Positions 1-64,000 of a DNA stretch of 64,000 bases are shown here, piece by piece. The notes under the pieces are model-generated. The model saw nothing but the letters and a program-made list of their open reading frames with translations, did no database searches and was not told where the DNA came from. The translations under genes were made by a program, and so were the position numbers. Numbering within the stretch: the first letter of the stretch is position 1; every line of letters begins with the position of its first letter. The stretch covers positions 8,649-72,648 of the forward strand of contig JBFXGK010000014.1 in NCBI GenBank assembly GCA_050178035.1. Reading direction: 5' to 3'. The DNA is from Kiritimatiellia bacterium (GTDB lineage Bacteria; Verrucomicrobiota; Kiritimatiellia; JAKQHR01).

Positions 1-3000
1 GTCTTTGTGGATGACATTGTCCTGCTTGATGCCGGCCAGACCAACCACGCTCCGCTTGCCGACTTCGAGACCCCACTGACTGACTACTGGGATTTCAAGG
101 GTAATCACAGTGCATCGACACAGGAATTCCTCAGCGCGGAAAACAGCAATGGGGTTCTGCACGTGGTTTCGACCGGACCGGGAACAAGCTACTGGAGCGG
201 TGTCGTGATGGAAATGATTCCCAACTTTGTGACGAATATCGATACTCTTGTGGCCCTCTCCTTCCGCGCGCGGCAGATCAGCCGGGAAGTTCCCCAATGG
301 AACTGGATCGCCGTCGGCACGCCGCCGCCGGAACCGGTGATCAATGAAATCATGTTTCACTCTGCCGCCACCAATGAAGATGATTACGAGTACATTGAAC
401 TCTTCAATCCCGGGCCGGACATGGATCTTTCAGGGGCACGCCTCAGCGGCGCGGGATTCACATTCCCGGACGGAACGATGCTCGCATCCAACGCCTTTCT
501 CGTGGCCTGCAAATCCACTGCCGCCATGACCGCGGAATACGGTGTCACAAACGCACTTGGAACTCTCGGAGGAAGCCTGCAGAACAGCGGCGAGGAAATC
601 CGGCTTGAAAACAGCTACGGACGCGTCATGGATGCCGTGGAATACAATGACAAGCGGCCCTGGCCCGAGGCGGCCGACGGCTATGGCCCGTCGCTGGAAC
701 GCCGCAGCCATCTCCTGCCCGCCTCCAACGCGGCCAGCTGGGCAGCCTCCGCCGTTTCCACCAACTGGCAGGCCGTCAGCTGGACCGGGCAAATAGCATC
801 CGCCAACACCGGCCTGAAATTCTTCCTCGATTTTGACGGCAAGGTCTGGCTGGACCAAATTTCCGTCAAGCCGGCCGCGGGCGGGGGAGAAATGCTGGCC
901 AACGGGAATTTCGAAACGGGTATGACCGGTTGGAGCGCAACCGGAAACCACTGGCGCTCAAGGACCGAAGCCTCTGCCGGCGTCACGGGCAGCACGGCCC
1001 TGGCCGTGGCCGGAACCTTCTCGCGCTTTGTCTTCCCGGGCCAGACTCCCGATCTGGTCGTCAACCACGGTGACCCGGCCAGCAACCGGATCACATCTGT
1101 CTCGCTCCCGACCACAAACAGTCACAGTTATGTGATATCCCTTCAGGTTCGGCGCAGCGGTGTTGCGGGCACCCTGTTCTGTGTTGCGGGGAGCACCACC
1201 AACAGCGTTCAGCTCGGTCTTAACGGCACACCCGGCGCCACCAACTCCGTTCAGCAGACTTTGCCTGCTCCGCAAATTGAGGACGTTGACAAACTGTATG
1301 ACATCGTTGATCTCTCGCAGACCAATGTCATCAAGGCAGAAATATCATCCGGCGGAATTGGTTCCGTTAACCTGAAATATCGCGTCTTTACCACCAACGG
1401 CTACCAGTTCACAGACCACCTGTATTCCTCGACACAAATGCTTGATAATGGAGTTGCCCCCGACCTTGCGGCGGGGGACGGAATTTTCTCGGTGGCTTTC
1501 CCGCCGGTCACCACACGCTGGTCGATTGTCCGTTATCACATCGTTGCGGCGGGAACCAACGGAACTGTGTCACGCATCCCGCGCGAAGATGATCCTCAGT
1601 GCGACTATGCCTTCTGGGTCAATGGCCATAATCCGCAAACGGTGCTGCCCAACTGGCACCTGTATGTTGACGGCAACCCCATCCTGTATCCCGTATCCGC
1701 GCACGGCTGCGCGGTGAGTCCGGACGGGCAGATATTCCTGGACACGGAAATCCGCCACCGCGGGGGGCCCACGGTTTCGGACCGGCGCGGCATCGCCATG
1801 AGGACACACCGCGCTCACACCTACGATGCATGGTTCGCTAACAACCAGGGCGGCATCAATTTCCGGCACCGGCAGAACAACAGCCAGTTCTACTACCGGC
1901 GCGTGGTGAATGAACCCATCGCCTACGACCTGCAGCGCGCCATCGGCCTGCCCGCTCCGCGGCTTCGGCATGTTGCCGTGTGGATTGACGGCGCCCCCAC
2001 CATCACCACCGAACTGGAAGATCCGGACGAGTCCTATGTGACGGATCACGGCATCCCGCTTGAAGATCTGGTGACCCGCTCCGGAAACGCGGGGCGGCGC
2101 ATCATTGCCGGGGATGAAACGCTCGACAACCTCTGGAGCGTGGTCAATACGCTGGATGCCGCCAATCCCGCTGATATCCCTTCGCTGGTTGAAACGCATC
2201 TGGACTACGAGTCCATCCGCTATGCGCTGGGACTGCTGGCGGCCGTCGGCAACATTGACCAGAACGTTTCCTGGAACATGTTCCAGCACCGTTCGGCCAG
2301 CGACGGGAAATGGAAGCTGTATCCCTGGGACACGGATTACAGCTTCGCCATTGACGACACCTTCAGCCCCGCCCCGACCAACATGCACCCCTACTACGCC
2401 ACTCCTCTGCATTGGAGCGACATCACCGACAACACCAACGGCACGCAGTTCACGCGCGCGCTGTTCTATCCGGAGAGCGGAACCGGCGAGGAGTTCACCC
2501 TGCCCCACCGTCACCGCCAGCAGATGACGCTGTGGCGCTATTCCCATACGCTGCTCACCACCAATTATCTCCATCCGCGACTGAATGCCCTGCAGGCGCA
2601 ACTGCTGCCGGCCTATGTGCAGCTGGGAATAAACACAAACTATCTGACGGATCAGGTTCTGCTGGTTAAGATATTCATCTCCTCCCGCCGGAATTTCCTG
2701 ATGAACCGGACATGGTCGGACAAGGACACCAACATTTGGAGCGGGCTTCCGTCCTATGACCCGGGCACCGTCGTCATCAACGAGATTATGCCCGATCCGG
2801 CCAGCGGAGGGGAATATCTGGAACTGTATAACCGGGCATCCTATCCCGTGGACCTGAGCTGGTGGAAACTGCAGATCGGAGATGAAGAATACCGCATGCC
2901 CCACGGCGCAACACTCGGAGCAACATCTTACGTTGTGATCGCAGATACACAGTCATGGCTCACCAATGCCTACCAGGAAATCTCCGATCCAGCCCAAATG

Positions 3001-3747
3001 GTTCTGCGCCATGCCGGAGGGAAAGTCTGGGATTGGCCGATCGTATGGACATCCGCCGTGGAGCATTCCGCGCGCGTCATCGAAGTTCCCTCCATCACCC
3101 TGCCCAATTCCGGCGCGGACATTTCGCTGATGGATGTCTGCAGCAACCTGATTGACAGCCTCACCTACACCAATGCCGCACCGTGGCCGTACACAGCGGG
3201 CATTTCCATGGAACTGCTGGAGGACACACTGGACAACTCGCTGGCCACCAACTGGCGCGCAAGTTTTGTGGTCGGCACTCCGGGCTGGAAGAACAGCTCG
3301 ACCGCGGACTCCGACGAGGACGGCATGAATGACGAGTTCGAGTGGCAGATCATCAGCGCTTCCGGCGGAGCTTTCAGCAATATTCTCGATGTGGCTGCGG
3401 CCGATGATTTTGATGGAGACGAGATCCCGAACTACCATGAATTCGTCCACGGAACAGATCCGACAACCGATGACGCCTTCGATGCGCTGGTGGAGATTTC
3501 CGCGACCGGCAGCGCCATCACAGTCTCCATGCAAACCCGCGCACCCGCCGGTGCTGCGTATCAGCTTTACAGCCGGCGCGACTACACGCTGGAGCAAACG
3601 CCGCAGCTGACCAATTCGTGGAACTGGATCACCAATTACTGGCAGATAACGGGTAATGGACAGGAAATAGTCTTTACCAATGCATTGCCTGACAACGAGG
3701 GATTCTACCGCAGCCTGATCCAGCTCGTGCCGCTGCGCCAGCCCTGA
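1..3747 (+). CDS. Secreted CotH-family (spore-coat-H-like kinase) protein flanked by two lamin-tail domains (LTD). 5'-truncated by the window edge. C-terminal FN3-like tail ending GFYRSLIQLVPLRQP.
   Basis: 1246-aa ORF, open to position 1. LTD motifs are INEIMFHSA...YEYIELFNPG and VVINEIMPDP...EYLELYN. The central region (HRAHTYDAWFANNQGGINFRHRQNNSQFYYRR...) looks like a CotH kinase domain. Confidence 0.7.
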   Translation, partial: VFVDDIVLLDAGQTNHAPLADFETPLTDYWDFKGNHSASTQEFLSAENSNGVLHVVSTGPGTSYWSGVVMEMIPNFVTNIDTLVALSFRARQISREVPQWNWIAVGTPPPEPVINEIMFHSAATNEDDYEYIELFNPGPDMDLSGARLSGAGFTFPDGTMLASNAFLVACKSTAAMTAEYGVTNALGTLGGSLQNSGEEIRLENSYGRVMDAVEYNDKRPWPEAADGYGPSLERRSHLLPASNAASWAASAVSTNWQAVSWTGQIASANTGLKFFLDFDGKVWLDQISVKPAAGGGEMLANGNFETGMTGWSATGNHWRSRTEASAGVTGSTALAVAGTFSRFVFPGQTPDLVVNHGDPASNRITSVSLPTTNSHSYVISLQVRRSGVAGTLFCVAGSTTNSVQLGLNGTPGATNSVQQTLPAPQIEDVDKLYDIVDLSQTNVIKAEISSGGIGSVNLKYRVFTTNGYQFTDHLYSSTQMLDNGVAPDLAAGDGIFSVAFPPVTTRWSIVRYHIVAAGTNGTVSRIPREDDPQCDYAFWVNGHNPQTVLPNWHLYVDGNPILYPVSAHGCAVSPDGQIFLDTEIRHRGGPTVSDRRGIAMRTHRAHTYDAWFANNQGGINFRHRQNNSQFYYRRVVNEPIAYDLQRAIGLPAPRLRHVAVWIDGAPTITTELEDPDESYVTDHGIPLEDLVTRSGNAGRRIIAGDETLDNLWSVVNTLDAANPADIPSLVETHLDYESIRYALGLLAAVGNIDQNVSWNMFQHRSASDGKWKLYPWDTDYSFAIDDTFSPAPTNMHPYYATPLHWSDITDNTNGTQFTRALFYPESGTGEEFTLPHRHRQQMTLWRYSHTLLTTNYLHPRLNALQAQLLPAYVQLGINTNYLTDQVLLVKIFISSRRNFLMNRTWSDKDTNIWSGLPSYDPGTVVINEIMPDPASGGEYLELYNRASYPVDLSWWKLQIGDEEYRMPHGATLGATSYVVIADTQSWLTNAYQEISDPAQMVLRHAGGKVWDWPIVWTSAVEHSARVIEVPSITLPNSGADISLMDVCSNLIDSLTYTNAAPWPYTAGISMELLEDTLDNSLATNWRASFVVGTPGWKNSSTADSDEDGMNDEFEWQIISASGGAFSNILDVAAADDFDGDEIPNYHEFVHGTDPTTDDAFDALVEISATGSAITVSMQTRAPAGAAYQLYSRRDYTLEQTPQLTNSWNWITNYWQITGNGQEIVFTNALPDNEGFYRSLIQLVPLRQP

Positions 3748-3861
3748 TCGGAGCGTTTGTCCTCGGAACAATGGAGGGTCGCGCTCCGTCGCGACCGTCT
3801 TAGAGGACTTGCCATCCAGCATGCAGGGAGTAAAATACAAGCAGAGAGGAGGATTGCGGAC

Positions 3862-4269
3862 ATGCGCGAATTCATACGGCATCCGACGGACATGCCGATC
3901 ACCTACCGGATGGTGGATGTGGTATCCGACAAGCAGGAGTATCTGCGCAACATAAGCCACGGCGGGCTCTGCTTCCGGTCCAGCCGCGAACTGCCCATCG
4001 GATCAAAAATCTTCATCCAGATTCCGCTCACCAAACCTGTATTCTCCGCGATCGGCACTGTGACATGGACCGCGCGCGCCGAAGACCATTTTGAAATCGG
4101 CGTGGAGTTCGACAATCCCGGGACGGAGTTTTCCCTGCGCATGGTCGAGCAGATCTGCTACATCGAAGACTACAAAAAGCATGTCTTTGAAAAAACCGGC
4201 CGCCAGCTCAATGGCGAGGAGGCCGCGCTGGAATGGATCTCCAAATACGCGGCCAGCTTCCCAACGTGA
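3862..4269 (+). CDS. PilZ-domain protein (c-di-GMP-binding type). ATG at 3862 preferred over the ORF start at 3757.
   Basis: REFIRHP ... NISHGGLCF resembles the PilZ RxxxR / D-x-S-x-G-G motifs. A GAGAGGAGG RBS sits 7 nt upstream of the ATG at 3862. Confidence 0.5.
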   Translation: MREFIRHPTDMPITYRMVDVVSDKQEYLRNISHGGLCFRSSRELPIGSKIFIQIPLTKPVFSAIGTVTWTARAEDHFEIGVEFDNPGTEFSLRMVEQICYIEDYKKHVFEKTGRQLNGEEAALEWISKYAASFPT

Positions 4270-4321
4270 ATGCAGCGCCTGCTTCCTTGTTCGCGTGGTT
4301 TCGTGTCCATTTGCGGTTCCC

Positions 4322-4436
4322 ATTGAAATTTTGCAAAATTCGTCAAATTATGGCCAATTTTGGCGGTTTTTGAGCATTTTGGGCCGTTTTTTGGCCTTTT
4401 TTGAGCATTTTTGACCATTTTTTGCGCATATTTTGC
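4322..4436 (+). repeat. Phased T-tract repeat block, curved-DNA-like (family copy 1). Built from TTTTTGGCCR / TTTTTGAGCA units.
   Basis: T4-6 tracts start at about 4357, 4366, 4376, 4386, 4396, 4407 and 4417, a period of about 10 bp. Homologous blocks occur at five other loci. Confidence 0.8.
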
Positions 4437-4498
4437 AGGTCGACAGGAATCCGCCAAAACCGTATAAATCAGGTTTTTCCAGTAAAGAGAGGCAGTTT

Positions 4499-5761
4499 AT
4501 GGCTTTTGATAAAATTAAGGTTCCGAAAACAGGCGAAAAGATCACGATGGGCCGCGACGGCAAACTGGTCGTTCCGGATTTCCCCATCCTTCCGTTTATC
4601 GAAGGCGACGGCATCGGCCCGGACATCACCCGCGCCGCGATGATCGCCTGGAACGCCGCCGTTGAAAAAGCCTACAAGGGCGAACGCCGCATTTCGTGGA
4701 TGGAAGTCTATGCCGGCGAAAAATCCGTCAGCGTCTACGGCGACGGGGTCTGGCTTCCCGATGAAACTATTGCCGCCATCCGCGAATATCTCGTGGCCAT
4801 CAAAGGCCCGCTCACCACGCCCGTCGGCGGCGGCATCCGCAGCCTGAACGTCGCCCTGCGGCAGCTTCTCGATCTCTATGTCTGCCTCCGCCCCGTGCGC
4901 TGGTTCGCAGGCGTCCCCTCGCCCGTCCGCCAGCCCGAGCTGACCGACATGGTGATTTTCCGTGAGAATTCCGAAGATATTTATGCGGGCATCGAATGGG
5001 CCGCAGGCACACCCGAATGCAAAAAGGTGATCGAATTCCTGCAGAAGGAAATGGGCGTCAAAAAAATCCGCTTTCCGAACTCCTCCGGCATCGGCATCAA
5101 GCCTGTCTCCGAGGAAGGCACGCGCAGGCTGGTGAAAGCGGCCATCGAGTACGCCATTGACAACAGCAGGCCCTCCGTAACGCTTGTCCACAAGGGCAAT
5201 ATCATGAAGTTCACCGAAGGCGGCTTCCGCGACTGGGGCTACAAGACCGCGAAGGAACTTTTCGGCGCGACGCCGCTTGATGGCGGGCCGTGGCATAAAC
5301 TTAAAAGCCCCAAGAGCGGCAAGGATATCATCATCAAGGATGTCATTGCCGACGCGATGCTCCAGCAGATTTTGACGCGCCCGGCGGACTACGATGTGAT
5401 CGCCACGCTGAACCTCAACGGCGATTATCTCTCCGACGCCCTCGCCGCCTGCGTGGGCGGAATCGGCATCGCGCCCGGGGCCAACATCAACTACGACACC
5501 GGCCATGCGGTCTTCGAGGCCACCCACGGCACCGCACCCAAGTACGCGGGCAAGGATCAGGTGAATCCCGGCTCGCTGATTCTGTCCGGCGAGATGATGC
5601 TCCGCTACATGGGCTGGACCGAGGCCGCCGACCTGATTCTGGATTCCATGAGCAAGACCATCTCGCAGAAGCGCGTGACTTATGACTTCCACCGCCTGAT
5701 GGAAAATGCGACGCTCCTGAAATGCAGCGAGTTCGGACAGGCCCTGGCGGAGAACATGTGA
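4499..5761 (+). CDS. icd: NADP-dependent isocitrate dehydrogenase.
   Basis: Dimeric IDH signatures are conserved across the full length ([36 protein letters not shown]). An RBS precedes the ATG at 4499. Confidence 0.9.
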
Positions 5762-5771
5762 TGAGGTCAAT

Positions 5772-6266
5772 GTGAACCTGGCATCGTCCAAAATACTTTC
5801 GCGCGACGAGATGAAAAAGGAACGCGCGCGCCTGAAGGCCGCCGGCAAGAAGGTCTCCTTCACCAACGGATGCTTTGACATCATTCATGCGGGCCATGTG
5901 GACTATCTCCAGTGGGCCCGCAACCAGGCCGATGCCCTCATTGTCGGACTCAATTCCGATGCATCCGTCCGCCGCAACAAAGGCGAAAAGCGGCCCATCG
6001 TGAGCGAGGGCGACCGCGCCTATGTGCTGGCCGCGCTGGCCTGCGTGGATTACGTGGTGCTCTTCGACGAGGACGAACCCGCGCAGCTCATCGCCGAGAT
6101 TGTTCCCGACGTGCTGGTGAAGGGCGAAGACTGGGCGCATTACGTGAGCGGGCGCGAAACGGTCGAAGCCGCCGGCGGACGCGTCGCGCTGGCTCCGCTG
6201 GTGGAAGGACGCTCGACCACGAACCTGATCAGCAAGATTGTTGATGTGTACGGAGGCACGGACTGA
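5772..6266 (+). CDS. D-glycero-beta-D-manno-heptose-1-phosphate adenylyltransferase (RfaE/HldE domain II, stand-alone).
   Basis: Cytidylyltransferase fold motif FTNGCFDIIHAGHVDYL. Only 164 aa, so adenylyltransferase domain only. Confidence 0.8.
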   Translation: MNLASSKILSRDEMKKERARLKAAGKKVSFTNGCFDIIHAGHVDYLQWARNQADALIVGLNSDASVRRNKGEKRPIVSEGDRAYVLAALACVDYVVLFDEDEPAQLIAEIVPDVLVKGEDWAHYVSGRETVEAAGGRVALAPLVEGRSTTNLISKIVDVYGGTD

Positions 6267-6267
6267 C

Positions 6268-7224
6268 ATGGCTAAAATCATTGTAACCGGCGGAGCGGGA
6301 TTCATCGGAAGCAACCTCGTCGCGGAGCTCAACGCGCGCGGCGAAAAGGATATCCTGATTGTTGACCATCTGGGGACCGCTGAAAAATGGAAAAACCTGC
6401 GCGGCCTGCAGTTCGAGGGTTTTCAGGAGAAGAAAGAATTCCGCGAAAACTTCCTGAACGACCTGGTCGAGCCGGCCGAAACCGTTTTCCATCTCGGCGC
6501 GTGCAGCGCGACCACGGAAACCGATGCGGATTACCTGATGGACAACAACTACCGCTACACGCGCGACCTCTGCGAGTGGAGTCTTTCGAATGAAAGCCGC
6601 TTCATCTATGCCTCGAGCGCGGCCACCTACGGCAACGGCGAGCAGGGCTATTCGGATGACGACGCGGTCACGCCCAAACTGACCCCGATGAACATGTACG
6701 GTTTCTCCAAACACCTTTTTGACCTGTGGGCGATGGAGCATGAACTGTTCAACGAAATCGTCGGACTGAAATATTTCAACGTCTACGGCCCAAACGAATA
6801 TCACAAGGGCGACATGCGCTCGGTGGTGCACAAAGCCTTCTGCCAGATCCGCGACACGGGCAGTGTCTCTCTTTTTAAATCCTACCGGCCGGATTACGCC
6901 GACGGCGAGCAGGTTCGCGATTTCATCTATGTGAAAGATGCGGTCGCCGTCACCCTGTTCTTCATGGAAAATCCGGAGACCGAAGGACTGTTCAACTGCG
7001 GCACCGGCAAGGCGCGTTCATGGAACGATCTGGCGAAATCGGTCTTTGCGGCCATGAACAAAAAGCCGAACATCAAATACATCGAAATGCCGGAGCACCT
7101 GAAGGGCCAGTACCAGTATCACACCGAAGCCGTCATGCATAAACTCAAAGCCGCAGGCTACTCCAAACCCTTCCACACGCTCGAAGACGGGGTGCGGGAT
7201 TACGTCCAGAATCAACTGACATGA
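6268..7224 (+). CDS. hldD: ADP-L-glycero-D-manno-heptose 6-epimerase.
   Basis: N-terminal Rossmann fold MAKIIVTGGAGFIGSNL. SDR epimerase with the length and motifs typical of RfaD. Its start overlaps the stop of the upstream gene. Confidence 0.85.
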   Translation: MAKIIVTGGAGFIGSNLVAELNARGEKDILIVDHLGTAEKWKNLRGLQFEGFQEKKEFRENFLNDLVEPAETVFHLGACSATTETDADYLMDNNYRYTRDLCEWSLSNESRFIYASSAATYGNGEQGYSDDDAVTPKLTPMNMYGFSKHLFDLWAMEHELFNEIVGLKYFNVYGPNEYHKGDMRSVVHKAFCQIRDTGSVSLFKSYRPDYADGEQVRDFIYVKDAVAVTLFFMENPETEGLFNCGTGKARSWNDLAKSVFAAMNKKPNIKYIEMPEHLKGQYQYHTEAVMHKLKAAGYSKPFHTLEDGVRDYVQNQLT

Positions 7225-7407
7225 GCTCGCTGGCCCGAGATGCTACAATGTATGGCCCCTTTCCAGCACGGAGTTGATGCGGCGTTATTTTATATTTTAA
7301 TGGGTACCCCCACTTCCAGACACGCATAAGCCCATCTATGCTCAAGGTGCCAGCTTGAATCCCATGTTCAGGTCACTTTCCTGACGCACACCCCAATCTC
7401 CATTCAT

Positions 7408-9558
7408 CTATTCTTGCTGCTCGACCACGCGATAGAAAAGTATTATATCTTCACGTATTGGTTCAGATATCGAGTGGATGATGTTGGTAGCAAGTATATC
7501 AGAATAAATGTTTGTCCAATTAGAGGGGTTGAGTGATGTGGCATATTCCACATCATAAGTTTCTCCCGTAAAGGCGACCCATTCAAGCCTCAAGTCCGCT
7601 TCAGTCCGTATTAGGTCTATTGCCGGACGATCCATAAGTAGATGAACTGATTTCTTCGTATTCGTAAAAACAATGGGGTTGGCATAATATTCTGCTGTTG
7701 TTTCATCGAGGTCTACAGCACCATTCCCGTTTGCATCTAAAAAAGCAAATAGATAATAATTCTGATCACTTGTAAGATTTTGAAAGTTAAATGAGCCGGG
7801 GCCGGGAAGCACCACAACATTTGGATTTGGCCCCCAGCTCAATGCAACCATGTTAGGCGATTGAACTGGATAGGAAATCCGAGACAGTTCTCCGCCTGTT
7901 AATACATTTATTGTTTTAAGATATCTGTTGCCCGCATCGTAATCTGATGTAAATACACGCAATACTCCGTTTGGATCAAAATCAAGATCCCACATATCTC
8001 CACAACAACTCGGATTCGATACAAGTGCACTTGCCCCCGTCCATGAAACATTACCCACGGTTTTACTCAAATGATAGAGTCTTCCGGACCACTCATCACT
8101 GCACCAGAGCATCCCGTCCTCATCGATGTCATTGCCCAATATGCTTAACAATCCCGTCTGCTGGCCAGGATTGACATCTCTGGCAGTTAGCGCCACAGTG
8201 TCTATCTTCTTCAGAGTTCCTTGTGCTGTTGCAGTTTCTTCATTCACCGCATAAATAATATCGTTAGTATCAAAAGAAATAGATGTGAATTTCCCACTAA
8301 TTGAATGCCGCATAATAGATGATCCGGTGCTCCGATCAATCGAATATAATTGATTTGATACGCCAGCCACAGAGAGCCATAAATTTGCGTTGCGATCAAT
8401 ATCCATTGTTTTCAACCCGCTATGATTGACACCTATTGGGCCGACAGGATTTACCTCACCATTCACAGGATCAATGGTGACTAGATTTGTTGAGTTTTCG
8501 TCAATACTATACAGAGTCCAGTTTAGAGATGGCAACGAACCATTTGTTGTTAAAACAACCCAACACAATCCGGTAGATGCCCCTCCGTACAAGAACTCCC
8601 CATAAATTGATGCATTTGTAATATCAGGTATTACATTCCACGTGGCCGTTGCTGCGCTTGTAAAGTTTGAATAGTATTTATAGTAGGTTTCGACCCAATA
8701 ATAGTACCGTTGCCCAGTCATCACCGAACCGTCGTTATAAGAGAACATTCCTTTAACCCTCCAGGTTAATGATGTAGCAGTCGGTAAATTGCTTACAGTG
8801 TTTCTAAACACACGATAATATAAACCGGTAAATCCATTCCATGACAACAAGATGTTTGTTTCCACACCCTCTACGGCCTTAAAATCTGATGCTTTTGGCA
8901 CTGGGGCACGAACCTCCCATTGTGAAGGACTAAATTCACTTGTTCCATATTCAGTGCGCGCCTTAATCCAATACCAATATATTATCGACGGTTGAGCAGT
9001 ATAATCATTGTAGGTTGGTACTGTACATTCTCCAATTTTCACCGCTCCCGCAGGTTCGTTGATGGTACTCCGCCATACATCATATGCAACAAGCGGAACA
9101 CCCCCGCTCAACCAATACCATTCGAGTTCGATATGATCAGAATACGTACTTGAATAAAGATCATGCGGTGGTGCGGGTGTAGAATAATTGGTATTTCCCG
9201 AAGAAACATCGGCAAGAAAATATATGTAATACGCACCAGTATCAGGCGAATATGTCGCCTGTTTAATTTCTTCAGATACAAAAGTAGTGCCGTAATTGTC
9301 TGTAATTCTCAGTTTAAACCAAGCGGTTGCATTCACACCCGGACTTATATCCGGTTCACCTCTATATACACTTCTATCATAATCCTCATACAGCACCCAG
9401 TTGGCATTTACATTTTGATAATATAATTCCCAGTCCACACCAAGAGGAAACGGGTCTGGAATGCAATCAATCGAAATATGCGTGTATGCAAAAGATGATG
9501 ATCCCAGTAAAATATAGAAGAGGATTAACGGGCACCACCTTGCTTGAAACACCTTCAT
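7408..9558 (-). CDS. Large secreted protein (FN3-like repeats plus a beta-propeller-like region) encoded in a low-GC island. C-terminal FN3-like tail ending LFYRVVEQQE.
   Basis: The ORF is visibly AT-rich compared with its flanks. N-terminal hydrophobic signal (MKVFQARWCPLILFYILLGSSSFA). Rich in W and Y. No recognisable enzyme motif. Confidence 0.45.
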   Translation of the reverse strand: MKVFQARWCPLILFYILLGSSSFAYTHISIDCIPDPFPLGVDWELYYQNVNANWVLYEDYDRSVYRGEPDISPGVNATAWFKLRITDNYGTTFVSEEIKQATYSPDTGAYYIYFLADVSSGNTNYSTPAPPHDLYSSTYSDHIELEWYWLSGGVPLVAYDVWRSTINEPAGAVKIGECTVPTYNDYTAQPSIIYWYWIKARTEYGTSEFSPSQWEVRAPVPKASDFKAVEGVETNILLSWNGFTGLYYRVFRNTVSNLPTATSLTWRVKGMFSYNDGSVMTGQRYYYWVETYYKYYSNFTSAATATWNVIPDITNASIYGEFLYGGASTGLCWVVLTTNGSLPSLNWTLYSIDENSTNLVTIDPVNGEVNPVGPIGVNHSGLKTMDIDRNANLWLSVAGVSNQLYSIDRSTGSSIMRHSISGKFTSISFDTNDIIYAVNEETATAQGTLKKIDTVALTARDVNPGQQTGLLSILGNDIDEDGMLWCSDEWSGRLYHLSKTVGNVSWTGASALVSNPSCCGDMWDLDFDPNGVLRVFTSDYDAGNRYLKTINVLTGGELSRISYPVQSPNMVALSWGPNPNVVVLPGPGSFNFQNLTSDQNYYLFAFLDANGNGAVDLDETTAEYYANPIVFTNTKKSVHLLMDRPAIDLIRTEADLRLEWVAFTGETYDVEYATSLNPSNWTNIYSDILATNIIHSISEPIREDIILFYRVVEQQE

Positions 9559-9586
9559 AAGCCACCGATGATTATAATGCACGTGA

Positions 9587-9808
9587 TCATTTTCGCTTAC
9601 TTATTCGTATTGCATATTCATCTGCATTATTTGGATTCACCTTAATTTTTTCAAAAGTGAAATCTGAATTCTTCTTTATGCGTTCTTGCTCCACTTCACG
9701 GGCAAAAGTTTCGGGATCAATACTCATTCCATCTAAAGTTTGCGTGGAAACCACAACACTATCGTTTGCTCCAAGAAGATCCAGTATCGTTGCTTCAAAA
9801 CTCTTCAT
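9587..9808 (-). CDS. Small hypothetical protein, co-oriented with and 5 bp upstream of the island's large secreted protein.
   Basis: 73-aa ORF with the same low-GC composition, sitting tightly upstream of 7408-9558. Confidence 0.35.
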   Translation of the reverse strand: MKSFEATILDLLGANDSVVVSTQTLDGMSIDPETFAREVEQERIKKNSDFTFEKIKVNPNNADEYAIRISKRK

Positions 9809-10752
9809 TTGTGAACCCTTTCCATATGTCTCCCTTTGTTCATTCTAGGTTGAGGGGTCAGGTCTCAACGGCCTGTACATTGAAACATTTTCCTCATCAG
9901 GCTCCTGATTCTGCTGCTCATCTCCCGCTCAAAAAAGAAACCGCCCGCGAGGCGGTGGTTCTCTTAAAGGTAGGGCGCGCACTCCGTGCGCGCCGCGGCG
10001 GTCACGGAGTGACCGCCCTACCCATGAAATCAAACATTTCATGTCGCCGCATACATGCCCCGCACAACCCGCTGTCTGCGTCCCTCGCATGTTCTGTTTA
10101 TCCCATTCGCCGGCCTTCCGATCAAGCTCTATTCGCTATCGGATGCCGCTCACAGAGCGGCTACTACAACACAAACACATGCCGCCTGGTGTAGTAGCGC
10201 CTCTGTGAGGCGCATCATCCATTCCCTATTCAGATTTTAACCATTAAGGGCATGAAGTTCATGAAGGAAAGACGAATATTCTTCCATCCGTGGGCCGCCT
10301 TTGGCATCCGTGGGGAATTTTCTTTCTCTCCTCATCTTTTCACGGAAATGCAACGGACAGGAAAAGCTACGAATGGAATTATGATATTCGCCGCTTTCTT
10401 CATTCGCTGCCAATCGCTTTTGCATACGCGTCCAACACGCCTCGCGCAAGGCTTCGCAGGACACGTCCGTGGTTTCTTTTTTCTTCATGCGCTTCTTGTC
10501 TTCATGGTGAAATCTTGTTTTGGTTGAGGATTGAAAATGAATCAGAAGATGGACAGGACAGAGCCCGTCCCTCCATGAACCGTCTCGATCGCGAGCTCCC
10601 TTCCCATTCGCGCAGGTTCGCGGTTCCATCTTTGGTTGCGGTCTGCCCCGCGGCTTTATCCGTGCAGCATTTTCTGCCACTCGCCGCTTGGATTCGGGTT
10701 TCCTCCAGTATAAAGTCCGCGCTCATGAGAACAGGGCTTTTCCGGCCCAACT

Positions 10753-11562
10753 ATGGAAGAGATGAATATGAATAGAGCAGCACTGTTGATGTTCGCGGCA
10801 ACATTGTCCATCGCATTCTGCGCCTGGTCCGCAAACGCCCAACTGATCGCCGACCCGGTCGGCATCACCGAAGTCGGATATTTCGAGGGTGGCGGCATGC
10901 TCATGCGTTCGACCATCGAATACGAAGAAGAGGAAATCACCCGGAACATTGTCGGCGGTTACTGCATCTACGGGCTCAACGACTACATAGACATCTACGG
11001 ATCCCTAGGTATCAGCGCGTCGGTTGAACCCGAAGGCTGGGATGACAGCGGGCACGGCTACATTTTTGCGGGCGGCATGCGCGGGTTCATCTGGGGCGAC
11101 GGTCCGCTGTCCATTTATGCCTACGGGCAACTGCAGTACCTTGCGGAAGACTATGGCGAATACACGGAGAAGTTCGATGACGGAGACATTTATCAGGAGG
11201 CCACCGTCGGGGCGGAAGCCTCACTGATCGAGCTTATTACGGGCGTCATGGCGGAATATGCCCTGAGCGAACAGTTCATGCTCTACGGGGGCCTGGAGCT
11301 GATCCCGATCAGCGACGGCGAGGCGGAGGCATCCATGGACTACGATCTTCATGTGGATGATGAAGGCATGACCTCGGTCGAACACATCGTGGCTGAAACC
11401 ACAGAAGCCATTGGCTACGAGGAAAGCTACGACGTCAAAAGGGACCTCCCGGCGGTTGTGAGGGGCGGCGCCAGGTTCAACATTGGCAACTGGTTCATTC
11501 GCGGCGAAATCGCGCTTGGCGGGGAAACCGCGTTCGGCATCGGAGCAGGGATTAAGTTCTGA
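10753..11562 (+). CDS. Putative outer-membrane beta-barrel protein (acidic, C-terminal Phe).
   Basis: Signal peptide MNRAALLMFAATLSIAFCAWSANA. Alternating amphipathic segments. Ends ...GIGAGIKF. Confidence 0.4.
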   Translation: MEEMNMNRAALLMFAATLSIAFCAWSANAQLIADPVGITEVGYFEGGGMLMRSTIEYEEEEITRNIVGGYCIYGLNDYIDIYGSLGISASVEPEGWDDSGHGYIFAGGMRGFIWGDGPLSIYAYGQLQYLAEDYGEYTEKFDDGDIYQEATVGAEASLIELITGVMAEYALSEQFMLYGGLELIPISDGEAEASMDYDLHVDDEGMTSVEHIVAETTEAIGYEESYDVKRDLPAVVRGGARFNIGNWFIRGEIALGGETAFGIGAGIKF

Positions 11563-11660
11563 TTGATGGCAATTCTTCGGCTCGGCGGGACGCCTCGCCC
11601 CACCTGACGGAATTCGCCCGATCGGGGACCGGGCCTACAAAATGACAGTCCGATATTTTG

Positions 11661-12041
11661 TCACTTACAAGATTTCCGGAGCCATGCGGCGTACTGGCGT
11701 TCACGGATTTTGCCTGAGGCAAGGGCCAGCGTGTGCAGGACCACCTCTTCCTCGGGGGCGGTGAATTTACAGTCGTTCAGTTCGAGAAACAATGCTGCGG
11801 CCATGAAACCCGCCCGCTTGTTCCCGTCAAGGAATGGGTGGTTCTTAATTATTCCAGCCGCATAGGATGCCGCCAGTTCAAAAAGATCGGGATGCCCATA
11901 GGCAAACAAATGCTTCGGCCGGTTCAATGCAGATTCCATCAGACCGCGGTCACGAATACCGGCAAGGCCGCCGAAACGCGCCAGCATTTCCTCATGGAAG
12001 GCCAGACAGTCGGCTTCATCAATCCAGACGGGCTCTTTCAC
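11661..12041 (-). CDS. doc: Doc (Fic-fold) toxin.
   Basis: Fic motif HPFLDGNKRAG. A GTG start at 12041 overlaps the antitoxin stop, giving a GTGA junction. Confidence 0.75.
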   Translation of the reverse strand: MKEPVWIDEADCLAFHEEMLARFGGLAGIRDRGLMESALNRPKHLFAYGHPDLFELAASYAAGIIKNHPFLDGNKRAGFMAAALFLELNDCKFTAPEEEVVLHTLALASGKIRERQYAAWLRKSCK

Positions 12042-12268
12042 TTGGCCAGCTCTCGCAGGGCATTCCGGTACCGGCGCATCAATTTGTCGGCAATGGCCGC
12101 CTTTTCGGCAAAGCCCTTCTGCTCCGGCGTCACGCGCAGGGCGCATTCCGGGGCCTCGGTCAGATAGAGGGTATCGCCCTCCTTGACCTTCAGGGCATGC
12201 AGGGCTTCCTTCGGGAGCACGATCCCGTAGGAGTTGCCAATCTTGCGAACTTTGGTTTCCATCGTCAT
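12038..12268 (-). CDS. AbrB/MazE-family antitoxin (Phd-like partner of Doc).
   Basis: VRKIGNSYGIVLPKEAL is a SpoVT/AbrB swapped-hairpin motif. 76 aa, immediately upstream of doc. Confidence 0.7.
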   Translation of the reverse strand: MTMETKVRKIGNSYGIVLPKEALHALKVKEGDTLYLTEAPECALRVTPEQKGFAEKAAIADKLMRRYRNALRELAK

Positions 12269-12299
12269 GTTATAACTTTAGTTATAACGTTCGATTTTG

Positions 12300-13214
12300 T
12301 CAATCGGTTTCGTGATCGGCCGGCGGCTCAAGGATCCATTTCTTGTTGAACCAGAAGTACTGGTCGGGATGCAGGCCGATCAGGTGGTCGAAATTGCTCA
12401 TGACCGCCTGCGTCATGCGAAGCCAGTCAGCGCTCTTCTCCAGTGACGGATCGGGGGTGATTTCGTCGTAGACAATCCACTTGTGCCGCCCCCACCCTTC
12501 GCGTATTACACAGCCTGAGAAAATCGGCACACCGGCCTGCCGCGCAAAGAGCGCCATGCCGGCGGCAATCATCGGGCGGCCGCCAAGGAAGTCCACTTCC
12601 ATCGCGTCGGTGCGCGCGCGGATGTCGGGCAGGATGGCCAGCACCTTGCCCTCTTTGATTTTCTTGAGGATCACGCGCAGCAGCGGCAGATCGCGGTCCA
12701 CGCATTCCTGCCCGGTGCGGCTCCGAATGCGGTTGATGAAGTTGCCGATCAGCACATTCTTCTGCTGGCGCGTGATAAAAAGAAGCGGAACGCCGAGCAG
12801 GCTCGCAGAAAGTCCGGCGGTCTCCCAGCTTCCCATGTGCGGCAGGGCCAGAATCACGTTCTGGCCGGACTTCAGTTTTGCCAGCACCTTTTCGAACTGC
12901 GAATAGTCCGTGTATTTGTTGACCCACCGCAAATTCACGCGCGGCGCGCGCAGCATTTCGATTCCGTTGAACACCAGGTTGCGCCATGCGATCCAGACGA
13001 TGCGCCCGGCCTCCTGCTTCCCAAAGCGGCCTCCGAAAACCTGCATAACGCGGGCTTTTGCGCGGCGCATTCTTTTACCCATCAGCAAAAAGGAAAGTTT
13101 CGCGAAGCAACAGCCCAGCGCAAGGGCGGCATAATAAGGAAGCAGACACAAAAGCCATCCAACGAGCCGCAGAACAGCATATTCCACATAATGGGCTGGC
13201 TTATGCTTCGGCAT
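12300..13214 (-). CDS. Lipid A biosynthesis acyltransferase (LpxL/HtrB family).
   Basis: LPLAT H-x4-E motif LPHMGSWE. N-terminal membrane anchor. Start MPKHK at 13214 overlaps the obg stop. Confidence 0.6.
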   Translation of the reverse strand: MPKHKPAHYVEYAVLRLVGWLLCLLPYYAALALGCCFAKLSFLLMGKRMRRAKARVMQVFGGRFGKQEAGRIVWIAWRNLVFNGIEMLRAPRVNLRWVNKYTDYSQFEKVLAKLKSGQNVILALPHMGSWETAGLSASLLGVPLLFITRQQKNVLIGNFINRIRSRTGQECVDRDLPLLRVILKKIKEGKVLAILPDIRARTDAMEVDFLGGRPMIAAGMALFARQAGVPIFSGCVIREGWGRHKWIVYDEITPDPSLEKSADWLRMTQAVMSNFDHLIGLHPDQYFWFNKKWILEPPADHETD

Positions 13215-14238
13215 CCGGCTCTCCGGCTTCCTTCGGCGGCTCGGTGATCGCGCAGCCCCTGAGGGCCTCGATGACCTTCTCGATTCCGTCGCCCTGTTCG
13301 GCGGATATTTCGATCGGATTTTCGCCGGCAGTGAGTTTGAACTCGGCAAGGTTTTCGGAAGCTTCCGGCAAATCCATTTTGTTTGCGACAATGAAATAGG
13401 GCCGCTCGTCGAGTTCCGGGCGGTACATGCGCAGCTCATGCCGGAGATTGAAGTAGTCTTCGACCGGCTTGCGTCCATCCATGCCGCCCATATCAATCAC
13501 GAACAGCAGATAGCGCGTGCGCTCGATGTGCCGCAGGAAGTCGTGGCCGAGGCCGACGCCCTTGTGCGCGCCCTCGATCAGCCCGGGAATGTCGGCCACG
13601 CGCAGGCGGCGCTCGTCATCGAGTTCGACGATGCCGATGACCGGATTCAGCGTGGTGAACGGATAAGCCGCAATCTTCGGCCGCGCGCGGCTGATTTTGC
13701 TCAGCAGGGTGGATTTTCCGGCGTTGGGATAGCCGATGAGCCCGACATCAGCCACCATTTTCAGTTCGAGAATCAGCGTGAACTCTTCGCCCTTCTCGCC
13801 GGGCGTGAACTCGCGCGGGGCCTGGTGCGTGGAGGACTTGAAATGCATATTGCCCAGCCCCCCGCGGCCGCCGCGGGCGATGCGGAGGGAATCCCCTTCG
13901 GCCACCACCTCCCCGACGTATTCGCCGGTTTCGGCGTTGCGAACCACCGTGCCGCAGGGAACCAGGAGATCCAGCGACGCGCCGTCCTTTCCGGTGCACT
14001 GCTTGCCGCGACCGGCGCCGCCGTGCCCGGCGCGCTGGTGGGGCATGAAATAGAGATCGACCAGTGAATCCACATCCTTGTTGGCGTGAATCGTGATGTC
14101 GCCGCCCCGTCCTCCGTCACCTCCGTCAGGACCGCCTTTCGGGATGAACTTTTCGCGGCGGAACGAGGCCGAGCCGCTGCCGCCATTGCCGGCGGTGGCG
14201 TAAATCCGGACCTTGTCCTTGAAGGTAATTGATTTCAT
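13201..14238 (-). CDS. obg: GTPase Obg/CgtA.
   Basis: Gly-rich Obg fold (GGDGGRGGDI), G1 motif GYPNAGKST, G3 motif DIPGLIEGA. Confidence 0.9.
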   Translation of the reverse strand: MKSITFKDKVRIYATAGNGGSGSASFRREKFIPKGGPDGGDGGRGGDITIHANKDVDSLVDLYFMPHQRAGHGGAGRGKQCTGKDGASLDLLVPCGTVVRNAETGEYVGEVVAEGDSLRIARGGRGGLGNMHFKSSTHQAPREFTPGEKGEEFTLILELKMVADVGLIGYPNAGKSTLLSKISRARPKIAAYPFTTLNPVIGIVELDDERRLRVADIPGLIEGAHKGVGLGHDFLRHIERTRYLLFVIDMGGMDGRKPVEDYFNLRHELRMYRPELDERPYFIVANKMDLPEASENLAEFKLTAGENPIEISAEQGDGIEKVIEALRGCAITEPPKEAGEPDAEA

Positions 14239-14274
14239 GAATATCCGCCTTGTAATCTATCCCCCGGCACAAGG

Positions 14275-14310
14275 CAACAAAAGAGGCGGGCCGTCACCGG
14301 CCCGCCTCTG
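14275..14310 (-). terminator. Rho-independent terminator downstream of rpmA (between rpmA and obg).
   Basis: Perfect 11-bp stem GAGGCGGGCCG / CGGCCCGCCTC, followed on the minus strand by TTTTGTTG. Confidence 0.55.
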
Positions 14311-14328
14311 TGCAAATGCCTTCCTTTT

Positions 14329-14586
14329 TCAGGAAACGGTTTCGCCCTTCTCGATGTTCATCCGCTTTCCGCTGCGGTCGAAACGAACGACGCCGTCCTT
14401 GAGCGCAAAGAGCGTGTAGTCGCGCCCCATGCCCACATTGACGCCCGGCAGGATGCGGGTGCCGACCTGACGCACCAGGATGTTGCCCGCGCGCACCGGC
14501 TGGCCGCCGAATTTCTTTACGCCGCGCCGCTGACTGTTGCTGTCGCGGCCGTTGCGGCTTGATCCCTGTCCTTTTTTATGTGCCAT
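14329..14586 (-). CDS. rpmA: 50S ribosomal protein L27.
   Basis: [16 protein letters not shown]... is the canonical L27 N-terminus. Confidence 0.95.
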
Positions 14587-14602
14587 ATCCGTGCCCTCCC
14601 GA

Positions 14603-14917
14603 TTAGCTTAAACTCTCGATTTTGACCTGAGTGATTTCCTGGCGGTGGCCGACCTTGCGCTTGTAGCCCTTGCGGCGCTTTTTCTTGAACGCCACGACCT
14701 TCCGGTCGCGCTTCTGCTCCATGATCTGCGCCTTGACCTTCGCGCCCTTGATGACCGGCGCGCCGATGGTCAGACTGCTGCCGTCGGAAACGGCCAGCAC
14801 GGGCGAAAGTTCCACCTTGGAACCGGCCTCGCCTTCGATCCGCTCAATCTTAATAACATCGCCCTTCTGGACCCGGTGCTGCTTGCCACCAGTCTCAATT
14901 ACGGCATACGCTTCCAT
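14603..14917 (-). CDS. rplU: 50S ribosomal protein L21.
   Basis: [20 protein letters not shown]... Start taken at the fifth codon of the listed ORF. Confidence 0.9.
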
Positions 14918-15109
14918 AATAAGCCTCATTTCTTCCCGCGGTTTGTGCGGGAACCCTGAATATTTTCAAACAAGGCCGCAAAATGTACGGGACAACCGCG
15001 GCGTTGTCAATACTCCAGCGTATTTCTGTGGATTTTTTTATTCCGCCGCCGGGAAAAGATTTCTTGCTGGAACCGCCGGGCGGAGTAGGATGGGAACCGG
15101 GAGAGCGGA

Positions 15110-17944
15110 ATGGAACACTGGGGAAAGCCAAACGAGGAGTTCAGCGGGCGCAAGGCGCTTGCGGTTGATGATCAGGCTTCCAGTCTTGACCTTCTCAAGA
15201 GCATATTCCTGTCGCAGCTTCCTGAGATGGAACTGCACTGCTGCACCAGCGGCGAGGAAGGCCTGCGTCTGGCCGAAGCGCTGAAACCGGACATCATCAT
15301 CCTGGACATCAAAATGCCCGGCATGAACGGCCTTGAGGTCTGCAGCCGCCTCAGGGATGATCCGGAACTGAGGCATATTCCCGTACTCGCGATTTCCGGT
15401 GTCTACGTGACCGCAGACGACCGCGCCAACGCCTTGAACACCGGCGCCAACGCCTACCTTTGCAAGCCTTTCAAGGCAGCGGAACTGGCCGCCAACGTCA
15501 AGGCGCTGCTGCGCATGCAGGGCACCACTGAAAACAGAAGCTTCCAAGGGATCAATGAAGCGCTCCAGCAGGTGCTTGAAGGCGTTTCATCTCTGACCGG
15601 CAACATATTCTTCTATACGCTGACCGGGCATCTGGCCCGGGCCCTCAATCTGGATGCGGTGCTGCTGGCGGAAACGAATCCGGACCGGCCCGAGAGCTTT
15701 TCCCTGGTCTCGGTCTATCCCGCGGATGTCTTCAGCGGCCGGCGGCTTTGCCTCGCCGACTTCTACCCGGGGAAGGACGGCCGGGAAATCGAGCCGCTCA
15801 TGCTGCTGGACAATGCCGCGGACATTTTCCCGCCGGGCAATCCTGTCCGCCGGTGGAATGCGCGCGCGCTGATTGTGCTCCCGCTCCGCTCAACGCGGGG
15901 CAATCTGCTGGGCATCCTCGCCATCATGCACCGCGACACGATCCAGGACATGGGTCTGATCCCCATCCTGCTGCAGGTTTTTGCGACACGCGCCGCATCC
16001 GAAATCGAACGCGAGCAGGCCACCAACAAGCTGTGGCAGAGCGAGGAGCGCTACCGGTCCCTCACCGACGACGTCATGGGATCCTCCTCCATCGGCACAC
16101 TGATCGTTGACGCAAACAACCGCGTCGCCTGGTCCAACAAGGCTTTCTTCAGGCTCCTGAACCTGCCGGTTGGCGATCTGACCGGCCACCCAAAAAGGGA
16201 GATACTGGAGACCCTGCTGAAGAAAATTGACGCACCGGAGGTTTTCGAGGAGGCCGTGGCGCAGTCCTACCGGAGCGGCATGCCGCTGGAGCCCGTCGAG
16301 ATCCATTTGCCGGACGAGGATAAATCCAGAGAGCGCTGGATCCGGCACTGGAACCAGGTCATCGGATCCGGGCTCTACATGGGCGGGCGCATCGAGCACT
16401 ATGCCGACATCACCGCCCAGATGCGCGCTGAGCAGGGCCGGCGGCACCTCGAAATGGCCATCGAGCAGGCCGCGGAAATATTTCTGATCACGGACACGCA
16501 GGGCATCGTGCAGTACGCCAATCCGGCGTTCGAAACCGTCACCGGGTACAGCCGGAGCGAAATCCTCGGCCGGACGCTGAGCGCCCTGAAAAGCTATGAG
16601 CATGATGACGGCTTCTACCAGAAAATATGGGCCATGCTCGCGGAGGGGATCGTGTGGTCCGGCCACATCACCCACCGCAAGAAGGACGGGCGCGACTACA
16701 AAGCCGAGATGGTCATTTCGCCTGTCCGCGATTCCGGGGGCCGGATCATCAACTACGTGGCGGTTTCGCGCGACGTGACGCACGAAATGGAACTGGAGGC
16801 CCAGTTCCGGCAGGCGCAGAAGATGGAGAGCATCGGGCGCCTCGCCGGCGGCGTCGCGCACGACTTCAACAATCTGCTCACGTCCATCATCGGCTTTGCC
16901 AAGCTGGTGCAGGACGAACTGCCCGCCGGATCGCCCGCCGTCGAGGACGTGCAGGAAATCATCAGCGCCGGCGACCGCGCCGCCGCGCTCACGAAAAAGC
17001 TGCTGGCCATCAGCCGCAAGGAGACCATGCAGCTGCAGGCGATGGACCTGAACCAGGTCATCCGCGGCATACAGAATCTGCTGCAGCGCACGCTGGGCGA
17101 GGACATTGAAATCACGCTCAACCTGAGCGGGATGCCCACGGTCATCATGGCCGACTCCGGCATGCTTGAGCAGGTGATCATGAATCTGGCCGTGAACAGC
17201 CGGGATGCCATGCCGCGCGGAGGCAAGATCATCCTCTCCACCCGCCCTGTTCATCTGGACCACAGCTTCATCGGAACGGGCGGCCATGTGCAGGGCGGCG
17301 ACTTCATCCTGTTCAGCATCAAAGACACTGGAACCGGAATAAGTCCGGAAATACAGAAGTTCATGTTCGAGCCGTTTTTCACCACCAAGCCCAAGGGCAA
17401 GGGAACCGGGCTCGGCCTCGCGACCGTGTACGGCATCGTCCGCCAGCTCAAGGGTCACATCGATATCGAGAGCAGGGTCGGCGAAGGAGCGGAAATACGC
17501 ATCTACTTTCCGGCCAGCGCAAAGGATTCCGCTGCGCGCGCGGCCGCAGGCGAGACGGCACCCGCCCGCGGCGGCACCGAAACCATCCTGCTGGTGGAGG
17601 ACGAGGATCCCGTCCGCGTGCTGTCCGGCCGCATCCTGCGCTCACTGGGCTACCATGTGCTGGATGCCGCCAACGCCGAAAAGGCTCTCCAGATCGGCCG
17701 CAGCTTTGGAGATAAAATCCACCTCGTGCTCAGCGACATCGTCATGCCCGGCATGAACGGGCCGCAGATGATCGAGGAACTCCGAAAAATCCGGACCGAT
17801 TTCAAGACCATGTACTGCTCCGGCTTCGCGGATGACCGCACTCTCGAATACGGGCTGAAAAACCAGTCTGCCGTCATCCTCGCCAAGCCGTTCACCGCGC
17901 CGCAGCTCGCCGCCTGCGTCCGTCAAATTCTGGACAACCTGTAA
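15110..17944 (+). CDS. Hybrid sensor histidine kinase / response regulator (REC, GAF/PAS region, HisKA, HATPase, REC).
   Basis: N-terminal REC (LAVDDQ...LDIKMPGMNGLE), H-box ESIGRLAGGVAHDFNNLL, G-boxes, C-terminal REC (LLVEDEDPVR...DIVMPGMNG). Confidence 0.85.
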   Translation: MEHWGKPNEEFSGRKALAVDDQASSLDLLKSIFLSQLPEMELHCCTSGEEGLRLAEALKPDIIILDIKMPGMNGLEVCSRLRDDPELRHIPVLAISGVYVTADDRANALNTGANAYLCKPFKAAELAANVKALLRMQGTTENRSFQGINEALQQVLEGVSSLTGNIFFYTLTGHLARALNLDAVLLAETNPDRPESFSLVSVYPADVFSGRRLCLADFYPGKDGREIEPLMLLDNAADIFPPGNPVRRWNARALIVLPLRSTRGNLLGILAIMHRDTIQDMGLIPILLQVFATRAASEIEREQATNKLWQSEERYRSLTDDVMGSSSIGTLIVDANNRVAWSNKAFFRLLNLPVGDLTGHPKREILETLLKKIDAPEVFEEAVAQSYRSGMPLEPVEIHLPDEDKSRERWIRHWNQVIGSGLYMGGRIEHYADITAQMRAEQGRRHLEMAIEQAAEIFLITDTQGIVQYANPAFETVTGYSRSEILGRTLSALKSYEHDDGFYQKIWAMLAEGIVWSGHITHRKKDGRDYKAEMVISPVRDSGGRIINYVAVSRDVTHEMELEAQFRQAQKMESIGRLAGGVAHDFNNLLTSIIGFAKLVQDELPAGSPAVEDVQEIISAGDRAAALTKKLLAISRKETMQLQAMDLNQVIRGIQNLLQRTLGEDIEITLNLSGMPTVIMADSGMLEQVIMNLAVNSRDAMPRGGKIILSTRPVHLDHSFIGTGGHVQGGDFILFSIKDTGTGISPEIQKFMFEPFFTTKPKGKGTGLGLATVYGIVRQLKGHIDIESRVGEGAEIRIYFPASAKDSAARAAAGETAPARGGTETILLVEDEDPVRVLSGRILRSLGYHVLDAANAEKALQIGRSFGDKIHLVLSDIVMPGMNGPQMIEELRKIRTDFKTMYCSGFADDRTLEYGLKNQSAVILAKPFTAPQLAACVRQILDNL

Positions 17945-17945
17945 C

Positions 17946-18080
17946 CATTTTGGGGCTATTTTTCATGTTTTTCACTGTTTTTGAGCATTTTTGACCAAAA
18001 AATGGCCATTTTTTGCGATTTTTTGGCATTTTGGGCCTTTTTTTGCCAATTTTTGACACTTTTTGACAGCCGCGCGTCCG
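17946..18080 (+). repeat. Phased T-tract repeat block (family copy 2).
   Basis: Eleven T4-7 tracts at about 10-bp spacing. Shares the word TTTTTGAGCATTTTTGACCA with copy 1. Confidence 0.8.
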
Positions 18081-18126
18081 CATTAGCCTTTACTTCCCCA
18101 GCTGGTTTTGAGACCTTCCGGGCCTG

Positions 18127-19065
18127 ATGCCGGATATTCAAAACACATTCTCGTGGTCGTTCTCGGCCGCCGAAGCCTTCGACGCCTGTCCCCGCAAGCG
18201 CTACTGGGGGGTTTATGCCCGCTGGGGCGGATGGGCGTCCGGCGCAACGGAAATCCAGCGCAAGGCGTGGCAGCTCAGCCGCATGGACACCCTCCCCGCC
18301 CTGCGCGGCAAGGCCGTCGAAAAGGCCGTCATGTGGGCCCTGCGCGAGATGCAGGCCGGCCGGCCGGCCGATCCGGCGCTGGCCTATGACCAGATTGCAA
18401 AGCCCTATCTGAACAACTGCTGGCGGCAGTCAAAGGAAGGCCTCTGGCGGGCCGACTGCAAAGCCAACTGCTGCCTGCGCGAGCACTACTATCAGCAGTG
18501 GAATCCCGGACAGGAGAAAGAAGCGGCAGCCGGCGAGGTCGCGAAAATACGCCAGTGCATCGCCAATTTCATGGATCGCGTCTGGCCGCGCCTGAAGGAT
18601 ATCCCGCCCGAAAATGAAATCCCCATCGCCGGCCCCGGTGAAGAATTCTTCATGCTCCACGACGTGAAGATCAATGCCATCCCCGACTATGCCCTGCGCG
18701 CAGACGGCATGATTCACATTCACGACTGGAAATCGGGAAAGACCTCCGAAAGCCACCGCACGCAGCTCGATGTCTACGGCCTGTGGGCGAAGGAAAAACA
18801 CGGCGCAGCACCGGAGAAGATCCTGCTGTTCGTGGAATATCTCGCCGACGGGAAAGTGGCCGCCTGGTCCTTCAGCGAGGAGGAGTTGCAGGAAACACTT
18901 CTGCGGATCGAAAATTCCGTGGCCGCCATGACCGGATATCTCGAGGGCGAGGACCGCGCCCGCAATGTTCCCCTGCCCCGCGACCAGTGGGATCTCTCCA
19001 CCGACCCCGACCTGTGCCGCAACTGCAACTTCTACGAACTCTGCAAACCCGAACTGGGGTTCTGA
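18127..19065 (+). CDS. PD-(D/E)xK nuclease with a Cas4/AddB-type FeS-cluster cysteine set. Stand-alone, with no cas genes nearby.
   Basis: N-terminal DACPRK cysteine plus C-terminal CRNCNFYELC (C-x2-C-x5-C). RecB-like motif HIHDWKSGK. Confidence 0.55.
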   Translation: MPDIQNTFSWSFSAAEAFDACPRKRYWGVYARWGGWASGATEIQRKAWQLSRMDTLPALRGKAVEKAVMWALREMQAGRPADPALAYDQIAKPYLNNCWRQSKEGLWRADCKANCCLREHYYQQWNPGQEKEAAAGEVAKIRQCIANFMDRVWPRLKDIPPENEIPIAGPGEEFFMLHDVKINAIPDYALRADGMIHIHDWKSGKTSESHRTQLDVYGLWAKEKHGAAPEKILLFVEYLADGKVAAWSFSEEELQETLLRIENSVAAMTGYLEGEDRARNVPLPRDQWDLSTDPDLCRNCNFYELCKPELGF

Positions 19066-19113
19066 ACATTCATGAGTTGACTCTGGTGATGTTCCCGCTT
19101 AGCCTCGGCGCCC

Positions 19114-20022
19114 ATGAAAACTTGCATTCTAACCATCGCATGCTGCGGTTTGCTGAGCTCGGGCATGGCCTATGCACAGGAAGCCGCAACCAACGAGGTT
19201 CTGCCCGATGTTGAACCCGCCGCCGCGGAAGATATAGTCATCAAGCCGCCGAAACCCGTGTCCCCCTTCAAAGGCTCCGACATGCTGGATGCCTTCAAGG
19301 GCAAGGATGTTTCACGCTTCGGCGTCAGCGGGCGCGTCCACAAGATGCCCGACAAGAAATCTAAAAAACGGGAAAAGGGCTGCTGGCGCGGGAAACTGGA
19401 TATCGGTGTCAGCACGGCATCGGGCAACAGCGACATCCTGCGCTACGACGGTTCGCTTACCGCATCCAAGGAGACCGAGGAGAACTATTTATTTCTGAAG
19501 GGCGCCGGGCGCTATGGCGAATGCGACCAGGAAAAGGATACCGAGAACGCCACCGGTGAAGCCAAATACCAGCACCGCTTGTCGGACAGAATGTATTCCT
19601 CACTGGACGGGCACATCATGCACGACGGCATCGCTGATGTCTCCTACCGCGCGCGCGGCAGTCTTTCGCTGGGCCGGAAGTTCATCTGGACCGACCGGAC
19701 CGTGCTGGCCATCGAAGCCGGCCCCGGCTACGTGGAAGAGCGCAAGGGCGGCGAGGAAACCGGCTTTGTGGCCGGGCGCGCGGCTCAGTATCTTGAAATC
19801 CTGATCACCGACAGCCTGCAGATCTGGCAGTCGGCAGAGTACGTCGCCGACATCACCGATTCCGCCGTCTACTTCATCAATGCCGAAGTCGGACTTGAAA
19901 CCGTTCTGGTAGCCAACATGAGCCTGCGCTTCACCGTCGAAGACCACTACGACAGCAATCCCGCCGAGGACAAGGAAAGCAACGACCTGCTGACCACCAC
20001 CTCGTTCGTCTGGAATTTCTGA
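19114..20022 (+). CDS. Outer-membrane beta-barrel protein, possibly DUF481/YdiY-like.
   Basis: Signal peptide, followed by about 250 aa of alternating beta-strand pattern, ending ...TTSFVWNF. Confidence 0.45.
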   Translation: MKTCILTIACCGLLSSGMAYAQEAATNEVLPDVEPAAAEDIVIKPPKPVSPFKGSDMLDAFKGKDVSRFGVSGRVHKMPDKKSKKREKGCWRGKLDIGVSTASGNSDILRYDGSLTASKETEENYLFLKGAGRYGECDQEKDTENATGEAKYQHRLSDRMYSSLDGHIMHDGIADVSYRARGSLSLGRKFIWTDRTVLAIEAGPGYVEERKGGEETGFVAGRAAQYLEILITDSLQIWQSAEYVADITDSAVYFINAEVGLETVLVANMSLRFTVEDHYDSNPAEDKESNDLLTTTSFVWNF

Positions 20023-20049
20023 CGCCCGCAAAAGTTCCAACCATTGGAA

Positions 20050-20137
20050 GTTTTGCCGGAAAAAGTTCCAATCATTGGAAGTTTTTGCGCGGAAAGTTCC
20101 AATGATTGGAAAAAGTCTGTTCATCCGCGTTTTCCAT
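20050..20137 (+). promoter_or_regulatory. Triple tandem array of the pseudo-palindrome AAGTTCCAA-N3-TTGGAAGTTTT (period about 31 bp), immediately upstream of the murC-like gene.
   Basis: Copies lie at about 20050-20074, 20081-20107 and 20113-20137. The core has 6-bp arms TTCCAA / TTGGAA with a 3-nt spacer (CCA, TCA, TGA). Confidence 0.6.
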
Positions 20138-20152
20138 CCTATTATAGGCCGC

Positions 20153-21493
20153 ATGTTTTTTCAGGTTGCACAGAAGCATTGCCATCTGGCGGGCGTCGCC
20201 GGGGTCGGCATGAGCGCCATGGCCGAACTGCTGATGGATCTCGGCGCGGAGGTCTCCGGCTCGGACCGGTTCCATGACCAGGGCCAGGAGGTCCCCGTTC
20301 TCCGCAGGCTGACCGCGCAGGGCATGAAGCTGGTTCCGCAGGACGGGTCCGGCATCCGCCGCGACACCGCCGCGCTGATCTGCAGCACGGCCATCGAGGG
20401 CGACAATCCCGAACTGGCCGCCGCAAAAAAGCTGAACATCCCCGTCATCACCCGCGGCGACATGCTGGGGCGGCTTGCGGAGGGCCAGCGCTGCGTGGCG
20501 GTCGGCGGAACTTCCGGTAAAACCACCGTCACCGGCATGACCGGCTGGCTTCTCACGGAACTGGGCGGCGATCCGACCGTCGCGAACGGCGGAGCCGTGA
20601 TCGGCTGGGACAGCGAAACCCGCGTCGGGAGCATCCGCGCCGGCAAATCTGATTTGTGGGTGGCCGAAGCCGACGAGAGCGACCGCTCCTGCCTTTTCCT
20701 GCATCCGGAGTGGAGCATCATCACCAACATATCCCACGATCATTTTCCGCTCCCGGAAACCATCGAGCTGTTCCGGCAGTTTGCCGCGCAGACCGCCAGG
20801 CAGGTCGTGTGCTTTCCGGAAATTGCGAAACATTTTCCCAACAGCCGCGCCATTGAGAACACGGTTTTCAGAAAAGGAGAACGATGGGTTTTCAATTTGG
20901 AAAATCTGGAATTCGCGTCTCCCCTGCCCGGACGGCATAATGCGGAAAACGCGCTGCTGGCCTGCGCGCTGTGCGTCGCGATGGAATACGATGCAAAAGC
21001 CGTCCGGAAGGCGCTGGCGAGTTTCAAGGGCATACGCCGCCGTCTGGAACTGGCGGGCGAGGCCCGCGGCATCCGGGTTTATGACGACTATGCCCACAAC
21101 CCGGCCAAGATCGCGGCGGCATGGGCCACCGTGGCGGAAAATTCATCCCGCGTGCTGGGCGTGTGGCGGCCGCACGGCTTCGGGCCGATGCGGCAGATGA
21201 AGGATTCGCTGATCGAAATGTTCTGCGCCACGCTCCGCAAAGATGATGAACTTTTCCTCCTGCCCGTTTATTACGCAGGCGGAACCGCCGCGAAGGATAT
21301 TTCATCGGACGATCTCGCCGCCGCGCTGCAGGCACGGGGCGTGAAGGCTTCGGCGGTCCGGAATTACGATGACCTGACGAAACAGATTCTTGAAACAGTG
21401 ACCGCCCGTGACGCCGTCCTGGTCATGGGCGCGCGCGATCCGGAGCTGCCTGTTTTTGCGCGGCAGACGGCAAAGAGGATTCATGACCAGTAA
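20153..21493 (+). CDS. murC: Mur ligase, most likely UDP-N-acetylmuramate--L-alanine ligase.
   Basis: N-terminal HLAGVAGVGMSAMAELL, P-loop GGTSGKTTVTGM, and the AEADESDRS motif. The ORF's upstream ATG at 20075 merely reads through the repeat array. Confidence 0.65.
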   Translation: MFFQVAQKHCHLAGVAGVGMSAMAELLMDLGAEVSGSDRFHDQGQEVPVLRRLTAQGMKLVPQDGSGIRRDTAALICSTAIEGDNPELAAAKKLNIPVITRGDMLGRLAEGQRCVAVGGTSGKTTVTGMTGWLLTELGGDPTVANGGAVIGWDSETRVGSIRAGKSDLWVAEADESDRSCLFLHPEWSIITNISHDHFPLPETIELFRQFAAQTARQVVCFPEIAKHFPNSRAIENTVFRKGERWVFNLENLEFASPLPGRHNAENALLACALCVAMEYDAKAVRKALASFKGIRRRLELAGEARGIRVYDDYAHNPAKIAAAWATVAENSSRVLGVWRPHGFGPMRQMKDSLIEMFCATLRKDDELFLLPVYYAGGTAAKDISSDDLAAALQARGVKASAVRNYDDLTKQILETVTARDAVLVMGARDPELPVFARQTAKRIHDQ

Positions 21494-22919
21494 AACACGA
21501 GCGCCCTTTGTGCCCGGCGGCTACCGGGAGGTTTTCCAGGTGGCCTGGCCTCTGATCGTCAGCATGGGCTCATTCACGCTGATGACTTTCGCGGACCGCA
21601 TTTTTCTTGCGCGCTACAGCACCACCGCGATTCAGGCGGCCGTGCCGTCCGGCATCCTGGTGTTCTGCCTCTGCTGCGGATTCATGGCGCTGGCCTCCTA
21701 TGCCTCGACTTTTGTCTCGCAGTATTACGGGGCGCGCGAGTTTCCGCTTTGCGGCGTGGCCACGGCGCAGGGCGTGCTGCTCGCGCTGATCACCTGGCCG
21801 CTGCTGATCATCCTGATCCCGTGCGGCCGCTGGCTGCTGGCGATCAGCGGGCACGCGCCGGCGGTGCTGGAGATGGAGCTCACGTATTTCACCATCCTGA
21901 TGTGGGGCGCGGGATCCATCGCGCTGGGCGCGGCCATCGCGGGATTTTTCACCGGCCTGGGCGACACGCGCACCACGATGATCACCAACGTGCTCGGCAA
22001 CGGGCTGAACATCGTGCTCGACTATGCGATGATCTTCGGCAAATGGGGCTTCCCCGAAATGGGCATCGCGGGCGCGGCCGTCGCGACGGTGATTGCCGGC
22101 TTTGTGAGCCCGCTGATCCTTCTGGGCCTTTACTTCAGCAAGCGCTATCTTGAGGTGTTCCAGACGCGCAGCACGTTCCGCTACAACCACCGCATTTTCT
22201 GGCGGGTCGTGCGCTTCGGGCTTCCGTCGGGCATTCATCTCTCGCTGGACATTGCCTCGTTCACCATGTTCGTGATCCTCACCGGCCGGCTGGATCCGAC
22301 GGAGCTGGCCGCGAGCAACATCGCGCTGAGCATCAACACGCTGGCCTTCATGCCGCTGATCGGTCTGGGGATCGCCGCTTCGATCCTGGTCGGGCAGTAC
22401 ATCGGGCGGAGCCAGCCGGAGCACGCCGAAAAGGCCGCCTGGAACGCATGGCAGATGGGCATGCTCTACATGCTGCTGACCGGCATCACGTTTGTGCTGT
22501 TCCCGGAATTCTACTATGCGCTCTTCGTGAACCGCGCCACCAGCGGCATTCCCCTCAGCGATCTTGTGCCCATCGGGCGGATGCTTCTGCTGATCCTTCC
22601 GGTGTGGGGCATCATGGATGTCAGCAACCTCGTCATCGGGCACGCGCTCAAGGGCGCGGGCGACACGGATTATGTGATGTATTATTCGGTGGGCGCGGCA
22701 TGGCTCCTGCTGGTGCCGGGGCAGCTGCTGATCGTCAACGTGCTGCACGGATCCATCGTCCATTCGTGGATGTGGACGGCCTTCTTCATTGCCGTGCTGG
22801 GCGTCGGCTATCTGTTCCGTTTCCGGAAGGGGCGCTGGAAAACGATTGACCTGATGGGCCGCCACACGCCGCCGATCGAGCCCGCGCGCGGAGGCGCCGA
22901 GGCGCTGGCCGCGGATTAA
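21483..22919 (+). CDS. MATE-family multidrug/oligosaccharidyl-lipid efflux transporter.
   Basis: Twelve predicted TM helices. The repeat organisation and length are typical of NorM/DinF. ATGA overlap with murC. Confidence 0.8.
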   Translation: MTSKTRAPFVPGGYREVFQVAWPLIVSMGSFTLMTFADRIFLARYSTTAIQAAVPSGILVFCLCCGFMALASYASTFVSQYYGAREFPLCGVATAQGVLLALITWPLLIILIPCGRWLLAISGHAPAVLEMELTYFTILMWGAGSIALGAAIAGFFTGLGDTRTTMITNVLGNGLNIVLDYAMIFGKWGFPEMGIAGAAVATVIAGFVSPLILLGLYFSKRYLEVFQTRSTFRYNHRIFWRVVRFGLPSGIHLSLDIASFTMFVILTGRLDPTELAASNIALSINTLAFMPLIGLGIAASILVGQYIGRSQPEHAEKAAWNAWQMGMLYMLLTGITFVLFPEFYYALFVNRATSGIPLSDLVPIGRMLLLILPVWGIMDVSNLVIGHALKGAGDTDYVMYYSVGAAWLLLVPGQLLIVNVLHGSIVHSWMWTAFFIAVLGVGYLFRFRKGRWKTIDLMGRHTPPIEPARGGAEALAAD

Positions 22920-22928
22920 CTCCGCGCA

Positions 22929-24557
22929 TTATGCGTTATCGCCTTTCGCCGAATGTATCCGCTGAGGAAGGTTGAGCAGTTTGGCTTCCGGGTTGCGCTC
23001 GCAGAAATATTTCAGCATCCACTCGGTGTCGAACAGCGCCACTTTGCGGCCGGACGCATCCTGCGCCAGCCGGCACGTGGAGGGAAGCATGCCCTCCTCA
23101 ACCACTGATTTCCCGCCGGCGGATTCATCCACCCAGCGGATCACCTTGTACGGCGCCGGCTCAAGCCGCGCCGTCGCGCCGTACTCGTTTTCCAGCCGGT
23201 ATTTGAACACCTCGAACTGGAGCGTGCCGACCGCGCCCAGCAGCGGCGTGTTTTGAGCCTGCCCCGGGAACTGGAACGACTGCAGGGCGCCCTCCTGCAG
23301 CAGATGATTCACCCCGGCCCGGAAACGCTTGTATTGCGCGGGAACCGGATTGTAGAGCATGGCGAAGCACTCCGGGGCGAACTGCGGCATTTCGTCATAC
23401 AAAATCGCCGGGTCCTCCGTCAGCGTGTCCCCGATGCCGAAGACGGAATGACCGACCAGCCCGATGACATCGCCGGGATATGCCGTGTCCACCGTCTCGC
23501 GTTCGCGGGCGAGCACCCGGTGGGAACTGGAAAGCCGCACCTGCTCGCCGGTGCGCGAATGGGTCACGCGCATGTCGCGGGTGAAGCAGCCGGAGCATAT
23601 GCGCAGGAAAGCGATCTGGTCGCGATGCTTCGGATCCATGTTGGACTGGATCTTGAAGATGAAACCCGAAAACGCTGAATCCTCCGGAAGAATTTTCCGC
23701 GCGCCCGAAAAACGCGGCTGGGGCGGCGGGGCATAGTCAAGAATGGCGTCCAGCATCATCTGCACCCCGAAATTGTTGAGGGCGCTTCCGAAAAACACAG
23801 GGCTGAGTTCACCGGCCTGCACCTCCGGCAAATCGAACTTTTCCCCGGCGGCGTCCAGGACATGGAGGTCGCTGATGACGGCTTCATAGACATCGGACGG
23901 GAGCCGCTCGCGCACCTGCGGATCGGTGACGGAATGCACCGCCACGGGCGCGCGGTAAGCGCCGTGGTCAGTTCGCTCATAGAAGTGAGCCTGGCTGGCC
24001 CGGCGGTCATAGACCCCCTGGAACCCGGCGCCATCGCCCATGGGCCAGTTCATCGCGCAGACGCGCAGTTGCAGCGTATGCTCCAGTTCGTCCAGCAGTT
24101 CCAGCGGATGGCGCGACGGGCGGTCGAGCTTGTTCATGAAGGTGAAAATCGGGATGCCGCGCATGCGGCAGATTTCAAACAGCTTGCGGGTCTGGCTCTC
24201 GATGCCCTTGGCCGCGTCAATCACCATGATCACCGCGTCCACCGCCATCAGCACACGATAGGTGTCTTCCGAAAAATCACGATGCCCGGGGGTGTCGAGC
24301 AGGTTGACGCAAAACCCGCGGTAATCGAACTGGAGCACGGTTGAGCTGACGGAAATTCCGCGCTGCTTCTCCAGTTCCATCCAGTCAGACGTGGTGGTGC
24401 GCTGATTCCTGCGCGCCGTCACGGAGCCGGCAAGCTGGATCGCGCCGCCGTACAGCAGCAGCTTTTCCGTCAGCGTCGTTTTGCCGGCGTCCGGGTGCGA
24501 AATAATCGCAATCGTCCGCCGCCTGGCAATTTCCTGTTTGATGCTCATTGATGTCAT
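22929..24557 (-). CDS. prfC: Peptide chain release factor 3.
   Basis: RRTIAIISHPDAGKTTLTEKLL, DTPGHRDF, and NKLDR GTPase motifs. Length fits RF3. Confidence 0.9.
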   Translation of the reverse strand: MTSMSIKQEIARRRTIAIISHPDAGKTTLTEKLLLYGGAIQLAGSVTARRNQRTTTSDWMELEKQRGISVSSTVLQFDYRGFCVNLLDTPGHRDFSEDTYRVLMAVDAVIMVIDAAKGIESQTRKLFEICRMRGIPIFTFMNKLDRPSRHPLELLDELEHTLQLRVCAMNWPMGDGAGFQGVYDRRASQAHFYERTDHGAYRAPVAVHSVTDPQVRERLPSDVYEAVISDLHVLDAAGEKFDLPEVQAGELSPVFFGSALNNFGVQMMLDAILDYAPPPQPRFSGARKILPEDSAFSGFIFKIQSNMDPKHRDQIAFLRICSGCFTRDMRVTHSRTGEQVRLSSSHRVLARERETVDTAYPGDVIGLVGHSVFGIGDTLTEDPAILYDEMPQFAPECFAMLYNPVPAQYKRFRAGVNHLLQEGALQSFQFPGQAQNTPLLGAVGTLQFEVFKYRLENEYGATARLEPAPYKVIRWVDESAGGKSVVEEGMLPSTCRLAQDASGRKVALFDTEWMLKYFCERNPEAKLLNLPQRIHSAKGDNA

Positions 24558-24696
24558 CCGTGCATTTTTGCGGGGGATACTGCATGCGATTTCACGCAAT
24601 GTCAATCTGACGGACTCAATTTGATTCGCGCCTGAACGGGAGGCTTCGTTCAAAAGAATCTTTGTGAATCAGCCCCCTTTGTGCTAGGGATGCGGC

Positions 24697-25818
24697 ATGG
24701 AACAGAACCATGAGTTTTTTGCGTCCTGCATTTCCGGCACGGAAGAGGTGCTGTGCGATGAGCTGCGCGAGCTGAAGATCCCGAGTGTCCGCCTGAACCG
24801 GGGAGGCATTCCCTTTCGCGGGGAATGGCGCGACGGCTGGAGGGCCTGTCTCGAAAGCCGGATCGCCCAGCGCATCCAACTGCTTCTGGCGCGGTTCCCC
24901 TGCCCCGACGAGAATGCGCTCTACAAAGGCATCCGCGGCATTGCGTGGGAACAGTACATCACTCCGCAGAAATCCTTTGCCGTGAGCGCTGTCCTGCGCG
25001 CCAGCCATCTCACGCACAGCGGCTTTGCCGCGCTCAAGGTCAAGGATGCCATCGTGGATCATATCCGCGACCGCGAAAACAAGCGCCCTTCCGTTGACCG
25101 CGACGATCCGGATGTGCGCGTGTTTCTGTATGTGGCGAACGACAAGGCCACGGTCTATCTCGACATGTCCGGGGAATCGCTCCATATCCGCGGCTACCGG
25201 GCCCATGCCGTTGAAGCTCCTCTCCGCGAAACACTCGCGGCGGCGCTCCTGCGGATGTCCGGCTGGGACCGCAAGACCCCGCTGATGGACCCCATGTGCG
25301 GCTCTGGGACCATCGCCATTGAAGCGGCCCTGTGGGCGATCAGCAAAGCGCCCAATCTCGACCGCAAGCGGTTCGGCTTTGAGCGCTGGGCAAATTTCGG
25401 CGCGACGGAGGCCGATGCCATGCGTGAACTTCGCGGACAGCTACGGAGCGAAATCTCCGGCACCAGCCCGCGCATTCAGGCCTCGGACATAGATCCCGCT
25501 GCAATAGAAATTGCCCAGAAAAATGCGCGCACCGCGGGTGTCAGGCTTTCCTTCAAGCAGCGCTCCCTGTTCGAGACTCAATTTGACGGAGGGCGGCATC
25601 TGGTCATCTTCAATCCGCCTTACGGCGAGCGTTTGGAAGCGGATCAGGATTTCATCCGCAAAACGGCCTCCGCCGTCAGCCGGATGCACGGCTGGAGGGT
25701 CTGCATTCTTGCCGGAAGTCCCGATTATGAGCGCATGATATCGGCCAAACCCGAAGCCGTAATCCCCATTAAAAACGGGGACATCCCGTGCGACTTCCTG
25801 GTGTACGAAATAGATTGA
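24697..25818 (+). CDS. THUMP-domain class I SAM-dependent RNA methyltransferase (RlmL/Trm-like).
   Basis: N-terminal THUMP region. SAM motif DPMCGSGTIAIEAA. Catalytic NPPYGER motif. Confidence 0.8.
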   Translation: MEQNHEFFASCISGTEEVLCDELRELKIPSVRLNRGGIPFRGEWRDGWRACLESRIAQRIQLLLARFPCPDENALYKGIRGIAWEQYITPQKSFAVSAVLRASHLTHSGFAALKVKDAIVDHIRDRENKRPSVDRDDPDVRVFLYVANDKATVYLDMSGESLHIRGYRAHAVEAPLRETLAAALLRMSGWDRKTPLMDPMCGSGTIAIEAALWAISKAPNLDRKRFGFERWANFGATEADAMRELRGQLRSEISGTSPRIQASDIDPAAIEIAQKNARTAGVRLSFKQRSLFETQFDGGRHLVIFNPPYGERLEADQDFIRKTASAVSRMHGWRVCILAGSPDYERMISAKPEAVIPIKNGDIPCDFLVYEID

Positions 25819-25893
25819 CACAAACCCCGCACGGGATGACACTATGGTTAGAGCGGGGCAGTAATTACAGGTTCCCCGTGGGGAGGGTGTGTC

Positions 25894-28800
25894 ATGAAAA
25901 AGGGGTTGCTGGTTCTCTCATCTTTCTGCTTGTTGCACTTCGCGTTTTCTGCTCCCGCGCAAGATTTAGATTTCGGTGATGCCCCGGAGGGAGCACTGGC
26001 ATATCCGGCAGGTGGTGTTTCAGGCTCTTTCCCAACTTGCCAAAACGTACCCGTAGCAGGCTGGATCCAACATGGCTGGGTTTGGGCATATTTCGGACTT
26101 TCCAAAGATTATGAGACGGAGGGTAATGCTGGCAGCTGCCCTTTATTCAATCCCAACATGTATGACCAGGATGAATGCATGGGCGGCAACGACGCCGGAT
26201 TGATGTTTCCCGATTCTTTTACCATAGTCGGACCGCTCGGATCAGAAACAGTCCAGCCATGCAGTCCCGGTGCAACCAATACGCTGGGAGCCACCTGCCA
26301 GACGGCTGTCTGGGGAACAAATATTGACATTCTGGTGGTCAACAACATGCCTGTGGTCGGCTATGTCAACGTGCTTATGGACTGGGATCAAAACGGTGTA
26401 TGGTCTGGCAGTTCAACGTGCACGGCCGTCTCTGTACCAGAACACGTACTGATCAACTTCCCGGTGCCGGCCCCATATGCCGGCCCCCTGTCAGCCCTAG
26501 GGCCTCCGAGCTTTGTCATTGGGCCTAACGCCGGCCACGTGTGGTGCCGTTTTTCAATCACTGAAACGAATGTGCCTCTTCCATGGACCGGCGAGGGACA
26601 GTTTGAAGATGGCGAAAGCGAGGACTATCTTCTGGAAGTGCTCGCCGGAGGGACAGAAGAAGAGATAGACTTCGGCGATGCACCGGATCCAACCTATCCA
26701 ACACTGCTGGCTAATAACGGAGCGCGGCACACAATCGTGGCGGGGCTTTCCCTTGGAGCGCTGATTGACGCTGAAGGGGACGGCCAGCCAACAGCCAAAG
26801 CCGATGGAGATGACGTAAATCCTCCGATCGCTTTGGACGACGAGGATGGGGTCACCTTCTTGAACGCGATGTTTGCAGGCGTGCCGAATACTATCCAGGT
26901 GGTGGCACTCGTTCCGGCCGGCACGAACGCCTATCTGAGCGCGTGGATGGATTTCGACGGCGACGGGACATGGACAAACGCCGGTGAGCAAATTCTGGCC
27001 GACACCCCCGTGACAACCGGCACCAACTACGTAAAGTTCGTGCCGGGAGCCATCACGGCGACCAATTCGGTCTTTGCGCGTTTCCGCTTGAGCACACAGA
27101 CAAACCTGACCATCACAGGATTGGCACCTGACGGCGAAGTGGAGGACTATGAGGTCCCCATCGTTCCTGTCAAATGGCTGCAGCCTCCGGATCTGACCAC
27201 CACAGGTGTTGATGTGGACAATACCAGCGTCAGACTCGCAGACGACTTCCTCTGCAACCAGACCGGGCCTCTCACCGATTTCCACATCTGGACCTCATTC
27301 AGCGGAGACGTATTCCCCGAGGATCTTACAAGCCTGAGTTTCACCTTATATCTCTATGCAGATGTCCCGGCAGGTGTGGACCTGCCCTACAGCCATCCCG
27401 GCGAGGAACTCTGGGCTCAAACCTTCGCGGCCGGCACATACCATGCCGGACTTGTATCGAGCGGGATCACCGAGTGGTGGTTTGATCCGGTGCTGGGAAC
27501 ATGGACGTTCCCTGGCGATTCTATGGTCTTCCAATACGATTTTCTCATTCCAGAAGAAGAGGCCTTTGTCCAAACCAACGGCACCATCTACTGGCTGGGC
27601 GTGAAATTCGACGAGGCGGATCCCGGCGGATACCAGCTGGGCTGGAAGAGTTCGCAGGCGCAATGGAACGACGATGCCTGCTGGTATGATGGAGCAATAT
27701 GGCAGGAGCTCCGGTATGGAGATGGACATGAGTTGGCACCAGATTCGATGGATTTGGCATTCGCCGTGACTGGTATCGAGAAGGAGGAAGAAGAGCAGCT
27801 CGACTTCGGCGACGCGCCCGATCCGACCTATCCCACCGTCCTGGCCAGCGGCGGGGCCCGTCATGTCATCGTCCCCGGCGTCTTCATGGGTGCGTCCGTT
27901 GATGCCGAACCCGACGGACAGCAGGATCCGAACTCCCTTGGCGATGACAACAACCCTCCGGCAGGCATTGACGATGAAGATGGGATAATTCTGCCTTCCA
28001 TGCTGGTGGCCGGATCCGCCGCGCCGGTTCAGGTCACGGCCTCCACCAGCGGTTTCCTCAACGTCTGGATTGACTTCAACTGCGATGGTGACTGGGCAGA
28101 CGTCGGCGAGCAGGTATTTCTGAACCATGCCATCAGCGCAGGACTGAATGCTGTTCTGATGGGAATTCCACCGCCGCCGGTAACCAAATCCGGCGGACCG
28201 CATTCCCGCTGGCGCTTCACCACCTATCCACCTGCGGTTCCAGCCTACACAAATTTGGAAATGGACGGCGAAGTTGAAGATTATGAAGTCCGTCTGGAGG
28301 TGCTGGATTTCGGCGACGCTCCGGATCCGTCATATCCAACACTTGCGGCGAGCACCGGCGCCTGCCATCGGATTCCCTCCATTTATTATCTGGGGGCGAC
28401 GGCTCCCGATGATGATCCCGACGGCCAGCCCACTTCAGATGCGACAGGTGACGACAGCGATGGCACGGACGACGAAGACGGTGTGACTCTTGGAGGATCG
28501 CTTATTCAGGGTCAATTAACCGCAGCCACAGTCGTCGCCTCCACAAACGGCTGGCTCGATGCCTGGATGGACTTCAATGCGGACGGTGACTGGGCAGACT
28601 CCAGTGAACCCATTGCGTCATCCTCGAACCTGCTGCCGGGGGCCAACACATTGAACATCAGCGTTCCCTTCACGGCCGCGCTCGGCCCGACCTTTGCCCG
28701 CTTCCGCTTCAGCAGTTCCGCCGCCGGGCTGAACCCCGACGGACTGGCCACGGACGGCGAAGTGGAAGATTACATGATCACGATTTATCAGCGCGGACCG

Positions 28801-29049
28801 GACACCAACACATTCTTCATCACCAACATCACGCGCGGCGCCAGCTCCGCCCTGATAGAATGGAGCGGCGGCACCGGCGCAACTTATCAAACACAATACA
28901 CCTTGAACCTGCTCAGCACCGATAATCCGCCGTGGACCGCCTGGGGCCCCTATGTAACCGGCACGCCGCTCGCTCAAACCGACACCAACATGGTGCAAAC
29001 AGCCAAGTTCTACCGTGTGGTTGCGCCATACGCCCCACCGCCCCCATAA
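25894..29049 (+). CDS. Secreted multi-repeat protein. Four repeats of about 190 aa, each starting (L/I)DFGDAP(D/E)..YP and ending DGEVEDY(E/M)(V/I) (GEVED-type domains). One distinct central domain. C-terminal FN3-like tail ending AKFYRVVAPYAPPPP.
   Basis: Signal peptide MKKGLLVLSSFCLLHFAFSAPAQD. DFGDAPD units begin at about 25960, 26668, 27799 and 28303. GEVED-type motifs at residues about 235, 417, 792 and 950. Confidence 0.7.
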   Translation: MKKGLLVLSSFCLLHFAFSAPAQDLDFGDAPEGALAYPAGGVSGSFPTCQNVPVAGWIQHGWVWAYFGLSKDYETEGNAGSCPLFNPNMYDQDECMGGNDAGLMFPDSFTIVGPLGSETVQPCSPGATNTLGATCQTAVWGTNIDILVVNNMPVVGYVNVLMDWDQNGVWSGSSTCTAVSVPEHVLINFPVPAPYAGPLSALGPPSFVIGPNAGHVWCRFSITETNVPLPWTGEGQFEDGESEDYLLEVLAGGTEEEIDFGDAPDPTYPTLLANNGARHTIVAGLSLGALIDAEGDGQPTAKADGDDVNPPIALDDEDGVTFLNAMFAGVPNTIQVVALVPAGTNAYLSAWMDFDGDGTWTNAGEQILADTPVTTGTNYVKFVPGAITATNSVFARFRLSTQTNLTITGLAPDGEVEDYEVPIVPVKWLQPPDLTTTGVDVDNTSVRLADDFLCNQTGPLTDFHIWTSFSGDVFPEDLTSLSFTLYLYADVPAGVDLPYSHPGEELWAQTFAAGTYHAGLVSSGITEWWFDPVLGTWTFPGDSMVFQYDFLIPEEEAFVQTNGTIYWLGVKFDEADPGGYQLGWKSSQAQWNDDACWYDGAIWQELRYGDGHELAPDSMDLAFAVTGIEKEEEEQLDFGDAPDPTYPTVLASGGARHVIVPGVFMGASVDAEPDGQQDPNSLGDDNNPPAGIDDEDGIILPSMLVAGSAAPVQVTASTSGFLNVWIDFNCDGDWADVGEQVFLNHAISAGLNAVLMGIPPPPVTKSGGPHSRWRFTTYPPAVPAYTNLEMDGEVEDYEVRLEVLDFGDAPDPSYPTLAASTGACHRIPSIYYLGATAPDDDPDGQPTSDATGDDSDGTDDEDGVTLGGSLIQGQLTAATVVASTNGWLDAWMDFNADGDWADSSEPIASSSNLLPGANTLNISVPFTAALGPTFARFRFSSSAAGLNPDGLATDGEVEDYMITIYQRGPDTNTFFITNITRGASSALIEWSGGTGATYQTQYTLNLLSTDNPPWTAWGPYVTGTPLAQTDTNMVQTAKFYRVVAPYAPPPP

Positions 29050-29109
29050 CGATGAAAAGCCGTCTCGACTTGCGCGGCCGGTTGGATTAGTGTGGCGGCA
29101 TTGGAAATC

Positions 29110-29198
29110 AAAAGTTCCAACCATTGGAAGTTTTGCGTAAAAAAGTTCCAATGATTGGAAGTTTTTTGGAGAAAAGTTCCAACCATTGGAAGTTTTGA
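29110..29198 (+). promoter_or_regulatory. Second triple tandem array of the AAGTTCCAA-N3-TTGGAAGTTTT pseudo-palindrome, immediately upstream of the glycogen synthase gene.
   Basis: Copies at about 29110-29134, 29140-29167 and 29172-29198. An extra half-site CATTGGAAAT lies at about 29096. Near-identical to the 20050-20137 array. Confidence 0.6.
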
Positions 29199-29211
29199 GA
29201 GAGGTGGCAGC

Positions 29212-31038
29212 ATGAGTCCTGAAACAGTGACCGGGAAAAAATCATCATCCGTCGCGGAGAACCTGCGCCCGCTGCTTTTTGAAACCGCGTGGGAAGTCTG
29301 CCAGAAGATCGGCGGCATCTACACGGTGATCCGCAGCAAGGTGCCGGAGGTCATGTCCACATGGGGCCAGCGCTACTGCCTGCTGGGCCCCTACAATCCC
29401 GAGGTCTCGCCGCTGGAGTTCGAGGAGATGGAGCTCGACGGCCCCATAGCGCCGGTCGTCAAGAAGATGCGCGAAAAGGGCTTTGCGGTGCACACCGGCT
29501 ACTGGCTGGTGACCGGACGCCCGCGGGTGATCCTGTTTGAATACAAGCAGTTTGAGGAACAGCTTCCGGAAATCCGGAAGATGTTCCTGGACAACCACCA
29601 GATTCCGGTCGCGCCCGAGGACAGCCTCACCAACGAGGTTGCGATGTTCGCATGGGTGCTGATCAGTTTCTTTACCATGCTGAACGACCTCAAGTCGCTC
29701 AAGAATCCGGTGATTGCCCATTTTCACGAATGGATGTCGGCGATGGCGATTCCGGAATTGCGCCGCCGCAGCAACCGCGCGGGCATTGTCTTCACGACGC
29801 ACGCCACAATGCTCGGACGCTACCTCGCGATGAACAACCCGGAGTTTTACACGAACATGACCGGCGTGGACTGGCAGGCGCAGGCGGCCCATTTCAACAT
29901 TATGGGGCCGGTGGTCATCGAGCGGGCCGCCGCGCACGGCGCGCATGTTTTCACGACGGTCAGCAAGGTGACCGGACGCGAATGCGAGGCGCTGCTTGGC
30001 CGCGCGCCGGACGTGCTGCTGCCCAACGGGCTCAACCTTCGCCGGTTCGTGGCCATGCACGAGTTCCAGAACCTGCACCGCAGCTACAAGGAGAAGATCC
30101 ACCAGTTCGTGATGGCGCACTTTTTCCCGAGCTACACGTTCGACCTCGACAACACCCTCTATTTTTTCACTGCAGGGCGCTACGAATACCGCAACAAGGG
30201 TTTCGACATGACCCTCGAGGCCATGGCGCGCCTGAACTACCGCATCAAGCTCAGCGGCCTCAACCGGACGATCGTGTTTTTCCTGATCACCCGCCAGGCC
30301 TACAAGTCCGCCACCGCCGAGGTGTTCCGGCGGCAGGCCATGCTCGAGGAAATGCGCGGCGCATGCGAGTCCATCAAGGATTCTCTGGGAAACAAACTTT
30401 TAATTGCGGCCGCGAAGGGCCATATCCCCGAATATGAAACACTGGTGGACGAGACTTCCCGCATGCGCCTGCGCCGCATCATGCACGCATGGCCGTCCAG
30501 TGCGCTGCCGCCGTTCGTCACGCATGAACTGGTCAGTGACGACGAAGTGATGCAGAAAATCCGCGCCTGCAAGCTGATCAACCGCCCCGACGATCCCGTG
30601 AAGGTGATTTATTATCCCGAGTTCGTCTCCACCAGCGACGGCCTCATCGGCATTGACTATGACAACTTCGTGCGCGGCTGCCATCTGGGCATCTTCCCGA
30701 GCTACTACGAGCCGTGGGGCTACACGCCGCTCGAGTGCGTGGCCTGCGGCGTGCCGGCCGTCACCAGCGACCTCAGCGGCTTCGGAAGCTACCTCAACCG
30801 ATGCATGCCGGACTGGGCCGAGCGCGGACTTTATGTGGCTCCGCGCAGCGAAAAATCCGAGGACGAGGCCACGAACGACCTCACCAACTGGCTCTACGAC
30901 TTCGCCCAGCTCGACCGCCGCGAGCGCATCGCGCTCCGCAACAAGGTGGAGCGTTCGTCGGATGATTTCGACTGGCACAACCTTGGCAAGAACTACACCG
31001 AGGCCTACGAGATGGTTTGCCGCAGAGCCGGGTTTTGA
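29212..31038 (+). CDS. Eukaryote-type (GT3 family) glycogen synthase.
   Basis: LLFETAWEVCQKIGGIYTVIRSKVPEV...YCLLGPY closely parallels the Gsy/GYS N-terminus. About 610 aa. ATG at 29212 has a GAGAGAGG RBS. The listed ORF start at 29155 only translates the repeat array. Confidence 0.7.
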   Translation: MSPETVTGKKSSSVAENLRPLLFETAWEVCQKIGGIYTVIRSKVPEVMSTWGQRYCLLGPYNPEVSPLEFEEMELDGPIAPVVKKMREKGFAVHTGYWLVTGRPRVILFEYKQFEEQLPEIRKMFLDNHQIPVAPEDSLTNEVAMFAWVLISFFTMLNDLKSLKNPVIAHFHEWMSAMAIPELRRRSNRAGIVFTTHATMLGRYLAMNNPEFYTNMTGVDWQAQAAHFNIMGPVVIERAAAHGAHVFTTVSKVTGRECEALLGRAPDVLLPNGLNLRRFVAMHEFQNLHRSYKEKIHQFVMAHFFPSYTFDLDNTLYFFTAGRYEYRNKGFDMTLEAMARLNYRIKLSGLNRTIVFFLITRQAYKSATAEVFRRQAMLEEMRGACESIKDSLGNKLLIAAAKGHIPEYETLVDETSRMRLRRIMHAWPSSALPPFVTHELVSDDEVMQKIRACKLINRPDDPVKVIYYPEFVSTSDGLIGIDYDNFVRGCHLGIFPSYYEPWGYTPLECVACGVPAVTSDLSGFGSYLNRCMPDWAERGLYVAPRSEKSEDEATNDLTNWLYDFAQLDRRERIALRNKVERSSDDFDWHNLGKNYTEAYEMVCRRAGF

Positions 31039-31089
31039 CAAATCTTCCGCGGGCGGCTATCTTGCCCGAATAAAACAGGAGAAATTCAA

Positions 31090-32265
31090 ATGAAAGCGAT
31101 AGTGATTGTTCTCGATTCGGTTGGCATCGGCGAAGCGCCTGACGCGGCGGCTTTCGGCGATGCCGGCGCCGCCACCCTGCCCCATCTGGCGGAGGCCGTC
31201 GGCGGCATCAAGGCCCCCACGTTTGAAGCCATGGGCCTTGGCAACATCCCTAAAATGATTCCCAAGGGGAAAGAAATCGCCGGCGTGAAGGTCGTCAAGA
31301 AACCGATCGCTTCCTTTGGCGCCATGGAGGAAGTCTCCATTGGCAAGGACACCATCACCGGCCACTGGGAATTTGCGGGCCTCGAAATCAATCCGGGCTT
31401 CACCAATTTCCCGCTCGATTTCCCCTCATTCCCCGAGGATCTGCTGAAGGCCTTCGAGAAGCAGACCGGGCGCGGCACCATTGGCAACAAGAGCGCCAGC
31501 GGAACGGCCATCCTCGACGAACTCGGCGAAGAGCACATGAAAACCGGCAAGTGGATTGTCTATACCAGCGCGGATTCTGTCTTCCAGATTGCCGCGCACA
31601 ACGACATTGTGCCGCTGCAGGAACTCTACAAGGCTTGCGAAATCGCGCGCAAGCTGTGCGACCCGCTCCGCGTCGGCCGCATCATTGCGCGCCCCTTTGT
31701 CGGCCAGCCGGGGTCTTTCCAGCGCACTCACGACCGCAAGGATTATGCCTTCGAGCCGACGGAACCCACCATTCTGGAGCGGCTCAAGGATGCGGGAGTT
31801 CCCGTCTACGCCGTCGGCAAGATCGAGGACATCTATGTCCACCGCGGCATCACCGAGTCGGTTCACACCGGCAACAATGTGACCTCGCAGGCGCAGGTCG
31901 AAAAGTACACAAAGGAGAAGAAGGACGGCCTGATCTTCGCCAACTACATTGACTTCGACATGGTCTACGGCCACCGCCGCGACTCCCGCGGCTATGCCGA
32001 TTCCATCGAACAGACCGACCAGTGGCTTGCAACCTATCTGCCGATGCTTACGGAAGAGGACATGCTGATCATCACTGCAGACCACGGCAACGACCCGACC
32101 TTCAAGGGCACGGACCACACACGCGAATTTGTTCCGCTGCTGGTGTACCGCAAGGGGCATCCGGGCCAGTCGCTGGGCATCCGCAAGGGGTTTTACGACA
32201 TCGCTCAGACCCTGGCTGATTTCTTTGGAATCGGCGCGGTTCCCCGCGGCAAAAGCTGGTTGTGA
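31090..32265 (+). CDS. deoB: Phosphopentomutase.
   Basis: MKAIVIVLDSVGIGEAPDA... and ITADHGNDPT metal-binding motifs. Confidence 0.9.
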   Translation: MKAIVIVLDSVGIGEAPDAAAFGDAGAATLPHLAEAVGGIKAPTFEAMGLGNIPKMIPKGKEIAGVKVVKKPIASFGAMEEVSIGKDTITGHWEFAGLEINPGFTNFPLDFPSFPEDLLKAFEKQTGRGTIGNKSASGTAILDELGEEHMKTGKWIVYTSADSVFQIAAHNDIVPLQELYKACEIARKLCDPLRVGRIIARPFVGQPGSFQRTHDRKDYAFEPTEPTILERLKDAGVPVYAVGKIEDIYVHRGITESVHTGNNVTSQAQVEKYTKEKKDGLIFANYIDFDMVYGHRRDSRGYADSIEQTDQWLATYLPMLTEEDMLIITADHGNDPTFKGTDHTREFVPLLVYRKGHPGQSLGIRKGFYDIAQTLADFFGIGAVPRGKSWL

Positions 32266-32310
32266 TGTTCCGTTGACACCGGCAGGCGGAAAAGCTAATC
32301 TGCCGGCGTT

Positions 32311-33630
32311 ATGGTACCACAATGGATTATTGAAAAGAAACGCGACGGCGGGGCCCTCACGCGTGAGGAAATCGAATTCTTCATCAACGGCTTCACCGAT
32401 GGCAGCCTTCCCGACTATCAGATGGCTGCCATGGCAATGGCAATCTACCTCAAGGGCATGACCTTTGACGAAGTCGCCGTGCTCACCGAAACCATGATGA
32501 ACTCCGGCGACATCGTGGACACCTCGTCCATCAAACGCCCCAAGGTGGACAAGCATTCCACCGGCGGCATTGGCGACAAGGTGTCTCTCATCCTCGCCCC
32601 GCTTGTGGCCTGCTGCGGCGGCGCCGTCCCCATGATCTCCGGCCGCGGGCTGGGCATCACCGGCGGCACGCTCGACAAGTTCGAGGCCATTCCCGGCTAC
32701 CGCACCGATCTCAGCGAGAAGGAATTCCTGAAGGTCGTGGACAAGTGCGGCTGCTCCATCATCGGGCAGACCGGCCAGATCGCCCCGGCCGACAAGAAGC
32801 TGTACGCTTTGCGTGATGTCACCGGAACGGTGCCGTCCATCCCCCTGATCACGGCCAGCATCATGAGCAAGAAAATGGCCGCCGGGCTTGATTGCCTCGT
32901 GCTGGACGTCAAATGGGGAAAAGGCGCTTTCATGAAGAGCCGAGAGGATGCGAAAGCGCTGGCCCTCAGCATGGTTGAAGTGGGAACGCGCATGGGCAAA
33001 GGCATGGCCGCCCTCATCACCGATATGAACCAGCCGCTCGGGCGAACCGCCGGCAACACCGTGGAAATCATCGAGACCATTGAGGCTTTGAAGGGCAACG
33101 GGGCGAAAGATCTTATGATCGTCACCATGGCCCTCTGCGCGCAGATGCTGACGCTGACCGGGCTGGCTCCCGGAGAGAGCGCGGCCATGAGCATGCTGGA
33201 GGAGAAAATCAACTCCGGCGAGGCCCTCGAAAAATTCAAGGAAATGGTGCGCCTGCATGACGGCGATGTGTCGTCGCTGGAGGATTTCAAGAAAATGCCG
33301 ACGGCGAAGACCGTCCGGCCGATGCCTTCGCCGAAGAGCGGTTACATCGCGAGCGTGGACGCGGAGAAAATCGGAAAGGCCGTCCTGCTGCTCGGCGCGG
33401 GCCGCATGAAGACCACCGACAAGGTGGATCATGCCGTAGGCGTCACGGACCTGCTGAAGATCGGCGAAAAAGTGTCCAAGGGCTCCCCCCTGCTCACCAT
33501 GCACATCAACAGCAAGGATCGCCTGGCGGAGGCGGAGCAGTTCTTCACAGACGCATTCACCTTCTCCGACAAACCCTTTACCCCGCCCCCGTTTATTAAT
33601 GAACTGATTCTCCCGGAGGATAAACAATGA
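32311..33630 (+). CDS. deoA: Thymidine / pyrimidine-nucleoside phosphorylase.
   Basis: IIEKKRDG..L..EEI.FFINGF and KHSTGGIGDKVSL motifs. 439 aa. Confidence 0.9.
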   Translation: MVPQWIIEKKRDGGALTREEIEFFINGFTDGSLPDYQMAAMAMAIYLKGMTFDEVAVLTETMMNSGDIVDTSSIKRPKVDKHSTGGIGDKVSLILAPLVACCGGAVPMISGRGLGITGGTLDKFEAIPGYRTDLSEKEFLKVVDKCGCSIIGQTGQIAPADKKLYALRDVTGTVPSIPLITASIMSKKMAAGLDCLVLDVKWGKGAFMKSREDAKALALSMVEVGTRMGKGMAALITDMNQPLGRTAGNTVEIIETIEALKGNGAKDLMIVTMALCAQMLTLTGLAPGESAAMSMLEEKINSGEALEKFKEMVRLHDGDVSSLEDFKKMPTAKTVRPMPSPKSGYIASVDAEKIGKAVLLLGAGRMKTTDKVDHAVGVTDLLKIGEKVSKGSPLLTMHINSKDRLAEAEQFFTDAFTFSDKPFTPPPFINELILPEDKQ

Positions 33631-34469
33631 GCATCAATTATGACATACTGGAACGGGCACTTCAGAGCATTAAGCAGGCGTGGCCCGAGGCCAAGCCGGC
33701 ATGCGGACTGATCCTCGGCTCCGGCTGGAGCGATGTGGCGGAAGCCTTCAAGATCAAGTCCACCCTCGCCTACGAAGACATTCCCGGGCTGGGAGCGCCG
33801 GGCGTCGCCGGACATTCCGGCCGGCTCATCTGGGGGGAATACGCGGGGCTGGAAACATTCGTATTCCAGGGCCGCCGCCACTGGTATGAAGGTGAAGGCT
33901 GGACCCCGGTATCCATGCCGCTCTATGTCCTCAAAAAACTGGGGTGCACGCGCATCATGCTCACCAACGCCGCGGGCGGCATCAACGCCAACTTCAAACC
34001 CGGCGACCTGATGGTCATCACCGACCACATCAACGCGATGGGCGCACATCCGCTGATCGGCAAGGCCAACTCCATCTGGGGCCCGCGGTTCCCGGATCAG
34101 ACCTATCTCTACAATGCAAAGCTTCGCGACCTGATGACCTCCGCAGCGCGCAAATGCAACATCCGCCTCAAGACGGGCGTGTATCTGGCTGCTTCCGGGC
34201 CGACCTATGAGACCCCGGCCGAAATCCGCATGTATAAGATCTGGGGCGCCGATGCCGTGGGCATGTCCACCGTGCCTGAGGCCATGCTGGCCAACGCGGC
34301 GGGAATAAAGGTTCTGGGGCTTTCATGCATCACCAACTTCGCAGCGGGCATCCTCGACCAGCCTCTGTCGCACGAGGAAGTCACCGAGGCCACGCGCGTG
34401 GCCATGCCCAAGATGAAATCCCTTGTGCTGCAGTTCTGGGGCGAAATGGCCGAAGCCGGCGCGGAATAA
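33627..34469 (+). CDS. punA: Purine nucleoside phosphorylase (PNP/MTAP family I).
   Basis: GLILGSGW and TNAAGGIN motifs. Overlaps the deoA stop (operon deoB-deoA-punA). Confidence 0.85.
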   Translation: MSINYDILERALQSIKQAWPEAKPACGLILGSGWSDVAEAFKIKSTLAYEDIPGLGAPGVAGHSGRLIWGEYAGLETFVFQGRRHWYEGEGWTPVSMPLYVLKKLGCTRIMLTNAAGGINANFKPGDLMVITDHINAMGAHPLIGKANSIWGPRFPDQTYLYNAKLRDLMTSAARKCNIRLKTGVYLAASGPTYETPAEIRMYKIWGADAVGMSTVPEAMLANAAGIKVLGLSCITNFAAGILDQPLSHEEVTEATRVAMPKMKSLVLQFWGEMAEAGAE

Positions 34470-34473
34470 AACA

Positions 34474-34503
34474 AGGGCCGAAACTTTCGTTCCGGCCCTT
34501 CAA
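34474..34503. terminator. Possible bidirectional hairpin terminator between punA and tRNA-Met.
   Basis: GGGCCGAAAC-TTTC-GTTCCGGCCC stem, roughly 10 bp with one mismatch. Weak T run. Confidence 0.3.
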
Positions 34504-34505
34504 AC

Positions 34506-34582
<77 letters not shown>

Positions 34583-34740
34583 ATCGTGATTTGCCATTGC
34601 AAGATAATGCAATTGGACCGGGATTCAAGAGAAAAAGAAAAATATTCCTGCCGCTCTCACGCTAACGACTCGCAGAGTGCAAATCTAACAGCGCCACAGC
34701 CCGCCTGTCATCACAGCCGTCCGCATCAGGAAGCCGTTGG

Positions 34741-34862
34741 GATTTCCAATAAGAAAATCGTTTCGGGGTGTTTTTGCCATTTTTTGGCCGTTTTTGGGCG
34801 TTTTTTTGTGTTTTCGGCCATTTTTTGGCCATTTTGGTGCGTTTTTTGGCGTTTTTTGAACC
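34741..34862 (+). repeat. Phased T-tract repeat block (family copy 3).
   Basis: TTTTTGCCATTTTTTGGCCGTTTTTGGGCGTTTTTTTGTG... with tracts every 9-11 bp. Confidence 0.75.
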
Positions 34863-34953
34863 TTCAGGACGCGGAGACTGTTTCTCTTGTTATTATTCCT
34901 TTGTCAGAAAAAACTCAAACGGGTACCATATAGGCGATGGGAGGTGACGAAGC

Positions 34954-35277
34954 ATGAAAACAAAGGGGTTCGAGCCGGCAGATGTTGTTCTGATCATTAT
35001 ACTGATCAGCATGATCACCGTCATTGGCGTTCCAATGTATCTCAGGATAAGGCAGACCGGGCAAACCGATGCCTGCATGAACAACCTGAGCCAGTTGGAC
35101 AAGGCCAAGGATAAATGGGCCGTCAAGGAAGGAAAGACAAAAGCAGACACGCCGACCCAAACCGATCTTCTCCCCTATCTGCAAGCATGGCCGGTGTGCC
35201 CCGCCAATGGGGCCTATACGCTCAACCGGGTCGGAACCAAACCGGAATGCTCGGTGGAAGGCCATGTTTGTCCATGA
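34954..35277 (+). CDS. Small pilin/pseudopilin-like protein: N-terminal hydrophobic helix, then a C..NNLSQLDKAKDKWA motif.
   Basis: MKTKGFEPADVVLIIILISMITVIG, then TDACMNNLSQLDKAKDKWAVKEGK. This resembles the post-helix motif of PVC-group prepilin-type proteins. The canonical GFTLIE is absent. Confidence 0.35.
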   Translation: MKTKGFEPADVVLIIILISMITVIGVPMYLRIRQTGQTDACMNNLSQLDKAKDKWAVKEGKTKADTPTQTDLLPYLQAWPVCPANGAYTLNRVGTKPECSVEGHVCP

Positions 35278-35289
35278 AATGAGACGGGC

Positions 35290-35374
35290 TGGTGGGCGAG
35301 GCGGGACTCGAACCCGCAAGCCTTTCGGCACAAGATCCTAAGTCTTGCGTGTCTGCCAATTTCACCACTCGCCC
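35290..35374 (-). tRNA. tRNA-Leu (anticodon UAG).
   Basis: 85-nt cloverleaf with a long variable arm and anticodon loop CTTAGGA. Acceptor GGGCGAG / CTCGCCC + A + CCA. Confidence 0.85.
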
Positions 35375-35391
35375 GGAGCGGGTTAAAAAAC

Positions 35392-35467
35392 TGGTGGAGG
35401 GTAGGAGGTTCGAACTCCCGACCTCCTGAATGCCATTCAGGCGCTCTCCCAACTGAGCTAACCCCCC
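35392..35467 (-). tRNA. tRNA-Ala (anticodon GGC).
   Basis: 76 nt. G3:U70 identity pair. Anticodon loop ATGGCAT. 3' CCA encoded. Confidence 0.85.
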
Positions 35468-35766
35468 ACCAAAATAGAAGGTCGCGGTCAATATAGGGAT
35501 TTATTTCCCGATGTCAACCCCGCGAAAATTTATATTATGGGTCAACCTATTCAGGCAGGGCAGTCGCTCTGCCGACCGCCTCGGCGCGCACGGAGTGCGC
35601 GCTCTTCCTGCAAATCCAACAATATATTCTTTGCACGGTTCAACCGAGCTTTTCCCGTGACTGGACCGGGGATTGCCTGTGAAGAACATGCAGAGTCGCG
35701 GAATGAACTCCGAGATCCTGGATTGCCATGTTATCGGGCGCTTCTTTCCAACAGAGTGAATTTTTG

Positions 35767-37170
35767 TTATACGGGGGATTCTTGTGCCAGTTCACGAACA
35801 AGATCATATCCGAGCGCCAGCAGAACCGGGCCCAGAAATAGTCCGATGAAGCCAAAGGCAATCATCCCGCCGGTAATGCCAATGAGCATCAACGCAAACG
35901 GCACACGCTCATCCACAGGTCGCCTCGCCCCGGGGGCAGGAATTTTCACCTCGGGAACCCAGCGCCGCACCGTGGCTGTTATGAATGGAGAGAGAAACAT
36001 CAATACAAATGCGAACAGAAAAAGCCAAAAGCCGTTGACCAGTTCCCCTGTCGCGAAAAGCCAGATGGCGCCGCCCAGAAAGCTCACAACGCCAGCCGAC
36101 GCGAAGGGTGTCAGTCCCACGGCAACCGCAACCGCGATCCCAACTATCCAAGGCAGACCCACGAAGGCGAATCCTGCGCCCGTCAGCAAGCCGGCAGCAA
36201 CCCCGGAAACGAGCGCACGCCGTCGGCGCAGCAAACGGGTAAAATCCCACGATCCCGCAATCAGGACAGGCCGCACGACATTATCGATGCCGCTGATGAT
36301 CACACCTCCATAGAGCAGCATGCCGATGCCGTCCCCCATCCGTCCGCCCGCCAGCAGCCACAGGCCCACAGGAATCCAAAGAATCGGCGGCCCCATCGGC
36401 AGAATGCCCAAAACAAAAACAACCGCCGAGAACAGCACCACGTTCGGCACGCCAAAGATCACAAATCCAATGGCCGCCGCAACAGCCTGAACAAGAGAAG
36501 TGCCCACCGTGCCGCGCACGACCGTATTAAGCGTCAGCGCCATCCGATGACGCAGCCGCGCCATGAAGGCCCCGGCAACGCGCTCCATAAGGGCCATGAC
36601 ACGGTCGGTGACCACCTCCCCGTGGAGATAGAACAAGAACATGAAAATCAGGCTGAAAATGATCTGGAAGATTCCATATCCGATGCTGACGCCTCTCTGC
36701 ATCAGCCAGGGCACAGCCACCTTGGAGGCCTGTGCTCCCCATTGGGTCACCTGCTCGGTGTCACTGAAAAGTTTTTCAAGCGCATTGCTTATCGAATCCG
36801 CATACGGTCCAAGAACGGCATGAGCTCGCAGCGCCTCCGTCAGTTGCGGGATGCCCGTGCCGCGCAACGCCTGAACGCGGTCAATGACCCACGCCGCGAT
36901 ATCCAGCGAAGATCGGGCCAGCATCCACAACGGGATCAAAAGCATCACCGTGGCCAGCAGGGTCATCAGCCCCGCCGCCGCGATGGCGTTTCCGCCCGTC
37001 AGACGACGCTTCATGAATCCAAAGACCGGCCAGGACGCAAACACAAGAATCGCCGCCCACAGCATGGCGGTGAAAAAGGGCTTCAATACCAGTCCGCAGA
37101 AAAAGACCAGCAGTCCCACAAGCGTCAGCCCTGCGCCTGTTTCGATCAGCTTCCTGTTTTTGAGATTCAT
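35767..37170 (-). CDS. AI-2E family transporter (PerM/YhhT-like, UPF0118).
   Basis: Eight TM segments with AI-2E conserved blocks (GILPMGPPILWIPV, GGVIISGIDNVVRP). Confidence 0.7.
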   Translation of the reverse strand: MNLKNRKLIETGAGLTLVGLLVFFCGLVLKPFFTAMLWAAILVFASWPVFGFMKRRLTGGNAIAAAGLMTLLATVMLLIPLWMLARSSLDIAAWVIDRVQALRGTGIPQLTEALRAHAVLGPYADSISNALEKLFSDTEQVTQWGAQASKVAVPWLMQRGVSIGYGIFQIIFSLIFMFLFYLHGEVVTDRVMALMERVAGAFMARLRHRMALTLNTVVRGTVGTSLVQAVAAAIGFVIFGVPNVVLFSAVVFVLGILPMGPPILWIPVGLWLLAGGRMGDGIGMLLYGGVIISGIDNVVRPVLIAGSWDFTRLLRRRRALVSGVAAGLLTGAGFAFVGLPWIVGIAVAVAVGLTPFASAGVVSFLGGAIWLFATGELVNGFWLFLFAFVLMFLSPFITATVRRWVPEVKIPAPGARRPVDERVPFALMLIGITGGMIAFGFIGLFLGPVLLALGYDLVRELAQESPV

Positions 37171-37186
37171 ATTGTTCATTTCCATC

Positions 37187-38458
37187 TCACGGCGCCCATA
37201 CGATCCAGATGAAGACACTGCCGGCCAGCACGGCCGCTATTGTGAACGGAATTCCGATCCCCATGAATTGCGAAAACGACACGTGATGACTTCTCTTGCG
37301 CAGGATGCCGAGCGTGACCACATTCGCTGACGCCCCGATGGGCGTCAGATTGCCGCCCAGGCATGCGCCAATCAGCAGTCCAAATATCAGCGGGGGCACA
37401 GGTGCGTGCATTTGATCCGCCACTTTCTGCACGACAGGTATCATGGCCAGAAGGAAGGGAACGTTGTCAACAAATCCAGAGATCACAACGGCCAATGCGA
37501 CAATCGAAATGAACGCAAGCAGGACACTGGACCCAACCCCGGAAGAAATAGCCGTGGACAGCTTGTCCAGCCAGCCCGATTCGCTCAATGCGCCCACGAG
37601 TATGAAAACCCCGATGAGAAAGAACGTGGTATCCCAGTCCAGCGTGCGGATAAGTTCGCGGACGGTGCCCCACCGCGCGCGCGCGTACCATGCCGTTCCG
37701 GCCAAAGCGATGACCAGTGTGTACGTCCCGGCAAACCAGGAGAATTCGGGATCGAACACTGTGGCAACCGAAAGCCCGGCGATCAAAGCCGCCAGCAGAA
37801 TCGTCGGAATCCATGAACGGGCCTTTTCGACCGGAATCAACTCAATCGCTTCCTTGTGCTCCCGAAAGATATATCCCAGAACGGCCAGCGAAGCCACCGC
37901 GCCAACCTGAACCGCAAAGAATATCCCGGGACGTCCATGATACACCATGAAATCGAAGAAGCCCATTTGCATATAACCCGCCAGAATCATGCTGGGCGGA
38001 TCGCCGATCATCGTTGCCGTGCCCTGCAGGTTGCTGCTGATCGCAATGCCAATCAGAAGTTTCACGGGATTCATCCTGAGCTTGTCGGCAAGGCTCAGCG
38101 CCACGGGGGCCACCAGCAGCACCACGGCCACATTCTCCACGAACATTGAAATGGCGCCGGACAGAGCGCAGAGGAAAAGCATGGCGGACCGCGCGGTTCC
38201 GGCGCGGTCAACCAGCCGTTCCGCCATAACGGCCGGCACGCGCGACAGCATGAACAGTTCCGCAAGAATCAGGGTTCCGAAGAAGAGCCCCATGACATTC
38301 CAGTTGACCCTCACCAGCAGGGCTTCGCGCCAGCCCAGAACACCCAGCAGGATCAGGGCGAGGCTTCCGCCGCACGCCACCCACGATCGGCGGTCTGAGA
38401 AAACCACAAACAAGGCATAGCACAGAATAAAAACAGCCAGACTGATCCATTCGGTCAT
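37187..38458 (-). CDS. ArsB/NhaD-superfamily anion permease.
   Basis: Internal two-fold repeat of about 12 TM helices. Motifs GTATMIGDPPSMI and GASANVV. Confidence 0.65.
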   Translation of the reverse strand: MTEWISLAVFILCYALFVVFSDRRSWVACGGSLALILLGVLGWREALLVRVNWNVMGLFFGTLILAELFMLSRVPAVMAERLVDRAGTARSAMLFLCALSGAISMFVENVAVVLLVAPVALSLADKLRMNPVKLLIGIAISSNLQGTATMIGDPPSMILAGYMQMGFFDFMVYHGRPGIFFAVQVGAVASLAVLGYIFREHKEAIELIPVEKARSWIPTILLAALIAGLSVATVFDPEFSWFAGTYTLVIALAGTAWYARARWGTVRELIRTLDWDTTFFLIGVFILVGALSESGWLDKLSTAISSGVGSSVLLAFISIVALAVVISGFVDNVPFLLAMIPVVQKVADQMHAPVPPLIFGLLIGACLGGNLTPIGASANVVTLGILRKRSHHVSFSQFMGIGIPFTIAAVLAGSVFIWIVWAP

Positions 38459-38493
38459 TTTTGTTCAACTTTTCGCAAGGTTACAGACAAGAC

Positions 38494-39495
38494 TTAATCA
38501 TTGAAGATCGCATTCACGGCTTCATCCGCGGCGCGTGCGCCGATCGCGCCGGTAAATCCGCCAACCGTCGCCGTTACGGTTGCGCCCACCACGGCCTTGA
38601 TCTTTGCGCCCCACCCGTTCTTGCGCTGCTCCAGCGCCTCGGCCTCGGTGGCCGCCAGTTTCTCGGCCTGGCGCCGCATGTTGTCGGCTTCCGCCTGCGC
38701 GGCCGCAAGTTTTTTCGCCGCGTATTCCTGCTCTTCAGCCTCGCGCTCGGCCGCCACCTGAGCCATCCCGGCCTGCGACTGCTCCAGCACCTTCTGGCGA
38801 CGCTCCTCGCGCGACTGCGCAAACGCGCCCAGCGGACCGCCGCGGCCTTCCTCCCCGCTCCAGCCCTCCATGGACGCCGGAGCGGCCTCCGCGGCCTTCA
38901 GGGGATTGACGGGCTTGGACGAAACTGGGGGCTCGCCCGTTTCCGCGGTACGGGCTGAACGATCCATCCATATCTTCAAAGGCATCATGGCCTTCCCCTT
39001 CGCGCGCATATCCGCCCACGTCTGGATTTCCGCCAGCAGATCGGCGCCGGACTTCAAATCGGCCGCCAGGACAACTTCTGCAACATGCATCCGCAGGGTC
39101 TCATAACTATCGGGCATTTTCGGGAACCAGCCCAGTGAGGAAACAAGCGTTTTCAGAAGAGCCGGATCTCCGGCTTTTTCGGCTTCCGTGATATCTGTTA
39201 TGAAAGCTTCGAACTTCGCCCGCGACGATTCGCCCATGGCGTTTTCGAGTTTTGTCTTAATGGCCTCACGCTTACCCGAAACCCAGCCGCTCACCGCTTC
39301 GGCCGCTTCGGCCCTGGTCTCTCCGGCATACTGCCCGCACAGGGCGGCCCCTTGAGACTGCACCTGCTGGATAACCAGAAACAGGGTGTAGGACTCCATC
39401 AGCGGCTTTGCGTCGGCCGGCTGCCAGAGCGCTGCCGTCGATGACGCCGCCAGCGCCATGGATGCAAAACAAATCACAAGGAGGAAAGTTTTCAT
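38494..39495 (-). CDS. Secreted Ala/Glu-rich coiled-coil protein with a C-terminal Gly-zipper.
   Basis: Signal peptide. Long heptad-like AEAEAL... region. C-terminus GATVTATVGGFTGAIGARAA. Confidence 0.4.
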   Translation of the reverse strand: MKTFLLVICFASMALAASSTAALWQPADAKPLMESYTLFLVIQQVQSQGAALCGQYAGETRAEAAEAVSGWVSGKREAIKTKLENAMGESSRAKFEAFITDITEAEKAGDPALLKTLVSSLGWFPKMPDSYETLRMHVAEVVLAADLKSGADLLAEIQTWADMRAKGKAMMPLKIWMDRSARTAETGEPPVSSKPVNPLKAAEAAPASMEGWSGEEGRGGPLGAFAQSREERRQKVLEQSQAGMAQVAAEREAEEQEYAAKKLAAAQAEADNMRRQAEKLAATEAEALEQRKNGWGAKIKAVVGATVTATVGGFTGAIGARAADEAVNAIFND

Positions 39496-39507
39496 GCGTT
39501 CCTCATC

Positions 39508-40407
39508 CTATTCTGAAACGGCCTTCAGTCCTATGTTCCCGGCCGCGATTTCCAGCACCTGGAACTTTATGTCGGCCGGCGGATCAAGCACAATGGCTTC
39601 TGACAGCTCCTCAATCGGCACGATGGCATCCATTTCGAAAATGGCCACGCCTGCAGTATAACTCCGCTGCACGACATTGATGCCCGCGCCTTCCAGAGAG
39701 ACCAGTTTCTCGCGGATCGCCTTCAGTTTCCACATCTGATCCACGCCGCCAACTGTGATCGTCACGTGATTCACGCGCGCGGCGCCGCTTCGCCCGGCCT
39801 TTGCCCAAGAGTCCAGCATCGCGGGGATCAGCGAATCCAGACTTTTGGCGCCCGCCGCCTTGATGGCCTTGGAACTGCCCGCCACATCGTCCAGCCCGAT
39901 CACGCTGGCGTCTTCGGAACTGGACGCAACGGTCGCGGAATTGTCCGTGCGCACCGCGCGCAGCGTGGCCACGGCCTGATAGGTGCGCAGGTTGGAATCC
40001 GCAATTCGCCGCGCGGAAGGCTTGGCCACAACTTCGCCCACGATGATCATGTCCGCACCGAACTGCAGGCCCAGCGTGGCCGCGCCTCTGTTGTCGCCGG
40101 CCATTTTCAAAAGCTGCTGGCCCTTGCTGATATTGGCCCGCACCATGTCCTGATCCACAATCAAGGCATTGGCATCCAGCAGCCTCTGAATGGTCATCGC
40201 CTCCAGTTCCGCTGTCGGAATCGTGCCCAGGCTCTTTTCATCTACGAGGATCATGACCCGCGGCTGCTCTGACATCTTGCGGGAGGCCGCAACGGCTTTT
40301 CGGGTTCCCTCCGCTTCACGTTCCTCCCATGTCCGCGCGCGCGGAGCCTGGGTCTGGCATCCGCACAGATATCCGCAGGCCATCAGCAAAGCCAGGATTC
40401 TTTTCAT
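39508..40407 (-). CDS. Lipoprotein with a CsgG/LpoB/TolB-N-like fold domain.
   Basis: Lipobox LLMACGYLCGC. VMILVDEKSLGTIP...LLDANALIVDQ...GADMIIVGEV matches the CsgG/TolB-N pattern. Confidence 0.45.
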   Translation of the reverse strand: MKRILALLMACGYLCGCQTQAPRARTWEEREAEGTRKAVAASRKMSEQPRVMILVDEKSLGTIPTAELEAMTIQRLLDANALIVDQDMVRANISKGQQLLKMAGDNRGAATLGLQFGADMIIVGEVVAKPSARRIADSNLRTYQAVATLRAVRTDNSATVASSSEDASVIGLDDVAGSSKAIKAAGAKSLDSLIPAMLDSWAKAGRSGAARVNHVTITVGGVDQMWKLKAIREKLVSLEGAGINVVQRSYTAGVAIFEMDAIVPIEELSEAIVLDPPADIKFQVLEIAAGNIGLKAVSE

Positions 40408-40408
40408 G

Positions 40409-40987
40409 TCAGCGCTGCTCCTTCCATTCCGCATAAAGGGCGGCCACCATGCTGTGCACCACCGCCCGCGAATACTGCGCAAGGGCCACATCGCGATCCC
40501 TCGACCGGTCGGCATAGTCCACACTCCACACGACCTTGCCGGAGGTGCAGTCAATCATACGGGTCGAGATCCCGACCACTGCATAGGATTTTCCACGCTC
40601 GGCAATGGTTCCGTATTCGTCCACCGTCCCGATGATCACCCCGTCCGCGCCCATCATGTTGCCGATTTCAACGGCTTTTGCCTGAGACAATCCAGCCAGC
40701 GCCAGTTCGGACTCGTTCAGCACCTGGGCCATCTGGCCGCGTTCCACAAGGTCATAGCGCCCGGCCTTGAGGAACTCCGTCACGAACATGTCGGAGACCG
40801 AGCTGCCGATGAGCTCCGTGGGGGCCTTGAAAGGCATGATGGCCACCTTCTGGATGTTCCGGTGCGGGCCCTGCACATACACATTGGCCGGGCTCTCGGT
40901 TTCCAGAAAATACTTGTCCTGGGTGCTGGCGCAGCCCGTCAGCAGGCCAGCCGCAGTCAGTGCAAGCAATAAGCCTTTCAGATTCAT
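40409..40987 (-). CDS. Small lipoprotein, CsgG/LpoB-fold.
   Basis: Lipobox LLTGC. KVAIMPFK...VTEFLKAGRYDLVERGQMAQVLNESELALAG...GADGVIIGTV is the classic CsgG-family motif, but the protein is only 192 aa. Confidence 0.5.
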   Translation of the reverse strand: MNLKGLLLALTAAGLLTGCASTQDKYFLETESPANVYVQGPHRNIQKVAIMPFKAPTELIGSSVSDMFVTEFLKAGRYDLVERGQMAQVLNESELALAGLSQAKAVEIGNMMGADGVIIGTVDEYGTIAERGKSYAVVGISTRMIDCTSGKVVWSVDYADRSRDRDVALAQYSRAVVHSMVAALYAEWKEQR

Positions 40988-41601
40988 GGATGATCCCCCT
41001 GCCGGCTGATCCTTTCCGTCACGGCCTTGTTGATTCTCGTGAACACGTCCGCATAAACTTCAGGCAGGAGCAGCTCCACCGACTCCTCGCGGGCCGGCGC
41101 GTTGATCATGACCTCGCGGCGGTGAATGCGGTCGGCATAGGACATGGCCGGAAGCGAACCCCTGCGCGAAAAGACAATACGCTGCTGCGTCATGCCGCCG
41201 GGCCACGGCTCGGTGTGAATCACCATTTCCTCCCAGCGTGTCCACTGATCTTTTTCAGTCGTGCGCTTGCTGATGGCCTCCCTGCGGAAATCAAAGTCCG
41301 TGACCTTTTCCTCCTGCGGGCCCAGAGGCTCAAGCCGCTTCTCGGTGGTGGCCCGGATCAGACCGCTGGCGCGGTCTACAGAATCCAGTTTCCACCCTAT
41401 GTCCTGCAGCACGGCAATGGTTCCCGCGAAAACGGTGTCTGGCGCGGCGCGATAAATCCGGGACTGCATGCCGGCGCGCTGCTCGGGAGTTATTTCCGGC
41501 TGGCCCGAAATATCCCTCATCGGCATCCGGCTGAGGCATCCGGACAGCAGCATGCACGACATCAAACTGACAAATGCACATATTCTTCTCACGGCACTCA
41601 C
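40984..41601 (-). CDS. Lipoprotein, hypothetical.
   Basis: Lipobox LLSGC. Overlaps its neighbour by 4 bp (operon). Confidence 0.4.
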   Translation of the reverse strand: MSAVRRICAFVSLMSCMLLSGCLSRMPMRDISGQPEITPEQRAGMQSRIYRAAPDTVFAGTIAVLQDIGWKLDSVDRASGLIRATTEKRLEPLGPQEEKVTDFDFRREAISKRTTEKDQWTRWEEMVIHTEPWPGGMTQQRIVFSRRGSLPAMSYADRIHRREVMINAPAREESVELLLPEVYADVFTRINKAVTERISRQGDHP

Positions 41602-41658
41602 CTCCTGTTTTCGGCGGAATCTGCCATAATGCAGACTGAATCATCAATTCTTTTTGAC

Positions 41659-42054
41659 TTAATGGCGTTCCGCGCGCCTAACCCTGCGCTCCAGGTCGTC
41701 GATGTCCCGTTCGATCCTTTTCAGCCGCCGTTCCAGGTCCGCGAGCTGATCTTCGATTGATTCCGCCGGGCTGCGGCTTCCGACCACGCGTGTGCCGAGC
41801 TTCTTCTCAAACTCTGCGACGGTTTTCTCGAGGCGGTCAATCCTCATCTCCGTTTCAGCGGCCGGAGCCGTCACAGCTTCTGCAGCATTGGTTTCACCCC
41901 ACACCACAACCGCCGCAGGGGGCGCAACCTGCGCCACAGCCGATGCACAAACGGTCAGCAGCATTCCCAGAATCCATATTCTCATAACACGCTCCTTCCT
42001 GTTTGGCCGGAATCCTATCACGGCGATATTTTCCTGTCCATATACAGCATGCAA
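41659..42054 (-). CDS. Small secreted coiled-coil protein, first gene of the lipoprotein operon.
   Basis: Signal peptide plus a RIDRLEKTV...LERRLKRIERDIDDLERRVRRAE heptad region. Confidence 0.35.
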   Translation of the reverse strand: MHAVYGQENIAVIGFRPNRKERVMRIWILGMLLTVCASAVAQVAPPAAVVVWGETNAAEAVTAPAAETEMRIDRLEKTVAEFEKKLGTRVVGSRSPAESIEDQLADLERRLKRIERDIDDLERRVRRAERH

Positions 42055-42074
42055 ATGTAGAGTCGGATCTGTTT

Positions 42075-42686
42075 ATGCAGGCAAAGGACAGCGTCATCAC
42101 CGTTCTGGACTTCGAGACCACCGGCTCCATGCCGGGCTGGCCCGACCAGCCCTGGCAGATCGGCATGGTCACGCTCAACCGCGGACAGCTTGACCTGCAG
42201 GATTCACTGGATTCCCTGCTTCACGTTCAAGACCGCCCCTTTAATCCCGCCGCGCCCGGAAATCACCGGCTTCTAAAATGGGAGCTGGCCTCCGCCCCAT
42301 CGCTTGCGGACTTGTGGCCGCAGATCGAGCCGCGCATCGCGGGACGCCCGCTCGCAGCGCATAACATCGGCACCGAGAGGAAATTCCTTCGCAAGCTTGC
42401 GCCTTTGCACAAACCGGGGCCCTGGATTGACACCTTGAAGCTCGCTCGTCTGGTCTGGCCGGAACTGCCCTCACACAATCTGGGTTTTCTGCTGGAGCAT
42501 CTGCACCTGAAAGCAAAAGCCGATGACCTCTGCCCGGGCCGCACGGAACACGATGCCTTCTATGACGCAGTCGGATGCGCCCTGCTCCTGCAGCATCTGC
42601 TCGATCAGCCCGGCTGGGACAAGCTGGAAATCCACCAGCTTGCGAAGGCCGCCCCGCGGGCCTATCACAGGCTCCGCAGAAAATGA
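42075..42686 (+). CDS. DEDDh 3'-5' exonuclease (DnaQ/epsilon-like).
   Basis: Exo I motif VLDFETTG, Exo II AHNIGTERKFL, Exo III HDAFYDAVGCA. Confidence 0.75.
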   Translation: MQAKDSVITVLDFETTGSMPGWPDQPWQIGMVTLNRGQLDLQDSLDSLLHVQDRPFNPAAPGNHRLLKWELASAPSLADLWPQIEPRIAGRPLAAHNIGTERKFLRKLAPLHKPGPWIDTLKLARLVWPELPSHNLGFLLEHLHLKAKADDLCPGRTEHDAFYDAVGCALLLQHLLDQPGWDKLEIHQLAKAAPRAYHRLRRK

Positions 42687-43381
42687 AAAATGACGGGCAA
42701 CAGGAACTTTTCCCCGCGCAGGCGCACAGCCGCGAATCGCTCGCGCAATTCCTGAACAACGGGGCAAGCATGCCGGTCGAGGTTGCCATCACCTCCAACC
42801 GGCACAACATGCTCAGCATCCGCTTTCATCCGGGCCGCATCAGCGTGCGGATGCATGAAGCATTCCTGAACGCGCCGCAGGATATCCTGCAGTCACTGAA
42901 GGACTGGCTGAAAACCCGGCGGCGCGAACGGTGGTCTCCAGTTGCAGAATTTGCCAAAGGCATCCAGATACGGGAAGCGCTGCCTGCACACGTCCGCACC
43001 GCAGGCGAAGTGTATAACCTGAAGGAACTGTTTCGCGAAGTCAGCCTGGAATTTTTCGGCGGGAAACCTAAATGCCAAATCAGCTGGGGACGCGCAGGCC
43101 GGTGCAGGCGGCGCGCAAAAATCCGGACCGTGCGCTGGGGAACCTATGACACGCGAAGCAAACTCATCCGCGTTAATCCGCGGCTCGATTCAAAAACGGT
43201 TCCACGCAGCTTCGTGAAATACATCATCTATCACGAACTGCTGCACGAATGCATTCCCGCCGAGCGCCGCAATGGACGCAACGCGCATCACCATGCAACC
43301 TTCAAAATAATGGACCGGAAATTTCCCGACTGGCCGCAAATGCAGGAAATCTCCGCTCAACTGCTGAAGAACCTGAAATAG
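42683..43381 (+). CDS. DUF45/YgjP-like metal-dependent hydrolase (HExxH...H).
   Basis: YIIYHELLHECIP...RNAHHHATF. ATGA overlap with the upstream exonuclease gene. Confidence 0.55.
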   Translation: MKNDGQQELFPAQAHSRESLAQFLNNGASMPVEVAITSNRHNMLSIRFHPGRISVRMHEAFLNAPQDILQSLKDWLKTRRRERWSPVAEFAKGIQIREALPAHVRTAGEVYNLKELFREVSLEFFGGKPKCQISWGRAGRCRRRAKIRTVRWGTYDTRSKLIRVNPRLDSKTVPRSFVKYIIYHELLHECIPAERRNGRNAHHHATFKIMDRKFPDWPQMQEISAQLLKNLK

Positions 43382-43394
43382 CATAAAAATAGCG

Positions 43395-43500
43395 AAAATA
43401 TGCGAAAAGCGACCGTTTTTCGCGATTTTTTGCTGTTTTTGGCCTTTTTTGGCGTTTTTGAGCCAAAAATGAGCAATTTTGGCCGTTTTTGGCCGTTTTT
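43395..43500 (+). repeat. Phased T-tract repeat block (family copy 4).
   Basis: CGTTTTTCGCGATTTTTTGCTGTTTTTGGCCTTTTTTGGCGTTTTTGAGCC...GGCCGTTTTTGGCCGTTTTTT. Confidence 0.75.
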
Positions 43501-43503
43501 TAA

Positions 43504-46164
43504 CTATTTTGAGGCGTCTGTGTTAAAGCCGGAATTTTCAGCCTGGATCTGTCCCTGAGACAGTTCGCTCTTCAACTGCTCAACCGGACGCTGCTTCAAA
43601 TCCTCGATGGCCGCAGGGTCATTGCGCTGGGCCATGATCATCCAGCTCACTTTTGCGCCCGCAACGCCTCCGCCGACCACAAAGCGGTTCCCGCTGATTT
43701 CTTCCTTCACATACAGATTCATCTGCGCGCCCACGGGCGTCAGGAGATATTGCGGATTGATGTTCAGACGGTCGAAGTAAGCCGGAAGCTGCACAACGGC
43801 TTCACCATTTGCATCCAGCACTTCGGTTCCGTTGTAGATATTCTGGACCACCGGCCCCTCTGCGCAAAAATGCCGCAGCACTTTGTTTTCCGGGTCCAGC
43901 GGGTGATCAATGACAAAAGCTTTTGTGCTCCAGGCTCCAGTGCCGAATGTCTGGCGGTATTTGATGTTGGCATCCGCTGTACCGGTGCCGTCAATATAGA
44001 GCGTTCCGCGCACCGCCGTGCTGTTGTTATATAAATTAGTGATATTGTGCCCGATGGCAATGCGTTCGCTTCCATATGCTGTGCTGGCCCCGGCACCAAT
44101 GGCAATATTCGTGGAACTGGCCTGGGCTCCATATCCAATGGCCACGCCGGGACCAATGCCGGAATTTGCCGATCGGCCAACGGCAACGCCGCCGTTATAA
44201 CGCGCATTGGCACTGGGTCCCACTGCAACTCCACCACCATAATCGGCCATGGAACTGCTGCCGATGGCAACACCAGCATTGGAATGGACATTGGCCAAAT
44301 AGCCGATAGCTATGCCTGAGGCATGTGCATTGGCACCCCGTCCCACGGACACAGCATAACCATCCGCATTCGCGCCTGAGCCCAACGCCGTGGCGTTAGT
44401 AAGCGCAACAGCCTGATAGCCGACGGCCGTATCATACTGCTTCATAGCGCGGGCTTCAGATCCAATGGCCACAGACATGTTGGTTGCCTTGGCCAGATGA
44501 CCAATACCCACGGAGTAACTGAAACCTGTGGCGCCTGTGCCCATGGCGACGCCCCACCAGGCTCCATTGGCCGAGCTGCCCAGCGCAACCCCGCTCCATC
44601 CGTTCGCATCGTATCCGATCTCAATCGCACCACCCGGAGAGTTGGTGATGACAAGTTCGCCGCCGGCGCCGATATTGAATCCCAGAGCACCGGTCATCTG
44701 ATCGCCCGACACCTGAACATACTGCGATGGATCGCCAATGAGATTGCTCCAGCTTCCAGATCCAAAAGATGAGCGATAATAAATTCCCGTTCCGCCATCC
44801 AGATAAAGCGAACCGCGAATGGCGGCCGTATTGTTGATTGCGTTGGTGACATTGTGGCCAATGGCAATGCGTTCGCTTCCCGCACTGGCCCTTGCAGCCG
44901 CACCGATGGCAATGTTGGTTCTCGCACTGCTGAGGCTGAGGCTGTTGGCGGCGGCATCATTGATCGTCAGTGTGCCCGTCATGGTGTCGCCGGTTTTCTG
45001 CACAAAGCCTGTAGTTGAGCCGCCGCTGGCCAGCGCAGTCCACACCCCGCTTCCGAAGTTAGTGCGGAAATACACATTTGACCCGCCATCCAGAAACAGG
45101 GTGCCCCGCATGGCCACGGCGTTGTCCTGGGGAGTGGAAACCGCATGCCCGATGGCAATGCGCTCTGAACCCACGCCGGATGCCGCCATCCATCCGATGG
45201 CAATGTTGGTTGATGCTCCGCATGCGGAATTGCCGATGGCAATGCCGGTATTGTCGGCATCGGCAAATGCGCCGACCGCCACTCCGGCAAGAGATCCGTT
45301 AGCACTCCGGCCCACCGCCACTCCGGCGTTGTATCCATCGGCGGCTCTGCCGATGGCCGTGCCGTTGTTGCCCCCGTTGGCGTTTGCGCCCACCGCGGCG
45401 CCGGACCAGTAGCCGAAGGCGCCGTAGCCAAGGGCCGCGCCCATCTGGCTGCCATCCGCATAGGCGCCCACGGCGGCGCCCGTAATGCTTCCGTCACTGT
45501 TGTAGCCAACGCCCGCGCCGTAATCGGAACCGGCTGCCTGCGAACCAACGGCCACGCCCCGTGAGGACCCGTACGAGTTGTTGCCGACGCCCACGCCATA
45601 AGCCGATCCATTCGCCGTATTGCCGACCGTTGCCCCGTAATTGAAAGCATTGGCGTCAAATCCAACGGCTGCACCGTAGGAATTTCCGTTGGCGACATTG
45701 CCAACCATGACATCCTGCCCTGAGCTGGAGATAATCAAGTCGCTGCCGGCCCCGGCGTTCATGTGAAGCGGCCCGGTCATCGTGTCCCCGCTTTTCCGGA
45801 CGGCCGTGATGGCATAAGCCACCTGATTGATTTGCTCACGCGGAGACAGAGTGACACCGTTGACCGCCACCTCGATATAAACAATGGGATTCGTCAGTGC
45901 CGAATAAAGAGTGGGTGTCAGGGCGTTGATCCCAATCGTGGTTGAATAGAGTCCGTCCACGGCGGTTACCTTCTGGGTCTCGGCATATAGAAGCGTTCCG
46001 CCCGCGGAAGCATTATAAAGCCGAAAAACGTTGGTTACTGTACCGTTTACGAGATTCGTGCCAACAATCAGCCGACCCTGGTAATTGAACTTCGTATCGG
46101 TTTCCCCCGCATAAACAGCAGAAACCGCGAATGCGAGAAGAACTGCAAACATCAACCTCTTCAT
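43504..46164 (-). CDS. Giant secreted Gly/Ala-rich repeat protein (YadA-head-like NIAIG/ERIAIGH repeats). Adhesin or tail-fibre-like.
   Basis: Signal peptide MKRLMFAVLLAFAVSAVYA. Dozens of xAxGxxAxG repeats. Recurring TNIAIG(A/W)xAxx(A/G)SERIAIGH(N/A)(V/I)(S/T). Confidence 0.6.
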   Translation of the reverse strand: MKRLMFAVLLAFAVSAVYAGETDTKFNYQGRLIVGTNLVNGTVTNVFRLYNASAGGTLLYAETQKVTAVDGLYSTTIGINALTPTLYSALTNPIVYIEVAVNGVTLSPREQINQVAYAITAVRKSGDTMTGPLHMNAGAGSDLIISSSGQDVMVGNVANGNSYGAAVGFDANAFNYGATVGNTANGSAYGVGVGNNSYGSSRGVAVGSQAAGSDYGAGVGYNSDGSITGAAVGAYADGSQMGAALGYGAFGYWSGAAVGANANGGNNGTAIGRAADGYNAGVAVGRSANGSLAGVAVGAFADADNTGIAIGNSACGASTNIAIGWMAASGVGSERIAIGHAVSTPQDNAVAMRGTLFLDGGSNVYFRTNFGSGVWTALASGGSTTGFVQKTGDTMTGTLTINDAAANSLSLSSARTNIAIGAAARASAGSERIAIGHNVTNAINNTAAIRGSLYLDGGTGIYYRSSFGSGSWSNLIGDPSQYVQVSGDQMTGALGFNIGAGGELVITNSPGGAIEIGYDANGWSGVALGSSANGAWWGVAMGTGATGFSYSVGIGHLAKATNMSVAIGSEARAMKQYDTAVGYQAVALTNATALGSGANADGYAVSVGRGANAHASGIAIGYLANVHSNAGVAIGSSSMADYGGGVAVGPSANARYNGGVAVGRSANSGIGPGVAIGYGAQASSTNIAIGAGASTAYGSERIAIGHNITNLYNNSTAVRGTLYIDGTGTADANIKYRQTFGTGAWSTKAFVIDHPLDPENKVLRHFCAEGPVVQNIYNGTEVLDANGEAVVQLPAYFDRLNINPQYLLTPVGAQMNLYVKEEISGNRFVVGGGVAGAKVSWMIMAQRNDPAAIEDLKQRPVEQLKSELSQGQIQAENSGFNTDASK

Positions 46165-46299
46165 GAGACCTCCTTAAACAAAAGCGGATCGGGACACTAT
46201 AATCTTAAGAGCCTTTATGTAAAGGCGGAAGGAGCGACAGGACCGGAATCGCCGTTCCATCTCTGCGTCAGGAAAGATGCACCAAAATCCGGAAACGCT

Positions 46300-46360
46300 G
46301 CAATTCTGGGCGTGCCTATTCATTTTTGAGCATATTTGAGCAATTTCCGGCCGGCTTATA
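46300..46360 (+). repeat. Short member of the T-tract repeat family (copy 5), next to the island boundary.
   Basis: CATTTTTGAGCATATTTGAGCAATTT shares the TTTTGAGCA word. Confidence 0.5.
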
Positions 46361-46390
46361 ACGCAACAAGCAGTTCTTCCAACTGTTTGT

Positions 46391-46450
46391 AAGGGGGAAA
46401 ACTGGTAGAGGCGCAGGGACTCGAACCCTGGACCCGCTGATTAAGAGTCA
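46391..46450. repeat. attL-type direct repeat: duplicated 3' 48 nt of tRNA-Lys plus about 10 nt downstream.
   Basis: 46403-46450 is identical to 55571-55618. The flanking GGGGAAAACTGG matches GGGGAAAAACTGG. Confidence 0.85.
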
Positions 46451-46537
46451 ATAGCATACGTGCATTTAATGGGCTTTTTTTGATTGACTGTCTCAAAACT
46501 TGCTGTAATGTCCGGGGATATGTAGTCATATAAGGCA

Positions 46538-47899
46538 ATGGAACGCAATAGAGGAAAGGCGGCTAAAATGACACGGAAGCACCGGACCGGGAACTTATAC
46601 AGGCGGGGAAATGTTTGGTGGCTCAGGTACATGGTGGAGGGTAAAACCGTTTATGAATCCCTGCACTGCACCAGCCGGGATGATGCCGAGAAGGAGCGCA
46701 AGCGGATCATGCGCCCCTTGATGGCCGCCGACAAAGCCGACGTGCTGGCCAATATCTCAAAGCGACTGACCGACGCGAAGGACGAACAGGCCGCCGCCAA
46801 CGAGGAAGCCAATCCCCCGCTGGCAATCGCCGCCGCTTGGGATGCGTACTATGACAGCAAGAGCCGTCCCGATTCATCGGAGAGAACGCTGGCCGGATAT
46901 GAGAGCGCATGGAAAAGATTCAAGCGGTGGATCGAGAAGGAACACCCGGACATCAAACAGATGCGCGATGTTTCAAAGAACCTTGCCGCCGCTTACGCAA
47001 AAAAACTTGAAGCTGATGGAGTGACCGCCAGCACGTTCAACCAGCATATCGGGCTGATGCGTCTGGTATGGCGCACACTGGCAGAGGAGATTCGCGCAGG
47101 TTCAAACCCGTGGATGGACATGCGCCGGAAGAAACTCGGAGCGCAGAAGGTGGCGCACCGCCGCCGCAATCTGACACCTGAGCAATTTGATACCCTTCTA
47201 AAATGCGCTGGCAGTGCAGACATGCACGACCTTCTTTTTACTCTTGGATGGACTGGCCAGCGTCTCGCGGATATTGTTCTGTTGAAATGGAACTCAATAG
47301 ATTTCAAGCGTAAGGTTGTCACGATTCACCCGCTGAAATTGCGGCGCACAGGCAAGGAGGTTCATATTCCCCTGCTGCCACAGCTTGCGGATATTCTCAG
47401 AATGAGAAAGCGGAACGCCGCCGGGCCTCATGTGTTCCCCGAACTGGTGGAAGATTATCAGCGTGATCCGTCAGCACTGAGCAAGCGGATTGCCGCCGCC
47501 TTTGACAAGGCCGAACTGAACCCCCGCGAAAAACTGCCCGGAGTATCTAGGGCCGTTGTCGTTTATGGGGCGCATAGTCTGAGGCACTACTTCGCAACGC
47601 AAGCCCTTGCCGCAGGGATACCCTCCGAGATCGTGAAGCGAATCACCGGACACACCAGCGACACCATGCTTGCCAACTACGAGCATTTGGATGCGCGATT
47701 TATCGGAGAACTGGCGAACAAGCTACAGGCTCAACCACTGAACCCGCAGAAGCAAATCGCCGCACCGCCAGCGCATGAAGATAATCCCCTGCCCCCGTGG
47801 GCCGCGAAAATGATCGAGGGAATGACAGCAAAGAACTGGAAGAAAGTGAAAACCGAACTGCTCAAGATTCATGCGGAACCACAGGAGGCCGGACAATGA
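46538..47899 (+). CDS. int: Tyrosine site-specific integrase.
   Basis: C-terminal catalytic region HSLRHYFATQALAAGIP...ITGHTSDTMLANYEH (R, HxxR, Y). Confidence 0.85.
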   Translation: MERNRGKAAKMTRKHRTGNLYRRGNVWWLRYMVEGKTVYESLHCTSRDDAEKERKRIMRPLMAADKADVLANISKRLTDAKDEQAAANEEANPPLAIAAAWDAYYDSKSRPDSSERTLAGYESAWKRFKRWIEKEHPDIKQMRDVSKNLAAAYAKKLEADGVTASTFNQHIGLMRLVWRTLAEEIRAGSNPWMDMRRKKLGAQKVAHRRRNLTPEQFDTLLKCAGSADMHDLLFTLGWTGQRLADIVLLKWNSIDFKRKVVTIHPLKLRRTGKEVHIPLLPQLADILRMRKRNAAGPHVFPELVEDYQRDPSALSKRIAAAFDKAELNPREKLPGVSRAVVVYGAHSLRHYFATQALAAGIPSEIVKRITGHTSDTMLANYEHLDARFIGELANKLQAQPLNPQKQIAAPPAHEDNPLPPWAAKMIEGMTAKNWKKVKTELLKIHAEPQEAGQ

Positions 47900-48972
47900 A
47901 AAAGAAATCCTCACAGAACAAGAACCGCAAGCCCAAAAATATCAGCCTGTCTCTTGACTGCTTCGGGCTGTCAAACGCGGTGCATCCATATAGTGGAGAA
48001 GTTGGCGGGCAGGGAGAACAAGAGCGCATGAAGTGCAAGAAATGCGGCGGGCTGGCAATGTGGTACGGGGATGCAAATAACCCTGCCGCGCTGTATGTCA
48101 AATGCAAGAAATGCGGATGCCGCGAATATGATGTCGTGCCAAGAGAAGAGATTATTGATGATGGCGAAGGGGAGTTGAGAAAGCCACTGTCAAAAGCTGA
48201 TGCGAAGGCGGCGCGTGATGCCATATCGAAGGCAGAGGACAGCATGAGGGCGGCGCACAGCGTCTTGCTGAAATATGCCGGAAGCTCAGACTACGACATT
48301 GCCGCATATGCAATGCGCGTCCTGCTGAAAGAAACTCTTGCGCTTACTCAAAACGCGTCCGGTCTGTCTGGTGGAACAAATGCTGAGCTGGTGATGGCAA
48401 TCGCCGCGCAAAGTCATCATTGGCCTGTTATGGTGGGCATTCAACCCGAAAGCTGGAAGGCCGCAAGGAAACAAATCGAACGTATCGGACTTGGAACCAG
48501 AATCCCCATTGCTGAACAGTACCGCAACAAGAAAGCATTCAAACCTGATCGAGCCACAAACGCCATTGCATGGGAGATACTGCAAACAATTATAAAGACC
48601 CGCGCCGAGGTTCAGCAGTACGACCGGAACACCCTCAAGCATGGCCGCCTGAACGGCGAACCTGTGCCGGAATGGGTTTGCCTTTGTCGGGATCTGCCAG
48701 CACTGACACCCGATAAGAATATCCTGAAAGATTACCGCGATCTTGCCCGAAAGCACATTGCCACCATGAAAGCAAAAAGAGTTTCCAAGCATGAAACCGC
48801 TTTTGAGCTTCTTCTGCGAACCGCCGCCCCTGAATGGTTTGATTCCATTTGGGGCCGATGCACTGACGAGACAAGCCGGAAGAAAAGCAATCGCACTACT
48901 CGCGGCGCACTTCGTAAAAATGCCGAGGATGATATTCTGTCCGCACTGGTCACGATAGCAAAGAACCTTTGA
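47896..48972 (+). CDS. Hypothetical protein with an N-terminal C4 zinc ribbon. Translationally coupled to int (ATGA).
   Basis: CKKCGG...CKKCGC motif. No other recognisable domain. Confidence 0.4.
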   Translation: MKKKSSQNKNRKPKNISLSLDCFGLSNAVHPYSGEVGGQGEQERMKCKKCGGLAMWYGDANNPAALYVKCKKCGCREYDVVPREEIIDDGEGELRKPLSKADAKAARDAISKAEDSMRAAHSVLLKYAGSSDYDIAAYAMRVLLKETLALTQNASGLSGGTNAELVMAIAAQSHHWPVMVGIQPESWKAARKQIERIGLGTRIPIAEQYRNKKAFKPDRATNAIAWEILQTIIKTRAEVQQYDRNTLKHGRLNGEPVPEWVCLCRDLPALTPDKNILKDYRDLARKHIATMKAKRVSKHETAFELLLRTAAPEWFDSIWGRCTDETSRKKSNRTTRGALRKNAEDDILSALVTIAKNL

Positions 48973-49096
48973 CCCGTTTCCGCTGGTGAAAAAACAGGGG
49001 GCATTTTCACCCCTGCACCTCATTAGGACTTTTTGCGCCTATCCCATATTTTTCCCGCAGTGAGATTGTGAGTCTCAAAACACAGAAAGGGAAAAT

Positions 49097-49372
49097 ATGA
49101 GCAACAACATTGAACTTGCGCGACTGGCCGTTGCGGGACTGACGGCAAAGGATAGGGCCGTCCTGCTGAAAGACTTAACCCCGGCACAGCCGACCGAACA
49201 GCGACTTGTCCGGCGCAGGGAGGCCGCCCGTCTGCTGGCGTGTTCTGTGCGAACCATAGACCACTACGTCGAGAAGGGACTGCTTCGGCGCGTATCGGTT
49301 CCGGGGCTTAGCCGAGCAATCGGATTCAGACTGGCCGACGTTCAGGCAGTCATTGACGGGCGGGCCGCGTGA
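49097..49372 (+). CDS. AlpA/excisionase-like MerR-type HTH DNA-binding protein.
   Basis: RREAARLLACSVRTIDHYVEKGLL..GFRLADVQAVI. Confidence 0.6.
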   Translation: MSNNIELARLAVAGLTAKDRAVLLKDLTPAQPTEQRLVRRREAARLLACSVRTIDHYVEKGLLRRVSVPGLSRAIGFRLADVQAVIDGRAA

Positions 49373-49656
49373 CTGCCGCCACGTTATCCACGAAAGCCCA
49401 TGAAGGCCGTTCGTGGGATCAAAAACGTGAGGAGGAGCTTCAAAGAGTCAATGACGAAGCCCCCTCATGCCTAAAGACCTTCAAAGCCGCTTTTGGTGGG
49501 AAATCCCTTCGCGCCGGAATCAATGCTATGTGCCTTCAATGCACCTGCTTTGACCGTCTCTACATTCGGGACTGTCCCTCATCGAACTGCGGCTTGTGGC
49601 GTTATCGCCCGTTTCAAAAAATGAAGGGCCGGAGCCAGAAGGAGAGCAACCCATGA
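49369..49656 (+). CDS. Small Cys-rich hypothetical protein.
   Basis: Overlapping start. CLQCTCFDRLYIRDCPSSNC. Confidence 0.3.
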   Translation: MTAATLSTKAHEGRSWDQKREEELQRVNDEAPSCLKTFKAAFGGKSLRAGINAMCLQCTCFDRLYIRDCPSSNCGLWRYRPFQKMKGRSQKESNP

Positions 49657-49844
49657 AAGCGCATTGCCACATTTGCCAGCGCGAGACAGAAACCGCAATC
49701 CTTCAGCTTCGTGGTGGACTTGGAAATTGTTGCTCAGTCTGCCGAACCTGCCGGAAGGGAAAACCGTACTTCTCGAAGTCTGAAGTTTCAGCACTAACGG
49801 CCAAAGGCCAGAGGGTGGAACATGAACAGCACGAAATCCGATAA
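49653..49844 (+). CDS. Small zinc-ribbon protein.
   Basis: CHICQRE...CCSVCRTC. ATGA overlap. Confidence 0.3.
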   Translation: MKAHCHICQRETETAILQLRGGLGNCCSVCRTCRKGKPYFSKSEVSALTAKGQRVEHEQHEIR

Positions 49845-51081
49845 CCGCCCGACCAACTTTGACGGAATCACCGTCTCAATGGTTGCGAACTGCCAGCGCA
49901 CAAAAACCAGCGACGTTTCCTTTATGGCGGTGCTAAACGATATTCAGGCTGGCCGCTGGCGCGAAAAAGTTGAGGCCGTTCGTGAAGCTCAGTTGCAACA
50001 CGGAAAGCCTGCCGCCGATGCCCTAAAGAAGAAACTGCCCGCCGTTCTTTTCAGTGGAAAGTTTTCCCGGCGCGACAACGCTCACTTGCTGGAACACTCC
50101 GGCTTTATATGTGCCGATCTGGACGACTTGAACAGTGCATTGAGCCGGATACGCCAGCGCGTCGAAAGCGATCCGCACACCTTCGCTTGCTTCCTATCGC
50201 CCAGGGGAAACGGGCTGAAGGTTCTCTATCGCGTCCCGGCAAGCACTGATAACCACAAGGCGGCATGGAATCGCGTCGCGGCATACATTCGCGAGAACTA
50301 CAGCGTCGAGACAGACCCGACGTGCAAGGAAGTTGCCCGGCTGTGCTTCGTTTCCTTTGACCCCCATCTATATCTGAAACATGAGGCTGAAAACATCAAG
50401 TGTGATACAGAGGATACAGCACACACAGACAATTCAGCATATCCAGCAAATTCATGCCATGTGGGGGAGAAGGGAGTTGCCCCCAGCGCCCCCCGCCCCC
50501 CCACAACCGAAAAGGGGGCTATATTAGCTGTATCACACTCGGAGAAGGTGCAGCAGATCATCTTGCAGACTCAACCGAGCTTTGGAGGACAGCGGAATAA
50601 AAAGGTCTTGAATCTTGCACGCGGCCTGAAACTCGATGCCGGGCTAAGTGATGCGCCAAAATCCGAACTGAAAAAAATTGTCCGCGAATGGTTCCGGCTG
50701 GCACTTCCTCATATCAAGACCAAAGATTTTACGGAAACTTGGGCTGACTTTGTTTACGCATGGGATCGTGTTCGCACACCACTTTCAGAAGGGGCCATTA
50801 TTTCTGCTTGGCACCGAGTTGAAAGCGAACCGTTGCCGGAAGTGTGCGAGGCATACGCTGACAATGAGCGGGCAAGCCGCTTGTTGGCTCTCTGCTGGCA
50901 CCTGAAACGACAAGACGGCACCTTTTACCTGTCTATGCCACAGGCCGCGAAACTGCTCAAGATGCACCCTCATCAAGTTTTGCGGTTTTTGAAAATGTTT
51001 CGCGCCGACGGACTGTTTAGCATAATCGAAAAGGGCCAGTTGGAAAAAAGAAAAGCAACGCTGTACAGGTGGACGAAATGA
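49822..51081 (+). CDS. Replication/primase-associated protein (VirE-N / BT4734-like N-terminal domain).
   Basis: LPAVLFSGKFSRRDNAHLLEHSGFICADLDDL...FLSPRGNGLKVLYRV pattern, typical of VirE-N domains of phage/ICE primases. Confidence 0.45.
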   Translation: MNSTKSDNRPTNFDGITVSMVANCQRTKTSDVSFMAVLNDIQAGRWREKVEAVREAQLQHGKPAADALKKKLPAVLFSGKFSRRDNAHLLEHSGFICADLDDLNSALSRIRQRVESDPHTFACFLSPRGNGLKVLYRVPASTDNHKAAWNRVAAYIRENYSVETDPTCKEVARLCFVSFDPHLYLKHEAENIKCDTEDTAHTDNSAYPANSCHVGEKGVAPSAPRPPTTEKGAILAVSHSEKVQQIILQTQPSFGGQRNKKVLNLARGLKLDAGLSDAPKSELKKIVREWFRLALPHIKTKDFTETWADFVYAWDRVRTPLSEGAIISAWHRVESEPLPEVCEAYADNERASRLLALCWHLKRQDGTFYLSMPQAAKLLKMHPHQVLRFLKMFRADGLFSIIEKGQLEKRKATLYRWTK

Positions 51082-51566
51082 CCGCGCCGCCTGTGCTGAA
51101 CATCGTTTGCGATTCCAGAGAGCAACTGCCCTTTGCCTTCGCTGGCTATCCCGTGGAAGTGACAACCGGAACCCTGGAGGCCGGGGACTACAGCCTATCG
51201 GGATTCACGCGGCGCATTGCCATAGAGAGAAAAGCCCTGTCCGATCTGGTTGGCTGTCTGGGCGGTGAACGTGACCGCTTCGAGAGAGAGCTTGCAAGGC
51301 TCCGGGGTTATGACTTCGCCGCCGTCGTAGTCGAAGCCCCTGCCGAACTGCTGCAACAGGGGCGGTATCTTGGCAAACTGGATTGCAAGGCCGCATGGCA
51401 AAGCGTTCTGGCGTTCAGTCAGCGATATAGATTGCCGTTCTACTTTTGCCGGGACAGGGACGAAGCCGAAGCGGTTTGCTTAGACCTTTTGCGGCATTAT
51501 GCCCGTGACCGCTGGAAAGAACTTCGGGCTTTAACAGACAAACCAAAACAGAAAGGATCAATATGA
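51069..51566 (+). CDS. ERCC4-type (XPF/Mus81-like) nuclease.
   Basis: CDSREQ...GDYSLSG...IERKALSDLVGC matches the ERCC4 signature (GDx(n)ERKx3D). Confidence 0.55.
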   Translation: MDEMTAPPVLNIVCDSREQLPFAFAGYPVEVTTGTLEAGDYSLSGFTRRIAIERKALSDLVGCLGGERDRFERELARLRGYDFAAVVVEAPAELLQQGRYLGKLDCKAAWQSVLAFSQRYRLPFYFCRDRDEAEAVCLDLLRHYARDRWKELRALTDKPKQKGSI

Positions 51567-52177
51567 CCACCGAGAAAACCACGAACAACACCCCGCTTGA
51601 CCCGTCACAGCCGCTATCAAATGCCCGCTATGAAACTATGTGCGAGTTACGGGTTAATGATATGCCTCAGCATGAGTGCTATTCAAAGACAGCAGACAGG
51701 CGGATTAAAAAGAAAACCGCTATGGTTAGAGCGTCTGAAATCTTTTCCCGCCCCGACGTTCGGGCGCGTTTGAATTTCTTACGTTATGAAGCGATAAAGG
51801 CCAGCCAGCAACCGCCCGCGCCCTTCATGCAAACAATTCGGGATCAACTGGACGGGAAAGCCCCACTGTCCAGCGGCGACATGATGGAGCTTGCCCGTAA
51901 AAAGGCAGAACAGGCTTTAGCATTGGCCGAGACTCCGCAAGATGTTGTGAAGGCGGTTCAGGTCTGCCGTGATTTAGGCGTGATAACTTCGGGAGACAGC
52001 GACGACGTAGACCCCACCGCCGTTTTAAGATATGTTCTTTCATGCGCTGGCAAGGACGGCCAAACGATTGTCAGGGAGCTTGGCGGGTTGCGGTTTATGG
52101 TGGACTCATTCTGTGACATTTGCAAGGTCAGCCTGGACGATCTACACGAGATCACGAGGCCAGCGGTCAAAGAGTAG
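51563..52177 (+). CDS. Terminase small-subunit-like protein.
   Basis: ECYSKTADRRIKKKTAMVRASEIFSRPDVRARLNFL resembles the TerS pattern (AGYSxKTA...A..L...P.V...I). Confidence 0.4.
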   Translation: MTTEKTTNNTPLDPSQPLSNARYETMCELRVNDMPQHECYSKTADRRIKKKTAMVRASEIFSRPDVRARLNFLRYEAIKASQQPPAPFMQTIRDQLDGKAPLSSGDMMELARKKAEQALALAETPQDVVKAVQVCRDLGVITSGDSDDVDPTAVLRYVLSCAGKDGQTIVRELGGLRFMVDSFCDICKVSLDDLHEITRPAVKE

Positions 52178-52761
52178 ACATAATCGGCATTATTAACGAC
52201 ATGCCATAAAACCCCAATAAAACCGCATGTTTTTTCGGGTAGTATTTTTGAACCACCGTGTTTTTTGTCGTTTGCATAATTATGTCCGTTGAAAACCGTC
52301 CGCATTTTGAGGCGGTGGGGCGATATGCAACCGCCCGGCTTGCCCTTGCCCTATGTGGTTTGACAGTGTAGAACGTTCATAATTGCCGCGCCTGTGCTCG
52401 CAACAGGATCACACCAGCAGAGAGATCGAGGCGCAACGTGTGAGGATTTGGGAACGGATAGAAGCGGGCCGCATACCTTCAAGCGTTACAGGCAAGACAC
52501 CAGCACAGCGTCAGCGTGTCGTCGTCGGCGGTGTTCATCATCGTGGACACAGGACAATCATTGTCATTCAATAGACACCCCCCGGAGGGGGCTGCCAGCA
52601 CTCTTGATATATATATATGCCCCGTTCCCGAAAATTTAAAAATTGACAAAATGTGTCACACATAAAAGCGAGGATAACGCGTTGCAGTTGACAATAACAA
52701 ATGCAGGTGGCCCGACAAACTGACGTGCGCTGTCAAAACTATTTTCCAGCCCCGGTTTCGG

Positions 52762-53382
52762 CTAGTAGAACCGGCGAGGGCTGGAGGTGGCGGCGGGTGT
52801 TTGCTTTTTCTCTTTTGGGGGCTGAACGGGAGGAAGCCTTTCCCGCCTGTTTATACGAACAGGTTTTCCCTCGACGTGTCCCATCCATTGTCCATACCCA
52901 TCATCTTCTAAATATTCATAGAAACTTTCTGGGTAGCCCAGCCGCAGCGCACTATATTCAATGCGGCATTTTGAAAGATCATCTTTAAAGCGGATGTCTA
53001 TAATTCTGACATCATCTGTTTGTCGTTTGAGTTCCCAATATTCCGGCATTCTATACAATGGATTCATCAACAGAATCACCTTTACGGCTACGACAATGAT
53101 CACCAATGCAGCTGGGATGATCCATATCAGCGATCTTCTTTTGAAAAGTCGTTTAGTGATGATTTTTGCCTGTCCTTCTCGCGAAATGGGAACTTCTATT
53201 TTCTCTTGTGGAGAACCCGTTCCCGTCGGAGGTTGTGGAATCGTGATAAGCTGGCCGCAAGCGGGACATTTTATACTTTCACCAACCATATCTCCGGGGG
53301 CTTCCATACTCTGTTTGCAACGCGGGCAATTGAAATTCACTTCTGTCATGTTCATCTCCAGTGCATGGTTTGCATTCGTCAA
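52762..53382 (-). CDS. Zinc-ribbon membrane protein (cargo gene 3). Paralogous N-terminus to 54301-55089.
   Basis: FNCPRCKQSMEAPGDMVGESIKCPACGQLITIP, then one TM helix and a C-terminal domain. Lower GC than the host. Confidence 0.45.
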   Translation of the reverse strand: MTNANHALEMNMTEVNFNCPRCKQSMEAPGDMVGESIKCPACGQLITIPQPPTGTGSPQEKIEVPISREGQAKIITKRLFKRRSLIWIIPAALVIIVVAVKVILLMNPLYRMPEYWELKRQTDDVRIIDIRFKDDLSKCRIEYSALRLGYPESFYEYLEDDGYGQWMGHVEGKPVRINRRERLPPVQPPKEKKQTPAATSSPRRFY

Positions 53383-53478
53383 TGCTATATCCCGTGCTTG
53401 AGTCCGGCAACTGTTTCATTCGTGATGCAACACACTTTCGGCCGGTATATTATGCGCCTTATCTTTATATGGCGGTCG

Positions 53479-54240
53479 TTACCAAGAATATGATGAACGG
53501 CCGCCCATCCTTGTGATCCAACTTGTGCCGACTGCCGTCAATACTGGGCCGGTTTCTTTTGCGCCATATTCATTTACCAGTGTCCCCGTTGATACAAGAA
53601 CATACAAAGAACTAGGAGGAGACTTGCCCCCTTTTTTATACCATTTGTGGCCGATGTCGGCAGGAATCAACACGACCGCAACAGTCACACCCGAGCCATA
53701 ATTCGCGGAATAGTATTCCTTGGATTCTTGACGGGCATTGGCGCGGGGGAAACCGATCTTGATTACCTTCCCTTCCAAATCAAACATATTTCTATATATG
53801 TCGGCCCCGGTGTAGGTTTTATTGCTTGAGGGCGGAGGCACCTTGCTAGATGTTTCTGATGAACTGCTATCGGTCTGGTCGCTTGAATCACCAGCACTTG
53901 CCTCCGCAGACTCAAACTGTTTTGCGCGCTTTTCTAAATCGGTTGGCTGCGATTGAACCTTTTTCAAGTATGCCGCCTGTGCCTGCGAAGACTGTCGTGA
54001 ATAAGCCGCTGCCTTCTGCGGATCATATCCATATTTCTTTTGTATCTCCTCCGGCAACTCCCAAAATGGAATCTTAGCGATGCCGCCTGCGTGGGAGAAG
54101 GAAATGCCATCGGGTTCGACCCGTGTGATTCTGGCATTTATATAGGTCTTGCCTTTTGATGTTGTGATGTCCTCGGCGGGAATGGAAAGAGCGGCAAATA
54201 GCGAAATAATAATGCCAAATAGTGTATTCTGTATCTTCAT
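53479..54240 (-). CDS. Secreted Ser-rich hypothetical protein (cargo gene 2).
   Basis: Signal peptide MKIQNTLFGIIISLFAALSIPA. Low-complexity S/Q-rich linker. Confidence 0.4.
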   Translation of the reverse strand: MKIQNTLFGIIISLFAALSIPAEDITTSKGKTYINARITRVEPDGISFSHAGGIAKIPFWELPEEIQKKYGYDPQKAAAYSRQSSQAQAAYLKKVQSQPTDLEKRAKQFESAEASAGDSSDQTDSSSSETSSKVPPPSSNKTYTGADIYRNMFDLEGKVIKIGFPRANARQESKEYYSANYGSGVTVAVVLIPADIGHKWYKKGGKSPPSSLYVLVSTGTLVNEYGAKETGPVLTAVGTSWITRMGGRSSYSW

Positions 54241-54300
54241 AGCCGATCTCCTAAAATGACGAACACCTTTCCATACAGCAGCCCATGAGAAACTATGTTG

Positions 54301-55089
54301 CTATTGTGATATTAGACCCAGGAATAGAAAGAACAGCAAAATACCGCCGATGACCATTACCCCAAGACAAGAGCAGGATGAATTCTTGCTCCTATCGTCA
54401 CTCCCGGCAACTCCAGATTCTATTAGCTTTTCTCTGTATGCGAGAGCCTGTTCAATCATGCTGCTTGCTTGTCCTATCCCAAGAGTGGATAAGACTGTCT
54501 GATCTTTAAATCCAAGAGCGATCAGATAATCAATTTGTTTTTGCGTTGCAGGTCTTTCATTTGGTTCACGTTTAGGGCATTTCAATTTACGACTCAAATC
54601 AGGGGCATATTCGCCCTGTAGCTTTTCTTTCCGATAACCCCGATCAAGTTCTCCCATCTCCTTTAGATATGACGCCCTAATTAATGATGGAAAGAATTCT
54701 GTAATCACATCTTCAAGAAAATATTCATCCGCGCATAATTGTTCTGCATGTTCCTCGACATATTGAAAAATCTTCTTTTTCTTGGCCTCAGATATGTTCT
54801 TAACCACCTCATTGGCATATAGGTCGTAAAGGGAAGCTTCGTAGTCATTTTTGAAATCGACCACATATTTACTGACAGCGGGCTTACGGGTTTTCTCGAT
54901 TGCGGGTGGTTTCTTCGGTGCTTTCTTTTTGCGTGTTCTGGGTGAATCGGCATCAGGCTTCTGCTGTTCTGGAATACTAATAGACTGCTTGCACGTTGGG
55001 CATTCAATATATTCCCCCGCCATCTCCGGCGGCGCTTCTAGGGGCTGCTGGCAATGGGGACAACCAAAAGCAATATCAGTCATTCTCAT
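54301..55089 (-). CDS. Zinc-ribbon protein with a C-terminal TM anchor (cargo gene 1).
   Basis: FGCPHCQQPLEAPPEMAGEYIECPTCKQSISIP. C-terminal LGVMVIGGILLFFLFLGLI. Confidence 0.45.
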   Translation of the reverse strand: MRMTDIAFGCPHCQQPLEAPPEMAGEYIECPTCKQSISIPEQQKPDADSPRTRKKKAPKKPPAIEKTRKPAVSKYVVDFKNDYEASLYDLYANEVVKNISEAKKKKIFQYVEEHAEQLCADEYFLEDVITEFFPSLIRASYLKEMGELDRGYRKEKLQGEYAPDLSRKLKCPKREPNERPATQKQIDYLIALGFKDQTVLSTLGIGQASSMIEQALAYREKLIESGVAGSDDRSKNSSCSCLGVMVIGGILLFFLFLGLISQ

Positions 55090-55352
55090 TTCCTCCCGTA
55101 TGCGGCTTGCATGAAAAGGATGCTAGACCCGCCCCCATTATGCAGTCAAGCCGAACATTCAACGTGAAAGAGAGGACCGGGAATAGAATCCGCTCGTTGA
55201 CCCATCGAGAGAAACCGAAGAACTCCCCGAAGTAATGGTATGACCGCCCCCGCCCCGCTTTGTGTCAGGGATGGCCGAGACGGGCCGCCGTGACCGCCAG
55301 AAACGACAATCACCCCCAGAGAGGTATCAACACCCTACCCGCTCCCCGGCCT

Positions 55353-55452
55353 CATTTGGGACATCATTTGAGACACTGCCATACCCGCTGACTACACGCT
55401 GAATCTTTCGGACTGTCCTAAACTGTCTCAAATGTAAAAGGATTTTGAGACA
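55353..55452. promoter_or_regulatory. Cluster of four CATTTGRGACA motifs (three direct, one inverted), near attR. Candidate integrase arm-type sites or cargo-operon operator.
   Basis: Motif copies at 55353, 55365, 55424 (inverted) and 55442. The same motif (CTGTCTCAAAA) occurs at 46488-46498 near attL. Confidence 0.55.
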
Positions 55453-55570
55453 TATCCGCGAAAAGCCATTGAGAGCAAAAAAAGGCAACAAGGGCAAATG
55501 GCGATATTCGTTTGACTATTGCAAATATTGATCGAAATACAGTTTTTCCCACTGTGTTCATTGGGGAAAA

Positions 55571-55646
<76 letters not shown>

Positions 55647-55719
55647 CCACCAAAAGGATGCAAATTAGTACCGCAAGACGCCGCGTGTGGCAATCCCGCA
55701 AATCATTTTTTTTTGATTT

Positions 55720-56916
55720 TTATTGCGCAAGGGCTTCCGCAATGCTCTCGCAGACATATTTCATATTGGAGTCATTGAGGCCAGCGACGTTGATGCGGCC
55801 GCCGCCCACCATGTAGATCGCCTTCTGGTCGCGCAGGAAGGCGACCTGAGCATCGTTCAGCCCGCTGAAGGAGAACATCCCGTGCTGCTTCTCAATGAAA
55901 GTGAAGTCGCCCGGCACCTTCATGGACTTGAGCCCGTCCACCAGATGCGTGCGCAAGGATGCAATCCTGTTGCGCATCCCGGCCACTTCACCAAGCCACT
56001 GCTTGCGCAGGGATGCATCGCCCAGAATGGTCTGCACGATGATGCCGCCGTGCGCGGGCGGGTTGGAATAGCTGACGCGAATGCGCGTCAGCACATGACT
56101 GAAGGCCGCAGTCGCCCGGTCAGGAGTTCCGCCGATAACGGTCAGCGCGCCCACGCGGTCGCGGTACAGCCCGAAGTTCTTGGAGAACGAACTGGCCACC
56201 AGCATCTCGGGATTCTCCGCAGCCAGCGCGAGAATGGCCGCGCGGTCATCCTCAAGGCCGGCGCCAAAACCCTGATAGGCAAAATCCACAAACGGAAGCC
56301 ATCCGGCTTGTTTCGCAATGCCGGAAATTTCCGTCCACTGCGCAGCGGTCAAGTCAACACCGGTCGGATTGTGACAGCAGGCATGGAGCAGAACAATGTC
56401 CTCCGCCGGCACCTTGCGCAGCGTCTTTTTCATCCCCTCAAAGTCGAGGCCTTTGGACGCGGCGTCATAATAAGGATATTCTTTGATGGGGAACCCGGCC
56501 GCTGTGAAGATGCCCTTGTGGTTGGCCCATGTGGGTGAACTGATCCAAACGGCAGCGCCTGGCGCAAAGAGTTTCAGAAAGTCGGCGCCGATGCGAAGCG
56601 CGGCAGTCCCGCCAGGCGTGTGGGCTGTGCAGGCGCGTCCGCCCAAAACCAGTTCGTGCCCCTCGCCCGCCATCAGTTCGCGGACGCATTTGCCGTATTC
56701 GGGCGTTCCTGAAATGGAGTAATATGTTTTGGTCTTCGCCGAGGCCAGTATGCGCCTCTCCGCCTCCTTTACGGAATCGAGAATCGGGGTGGTTCCCTGC
56801 TCGTCCTGATAGACCCCGACACCCAGGTTGACTTTCCCCGGACGCGGATCTTTCTTGAAGGCTTCAGTCAGTCCCAGAATCGCATCGGCCGGGGCGGGCT
56901 GGATTTCCTCGAACAT
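55720..56916 (-). CDS. aspC: Aspartate/aromatic aminotransferase (class I).
   Basis: MFEEIQPAPADAILGLTEAFKKD...VNLGVGVYQDE. PLP-lysine region SFSKNFGLYRDRVG. Confidence 0.85.
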   Translation of the reverse strand: MFEEIQPAPADAILGLTEAFKKDPRPGKVNLGVGVYQDEQGTTPILDSVKEAERRILASAKTKTYYSISGTPEYGKCVRELMAGEGHELVLGGRACTAHTPGGTAALRIGADFLKLFAPGAAVWISSPTWANHKGIFTAAGFPIKEYPYYDAASKGLDFEGMKKTLRKVPAEDIVLLHACCHNPTGVDLTAAQWTEISGIAKQAGWLPFVDFAYQGFGAGLEDDRAAILALAAENPEMLVASSFSKNFGLYRDRVGALTVIGGTPDRATAAFSHVLTRIRVSYSNPPAHGGIIVQTILGDASLRKQWLGEVAGMRNRIASLRTHLVDGLKSMKVPGDFTFIEKQHGMFSFSGLNDAQVAFLRDQKAIYMVGGGRINVAGLNDSNMKYVCESIAEALAQ

Positions 56917-56931
56917 ATGTTTTCCTCTCCT

Positions 56932-58089
56932 TTACGGATAATACTGCTGCACCAGTTTTTTGATGGTGTCTTGTTCAACCTTGATGATCTTCATCTCGCG
57001 GGCGGCGTTTTCAGGCGAATCGGAGGCGTGGGCGGCATTGACCATCACATCGCTTCCGAATTCCTTTCGCACGGAGCCGGGCTGGGCCTTGCTGGGATCG
57101 GTGGGCCCAAGGATGTCGCGAATTTTGCTGATCGCGTTCTCGCCGGCATAGACCAGCGCGAGGCACTTGCTCTTGCCGGGACATTCCTTTCCATCAGCGC
57201 CGCAGGAAGGAGCCCACCAGCCGGTCATGAACTCAATGATCTTGTAGAACTGATGATCGGCCACCAGCGGACCGAACATTTCACCGAGCTGCTCTTTCAT
57301 GCTTTCCGGGATGGCAACCCCGAATTTCTTTGAAAGGGCTTCGTAGGCCTGCTCGCCGGCGGATCCCTTGAACTTCTTGCGCAGAAATTCCCGGACCGGC
57401 CCGTAGAATTCTTCGGCCTCGCCCACACTCATCTGATGCAGCTTCGCGCCGACAATGCGCAGGCCGGAACCCGAAAACAAGTCAATGATGTTTCCCGCGC
57501 GCGAGCTCGGAAAGCGGAAATTGTCGGGCTTGATCAGGACAAGGGTCTTCTCAATATTGTCGTCCGCCAGATCAAAGGCGTCGGCGATAATGCCGCCGTC
57601 TTTTGCGCTGTATTCAGCCCAGAGTTTCAGCGTGGCCGCGCAGGATTTTGCCGTGGGGCCGATCAGAACAGCCGGTTCGACATAGAGCACCTGCCCGTTG
57701 GGCCCGGTGACGTAATCGCCGTAGATGTCGCGGACCGTGCGGCCGGAAGTCATGTTGTAACGAACCTTTCCGGTGGCTTCACGGATGCGGTCAATGGCAT
57801 TGTCGCCTTCAAACAGAAGCATGAACACCCGGTGACGGCGGTTGTTCTTTGAATCGGGCATGTAGGTGCGGAGAACATAATCGGCGATGATGTCGCGCTG
57901 ATCCTCGTCGACCTCCTGATCCTCACGGATCATGGCGGCATATTTTTCGGTCAGCGCCCTGCTGGGCCCGAAAATGCGTGCGCCGACCAGGTCGAGTCCG
58001 GTGCGAATGTAGCGGCCAATCACGCCGCCTGTGCGCGATTTTCCGATCGTGTAAGGATTTATCAATACAAATGCCAGTTCTTTTGCCAT
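56932..58089 (-). CDS. Tandem nucleoside-diphosphate-kinase-fold protein. Degenerate N-terminal NDK-like domain plus a canonical C-terminal NDK domain.
   Basis: C-terminal domain has LVLIKPD...GENAISKIRDILGPTDP...NAAHASDSPENAAREMKI. The N-terminal domain (FVLINPY...) lacks the catalytic His. Start MAKELAF at 58089. Confidence 0.6.
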   Translation of the reverse strand: MAKELAFVLINPYTIGKSRTGGVIGRYIRTGLDLVGARIFGPSRALTEKYAAMIREDQEVDEDQRDIIADYVLRTYMPDSKNNRRHRVFMLLFEGDNAIDRIREATGKVRYNMTSGRTVRDIYGDYVTGPNGQVLYVEPAVLIGPTAKSCAATLKLWAEYSAKDGGIIADAFDLADDNIEKTLVLIKPDNFRFPSSRAGNIIDLFSGSGLRIVGAKLHQMSVGEAEEFYGPVREFLRKKFKGSAGEQAYEALSKKFGVAIPESMKEQLGEMFGPLVADHQFYKIIEFMTGWWAPSCGADGKECPGKSKCLALVYAGENAISKIRDILGPTDPSKAQPGSVRKEFGSDVMVNAAHASDSPENAAREMKIIKVEQDTIKKLVQQYYP

Positions 58090-58118
58090 AATGGCCTCCA
58101 AATTTTTGCATACGCTAT

Positions 58119-59438
58119 TTGAATGAAGCCTTTCAATCAAGACTGGAAATGAAGAATCGCACAAATCATAATCCGGCCGCTGCCGGCGGAACAAGCCGGC
58201 GCACAGAACTGGCACTCGGCATCCTTGAGCAGGTATGCAGCGAGGTCGCCCGGAATAATCCGGCAGACGCTTCATTGCAGGCCGTTTTCCGTAAGCACCG
58301 TGAATACGGGTCACGCGACCGCAGGTTCTACTCTCGCGTTGTTTTTTCATATTTCCGCTGGCGCGGCTGGCTGGAAGGCGCCGCGCCGGTCAAGGCCTGC
58401 GCCGTCGCCCTGCTGCTCGATGCCGAGAACGTGAACGACGATCTCCGGGCCGTCTGCACTGATGCCGGATTTTCCGAAGGGAAGATGAAGCCGATGGCGG
58501 CGATGACACTCCCGGAGAAGGCGGCGATGGCGGGCAGCCTGCTGGGACGAAGCGTGGCGGTGGAGAACATCATCCCGAAGAATGTGCTCGATAGGATTGC
58601 ATTCCCCCGCCATCTGAATCCCTGGGAAGCCCGCTCACAGTTCCTGGAGTCCATGCAAATCCGGCCGCCCGCATGGCTGCGTTTCGCAACGGCGGCCGAT
58701 GCTATGGCTATCGAAGCGCCCGGCGCCCAGGCGCATCCCCGCATCCCGACGGCGCTTGCGCTCCCCGAAAATTTCAACCGCGGACTGCTCAACACCCCCG
58801 AGGGCAGAAAGGCGGATGTGCAGGATTTATCTTCTCAGTGCGCCGGATTGATCGCGGCGCCGCAGGCCGGCGAAAGCTGGTGGGACGTCTGTTCCGGCGC
58901 GGGCGGCAAGGCGCTGCACCTGGCGGCGCTGTCCGGATGCCGCGCAGAAATACTGGCGACCGACCTCCGTCCGTCGAGTCTCGGACAGATCCGTGAACGC
59001 GCGGAACGCACGGGTATGCGCGGCATCCGAACAGCCGTGCTCGACGGAAGCAAAGACAGCCCCGGATGCGGCGATTTCGACGGAATCATTGTGGACGCCC
59101 CCTGCTCCGGGATTGGGACATGGCCCCGCAATCCGGATGCCCGATGGAGATTCGATCCGTCAAACATCAATCGCAGCGCGGCTGTCCAGAAAAGGATCGT
59201 GATGCATGTGTCGCAGTTCCTCCGGCCCGGCGGCCGCCTGATCTATGCGGTCTGCACCTGCACGGCCGACGAGACAGACGCTGTGGCGGCCGCATTCCTC
59301 AATGAAAAGAGGAATTTCGAGCCGCTTGATTTCACGCATCCGCTGACCGGAGCCGCCTGCCCGGGGCAATGCATGATCTGGCCTGCGGACGGGCCATGCA
59401 ATGGGATGTTCATCGCAGGATTCAGAAAAGCTGAATAA
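58119..59438 (+). CDS. rsmB: 16S rRNA m5C methyltransferase, RsmB/Sun (NOL1/NOP2) family.
   Basis: NusB-like N-terminus, SAM motif DVCSGAGGKALHLA, catalytic DAPCSGIGTWPRNPD and PGGRLIYAVCT. Confidence 0.8.
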   Translation: MNEAFQSRLEMKNRTNHNPAAAGGTSRRTELALGILEQVCSEVARNNPADASLQAVFRKHREYGSRDRRFYSRVVFSYFRWRGWLEGAAPVKACAVALLLDAENVNDDLRAVCTDAGFSEGKMKPMAAMTLPEKAAMAGSLLGRSVAVENIIPKNVLDRIAFPRHLNPWEARSQFLESMQIRPPAWLRFATAADAMAIEAPGAQAHPRIPTALALPENFNRGLLNTPEGRKADVQDLSSQCAGLIAAPQAGESWWDVCSGAGGKALHLAALSGCRAEILATDLRPSSLGQIRERAERTGMRGIRTAVLDGSKDSPGCGDFDGIIVDAPCSGIGTWPRNPDARWRFDPSNINRSAAVQKRIVMHVSQFLRPGGRLIYAVCTCTADETDAVAAAFLNEKRNFEPLDFTHPLTGAACPGQCMIWPADGPCNGMFIAGFRKAE

Positions 59439-59489
59439 AAACCGGCACGCCATTGACACATCGAACATCTGCATACTATATTCTCTCCT

Positions 59490-59948
59490 TTGGAGATCGC
59501 CATGAGTTACAATATGGAACCCGTTGAGATTCTTCTGGTGGAGGACAATCCGGACGACGTCGAACTGACCCTCCGGGCGCTGCAATCCAAGAACATCGTC
59601 AACAGGATCTTTGTGGTGCGCGACGGCGAAGAAGCTCTTGAATACATCTTCTGCGAAAAAAGGCATGCCTCGCGCAGCATAGAGCACCCCCCAAAGCTGA
59701 TCCTTCTGGATCTCAAGCTCCCCAAGATAGACGGGCTTACGGTTCTGCGTCGCATCAAGAGCGATGCACGCACAGAGGGCATCCCCGCCGTGATCCTGAC
59801 CGCGTCAGACGAAGAAAGGGATCTCATCAACACCTACAATTACGGGGCCAACAGCTACCTTGTGAAACCCATCGCGTTTGACAAACTCGCTGAAATCATC
59901 GTCACGCTGGGACTGTCATGGGCCATAGTCAGCGCGAGAGCCTCATAA
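59490..59948 (+). CDS. Single-domain CheY-like response regulator.
   Basis: ILLVEDNPDD...LILLDLKLPKIDG...K motif set. Confidence 0.8.
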   Translation: MEIAMSYNMEPVEILLVEDNPDDVELTLRALQSKNIVNRIFVVRDGEEALEYIFCEKRHASRSIEHPPKLILLDLKLPKIDGLTVLRRIKSDARTEGIPAVILTASDEERDLINTYNYGANSYLVKPIAFDKLAEIIVTLGLSWAIVSARAS

Positions 59949-59964
59949 CAGGAAGGCTGCCGTC

Positions 59965-61530
59965 ATGGAGTCCGGAGCAGAATTCAAAATCCTGATGCTC
60001 GAAGACCGGTCGGAAGACTGCGAGCTGATTCAGCGCGTTCTCGTCAAGGAAGGTTTCAGGTTCACGCTGCATCGTGTGGACACGGAAAACGACATGCTCC
60101 GGGAACTCCGGGAGTTCAAGCCCGACATGATCATCTCGGACTATGTCATGCCCGGCTTCGATGCAATCAAAGCCCTCGGCATAGCCCAGAAGGCTGCGCC
60201 GGACGTGCCCGTCATTGTTGTTTCCGGAACAGTCGGCGAAGAAACCGCGGCAGACGCCATCCGCAACGGCGCCAGCGACTATGTCATGAAAGACAACCTG
60301 AAGCGCCTCGGGCCGGCCGTCAGGCGGGAACTGCAGGAAATAGACCGGCGGCACAAAGCGCACCAGATTGAAACCGAGCTGCGCAAGCGCCTGCAGAACG
60401 CCGAGCAGATGGAAACGCTGGGCAAACTGGCCGGCAAGGTTGCTCACGACCTCAACAATATCCTTGGGCCCATTGTGGCTTACCCCGACCTGATTCTCGA
60501 ACAGCTTCCGCCCGACAGTCCGGTGCGTGACGACATTCTCGAAATCCGAAAATCCGCCGAGCACGCGGCGGAAATAATCAAGGATCTCCTGACCCTTGCC
60601 CGGCGCGGAAATTTCCAGCCGGGGTCCATCAGCCTGAACACGGTGGTCAGGAATTACATGAAGTCGCTGGGATTCATCGCCCTCAGGAATAAGCTGCCCG
60701 AGCAGCAGGTTGAGTGCCGGCTGGACGATGCGCTTCCTGACATTCTCGGATCCGCGCCCCATCTGCAGGCCGTGATCATGAACCTGATCATCAACGCATT
60801 CGACGCCAGCAAAGGGGAACCCGTCATCGTCAGCACCCGGTCAGTTGTTCTGGATAAACCCCTGAACGGTTACGAGAAAATTCCCGCGGGCCACTACGCT
60901 GTTCTGAGCGTGGCTGACAAGGGGCGCGGCATCGATCCGGATGACATGAAACGCCTGCTGGAACCATTCTTCTCGCGCAAAGATATGGGCAACAGCGGAA
61001 CCGGCCTGGGACTGACCATCATCTTCGGGATCCTTAAGGATCATCAGGGTTACATTGACATCATATCCGAAGTCGGGTCAGGCACGGAATTCATCCTGTA
61101 CTTCCCCGCCGCCAACGCGGAAACCCCGCAGCCTGCTGAGAAGGACATCAGCTATGAGGGCACCGAAACCATTCTGGTTGTTGATGACCTCCGGCCGCAG
61201 AGGGCGCTGGCGCGGGCACTCCTGCGTTCGTTGGGCTACAGGGTGCTGACCGCATCCAACGAATACGAGGCGTTGAACATCCTCGAGGGGAAAACCGTAG
61301 ACCTGGTCCTGCTGGACATGAACATGGGCAAAGAGAACGACGGCGTCAATCTATACCGGAAAATCGTCGAGAAGGTTCCCGGACAGGCCTGCATGCTGGT
61401 CAGCGGATCCACGCCGCAGGCGCAGCTGGAGGAGGCCAGAAAAATCGGATGCGATGCCTTCATCCCCAAACCCTTCAGCCGGCCCGCGCTCGGGCGGGCA
61501 GTCCGTGCGCAGCTTGACAAGCGGAAATAG
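59965..61530 (+). CDS. Hybrid histidine kinase (REC-HisKA-HATPase-REC).
   Basis: N-terminal REC, H-box LGKLAGKVAHDLNNIL, N/G boxes, C-terminal REC. Confidence 0.85.
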   Translation: MESGAEFKILMLEDRSEDCELIQRVLVKEGFRFTLHRVDTENDMLRELREFKPDMIISDYVMPGFDAIKALGIAQKAAPDVPVIVVSGTVGEETAADAIRNGASDYVMKDNLKRLGPAVRRELQEIDRRHKAHQIETELRKRLQNAEQMETLGKLAGKVAHDLNNILGPIVAYPDLILEQLPPDSPVRDDILEIRKSAEHAAEIIKDLLTLARRGNFQPGSISLNTVVRNYMKSLGFIALRNKLPEQQVECRLDDALPDILGSAPHLQAVIMNLIINAFDASKGEPVIVSTRSVVLDKPLNGYEKIPAGHYAVLSVADKGRGIDPDDMKRLLEPFFSRKDMGNSGTGLGLTIIFGILKDHQGYIDIISEVGSGTEFILYFPAANAETPQPAEKDISYEGTETILVVDDLRPQRALARALLRSLGYRVLTASNEYEALNILEGKTVDLVLLDMNMGKENDGVNLYRKIVEKVPGQACMLVSGSTPQAQLEEARKIGCDAFIPKPFSRPALGRAVRAQLDKRK

Positions 61531-61679
61531 CATTCTCCCTTCCTGAACTTGCAGATGTTCCGCCGCCGCGCTATACTTCTCGTTCAATAATAGAATTTAT
61601 ATTGGTCGGCAGGATGGGCACTGCGTGCCCGCCGCGGCGGTCGGCAAATCGCCCGCCTTACTTGAAGTGATGCCCATGA

Positions 61680-62000
61680 ATGGCCGGAGAATTGAACATG
61701 ACAGCATATCAGAGGTTTAAATCCGAGGACTTGATACTTCGCGACGAACTGGCGATTGACCGCACACTCCTGGCCAACGAGCGCACACTCCTGGCCTATC
61801 TGCGTTCCGGCGTTGCTCTCATGCTGGCCGGCGTCACCCTTTTCCATTTTTCGGCGGCAAAATGGTTTCAGGTCATTGGCCTTTCCTGCATTCCGGCCGG
61901 GGTGATCGTCATGCTCATCGGCACCCTGCGCTATCGTCAGATGAACTCCCGCATCTTAACCGCCCGCAATCAAAGCAATGCCGACAAATCCGGCAAATAG
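61680..62000 (+). CDS. DUF202 (YidH-family) small membrane protein.
   Basis: LANERTLLAYLRSGVALMLAGV is the DUF202 signature. Two TM helices. Confidence 0.6.
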   Translation: MAGELNMTAYQRFKSEDLILRDELAIDRTLLANERTLLAYLRSGVALMLAGVTLFHFSAAKWFQVIGLSCIPAGVIVMLIGTLRYRQMNSRILTARNQSNADKSGK

Positions 62001-62370
62001 GACATCGCGCGCGGACCGGTACACACTTCCGGACGGCTGGGAAATCCTCGCCGGTAAATCCGATCGCGACAACGATGTGCTCAGCATCGGAACGGCCCAT
62101 CCGTCCGACTGGTGGTTCCACATCAAGGGCATGTCCGGGAGCCATGTGATTTTGAGTCATCCGGATCATCTGGAGCCGTCAAAGGAACTTCTGGAATGCG
62201 CAGCCGCAGTTGCCGCATGGCACAGCAAGGCCCGCAACGGAGGGGTTACAGCGGTCTCCTGCACGCAGGCGAAAAATGTATCCAAACCGCGCGGCGCAAA
62301 GCCCGGAACCGTCCACATCACCAAATCCCGCGTCCTGAAAGTACGGCCGGCCCTTCCCGCGGCCCATTGA
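61978..62370 (+). CDS. DUF814 / NFACT-R-type RNA-binding domain protein.
   Basis: PSDWWFHIKGMSGSHVIL matches the DUF814 core (D.WFH....GSHV). Confidence 0.5.
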   Translation: MPTNPANRTSRADRYTLPDGWEILAGKSDRDNDVLSIGTAHPSDWWFHIKGMSGSHVILSHPDHLEPSKELLECAAAVAAWHSKARNGGVTAVSCTQAKNVSKPRGAKPGTVHITKSRVLKVRPALPAAH

Positions 62371-62472
62371 TAAAAATCGCTGTTTTTTGGCCTTTTTTGA
62401 GCATTTTTAAACGTTTTTAGGCATTTTTGGCCATTTTTTGGCCATTTTGGGCCGTTTTTTGTGTTTTTTCAG
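62370..62472 (+). repeat. Phased T-tract repeat block (family copy 6).
   Basis: TGTTTTTTGGCCTTTTTTGAGCATTTTTAAACGTTTTTAGGCATTTTTGGCCATTTTTTGGCC... Confidence 0.75.
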
Positions 62473-62477
62473 ACTTT

Positions 62478-64000
62478 TTACGGGAAAGTGACCATTGTGC
62501 GGTAATAGCCAGTCGCACCGTTGTTGGTTACTGAAAGCACGACTGCACCCCCGATGCCGGGCTTGTTCAGGCCCATACGCGTCCAGGTTATGCTCCCGGT
62601 CAGGTTTGTGGTCCAAATGAGGTCGTACACGCGGTCGCTCGATGTCGGCGGGCCCGTGGTGATGTTCAGGACGGCCGTGCCCACGGCGCTGGTGATGGTG
62701 TTCTGGTAGAACGAGAGTATGTTCAGCGGATCGGTGTCAGTGATATATTCATAATGATTGTCTTTCCCGTCGCCGTCGGCATCGTCGCCCGGATTGTTGG
62801 TCAGGCTCGTGAATTTCGTCCATTCCCACGCATCCGCGATACTGTCGAGATCGGAGTCGAACGGAACCACGATGACGGTTGCATTCGTCACCACGCTGTT
62901 GGTTTCGGCCTGTCCGTCATCGGCGACGAAGACAACCGCATTGGTCGTGTTCGCATGAACGACGCCCGCGGTCCATGAGAAGGTCGTGCCGACATAAGAT
63001 GCCCCGGCCGGCGCGACGGTGTTGGTCAGGGTCACGGGATCACTGTCCGAATCGCTGGCGGTCACGGCAAAGTTGGTGGCCGCGCCCACAGGCAGGATGT
63101 GCGGGCCGGGCAGGCTGATCACCGGCGCATGGTTCTGCGCCATTTCCTCAATCTTCAGGTACTGCACCAGCTCGCCGTCGTTGGTGATCGCGTTGACCGT
63201 GCCGCCCTCCAGATTCACCCAGACGCCGCTGCTGTAGAGTTCCGCGCCCGACTTATTGGTCGGCCAGAGATACACACCGGCATCACTCGAGGCCAGGTTG
63301 CGCACGTTGTAGAATTTGCCGGTATCCATCCCCAGCAGACTCCACGGTCCTGTCAGATCATAAGTGGCCGACGCGCCCGCATGCGCCTCGCCGTGCCGGA
63401 ACAGCAGCGCGAACGCCAGCACGACATCCTTGTCGATCGGCGAGGCATAGGCCTCCTCGTATTTCGCCACCGCCATGATTTTACCCTCGTCGCCGCCACC
63501 GACCTTGCTCAGGAAATACCGGTTCTGGCTCTGGAGCGCGGGGCTGTTCAAACGCGCCCAGTTCACGCGGCCGTACCACTGCGCAAGGCCTCCGTTGTTC
63601 GGCGGAGGATTGGACCAGACCATCAACTGGTTCCACTGCTTGAATTGCGGGATGTACTTGCCAAAGTTCTCCTCGTGGTCGGTGCGGAAGCCGTCGTAGT
63701 ACCAGAAGGACGGATCGGAATTATAGTTCTGGATGCCCTGCTCCTGCCCGTAAAACATCATCGGAATGCCGTCCACCGTTGAGACCGCCCCGTAGCGGCT
63801 GGCCGTCAGCCAGGTGTCGTTGTCCGGCAGCACTTCGTCATGCGAGGTCAGGTTCAGCAGCACCGCGCCGCCGTTGTAGCTGCTGCGCCGGTCTTCCAGC
63901 GCGCTGCGGATGGCCCACGAATCGTTGATGTGCGCCTGCGTGAACTGAAACACGAGGTTCTCGTTCAGCACGTCGAAATGGCGGTTCGACCGGTAGCCGG
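62478..64000 (-). CDS. GH13 (alpha-amylase family) glycoside hydrolase, C-terminal portion. 5' end lies beyond the window. C-terminal FN3-like tail ending GYYRTMVTFP.
   Basis: FYGQEQG and LLNLTSHDE resemble GH13 conserved regions. The ORF stays open to the window edge. Confidence 0.5.
   Translation of the reverse strand, partial: GYRSNRHFDVLNENLVFQFTQAHINDSWAIRSALEDRRSSYNGGAVLLNLTSHDEVLPDNDTWLTASRYGAVSTVDGIPMMFYGQEQGIQNYNSDPSFWYYDGFRTDHEENFGKYIPQFKQWNQLMVWSNPPPNNGGLAQWYGRVNWARLNSPALQSQNRYFLSKVGGGDEGKIMAVAKYEEAYASPIDKDVVLAFALLFRHGEAHAGASATYDLTGPWSLLGMDTGKFYNVRNLASSDAGVYLWPTNKSGAELYSSGVWVNLEGGTVNAITNDGELVQYLKIEEMAQNHAPVISLPGPHILPVGAATNFAVTASDSDSDPVTLTNTVAPAGASYVGTTFSWTAGVVHANTTNAVVFVADDGQAETNSVVTNATVIVVPFDSDLDSIADAWEWTKFTSLTNNPGDDADGDGKDNHYEYITDTDPLNILSFYQNTITSAVGTAVLNITTGPPTSSDRVYDLIWTTNLTGSITWTRMGLNKPGIGGAVVLSVTNNGATGYYRTMVTFP

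Follow-up and report, generated by a model that had tools for sequence, protein, structure and literature searches.

A 9.17-kb island in a tRNA-Lys(CTT) gene, with probable arm-type integrase sites at its two ends

The window, i.e., the whole stretch of 64 kb of DNA that was analysed, is from a Kiritimatiellia MAG and contains an island of 9.17 kb whose ends are two 58-bp direct repeats, 98% identical. The left repeat (attL side, 46393-46450) is a displaced 3' part of tRNA-Lys, and the right repeat (attR side, 55563-55620) lies within the intact tRNA-Lys(CTT) gene (55573-55648, minus strand). The repeats comprise the tRNA from nucleotide 29 through its 3' end, plus 10 nt past the tRNA; nucleotide 29, which is the limit of the repeat, lies three bases inside the 5' strand of the anticodon stem. 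A scan against Rfam returned the tRNA and no other match. For elements that integrate in tRNA genes, a repeat ending in the anticodon stem is expected when the crossover takes place in the anticodon loop and the stem provides the inverted core sites. The repeats of two related islands described below, L007 and L043, stop at the identical tRNA position, and that of a third one, L017, stops two bases deeper in the same strand of the anticodon stem. Since these end points in the tRNA match the expected pattern, the crossover point is probably the anticodon loop (55611-55617), the core being the anticodon stem-loop, GCTGA-loop-TCAGC. Outside the exact repeat, the hairpin located after the 3' end of the tRNA exists in a second, diverged version (77% identical) that belongs to the island itself (55540-55572 vs. 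46371-46402). This copy is consistent with an island that provides, after integration, the tRNA 3' half together with a terminator.

The genes of the island include int, a gene coupled to int, a gene for an HTH protein, a primase-like gene, a gene for an ERCC4-type nuclease and three cargo genes on the minus strand. The gene translationally coupled to int (47896-48972) has no assigned function. The HTH protein (49097-49372, plus strand, 91 aa) is excisionase-like: it matches HTH_17/MerR weakly and phrog_66 (excisionase and regulator) with E 3.9e-7, and it has homologues in L013, L007 and L017. The primase-like protein has a BT4734-like N domain. The cargo genes, without assigned function, end at 55089; upstream of the first of them (54301-55089, minus strand) lies a gap of 483 bp, which holds the cluster of repeated words described below. 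No capsid or conjugation genes were seen in the island. The gene set at 46568-52177, which comprises small genes without assigned function in addition to those for the integrase, the HTH protein, the primase-like protein and the nuclease, resembles the organisation of phage satellites (PICI-like), and a small-terminase gene (Terminase_2) is present in the related L007 island (14135-14587).

It is plausible that the island is still excision-competent: int, the two arms and the two repeats are all intact, the island has a gene for an excisionase-like protein, and between two hosts the int module is far better conserved than the host flank (96.6 vs. 81%). The attP junction is predicted from the sequence as ...TGTTCATTGGGGAAAAACTGG...GAGTCA joined to ATAGCATACGTGC, and the empty attB is predicted as the left flank (46350-46392) plus the intact tRNA.

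The tyrosine integrase gene, int (46568-47899, plus strand), reads inward from the left junction and encodes a protein of 443 aa in which all the catalytic residues are present (R232, K257, H336, R339, H362 and Y371). The longest open reading frame of int has its first codon at 46538 (453 aa). The start in homologues and in the database entry is the ATG at 46568, which is preceded by GGAAAGG, a ribosome-binding-like sequence. In the AlphaFold model of Int, three strands (residues 9-13, 16-23 and 26-31) and a helix (37-53), with pLDDT values of 79-90, are followed by a long helix and then by the SAM-like core-binding and catalytic domains. The arm-binding domain of lambda Int is described as three strands plus a helix, and the model matches that description. 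The best structural matches of the full-length model are lambda Int and Tn1549 Int. The N-terminal 100 residues modelled alone gave no significant fold match in the PDB (Foldseek). Among 18 members of the family, Pfam detects DUF6538 in 11 (best E 1.3e-4) and Arm-DNA-bind_2 in three (E 0.023), all of these matches being weak. A PDB profile search with the N-terminal domain returned only matches with E above 0.8, the N-domain of a CP4-like integrase appearing at E 1.5.

A short word is repeated in both ends of the island. Its 9-nt core, TTTGRGACA, has five exact copies in the 64-kb window vs. 0.79 expected (0 of 100 shuffles reach five); all five are within the two island ends and none is found elsewhere. 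With one mismatch, the remainder of the window is at background level (16 found vs. 10.6 expected). The repeat cluster that the first-pass annotation had noticed at both ends of the element is thus real, and the search for further copies that it proposed yields no other exact core in the window. That annotation had given the word as an 11-mer, CATTTGRGACA, with four copies within 100 bp. The four positions are correct, but the 11-mer is exact in three copies only (55353, 55365 and 55424, the last one inverted), the copy at 55442 matching the 9-nt core with two mismatches to the 11-mer; moreover, when up to one mismatch is allowed, the 11-mer shows no excess over chance in the window (3 found vs. 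2.33 expected). Likewise, the copy at 46488-46498, presented as the reverse complement of the motif, is where it was placed and shares the 9-nt core, but not the full 11-mer.

On the tRNA side, i.e., in the P arm, the two distal copies are CATTTGGGACA (55353-55363, plus strand) and CATTTGAGACA (55365-55375, plus strand), the second 12 bp after the first; TRF reports them as a repeat of period 12 with 2 copies. Copy 1 is invariant in the sister island (see below) and belongs to an insertion specific to the window/L003 type; the lone spacer base between the two copies varies (T/A) with respect to the sister island while the words are constant. The distal copies are followed by a tandem GCTGACT/GCTGAAT (55387-55402, plus strand, 11 bp apart), which is a candidate accessory core-type or excisionase site. 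Then comes a proximal tandem pair on the minus strand. Its first member, CTGTCCTAAA on the plus strand (55413-55422), is a degenerate sixth copy located exactly 10 bp ahead of the copy at 55423; its position is homologous to that of the first tandem word of L013, L007 and L017, and it is invariant in the sister island. Its second member is CTGTCTCAAATG on the plus strand (55423-55434), of which 55424-55434 is the reverse complement of CATTTGAGACA. The last word, ATTTTGAGACA (55442-55452, plus strand), is inverted with respect to the proximal pair, and homologous inverted copies exist in L013 and L017. Read as TGTCTCAAA, the order of the tRNA-side arm is therefore: two inverted copies 12 bp apart, the GCTGACT/GCTGAAT tandem, two direct copies 10 bp apart and one inverted copy, i.e., four good copies and one degenerate copy in total. 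The distance of these words is 111-210 bp when measured from 55563, the inner edge of the right direct repeat, and about 160-260 bp when measured from the anticodon loop, where the crossover probably takes place.

On the other side, the int-side (P') arm holds CTGTCTCAAAA on the plus strand (46488-46498, the word being on the minus strand), 38 bp inside the left direct repeat and 70 bp upstream of the int ATG (46568). It is one good direct copy of TGTCTCAAA; the second tandem position is degenerate (about 6/11).

Relatives of the island were sought by a metagenome scan with the integrase, which gave 40 loci, mostly on contigs too short to contain both arms. A scan of genome contigs with the integrase returned two irrelevant weak matches only, and a scan of IMG/VR found no close relative. 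The closest loci, L003-L006 and L024, come from other metagenomes and have an integrase 97% identical to that of the window. This sister island is again at tRNA-Lys, with a host right flank only 81% identical and an unrelated left flank. Between the window and the sister island, int and the int-side arm are 96.6% identical, the replication genes 87% and the tRNA-side arm 84.5%, and the cargo is rearranged. All five words hold their position in L003-L005, where both arms are present; the sequence of L006 ends ahead of the tRNA-side arm and thus contains the int-side copy only, and L024 was outside the word scan. In the tRNA-side arm (55296-55562), the positions within words are identical in 55 cases out of 55 between the window and L003, vs. 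158 out of 212 for non-word positions (Fisher p 7.5e-7); in other words, 25% of the non-word positions differ and none of the 55 word positions does. Because L003, L004 and L005 are identical, this footprint of conservation is a comparison of two distinct sequences only.

It must be added that the island is a mosaic. Against L003/L004, the 96.6% identity of the int module (46395-47910) is to be compared with 81% for the flanking host housekeeping DNA (55621-58162), and the replication module and the tRNA-side arm are about as diverged as the host. This mosaicism suggests that islands have recently exchanged their int module, or that a transfer from host to host has occurred.

The layout, at homologous positions of the two arms, is also found in islands with integrases of 56-70% identity, but the word is a different one in each of them (TGTGCCCAA, TGTGCGTT, TGTGGTAT). 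In L013 (integrase 70%, tRNA-Lys), whose word is of the type TGTGCCCAA, the tRNA-side arm holds CTGTGCCCAAT, ATGTGCCCAAT and an inverted TTGGGCACA, and the region upstream of int holds CTGTGCCCAAA and CTGTGCCTAAT. In L017 (integrase 56%, tRNA-Thr), the corresponding words are CTGTGGTAGTT, CTGTGGTATTT and an inverted AAATACCACA in the tRNA-side arm, and CTGTGGTGTTT and CTGTGGTATAT upstream of int. The word of L007 (integrase 68%, tRNA-Thr) is TGTGCGTT, and a more distant island, L043 (integrase 41%), uses GTATTAC likewise. When the tRNA-side arms are aligned in register, the ACTGT...TGT frame and the GCTGAYT tandem are constant; the word positions alone change, and they change in concert. A comparison with related elements, which had been proposed as a check of the motif, thus leads to the following picture: islands of the same type keep the word, and more distant ones keep the layout with a word of their own.

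The concerted change of the two arms can be expressed as a cross-matrix: the int-side 9-mer of each island matches its own tRNA-side arm three to four times and the arms of the other islands zero times. The observed value is reached by 0-1 of 200 shuffles for the window, L003, L013, L017 and L043; for L007 the signal is weak (30 of 200). Moreover, over 15 loci, the distance between words is correlated with the distance between Int N-domains (residues 6-50; Mantel r 0.31, p 0.004), and it is uncorrelated with that between Int residues 100-390 (r 0.11, p 0.14). The only gene common to all the word-bearing loci is int.

Other arrangements were seen among the related loci. In L013, two related islands are found in tandem at tRNA-Lys (846-1141 and 7207-7502), and their junction (tRNA-side arm, tRNA fragment, int-side arm) reproduces the arrangement of attP, which suggests repeated integration at an occupied site. 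In L010-L012 (integrase 67%), a full tRNA-Arg lies directly upstream of int, and no second repeat was found within 10 kb. The int-side arm of L010 (9960-10000, CTGTCTATAAACTGTCTATAATGTAAAAGGATAGAGACA) is homologous, spacer included, to the tRNA-side cluster of the window (55413-55452), and in L017 both arms consist of two direct copies and one inverted copy; the two arm clusters thus look like duplicates of one module.

The region upstream of int is readable in about 25 loci. In the subfamily with at least 50% integrase identity, the layout is a tRNA fragment, about 30 AT-rich bp, TTGA and two words 10-11 bp apart, often with an inverted word 5-50 bp upstream of the int ATG. About 15 further loci have tandem words 10-11 bp apart directly after TTGA, several of them with an inverted copy shortly ahead of the ATG. 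By script, TTGAYT was found in 18 loci and in none of 8 others; in 13 of the 18 the tandem words are mutually identical at 6 or more positions out of 9. In the window, a promoter-like TTGACT-N16-TAATGT (46484-46511, plus strand) precedes int and has the arm word inside its spacer. A stricter standard sigma-70 scan reported no promoter upstream of int, the promoters of this phylum being uncharacterised, and for this reason a looser family-level pattern was used together with shuffles: of 16 family loci, 15 have their words within TTGAYT-N16-18-TWnnnT, vs. a shuffle mean of 0.46. In KplE1, the P' arm sites of intS overlap Pint, and it has been shown experimentally that IntS represses its own gene (PMC2951348). 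By analogy, the location of the int-side word within a promoter-like spacer suggests that int is autoregulated as in KplE1. A copy of the word with one mismatch, AGTCTCAAA (49071-49079), was considered as a possible regulatory site, since it lies 18 bp upstream of the excisionase-like gene; it is not conserved in L003, L013 and L007 and was thus taken as a chance match.

All these features make it quite likely that the repeats serve as arm-type binding sites in a lambda-like attP, carried by a 9.17-kb island in the anticodon loop of tRNA-Lys(CTT). Such an arm-type (P/P') reading had been put forward by the first-pass annotation, and it is strengthened by several observations: (i) the repeated word is distinct from the core/overlap sequence and is present in both arms flanking the crossover; (ii) it is conserved while the neighbouring arm DNA diverges (in two distinct sequences); (iii) the two-arm layout recurs in related elements; (iv) at the same positions, the word changes with the cognate integrase: it matches the other arm of its own island only, and its variation follows the N-domain.

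The integrase would accordingly be heterobivalent in the sense of lambda Int. Its catalytic and core-binding domains would act on the anticodon stem-loop (GCTGA-loop-TCAGC), and its N-terminal domain (three strands plus a helix) would bind the TGTCTCAAA words. Bridging between arm and core on bent DNA may build the integrative intasome and, with the excisionase-like protein, the excisive one; the HTH protein may direct excision, possibly through the GCTGAYT tandem. As the int-side word is placed between the -35-like and -10-like hexamers, the bound integrase should also repress its own gene, i.e., Int at 46488-46498 would repress Pint.

Another, improbable possibility is that the words are bound by another protein of the island (the HTH protein, 49097-49372, or the product of the gene coupled to int, 47896-48972) and act as RDF or regulator sites. 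All four complete island types encode the excisionase-like protein, which diverges alongside the words (63, 59 and 39% identity), so that in complete islands it also co-varies with them; head-to-tail tandem repeats are typical of excisionase sites (e.g., lambda Xis and TorI); and the N-domain of Int alone has no significant fold match. Against this, the words are present in both arms and in both orientations, and TTTGRGACA does not have the disposition expected of RDF sites, i.e., head-to-tail repeats found in a single arm only, on the core side of the arm sites, and matching a conserved RDF. Moreover, in L010, L015, L018 and L020 the sole gene in common with the window island is int, in the contig sequence available (up to about 10 kb beyond int); homologues of the excisionase-like protein and of the int-coupled protein were not called in that interval, and yet the tandem words are kept. 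The distance between words also follows the Int N-domain specifically, and a conserved accessory protein would more likely use the constant pair of GCTGAYT, which is separate from the words.

It is very unlikely that the cluster (55353-55452) is an operator or enhancer of the minus-strand cargo genes, the int-side copy being then coincidental or a second operator. This alternative had been mentioned in the first-pass annotation since the copies near attR lie in the leader of the cargo operon (the gap of 483 bp described above), and it is not supported: the homology with the sister island starts at about 55296, the 200 bp adjoining the cargo start being unalignable, so that this cargo-proximal DNA and the adjacent gene are not shared with the sister island while the word block is kept. 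More than 200 bp separate the cluster from the only promoter-like site for the cargo gene (55149-55120). In L007, a plus-strand gene reads towards the homologous arm, which is located after the 3' end of that gene and does not precede an operon, and islands with unrelated cargo hold the same layout. Across relatives, the cluster is thus linked neither to the same genes nor to their promoter. For annotation, this means that the long cargo "leader" is to be considered as recombination-site DNA and not as regulatory DNA of the cargo.

In host intergenic DNA, the window contains five phased T-tract arrays (TTTTTGGCC, TTTTTGAGCA, TTTTGGGCCG; 6-9 units with a period of about 10 bp) at 4337-4442, 17948-18074, 34761-34897, 43415-43521 and 62374-62489, which look like intrinsically curved DNA or binding arrays; TRF places them at 4358-4435, 18004-18068, 34767-34858, 43413-43500 and 62384-62459. 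That the motif would be a local variant of these repeats or a chance cluster, without any role in the island, has hardly any chance of being true: a short run of the same kind (46322-46345) does lie just outside attL and TTTGAG-CA is one base apart from TTTGAGACA, but the exact core is absent from the arrays, TRF reports the island repeat apart from them, the words are two copies with a period of 12 or 10 bp and with inverted copies among them (vs. 6-9 copies at 10 bp), they are conserved in an island whose host flank is only 81% identical, and sister islands have unrelated words at the same positions.

Returning to the arm-type sites, the GCTGAYT tandem must be distinguished from the words. 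It corresponds to the anticodon-stem core half-site, GCTGAYT, the stem-loop on the plus strand being GCTGATT...AGTCAGC. The tandem GCTGACT/GCTGAWT is constant among islands that have different arm words, and it is found in L013 (7249-7266 and 889-906), L007 (15739-15756) and L017 (14988-14993). Three roles are conceivable for it: an accessory site of the core type for the integrase, a site for the excisionase, or the fossil of an older attP. In the first case, it might represent a kind of accessory core-type site not described for lambda; as to the second, the tandem at 55387-55402 would fit the description of an RDF site better than the words. The anticodon stem in question is common to tRNA-Lys(CTT) and tRNA-Thr(TGT), which may explain the switching of target within the family.

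The feature belongs to a well-known kind, that of the lambda/KplE1-type arm sites; it is the expected solution, and no concept is thus changed. The likeness to lambda attP (arm sites P1, P2 and P'1-P'3, bound by the Int N-domain) includes: (i) a short word unrelated to the core, present in both arms and in tandem about one helical turn apart; (ii) an integrase with an additional domain at its N-terminus, for which three strands and a helix are predicted, and with a long linker helix after it; (iii) an excisionase-like gene in the element and an int gene adjoining the P' arm (attL); and (iv) the predicted structure, lambda Int being one of the closest structural matches when the full-length model is compared. 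On the contrary, the attB of lambda is not a tRNA, whereas here it is a tRNA anticodon loop, and the word is also different. The multi-copy arm is here the int-distal one (four good copies and one degenerate, up to about 260 bp from the crossover) and the int-proximal arm has one strong copy. Moreover, int has here its own promoter-like site within the arm, whereas lambda int is transcribed from PI/PL; binding is here a prediction.

Haemophilus phage HP1 and mycobacteriophage L5 integrate in tRNA genes by a crossover in the anticodon loop and have multiple arm sites. As in HP1 and L5, the block of identity extends here from the 3' end of the tRNA into the anticodon stem (5' strand), a replacement for the 3' half of the tRNA is brought by the element, and both arms of a long attP contain several (here probable) arm-type sites for the integrase. 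The words have no detectable sequence relationship with those of HP1 and L5, and the tRNA-side arm contains in addition a tandem of core half-sites (GCTGAYT).

The likeness to the KplE1/HK620-type module of E. coli (IntS and TorI, with an attL that overlaps the intS promoter) concerns the organisation: int reads inward from a partial-tRNA junction, the P' arm-type sites fall on the -35/-10 region that precedes int (here that of a predicted promoter), int and the RDF gene (torI in KplE1) are non-adjacent and in separate transcription units, and negative autoregulation of int is predicted, here from the sequence (PMC2951348). The differences are the host phylum (Kiritimatiellia), the word, the target (tRNA-Lys instead of argW) and the fact that, across the family, the spacer of the predicted promoter is occupied by two words in tandem.

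The comparison delimits a complete and apparently functional attP/int/xis module (about 55296-55620 joined to 46444-46567, plus int). It comes from the Kiritimatiellia/Verrucomicrobiota (PVC) group, the mobile elements and genetic tools of which are barely characterised, and it could seed site-specific integration vectors for tRNA-Lys or tRNA-Thr.

The series of integrase-word pairs is also a ready data set on the evolution of arm-binding specificity. In the N-terminal sheet, a few residues seem to vary along with the words: WWLRYM goes with TGTCT, YWLKYMV..GRLIRQ with TGTGCC and FWLQYRIEGR with TGT(A/G)TGC. It is conceivable, though rather doubtful, that the series amounts to a recognition code, i.e., at least 10 orthologous integrases whose arm words differ at set positions within a constant TGT-N6 frame, the sites being homologous in both arms. 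If a simple residue-to-base code were true, arm specificity could be read from the sequence and re-engineered, and the embedded promoter would make of each pair a self-contained, orthogonal and autoregulated integration switch.

Besides the island, the window contains two other arrays, at 20030-20111 and 29110-29197, each with about three copies of a 31-bp unit that includes a AAGTTCCAAYSATTGGAACTT-like palindrome. They are inverted with respect to each other and 9 kb apart, and thus bracket the 20.1-29.1 kb segment.
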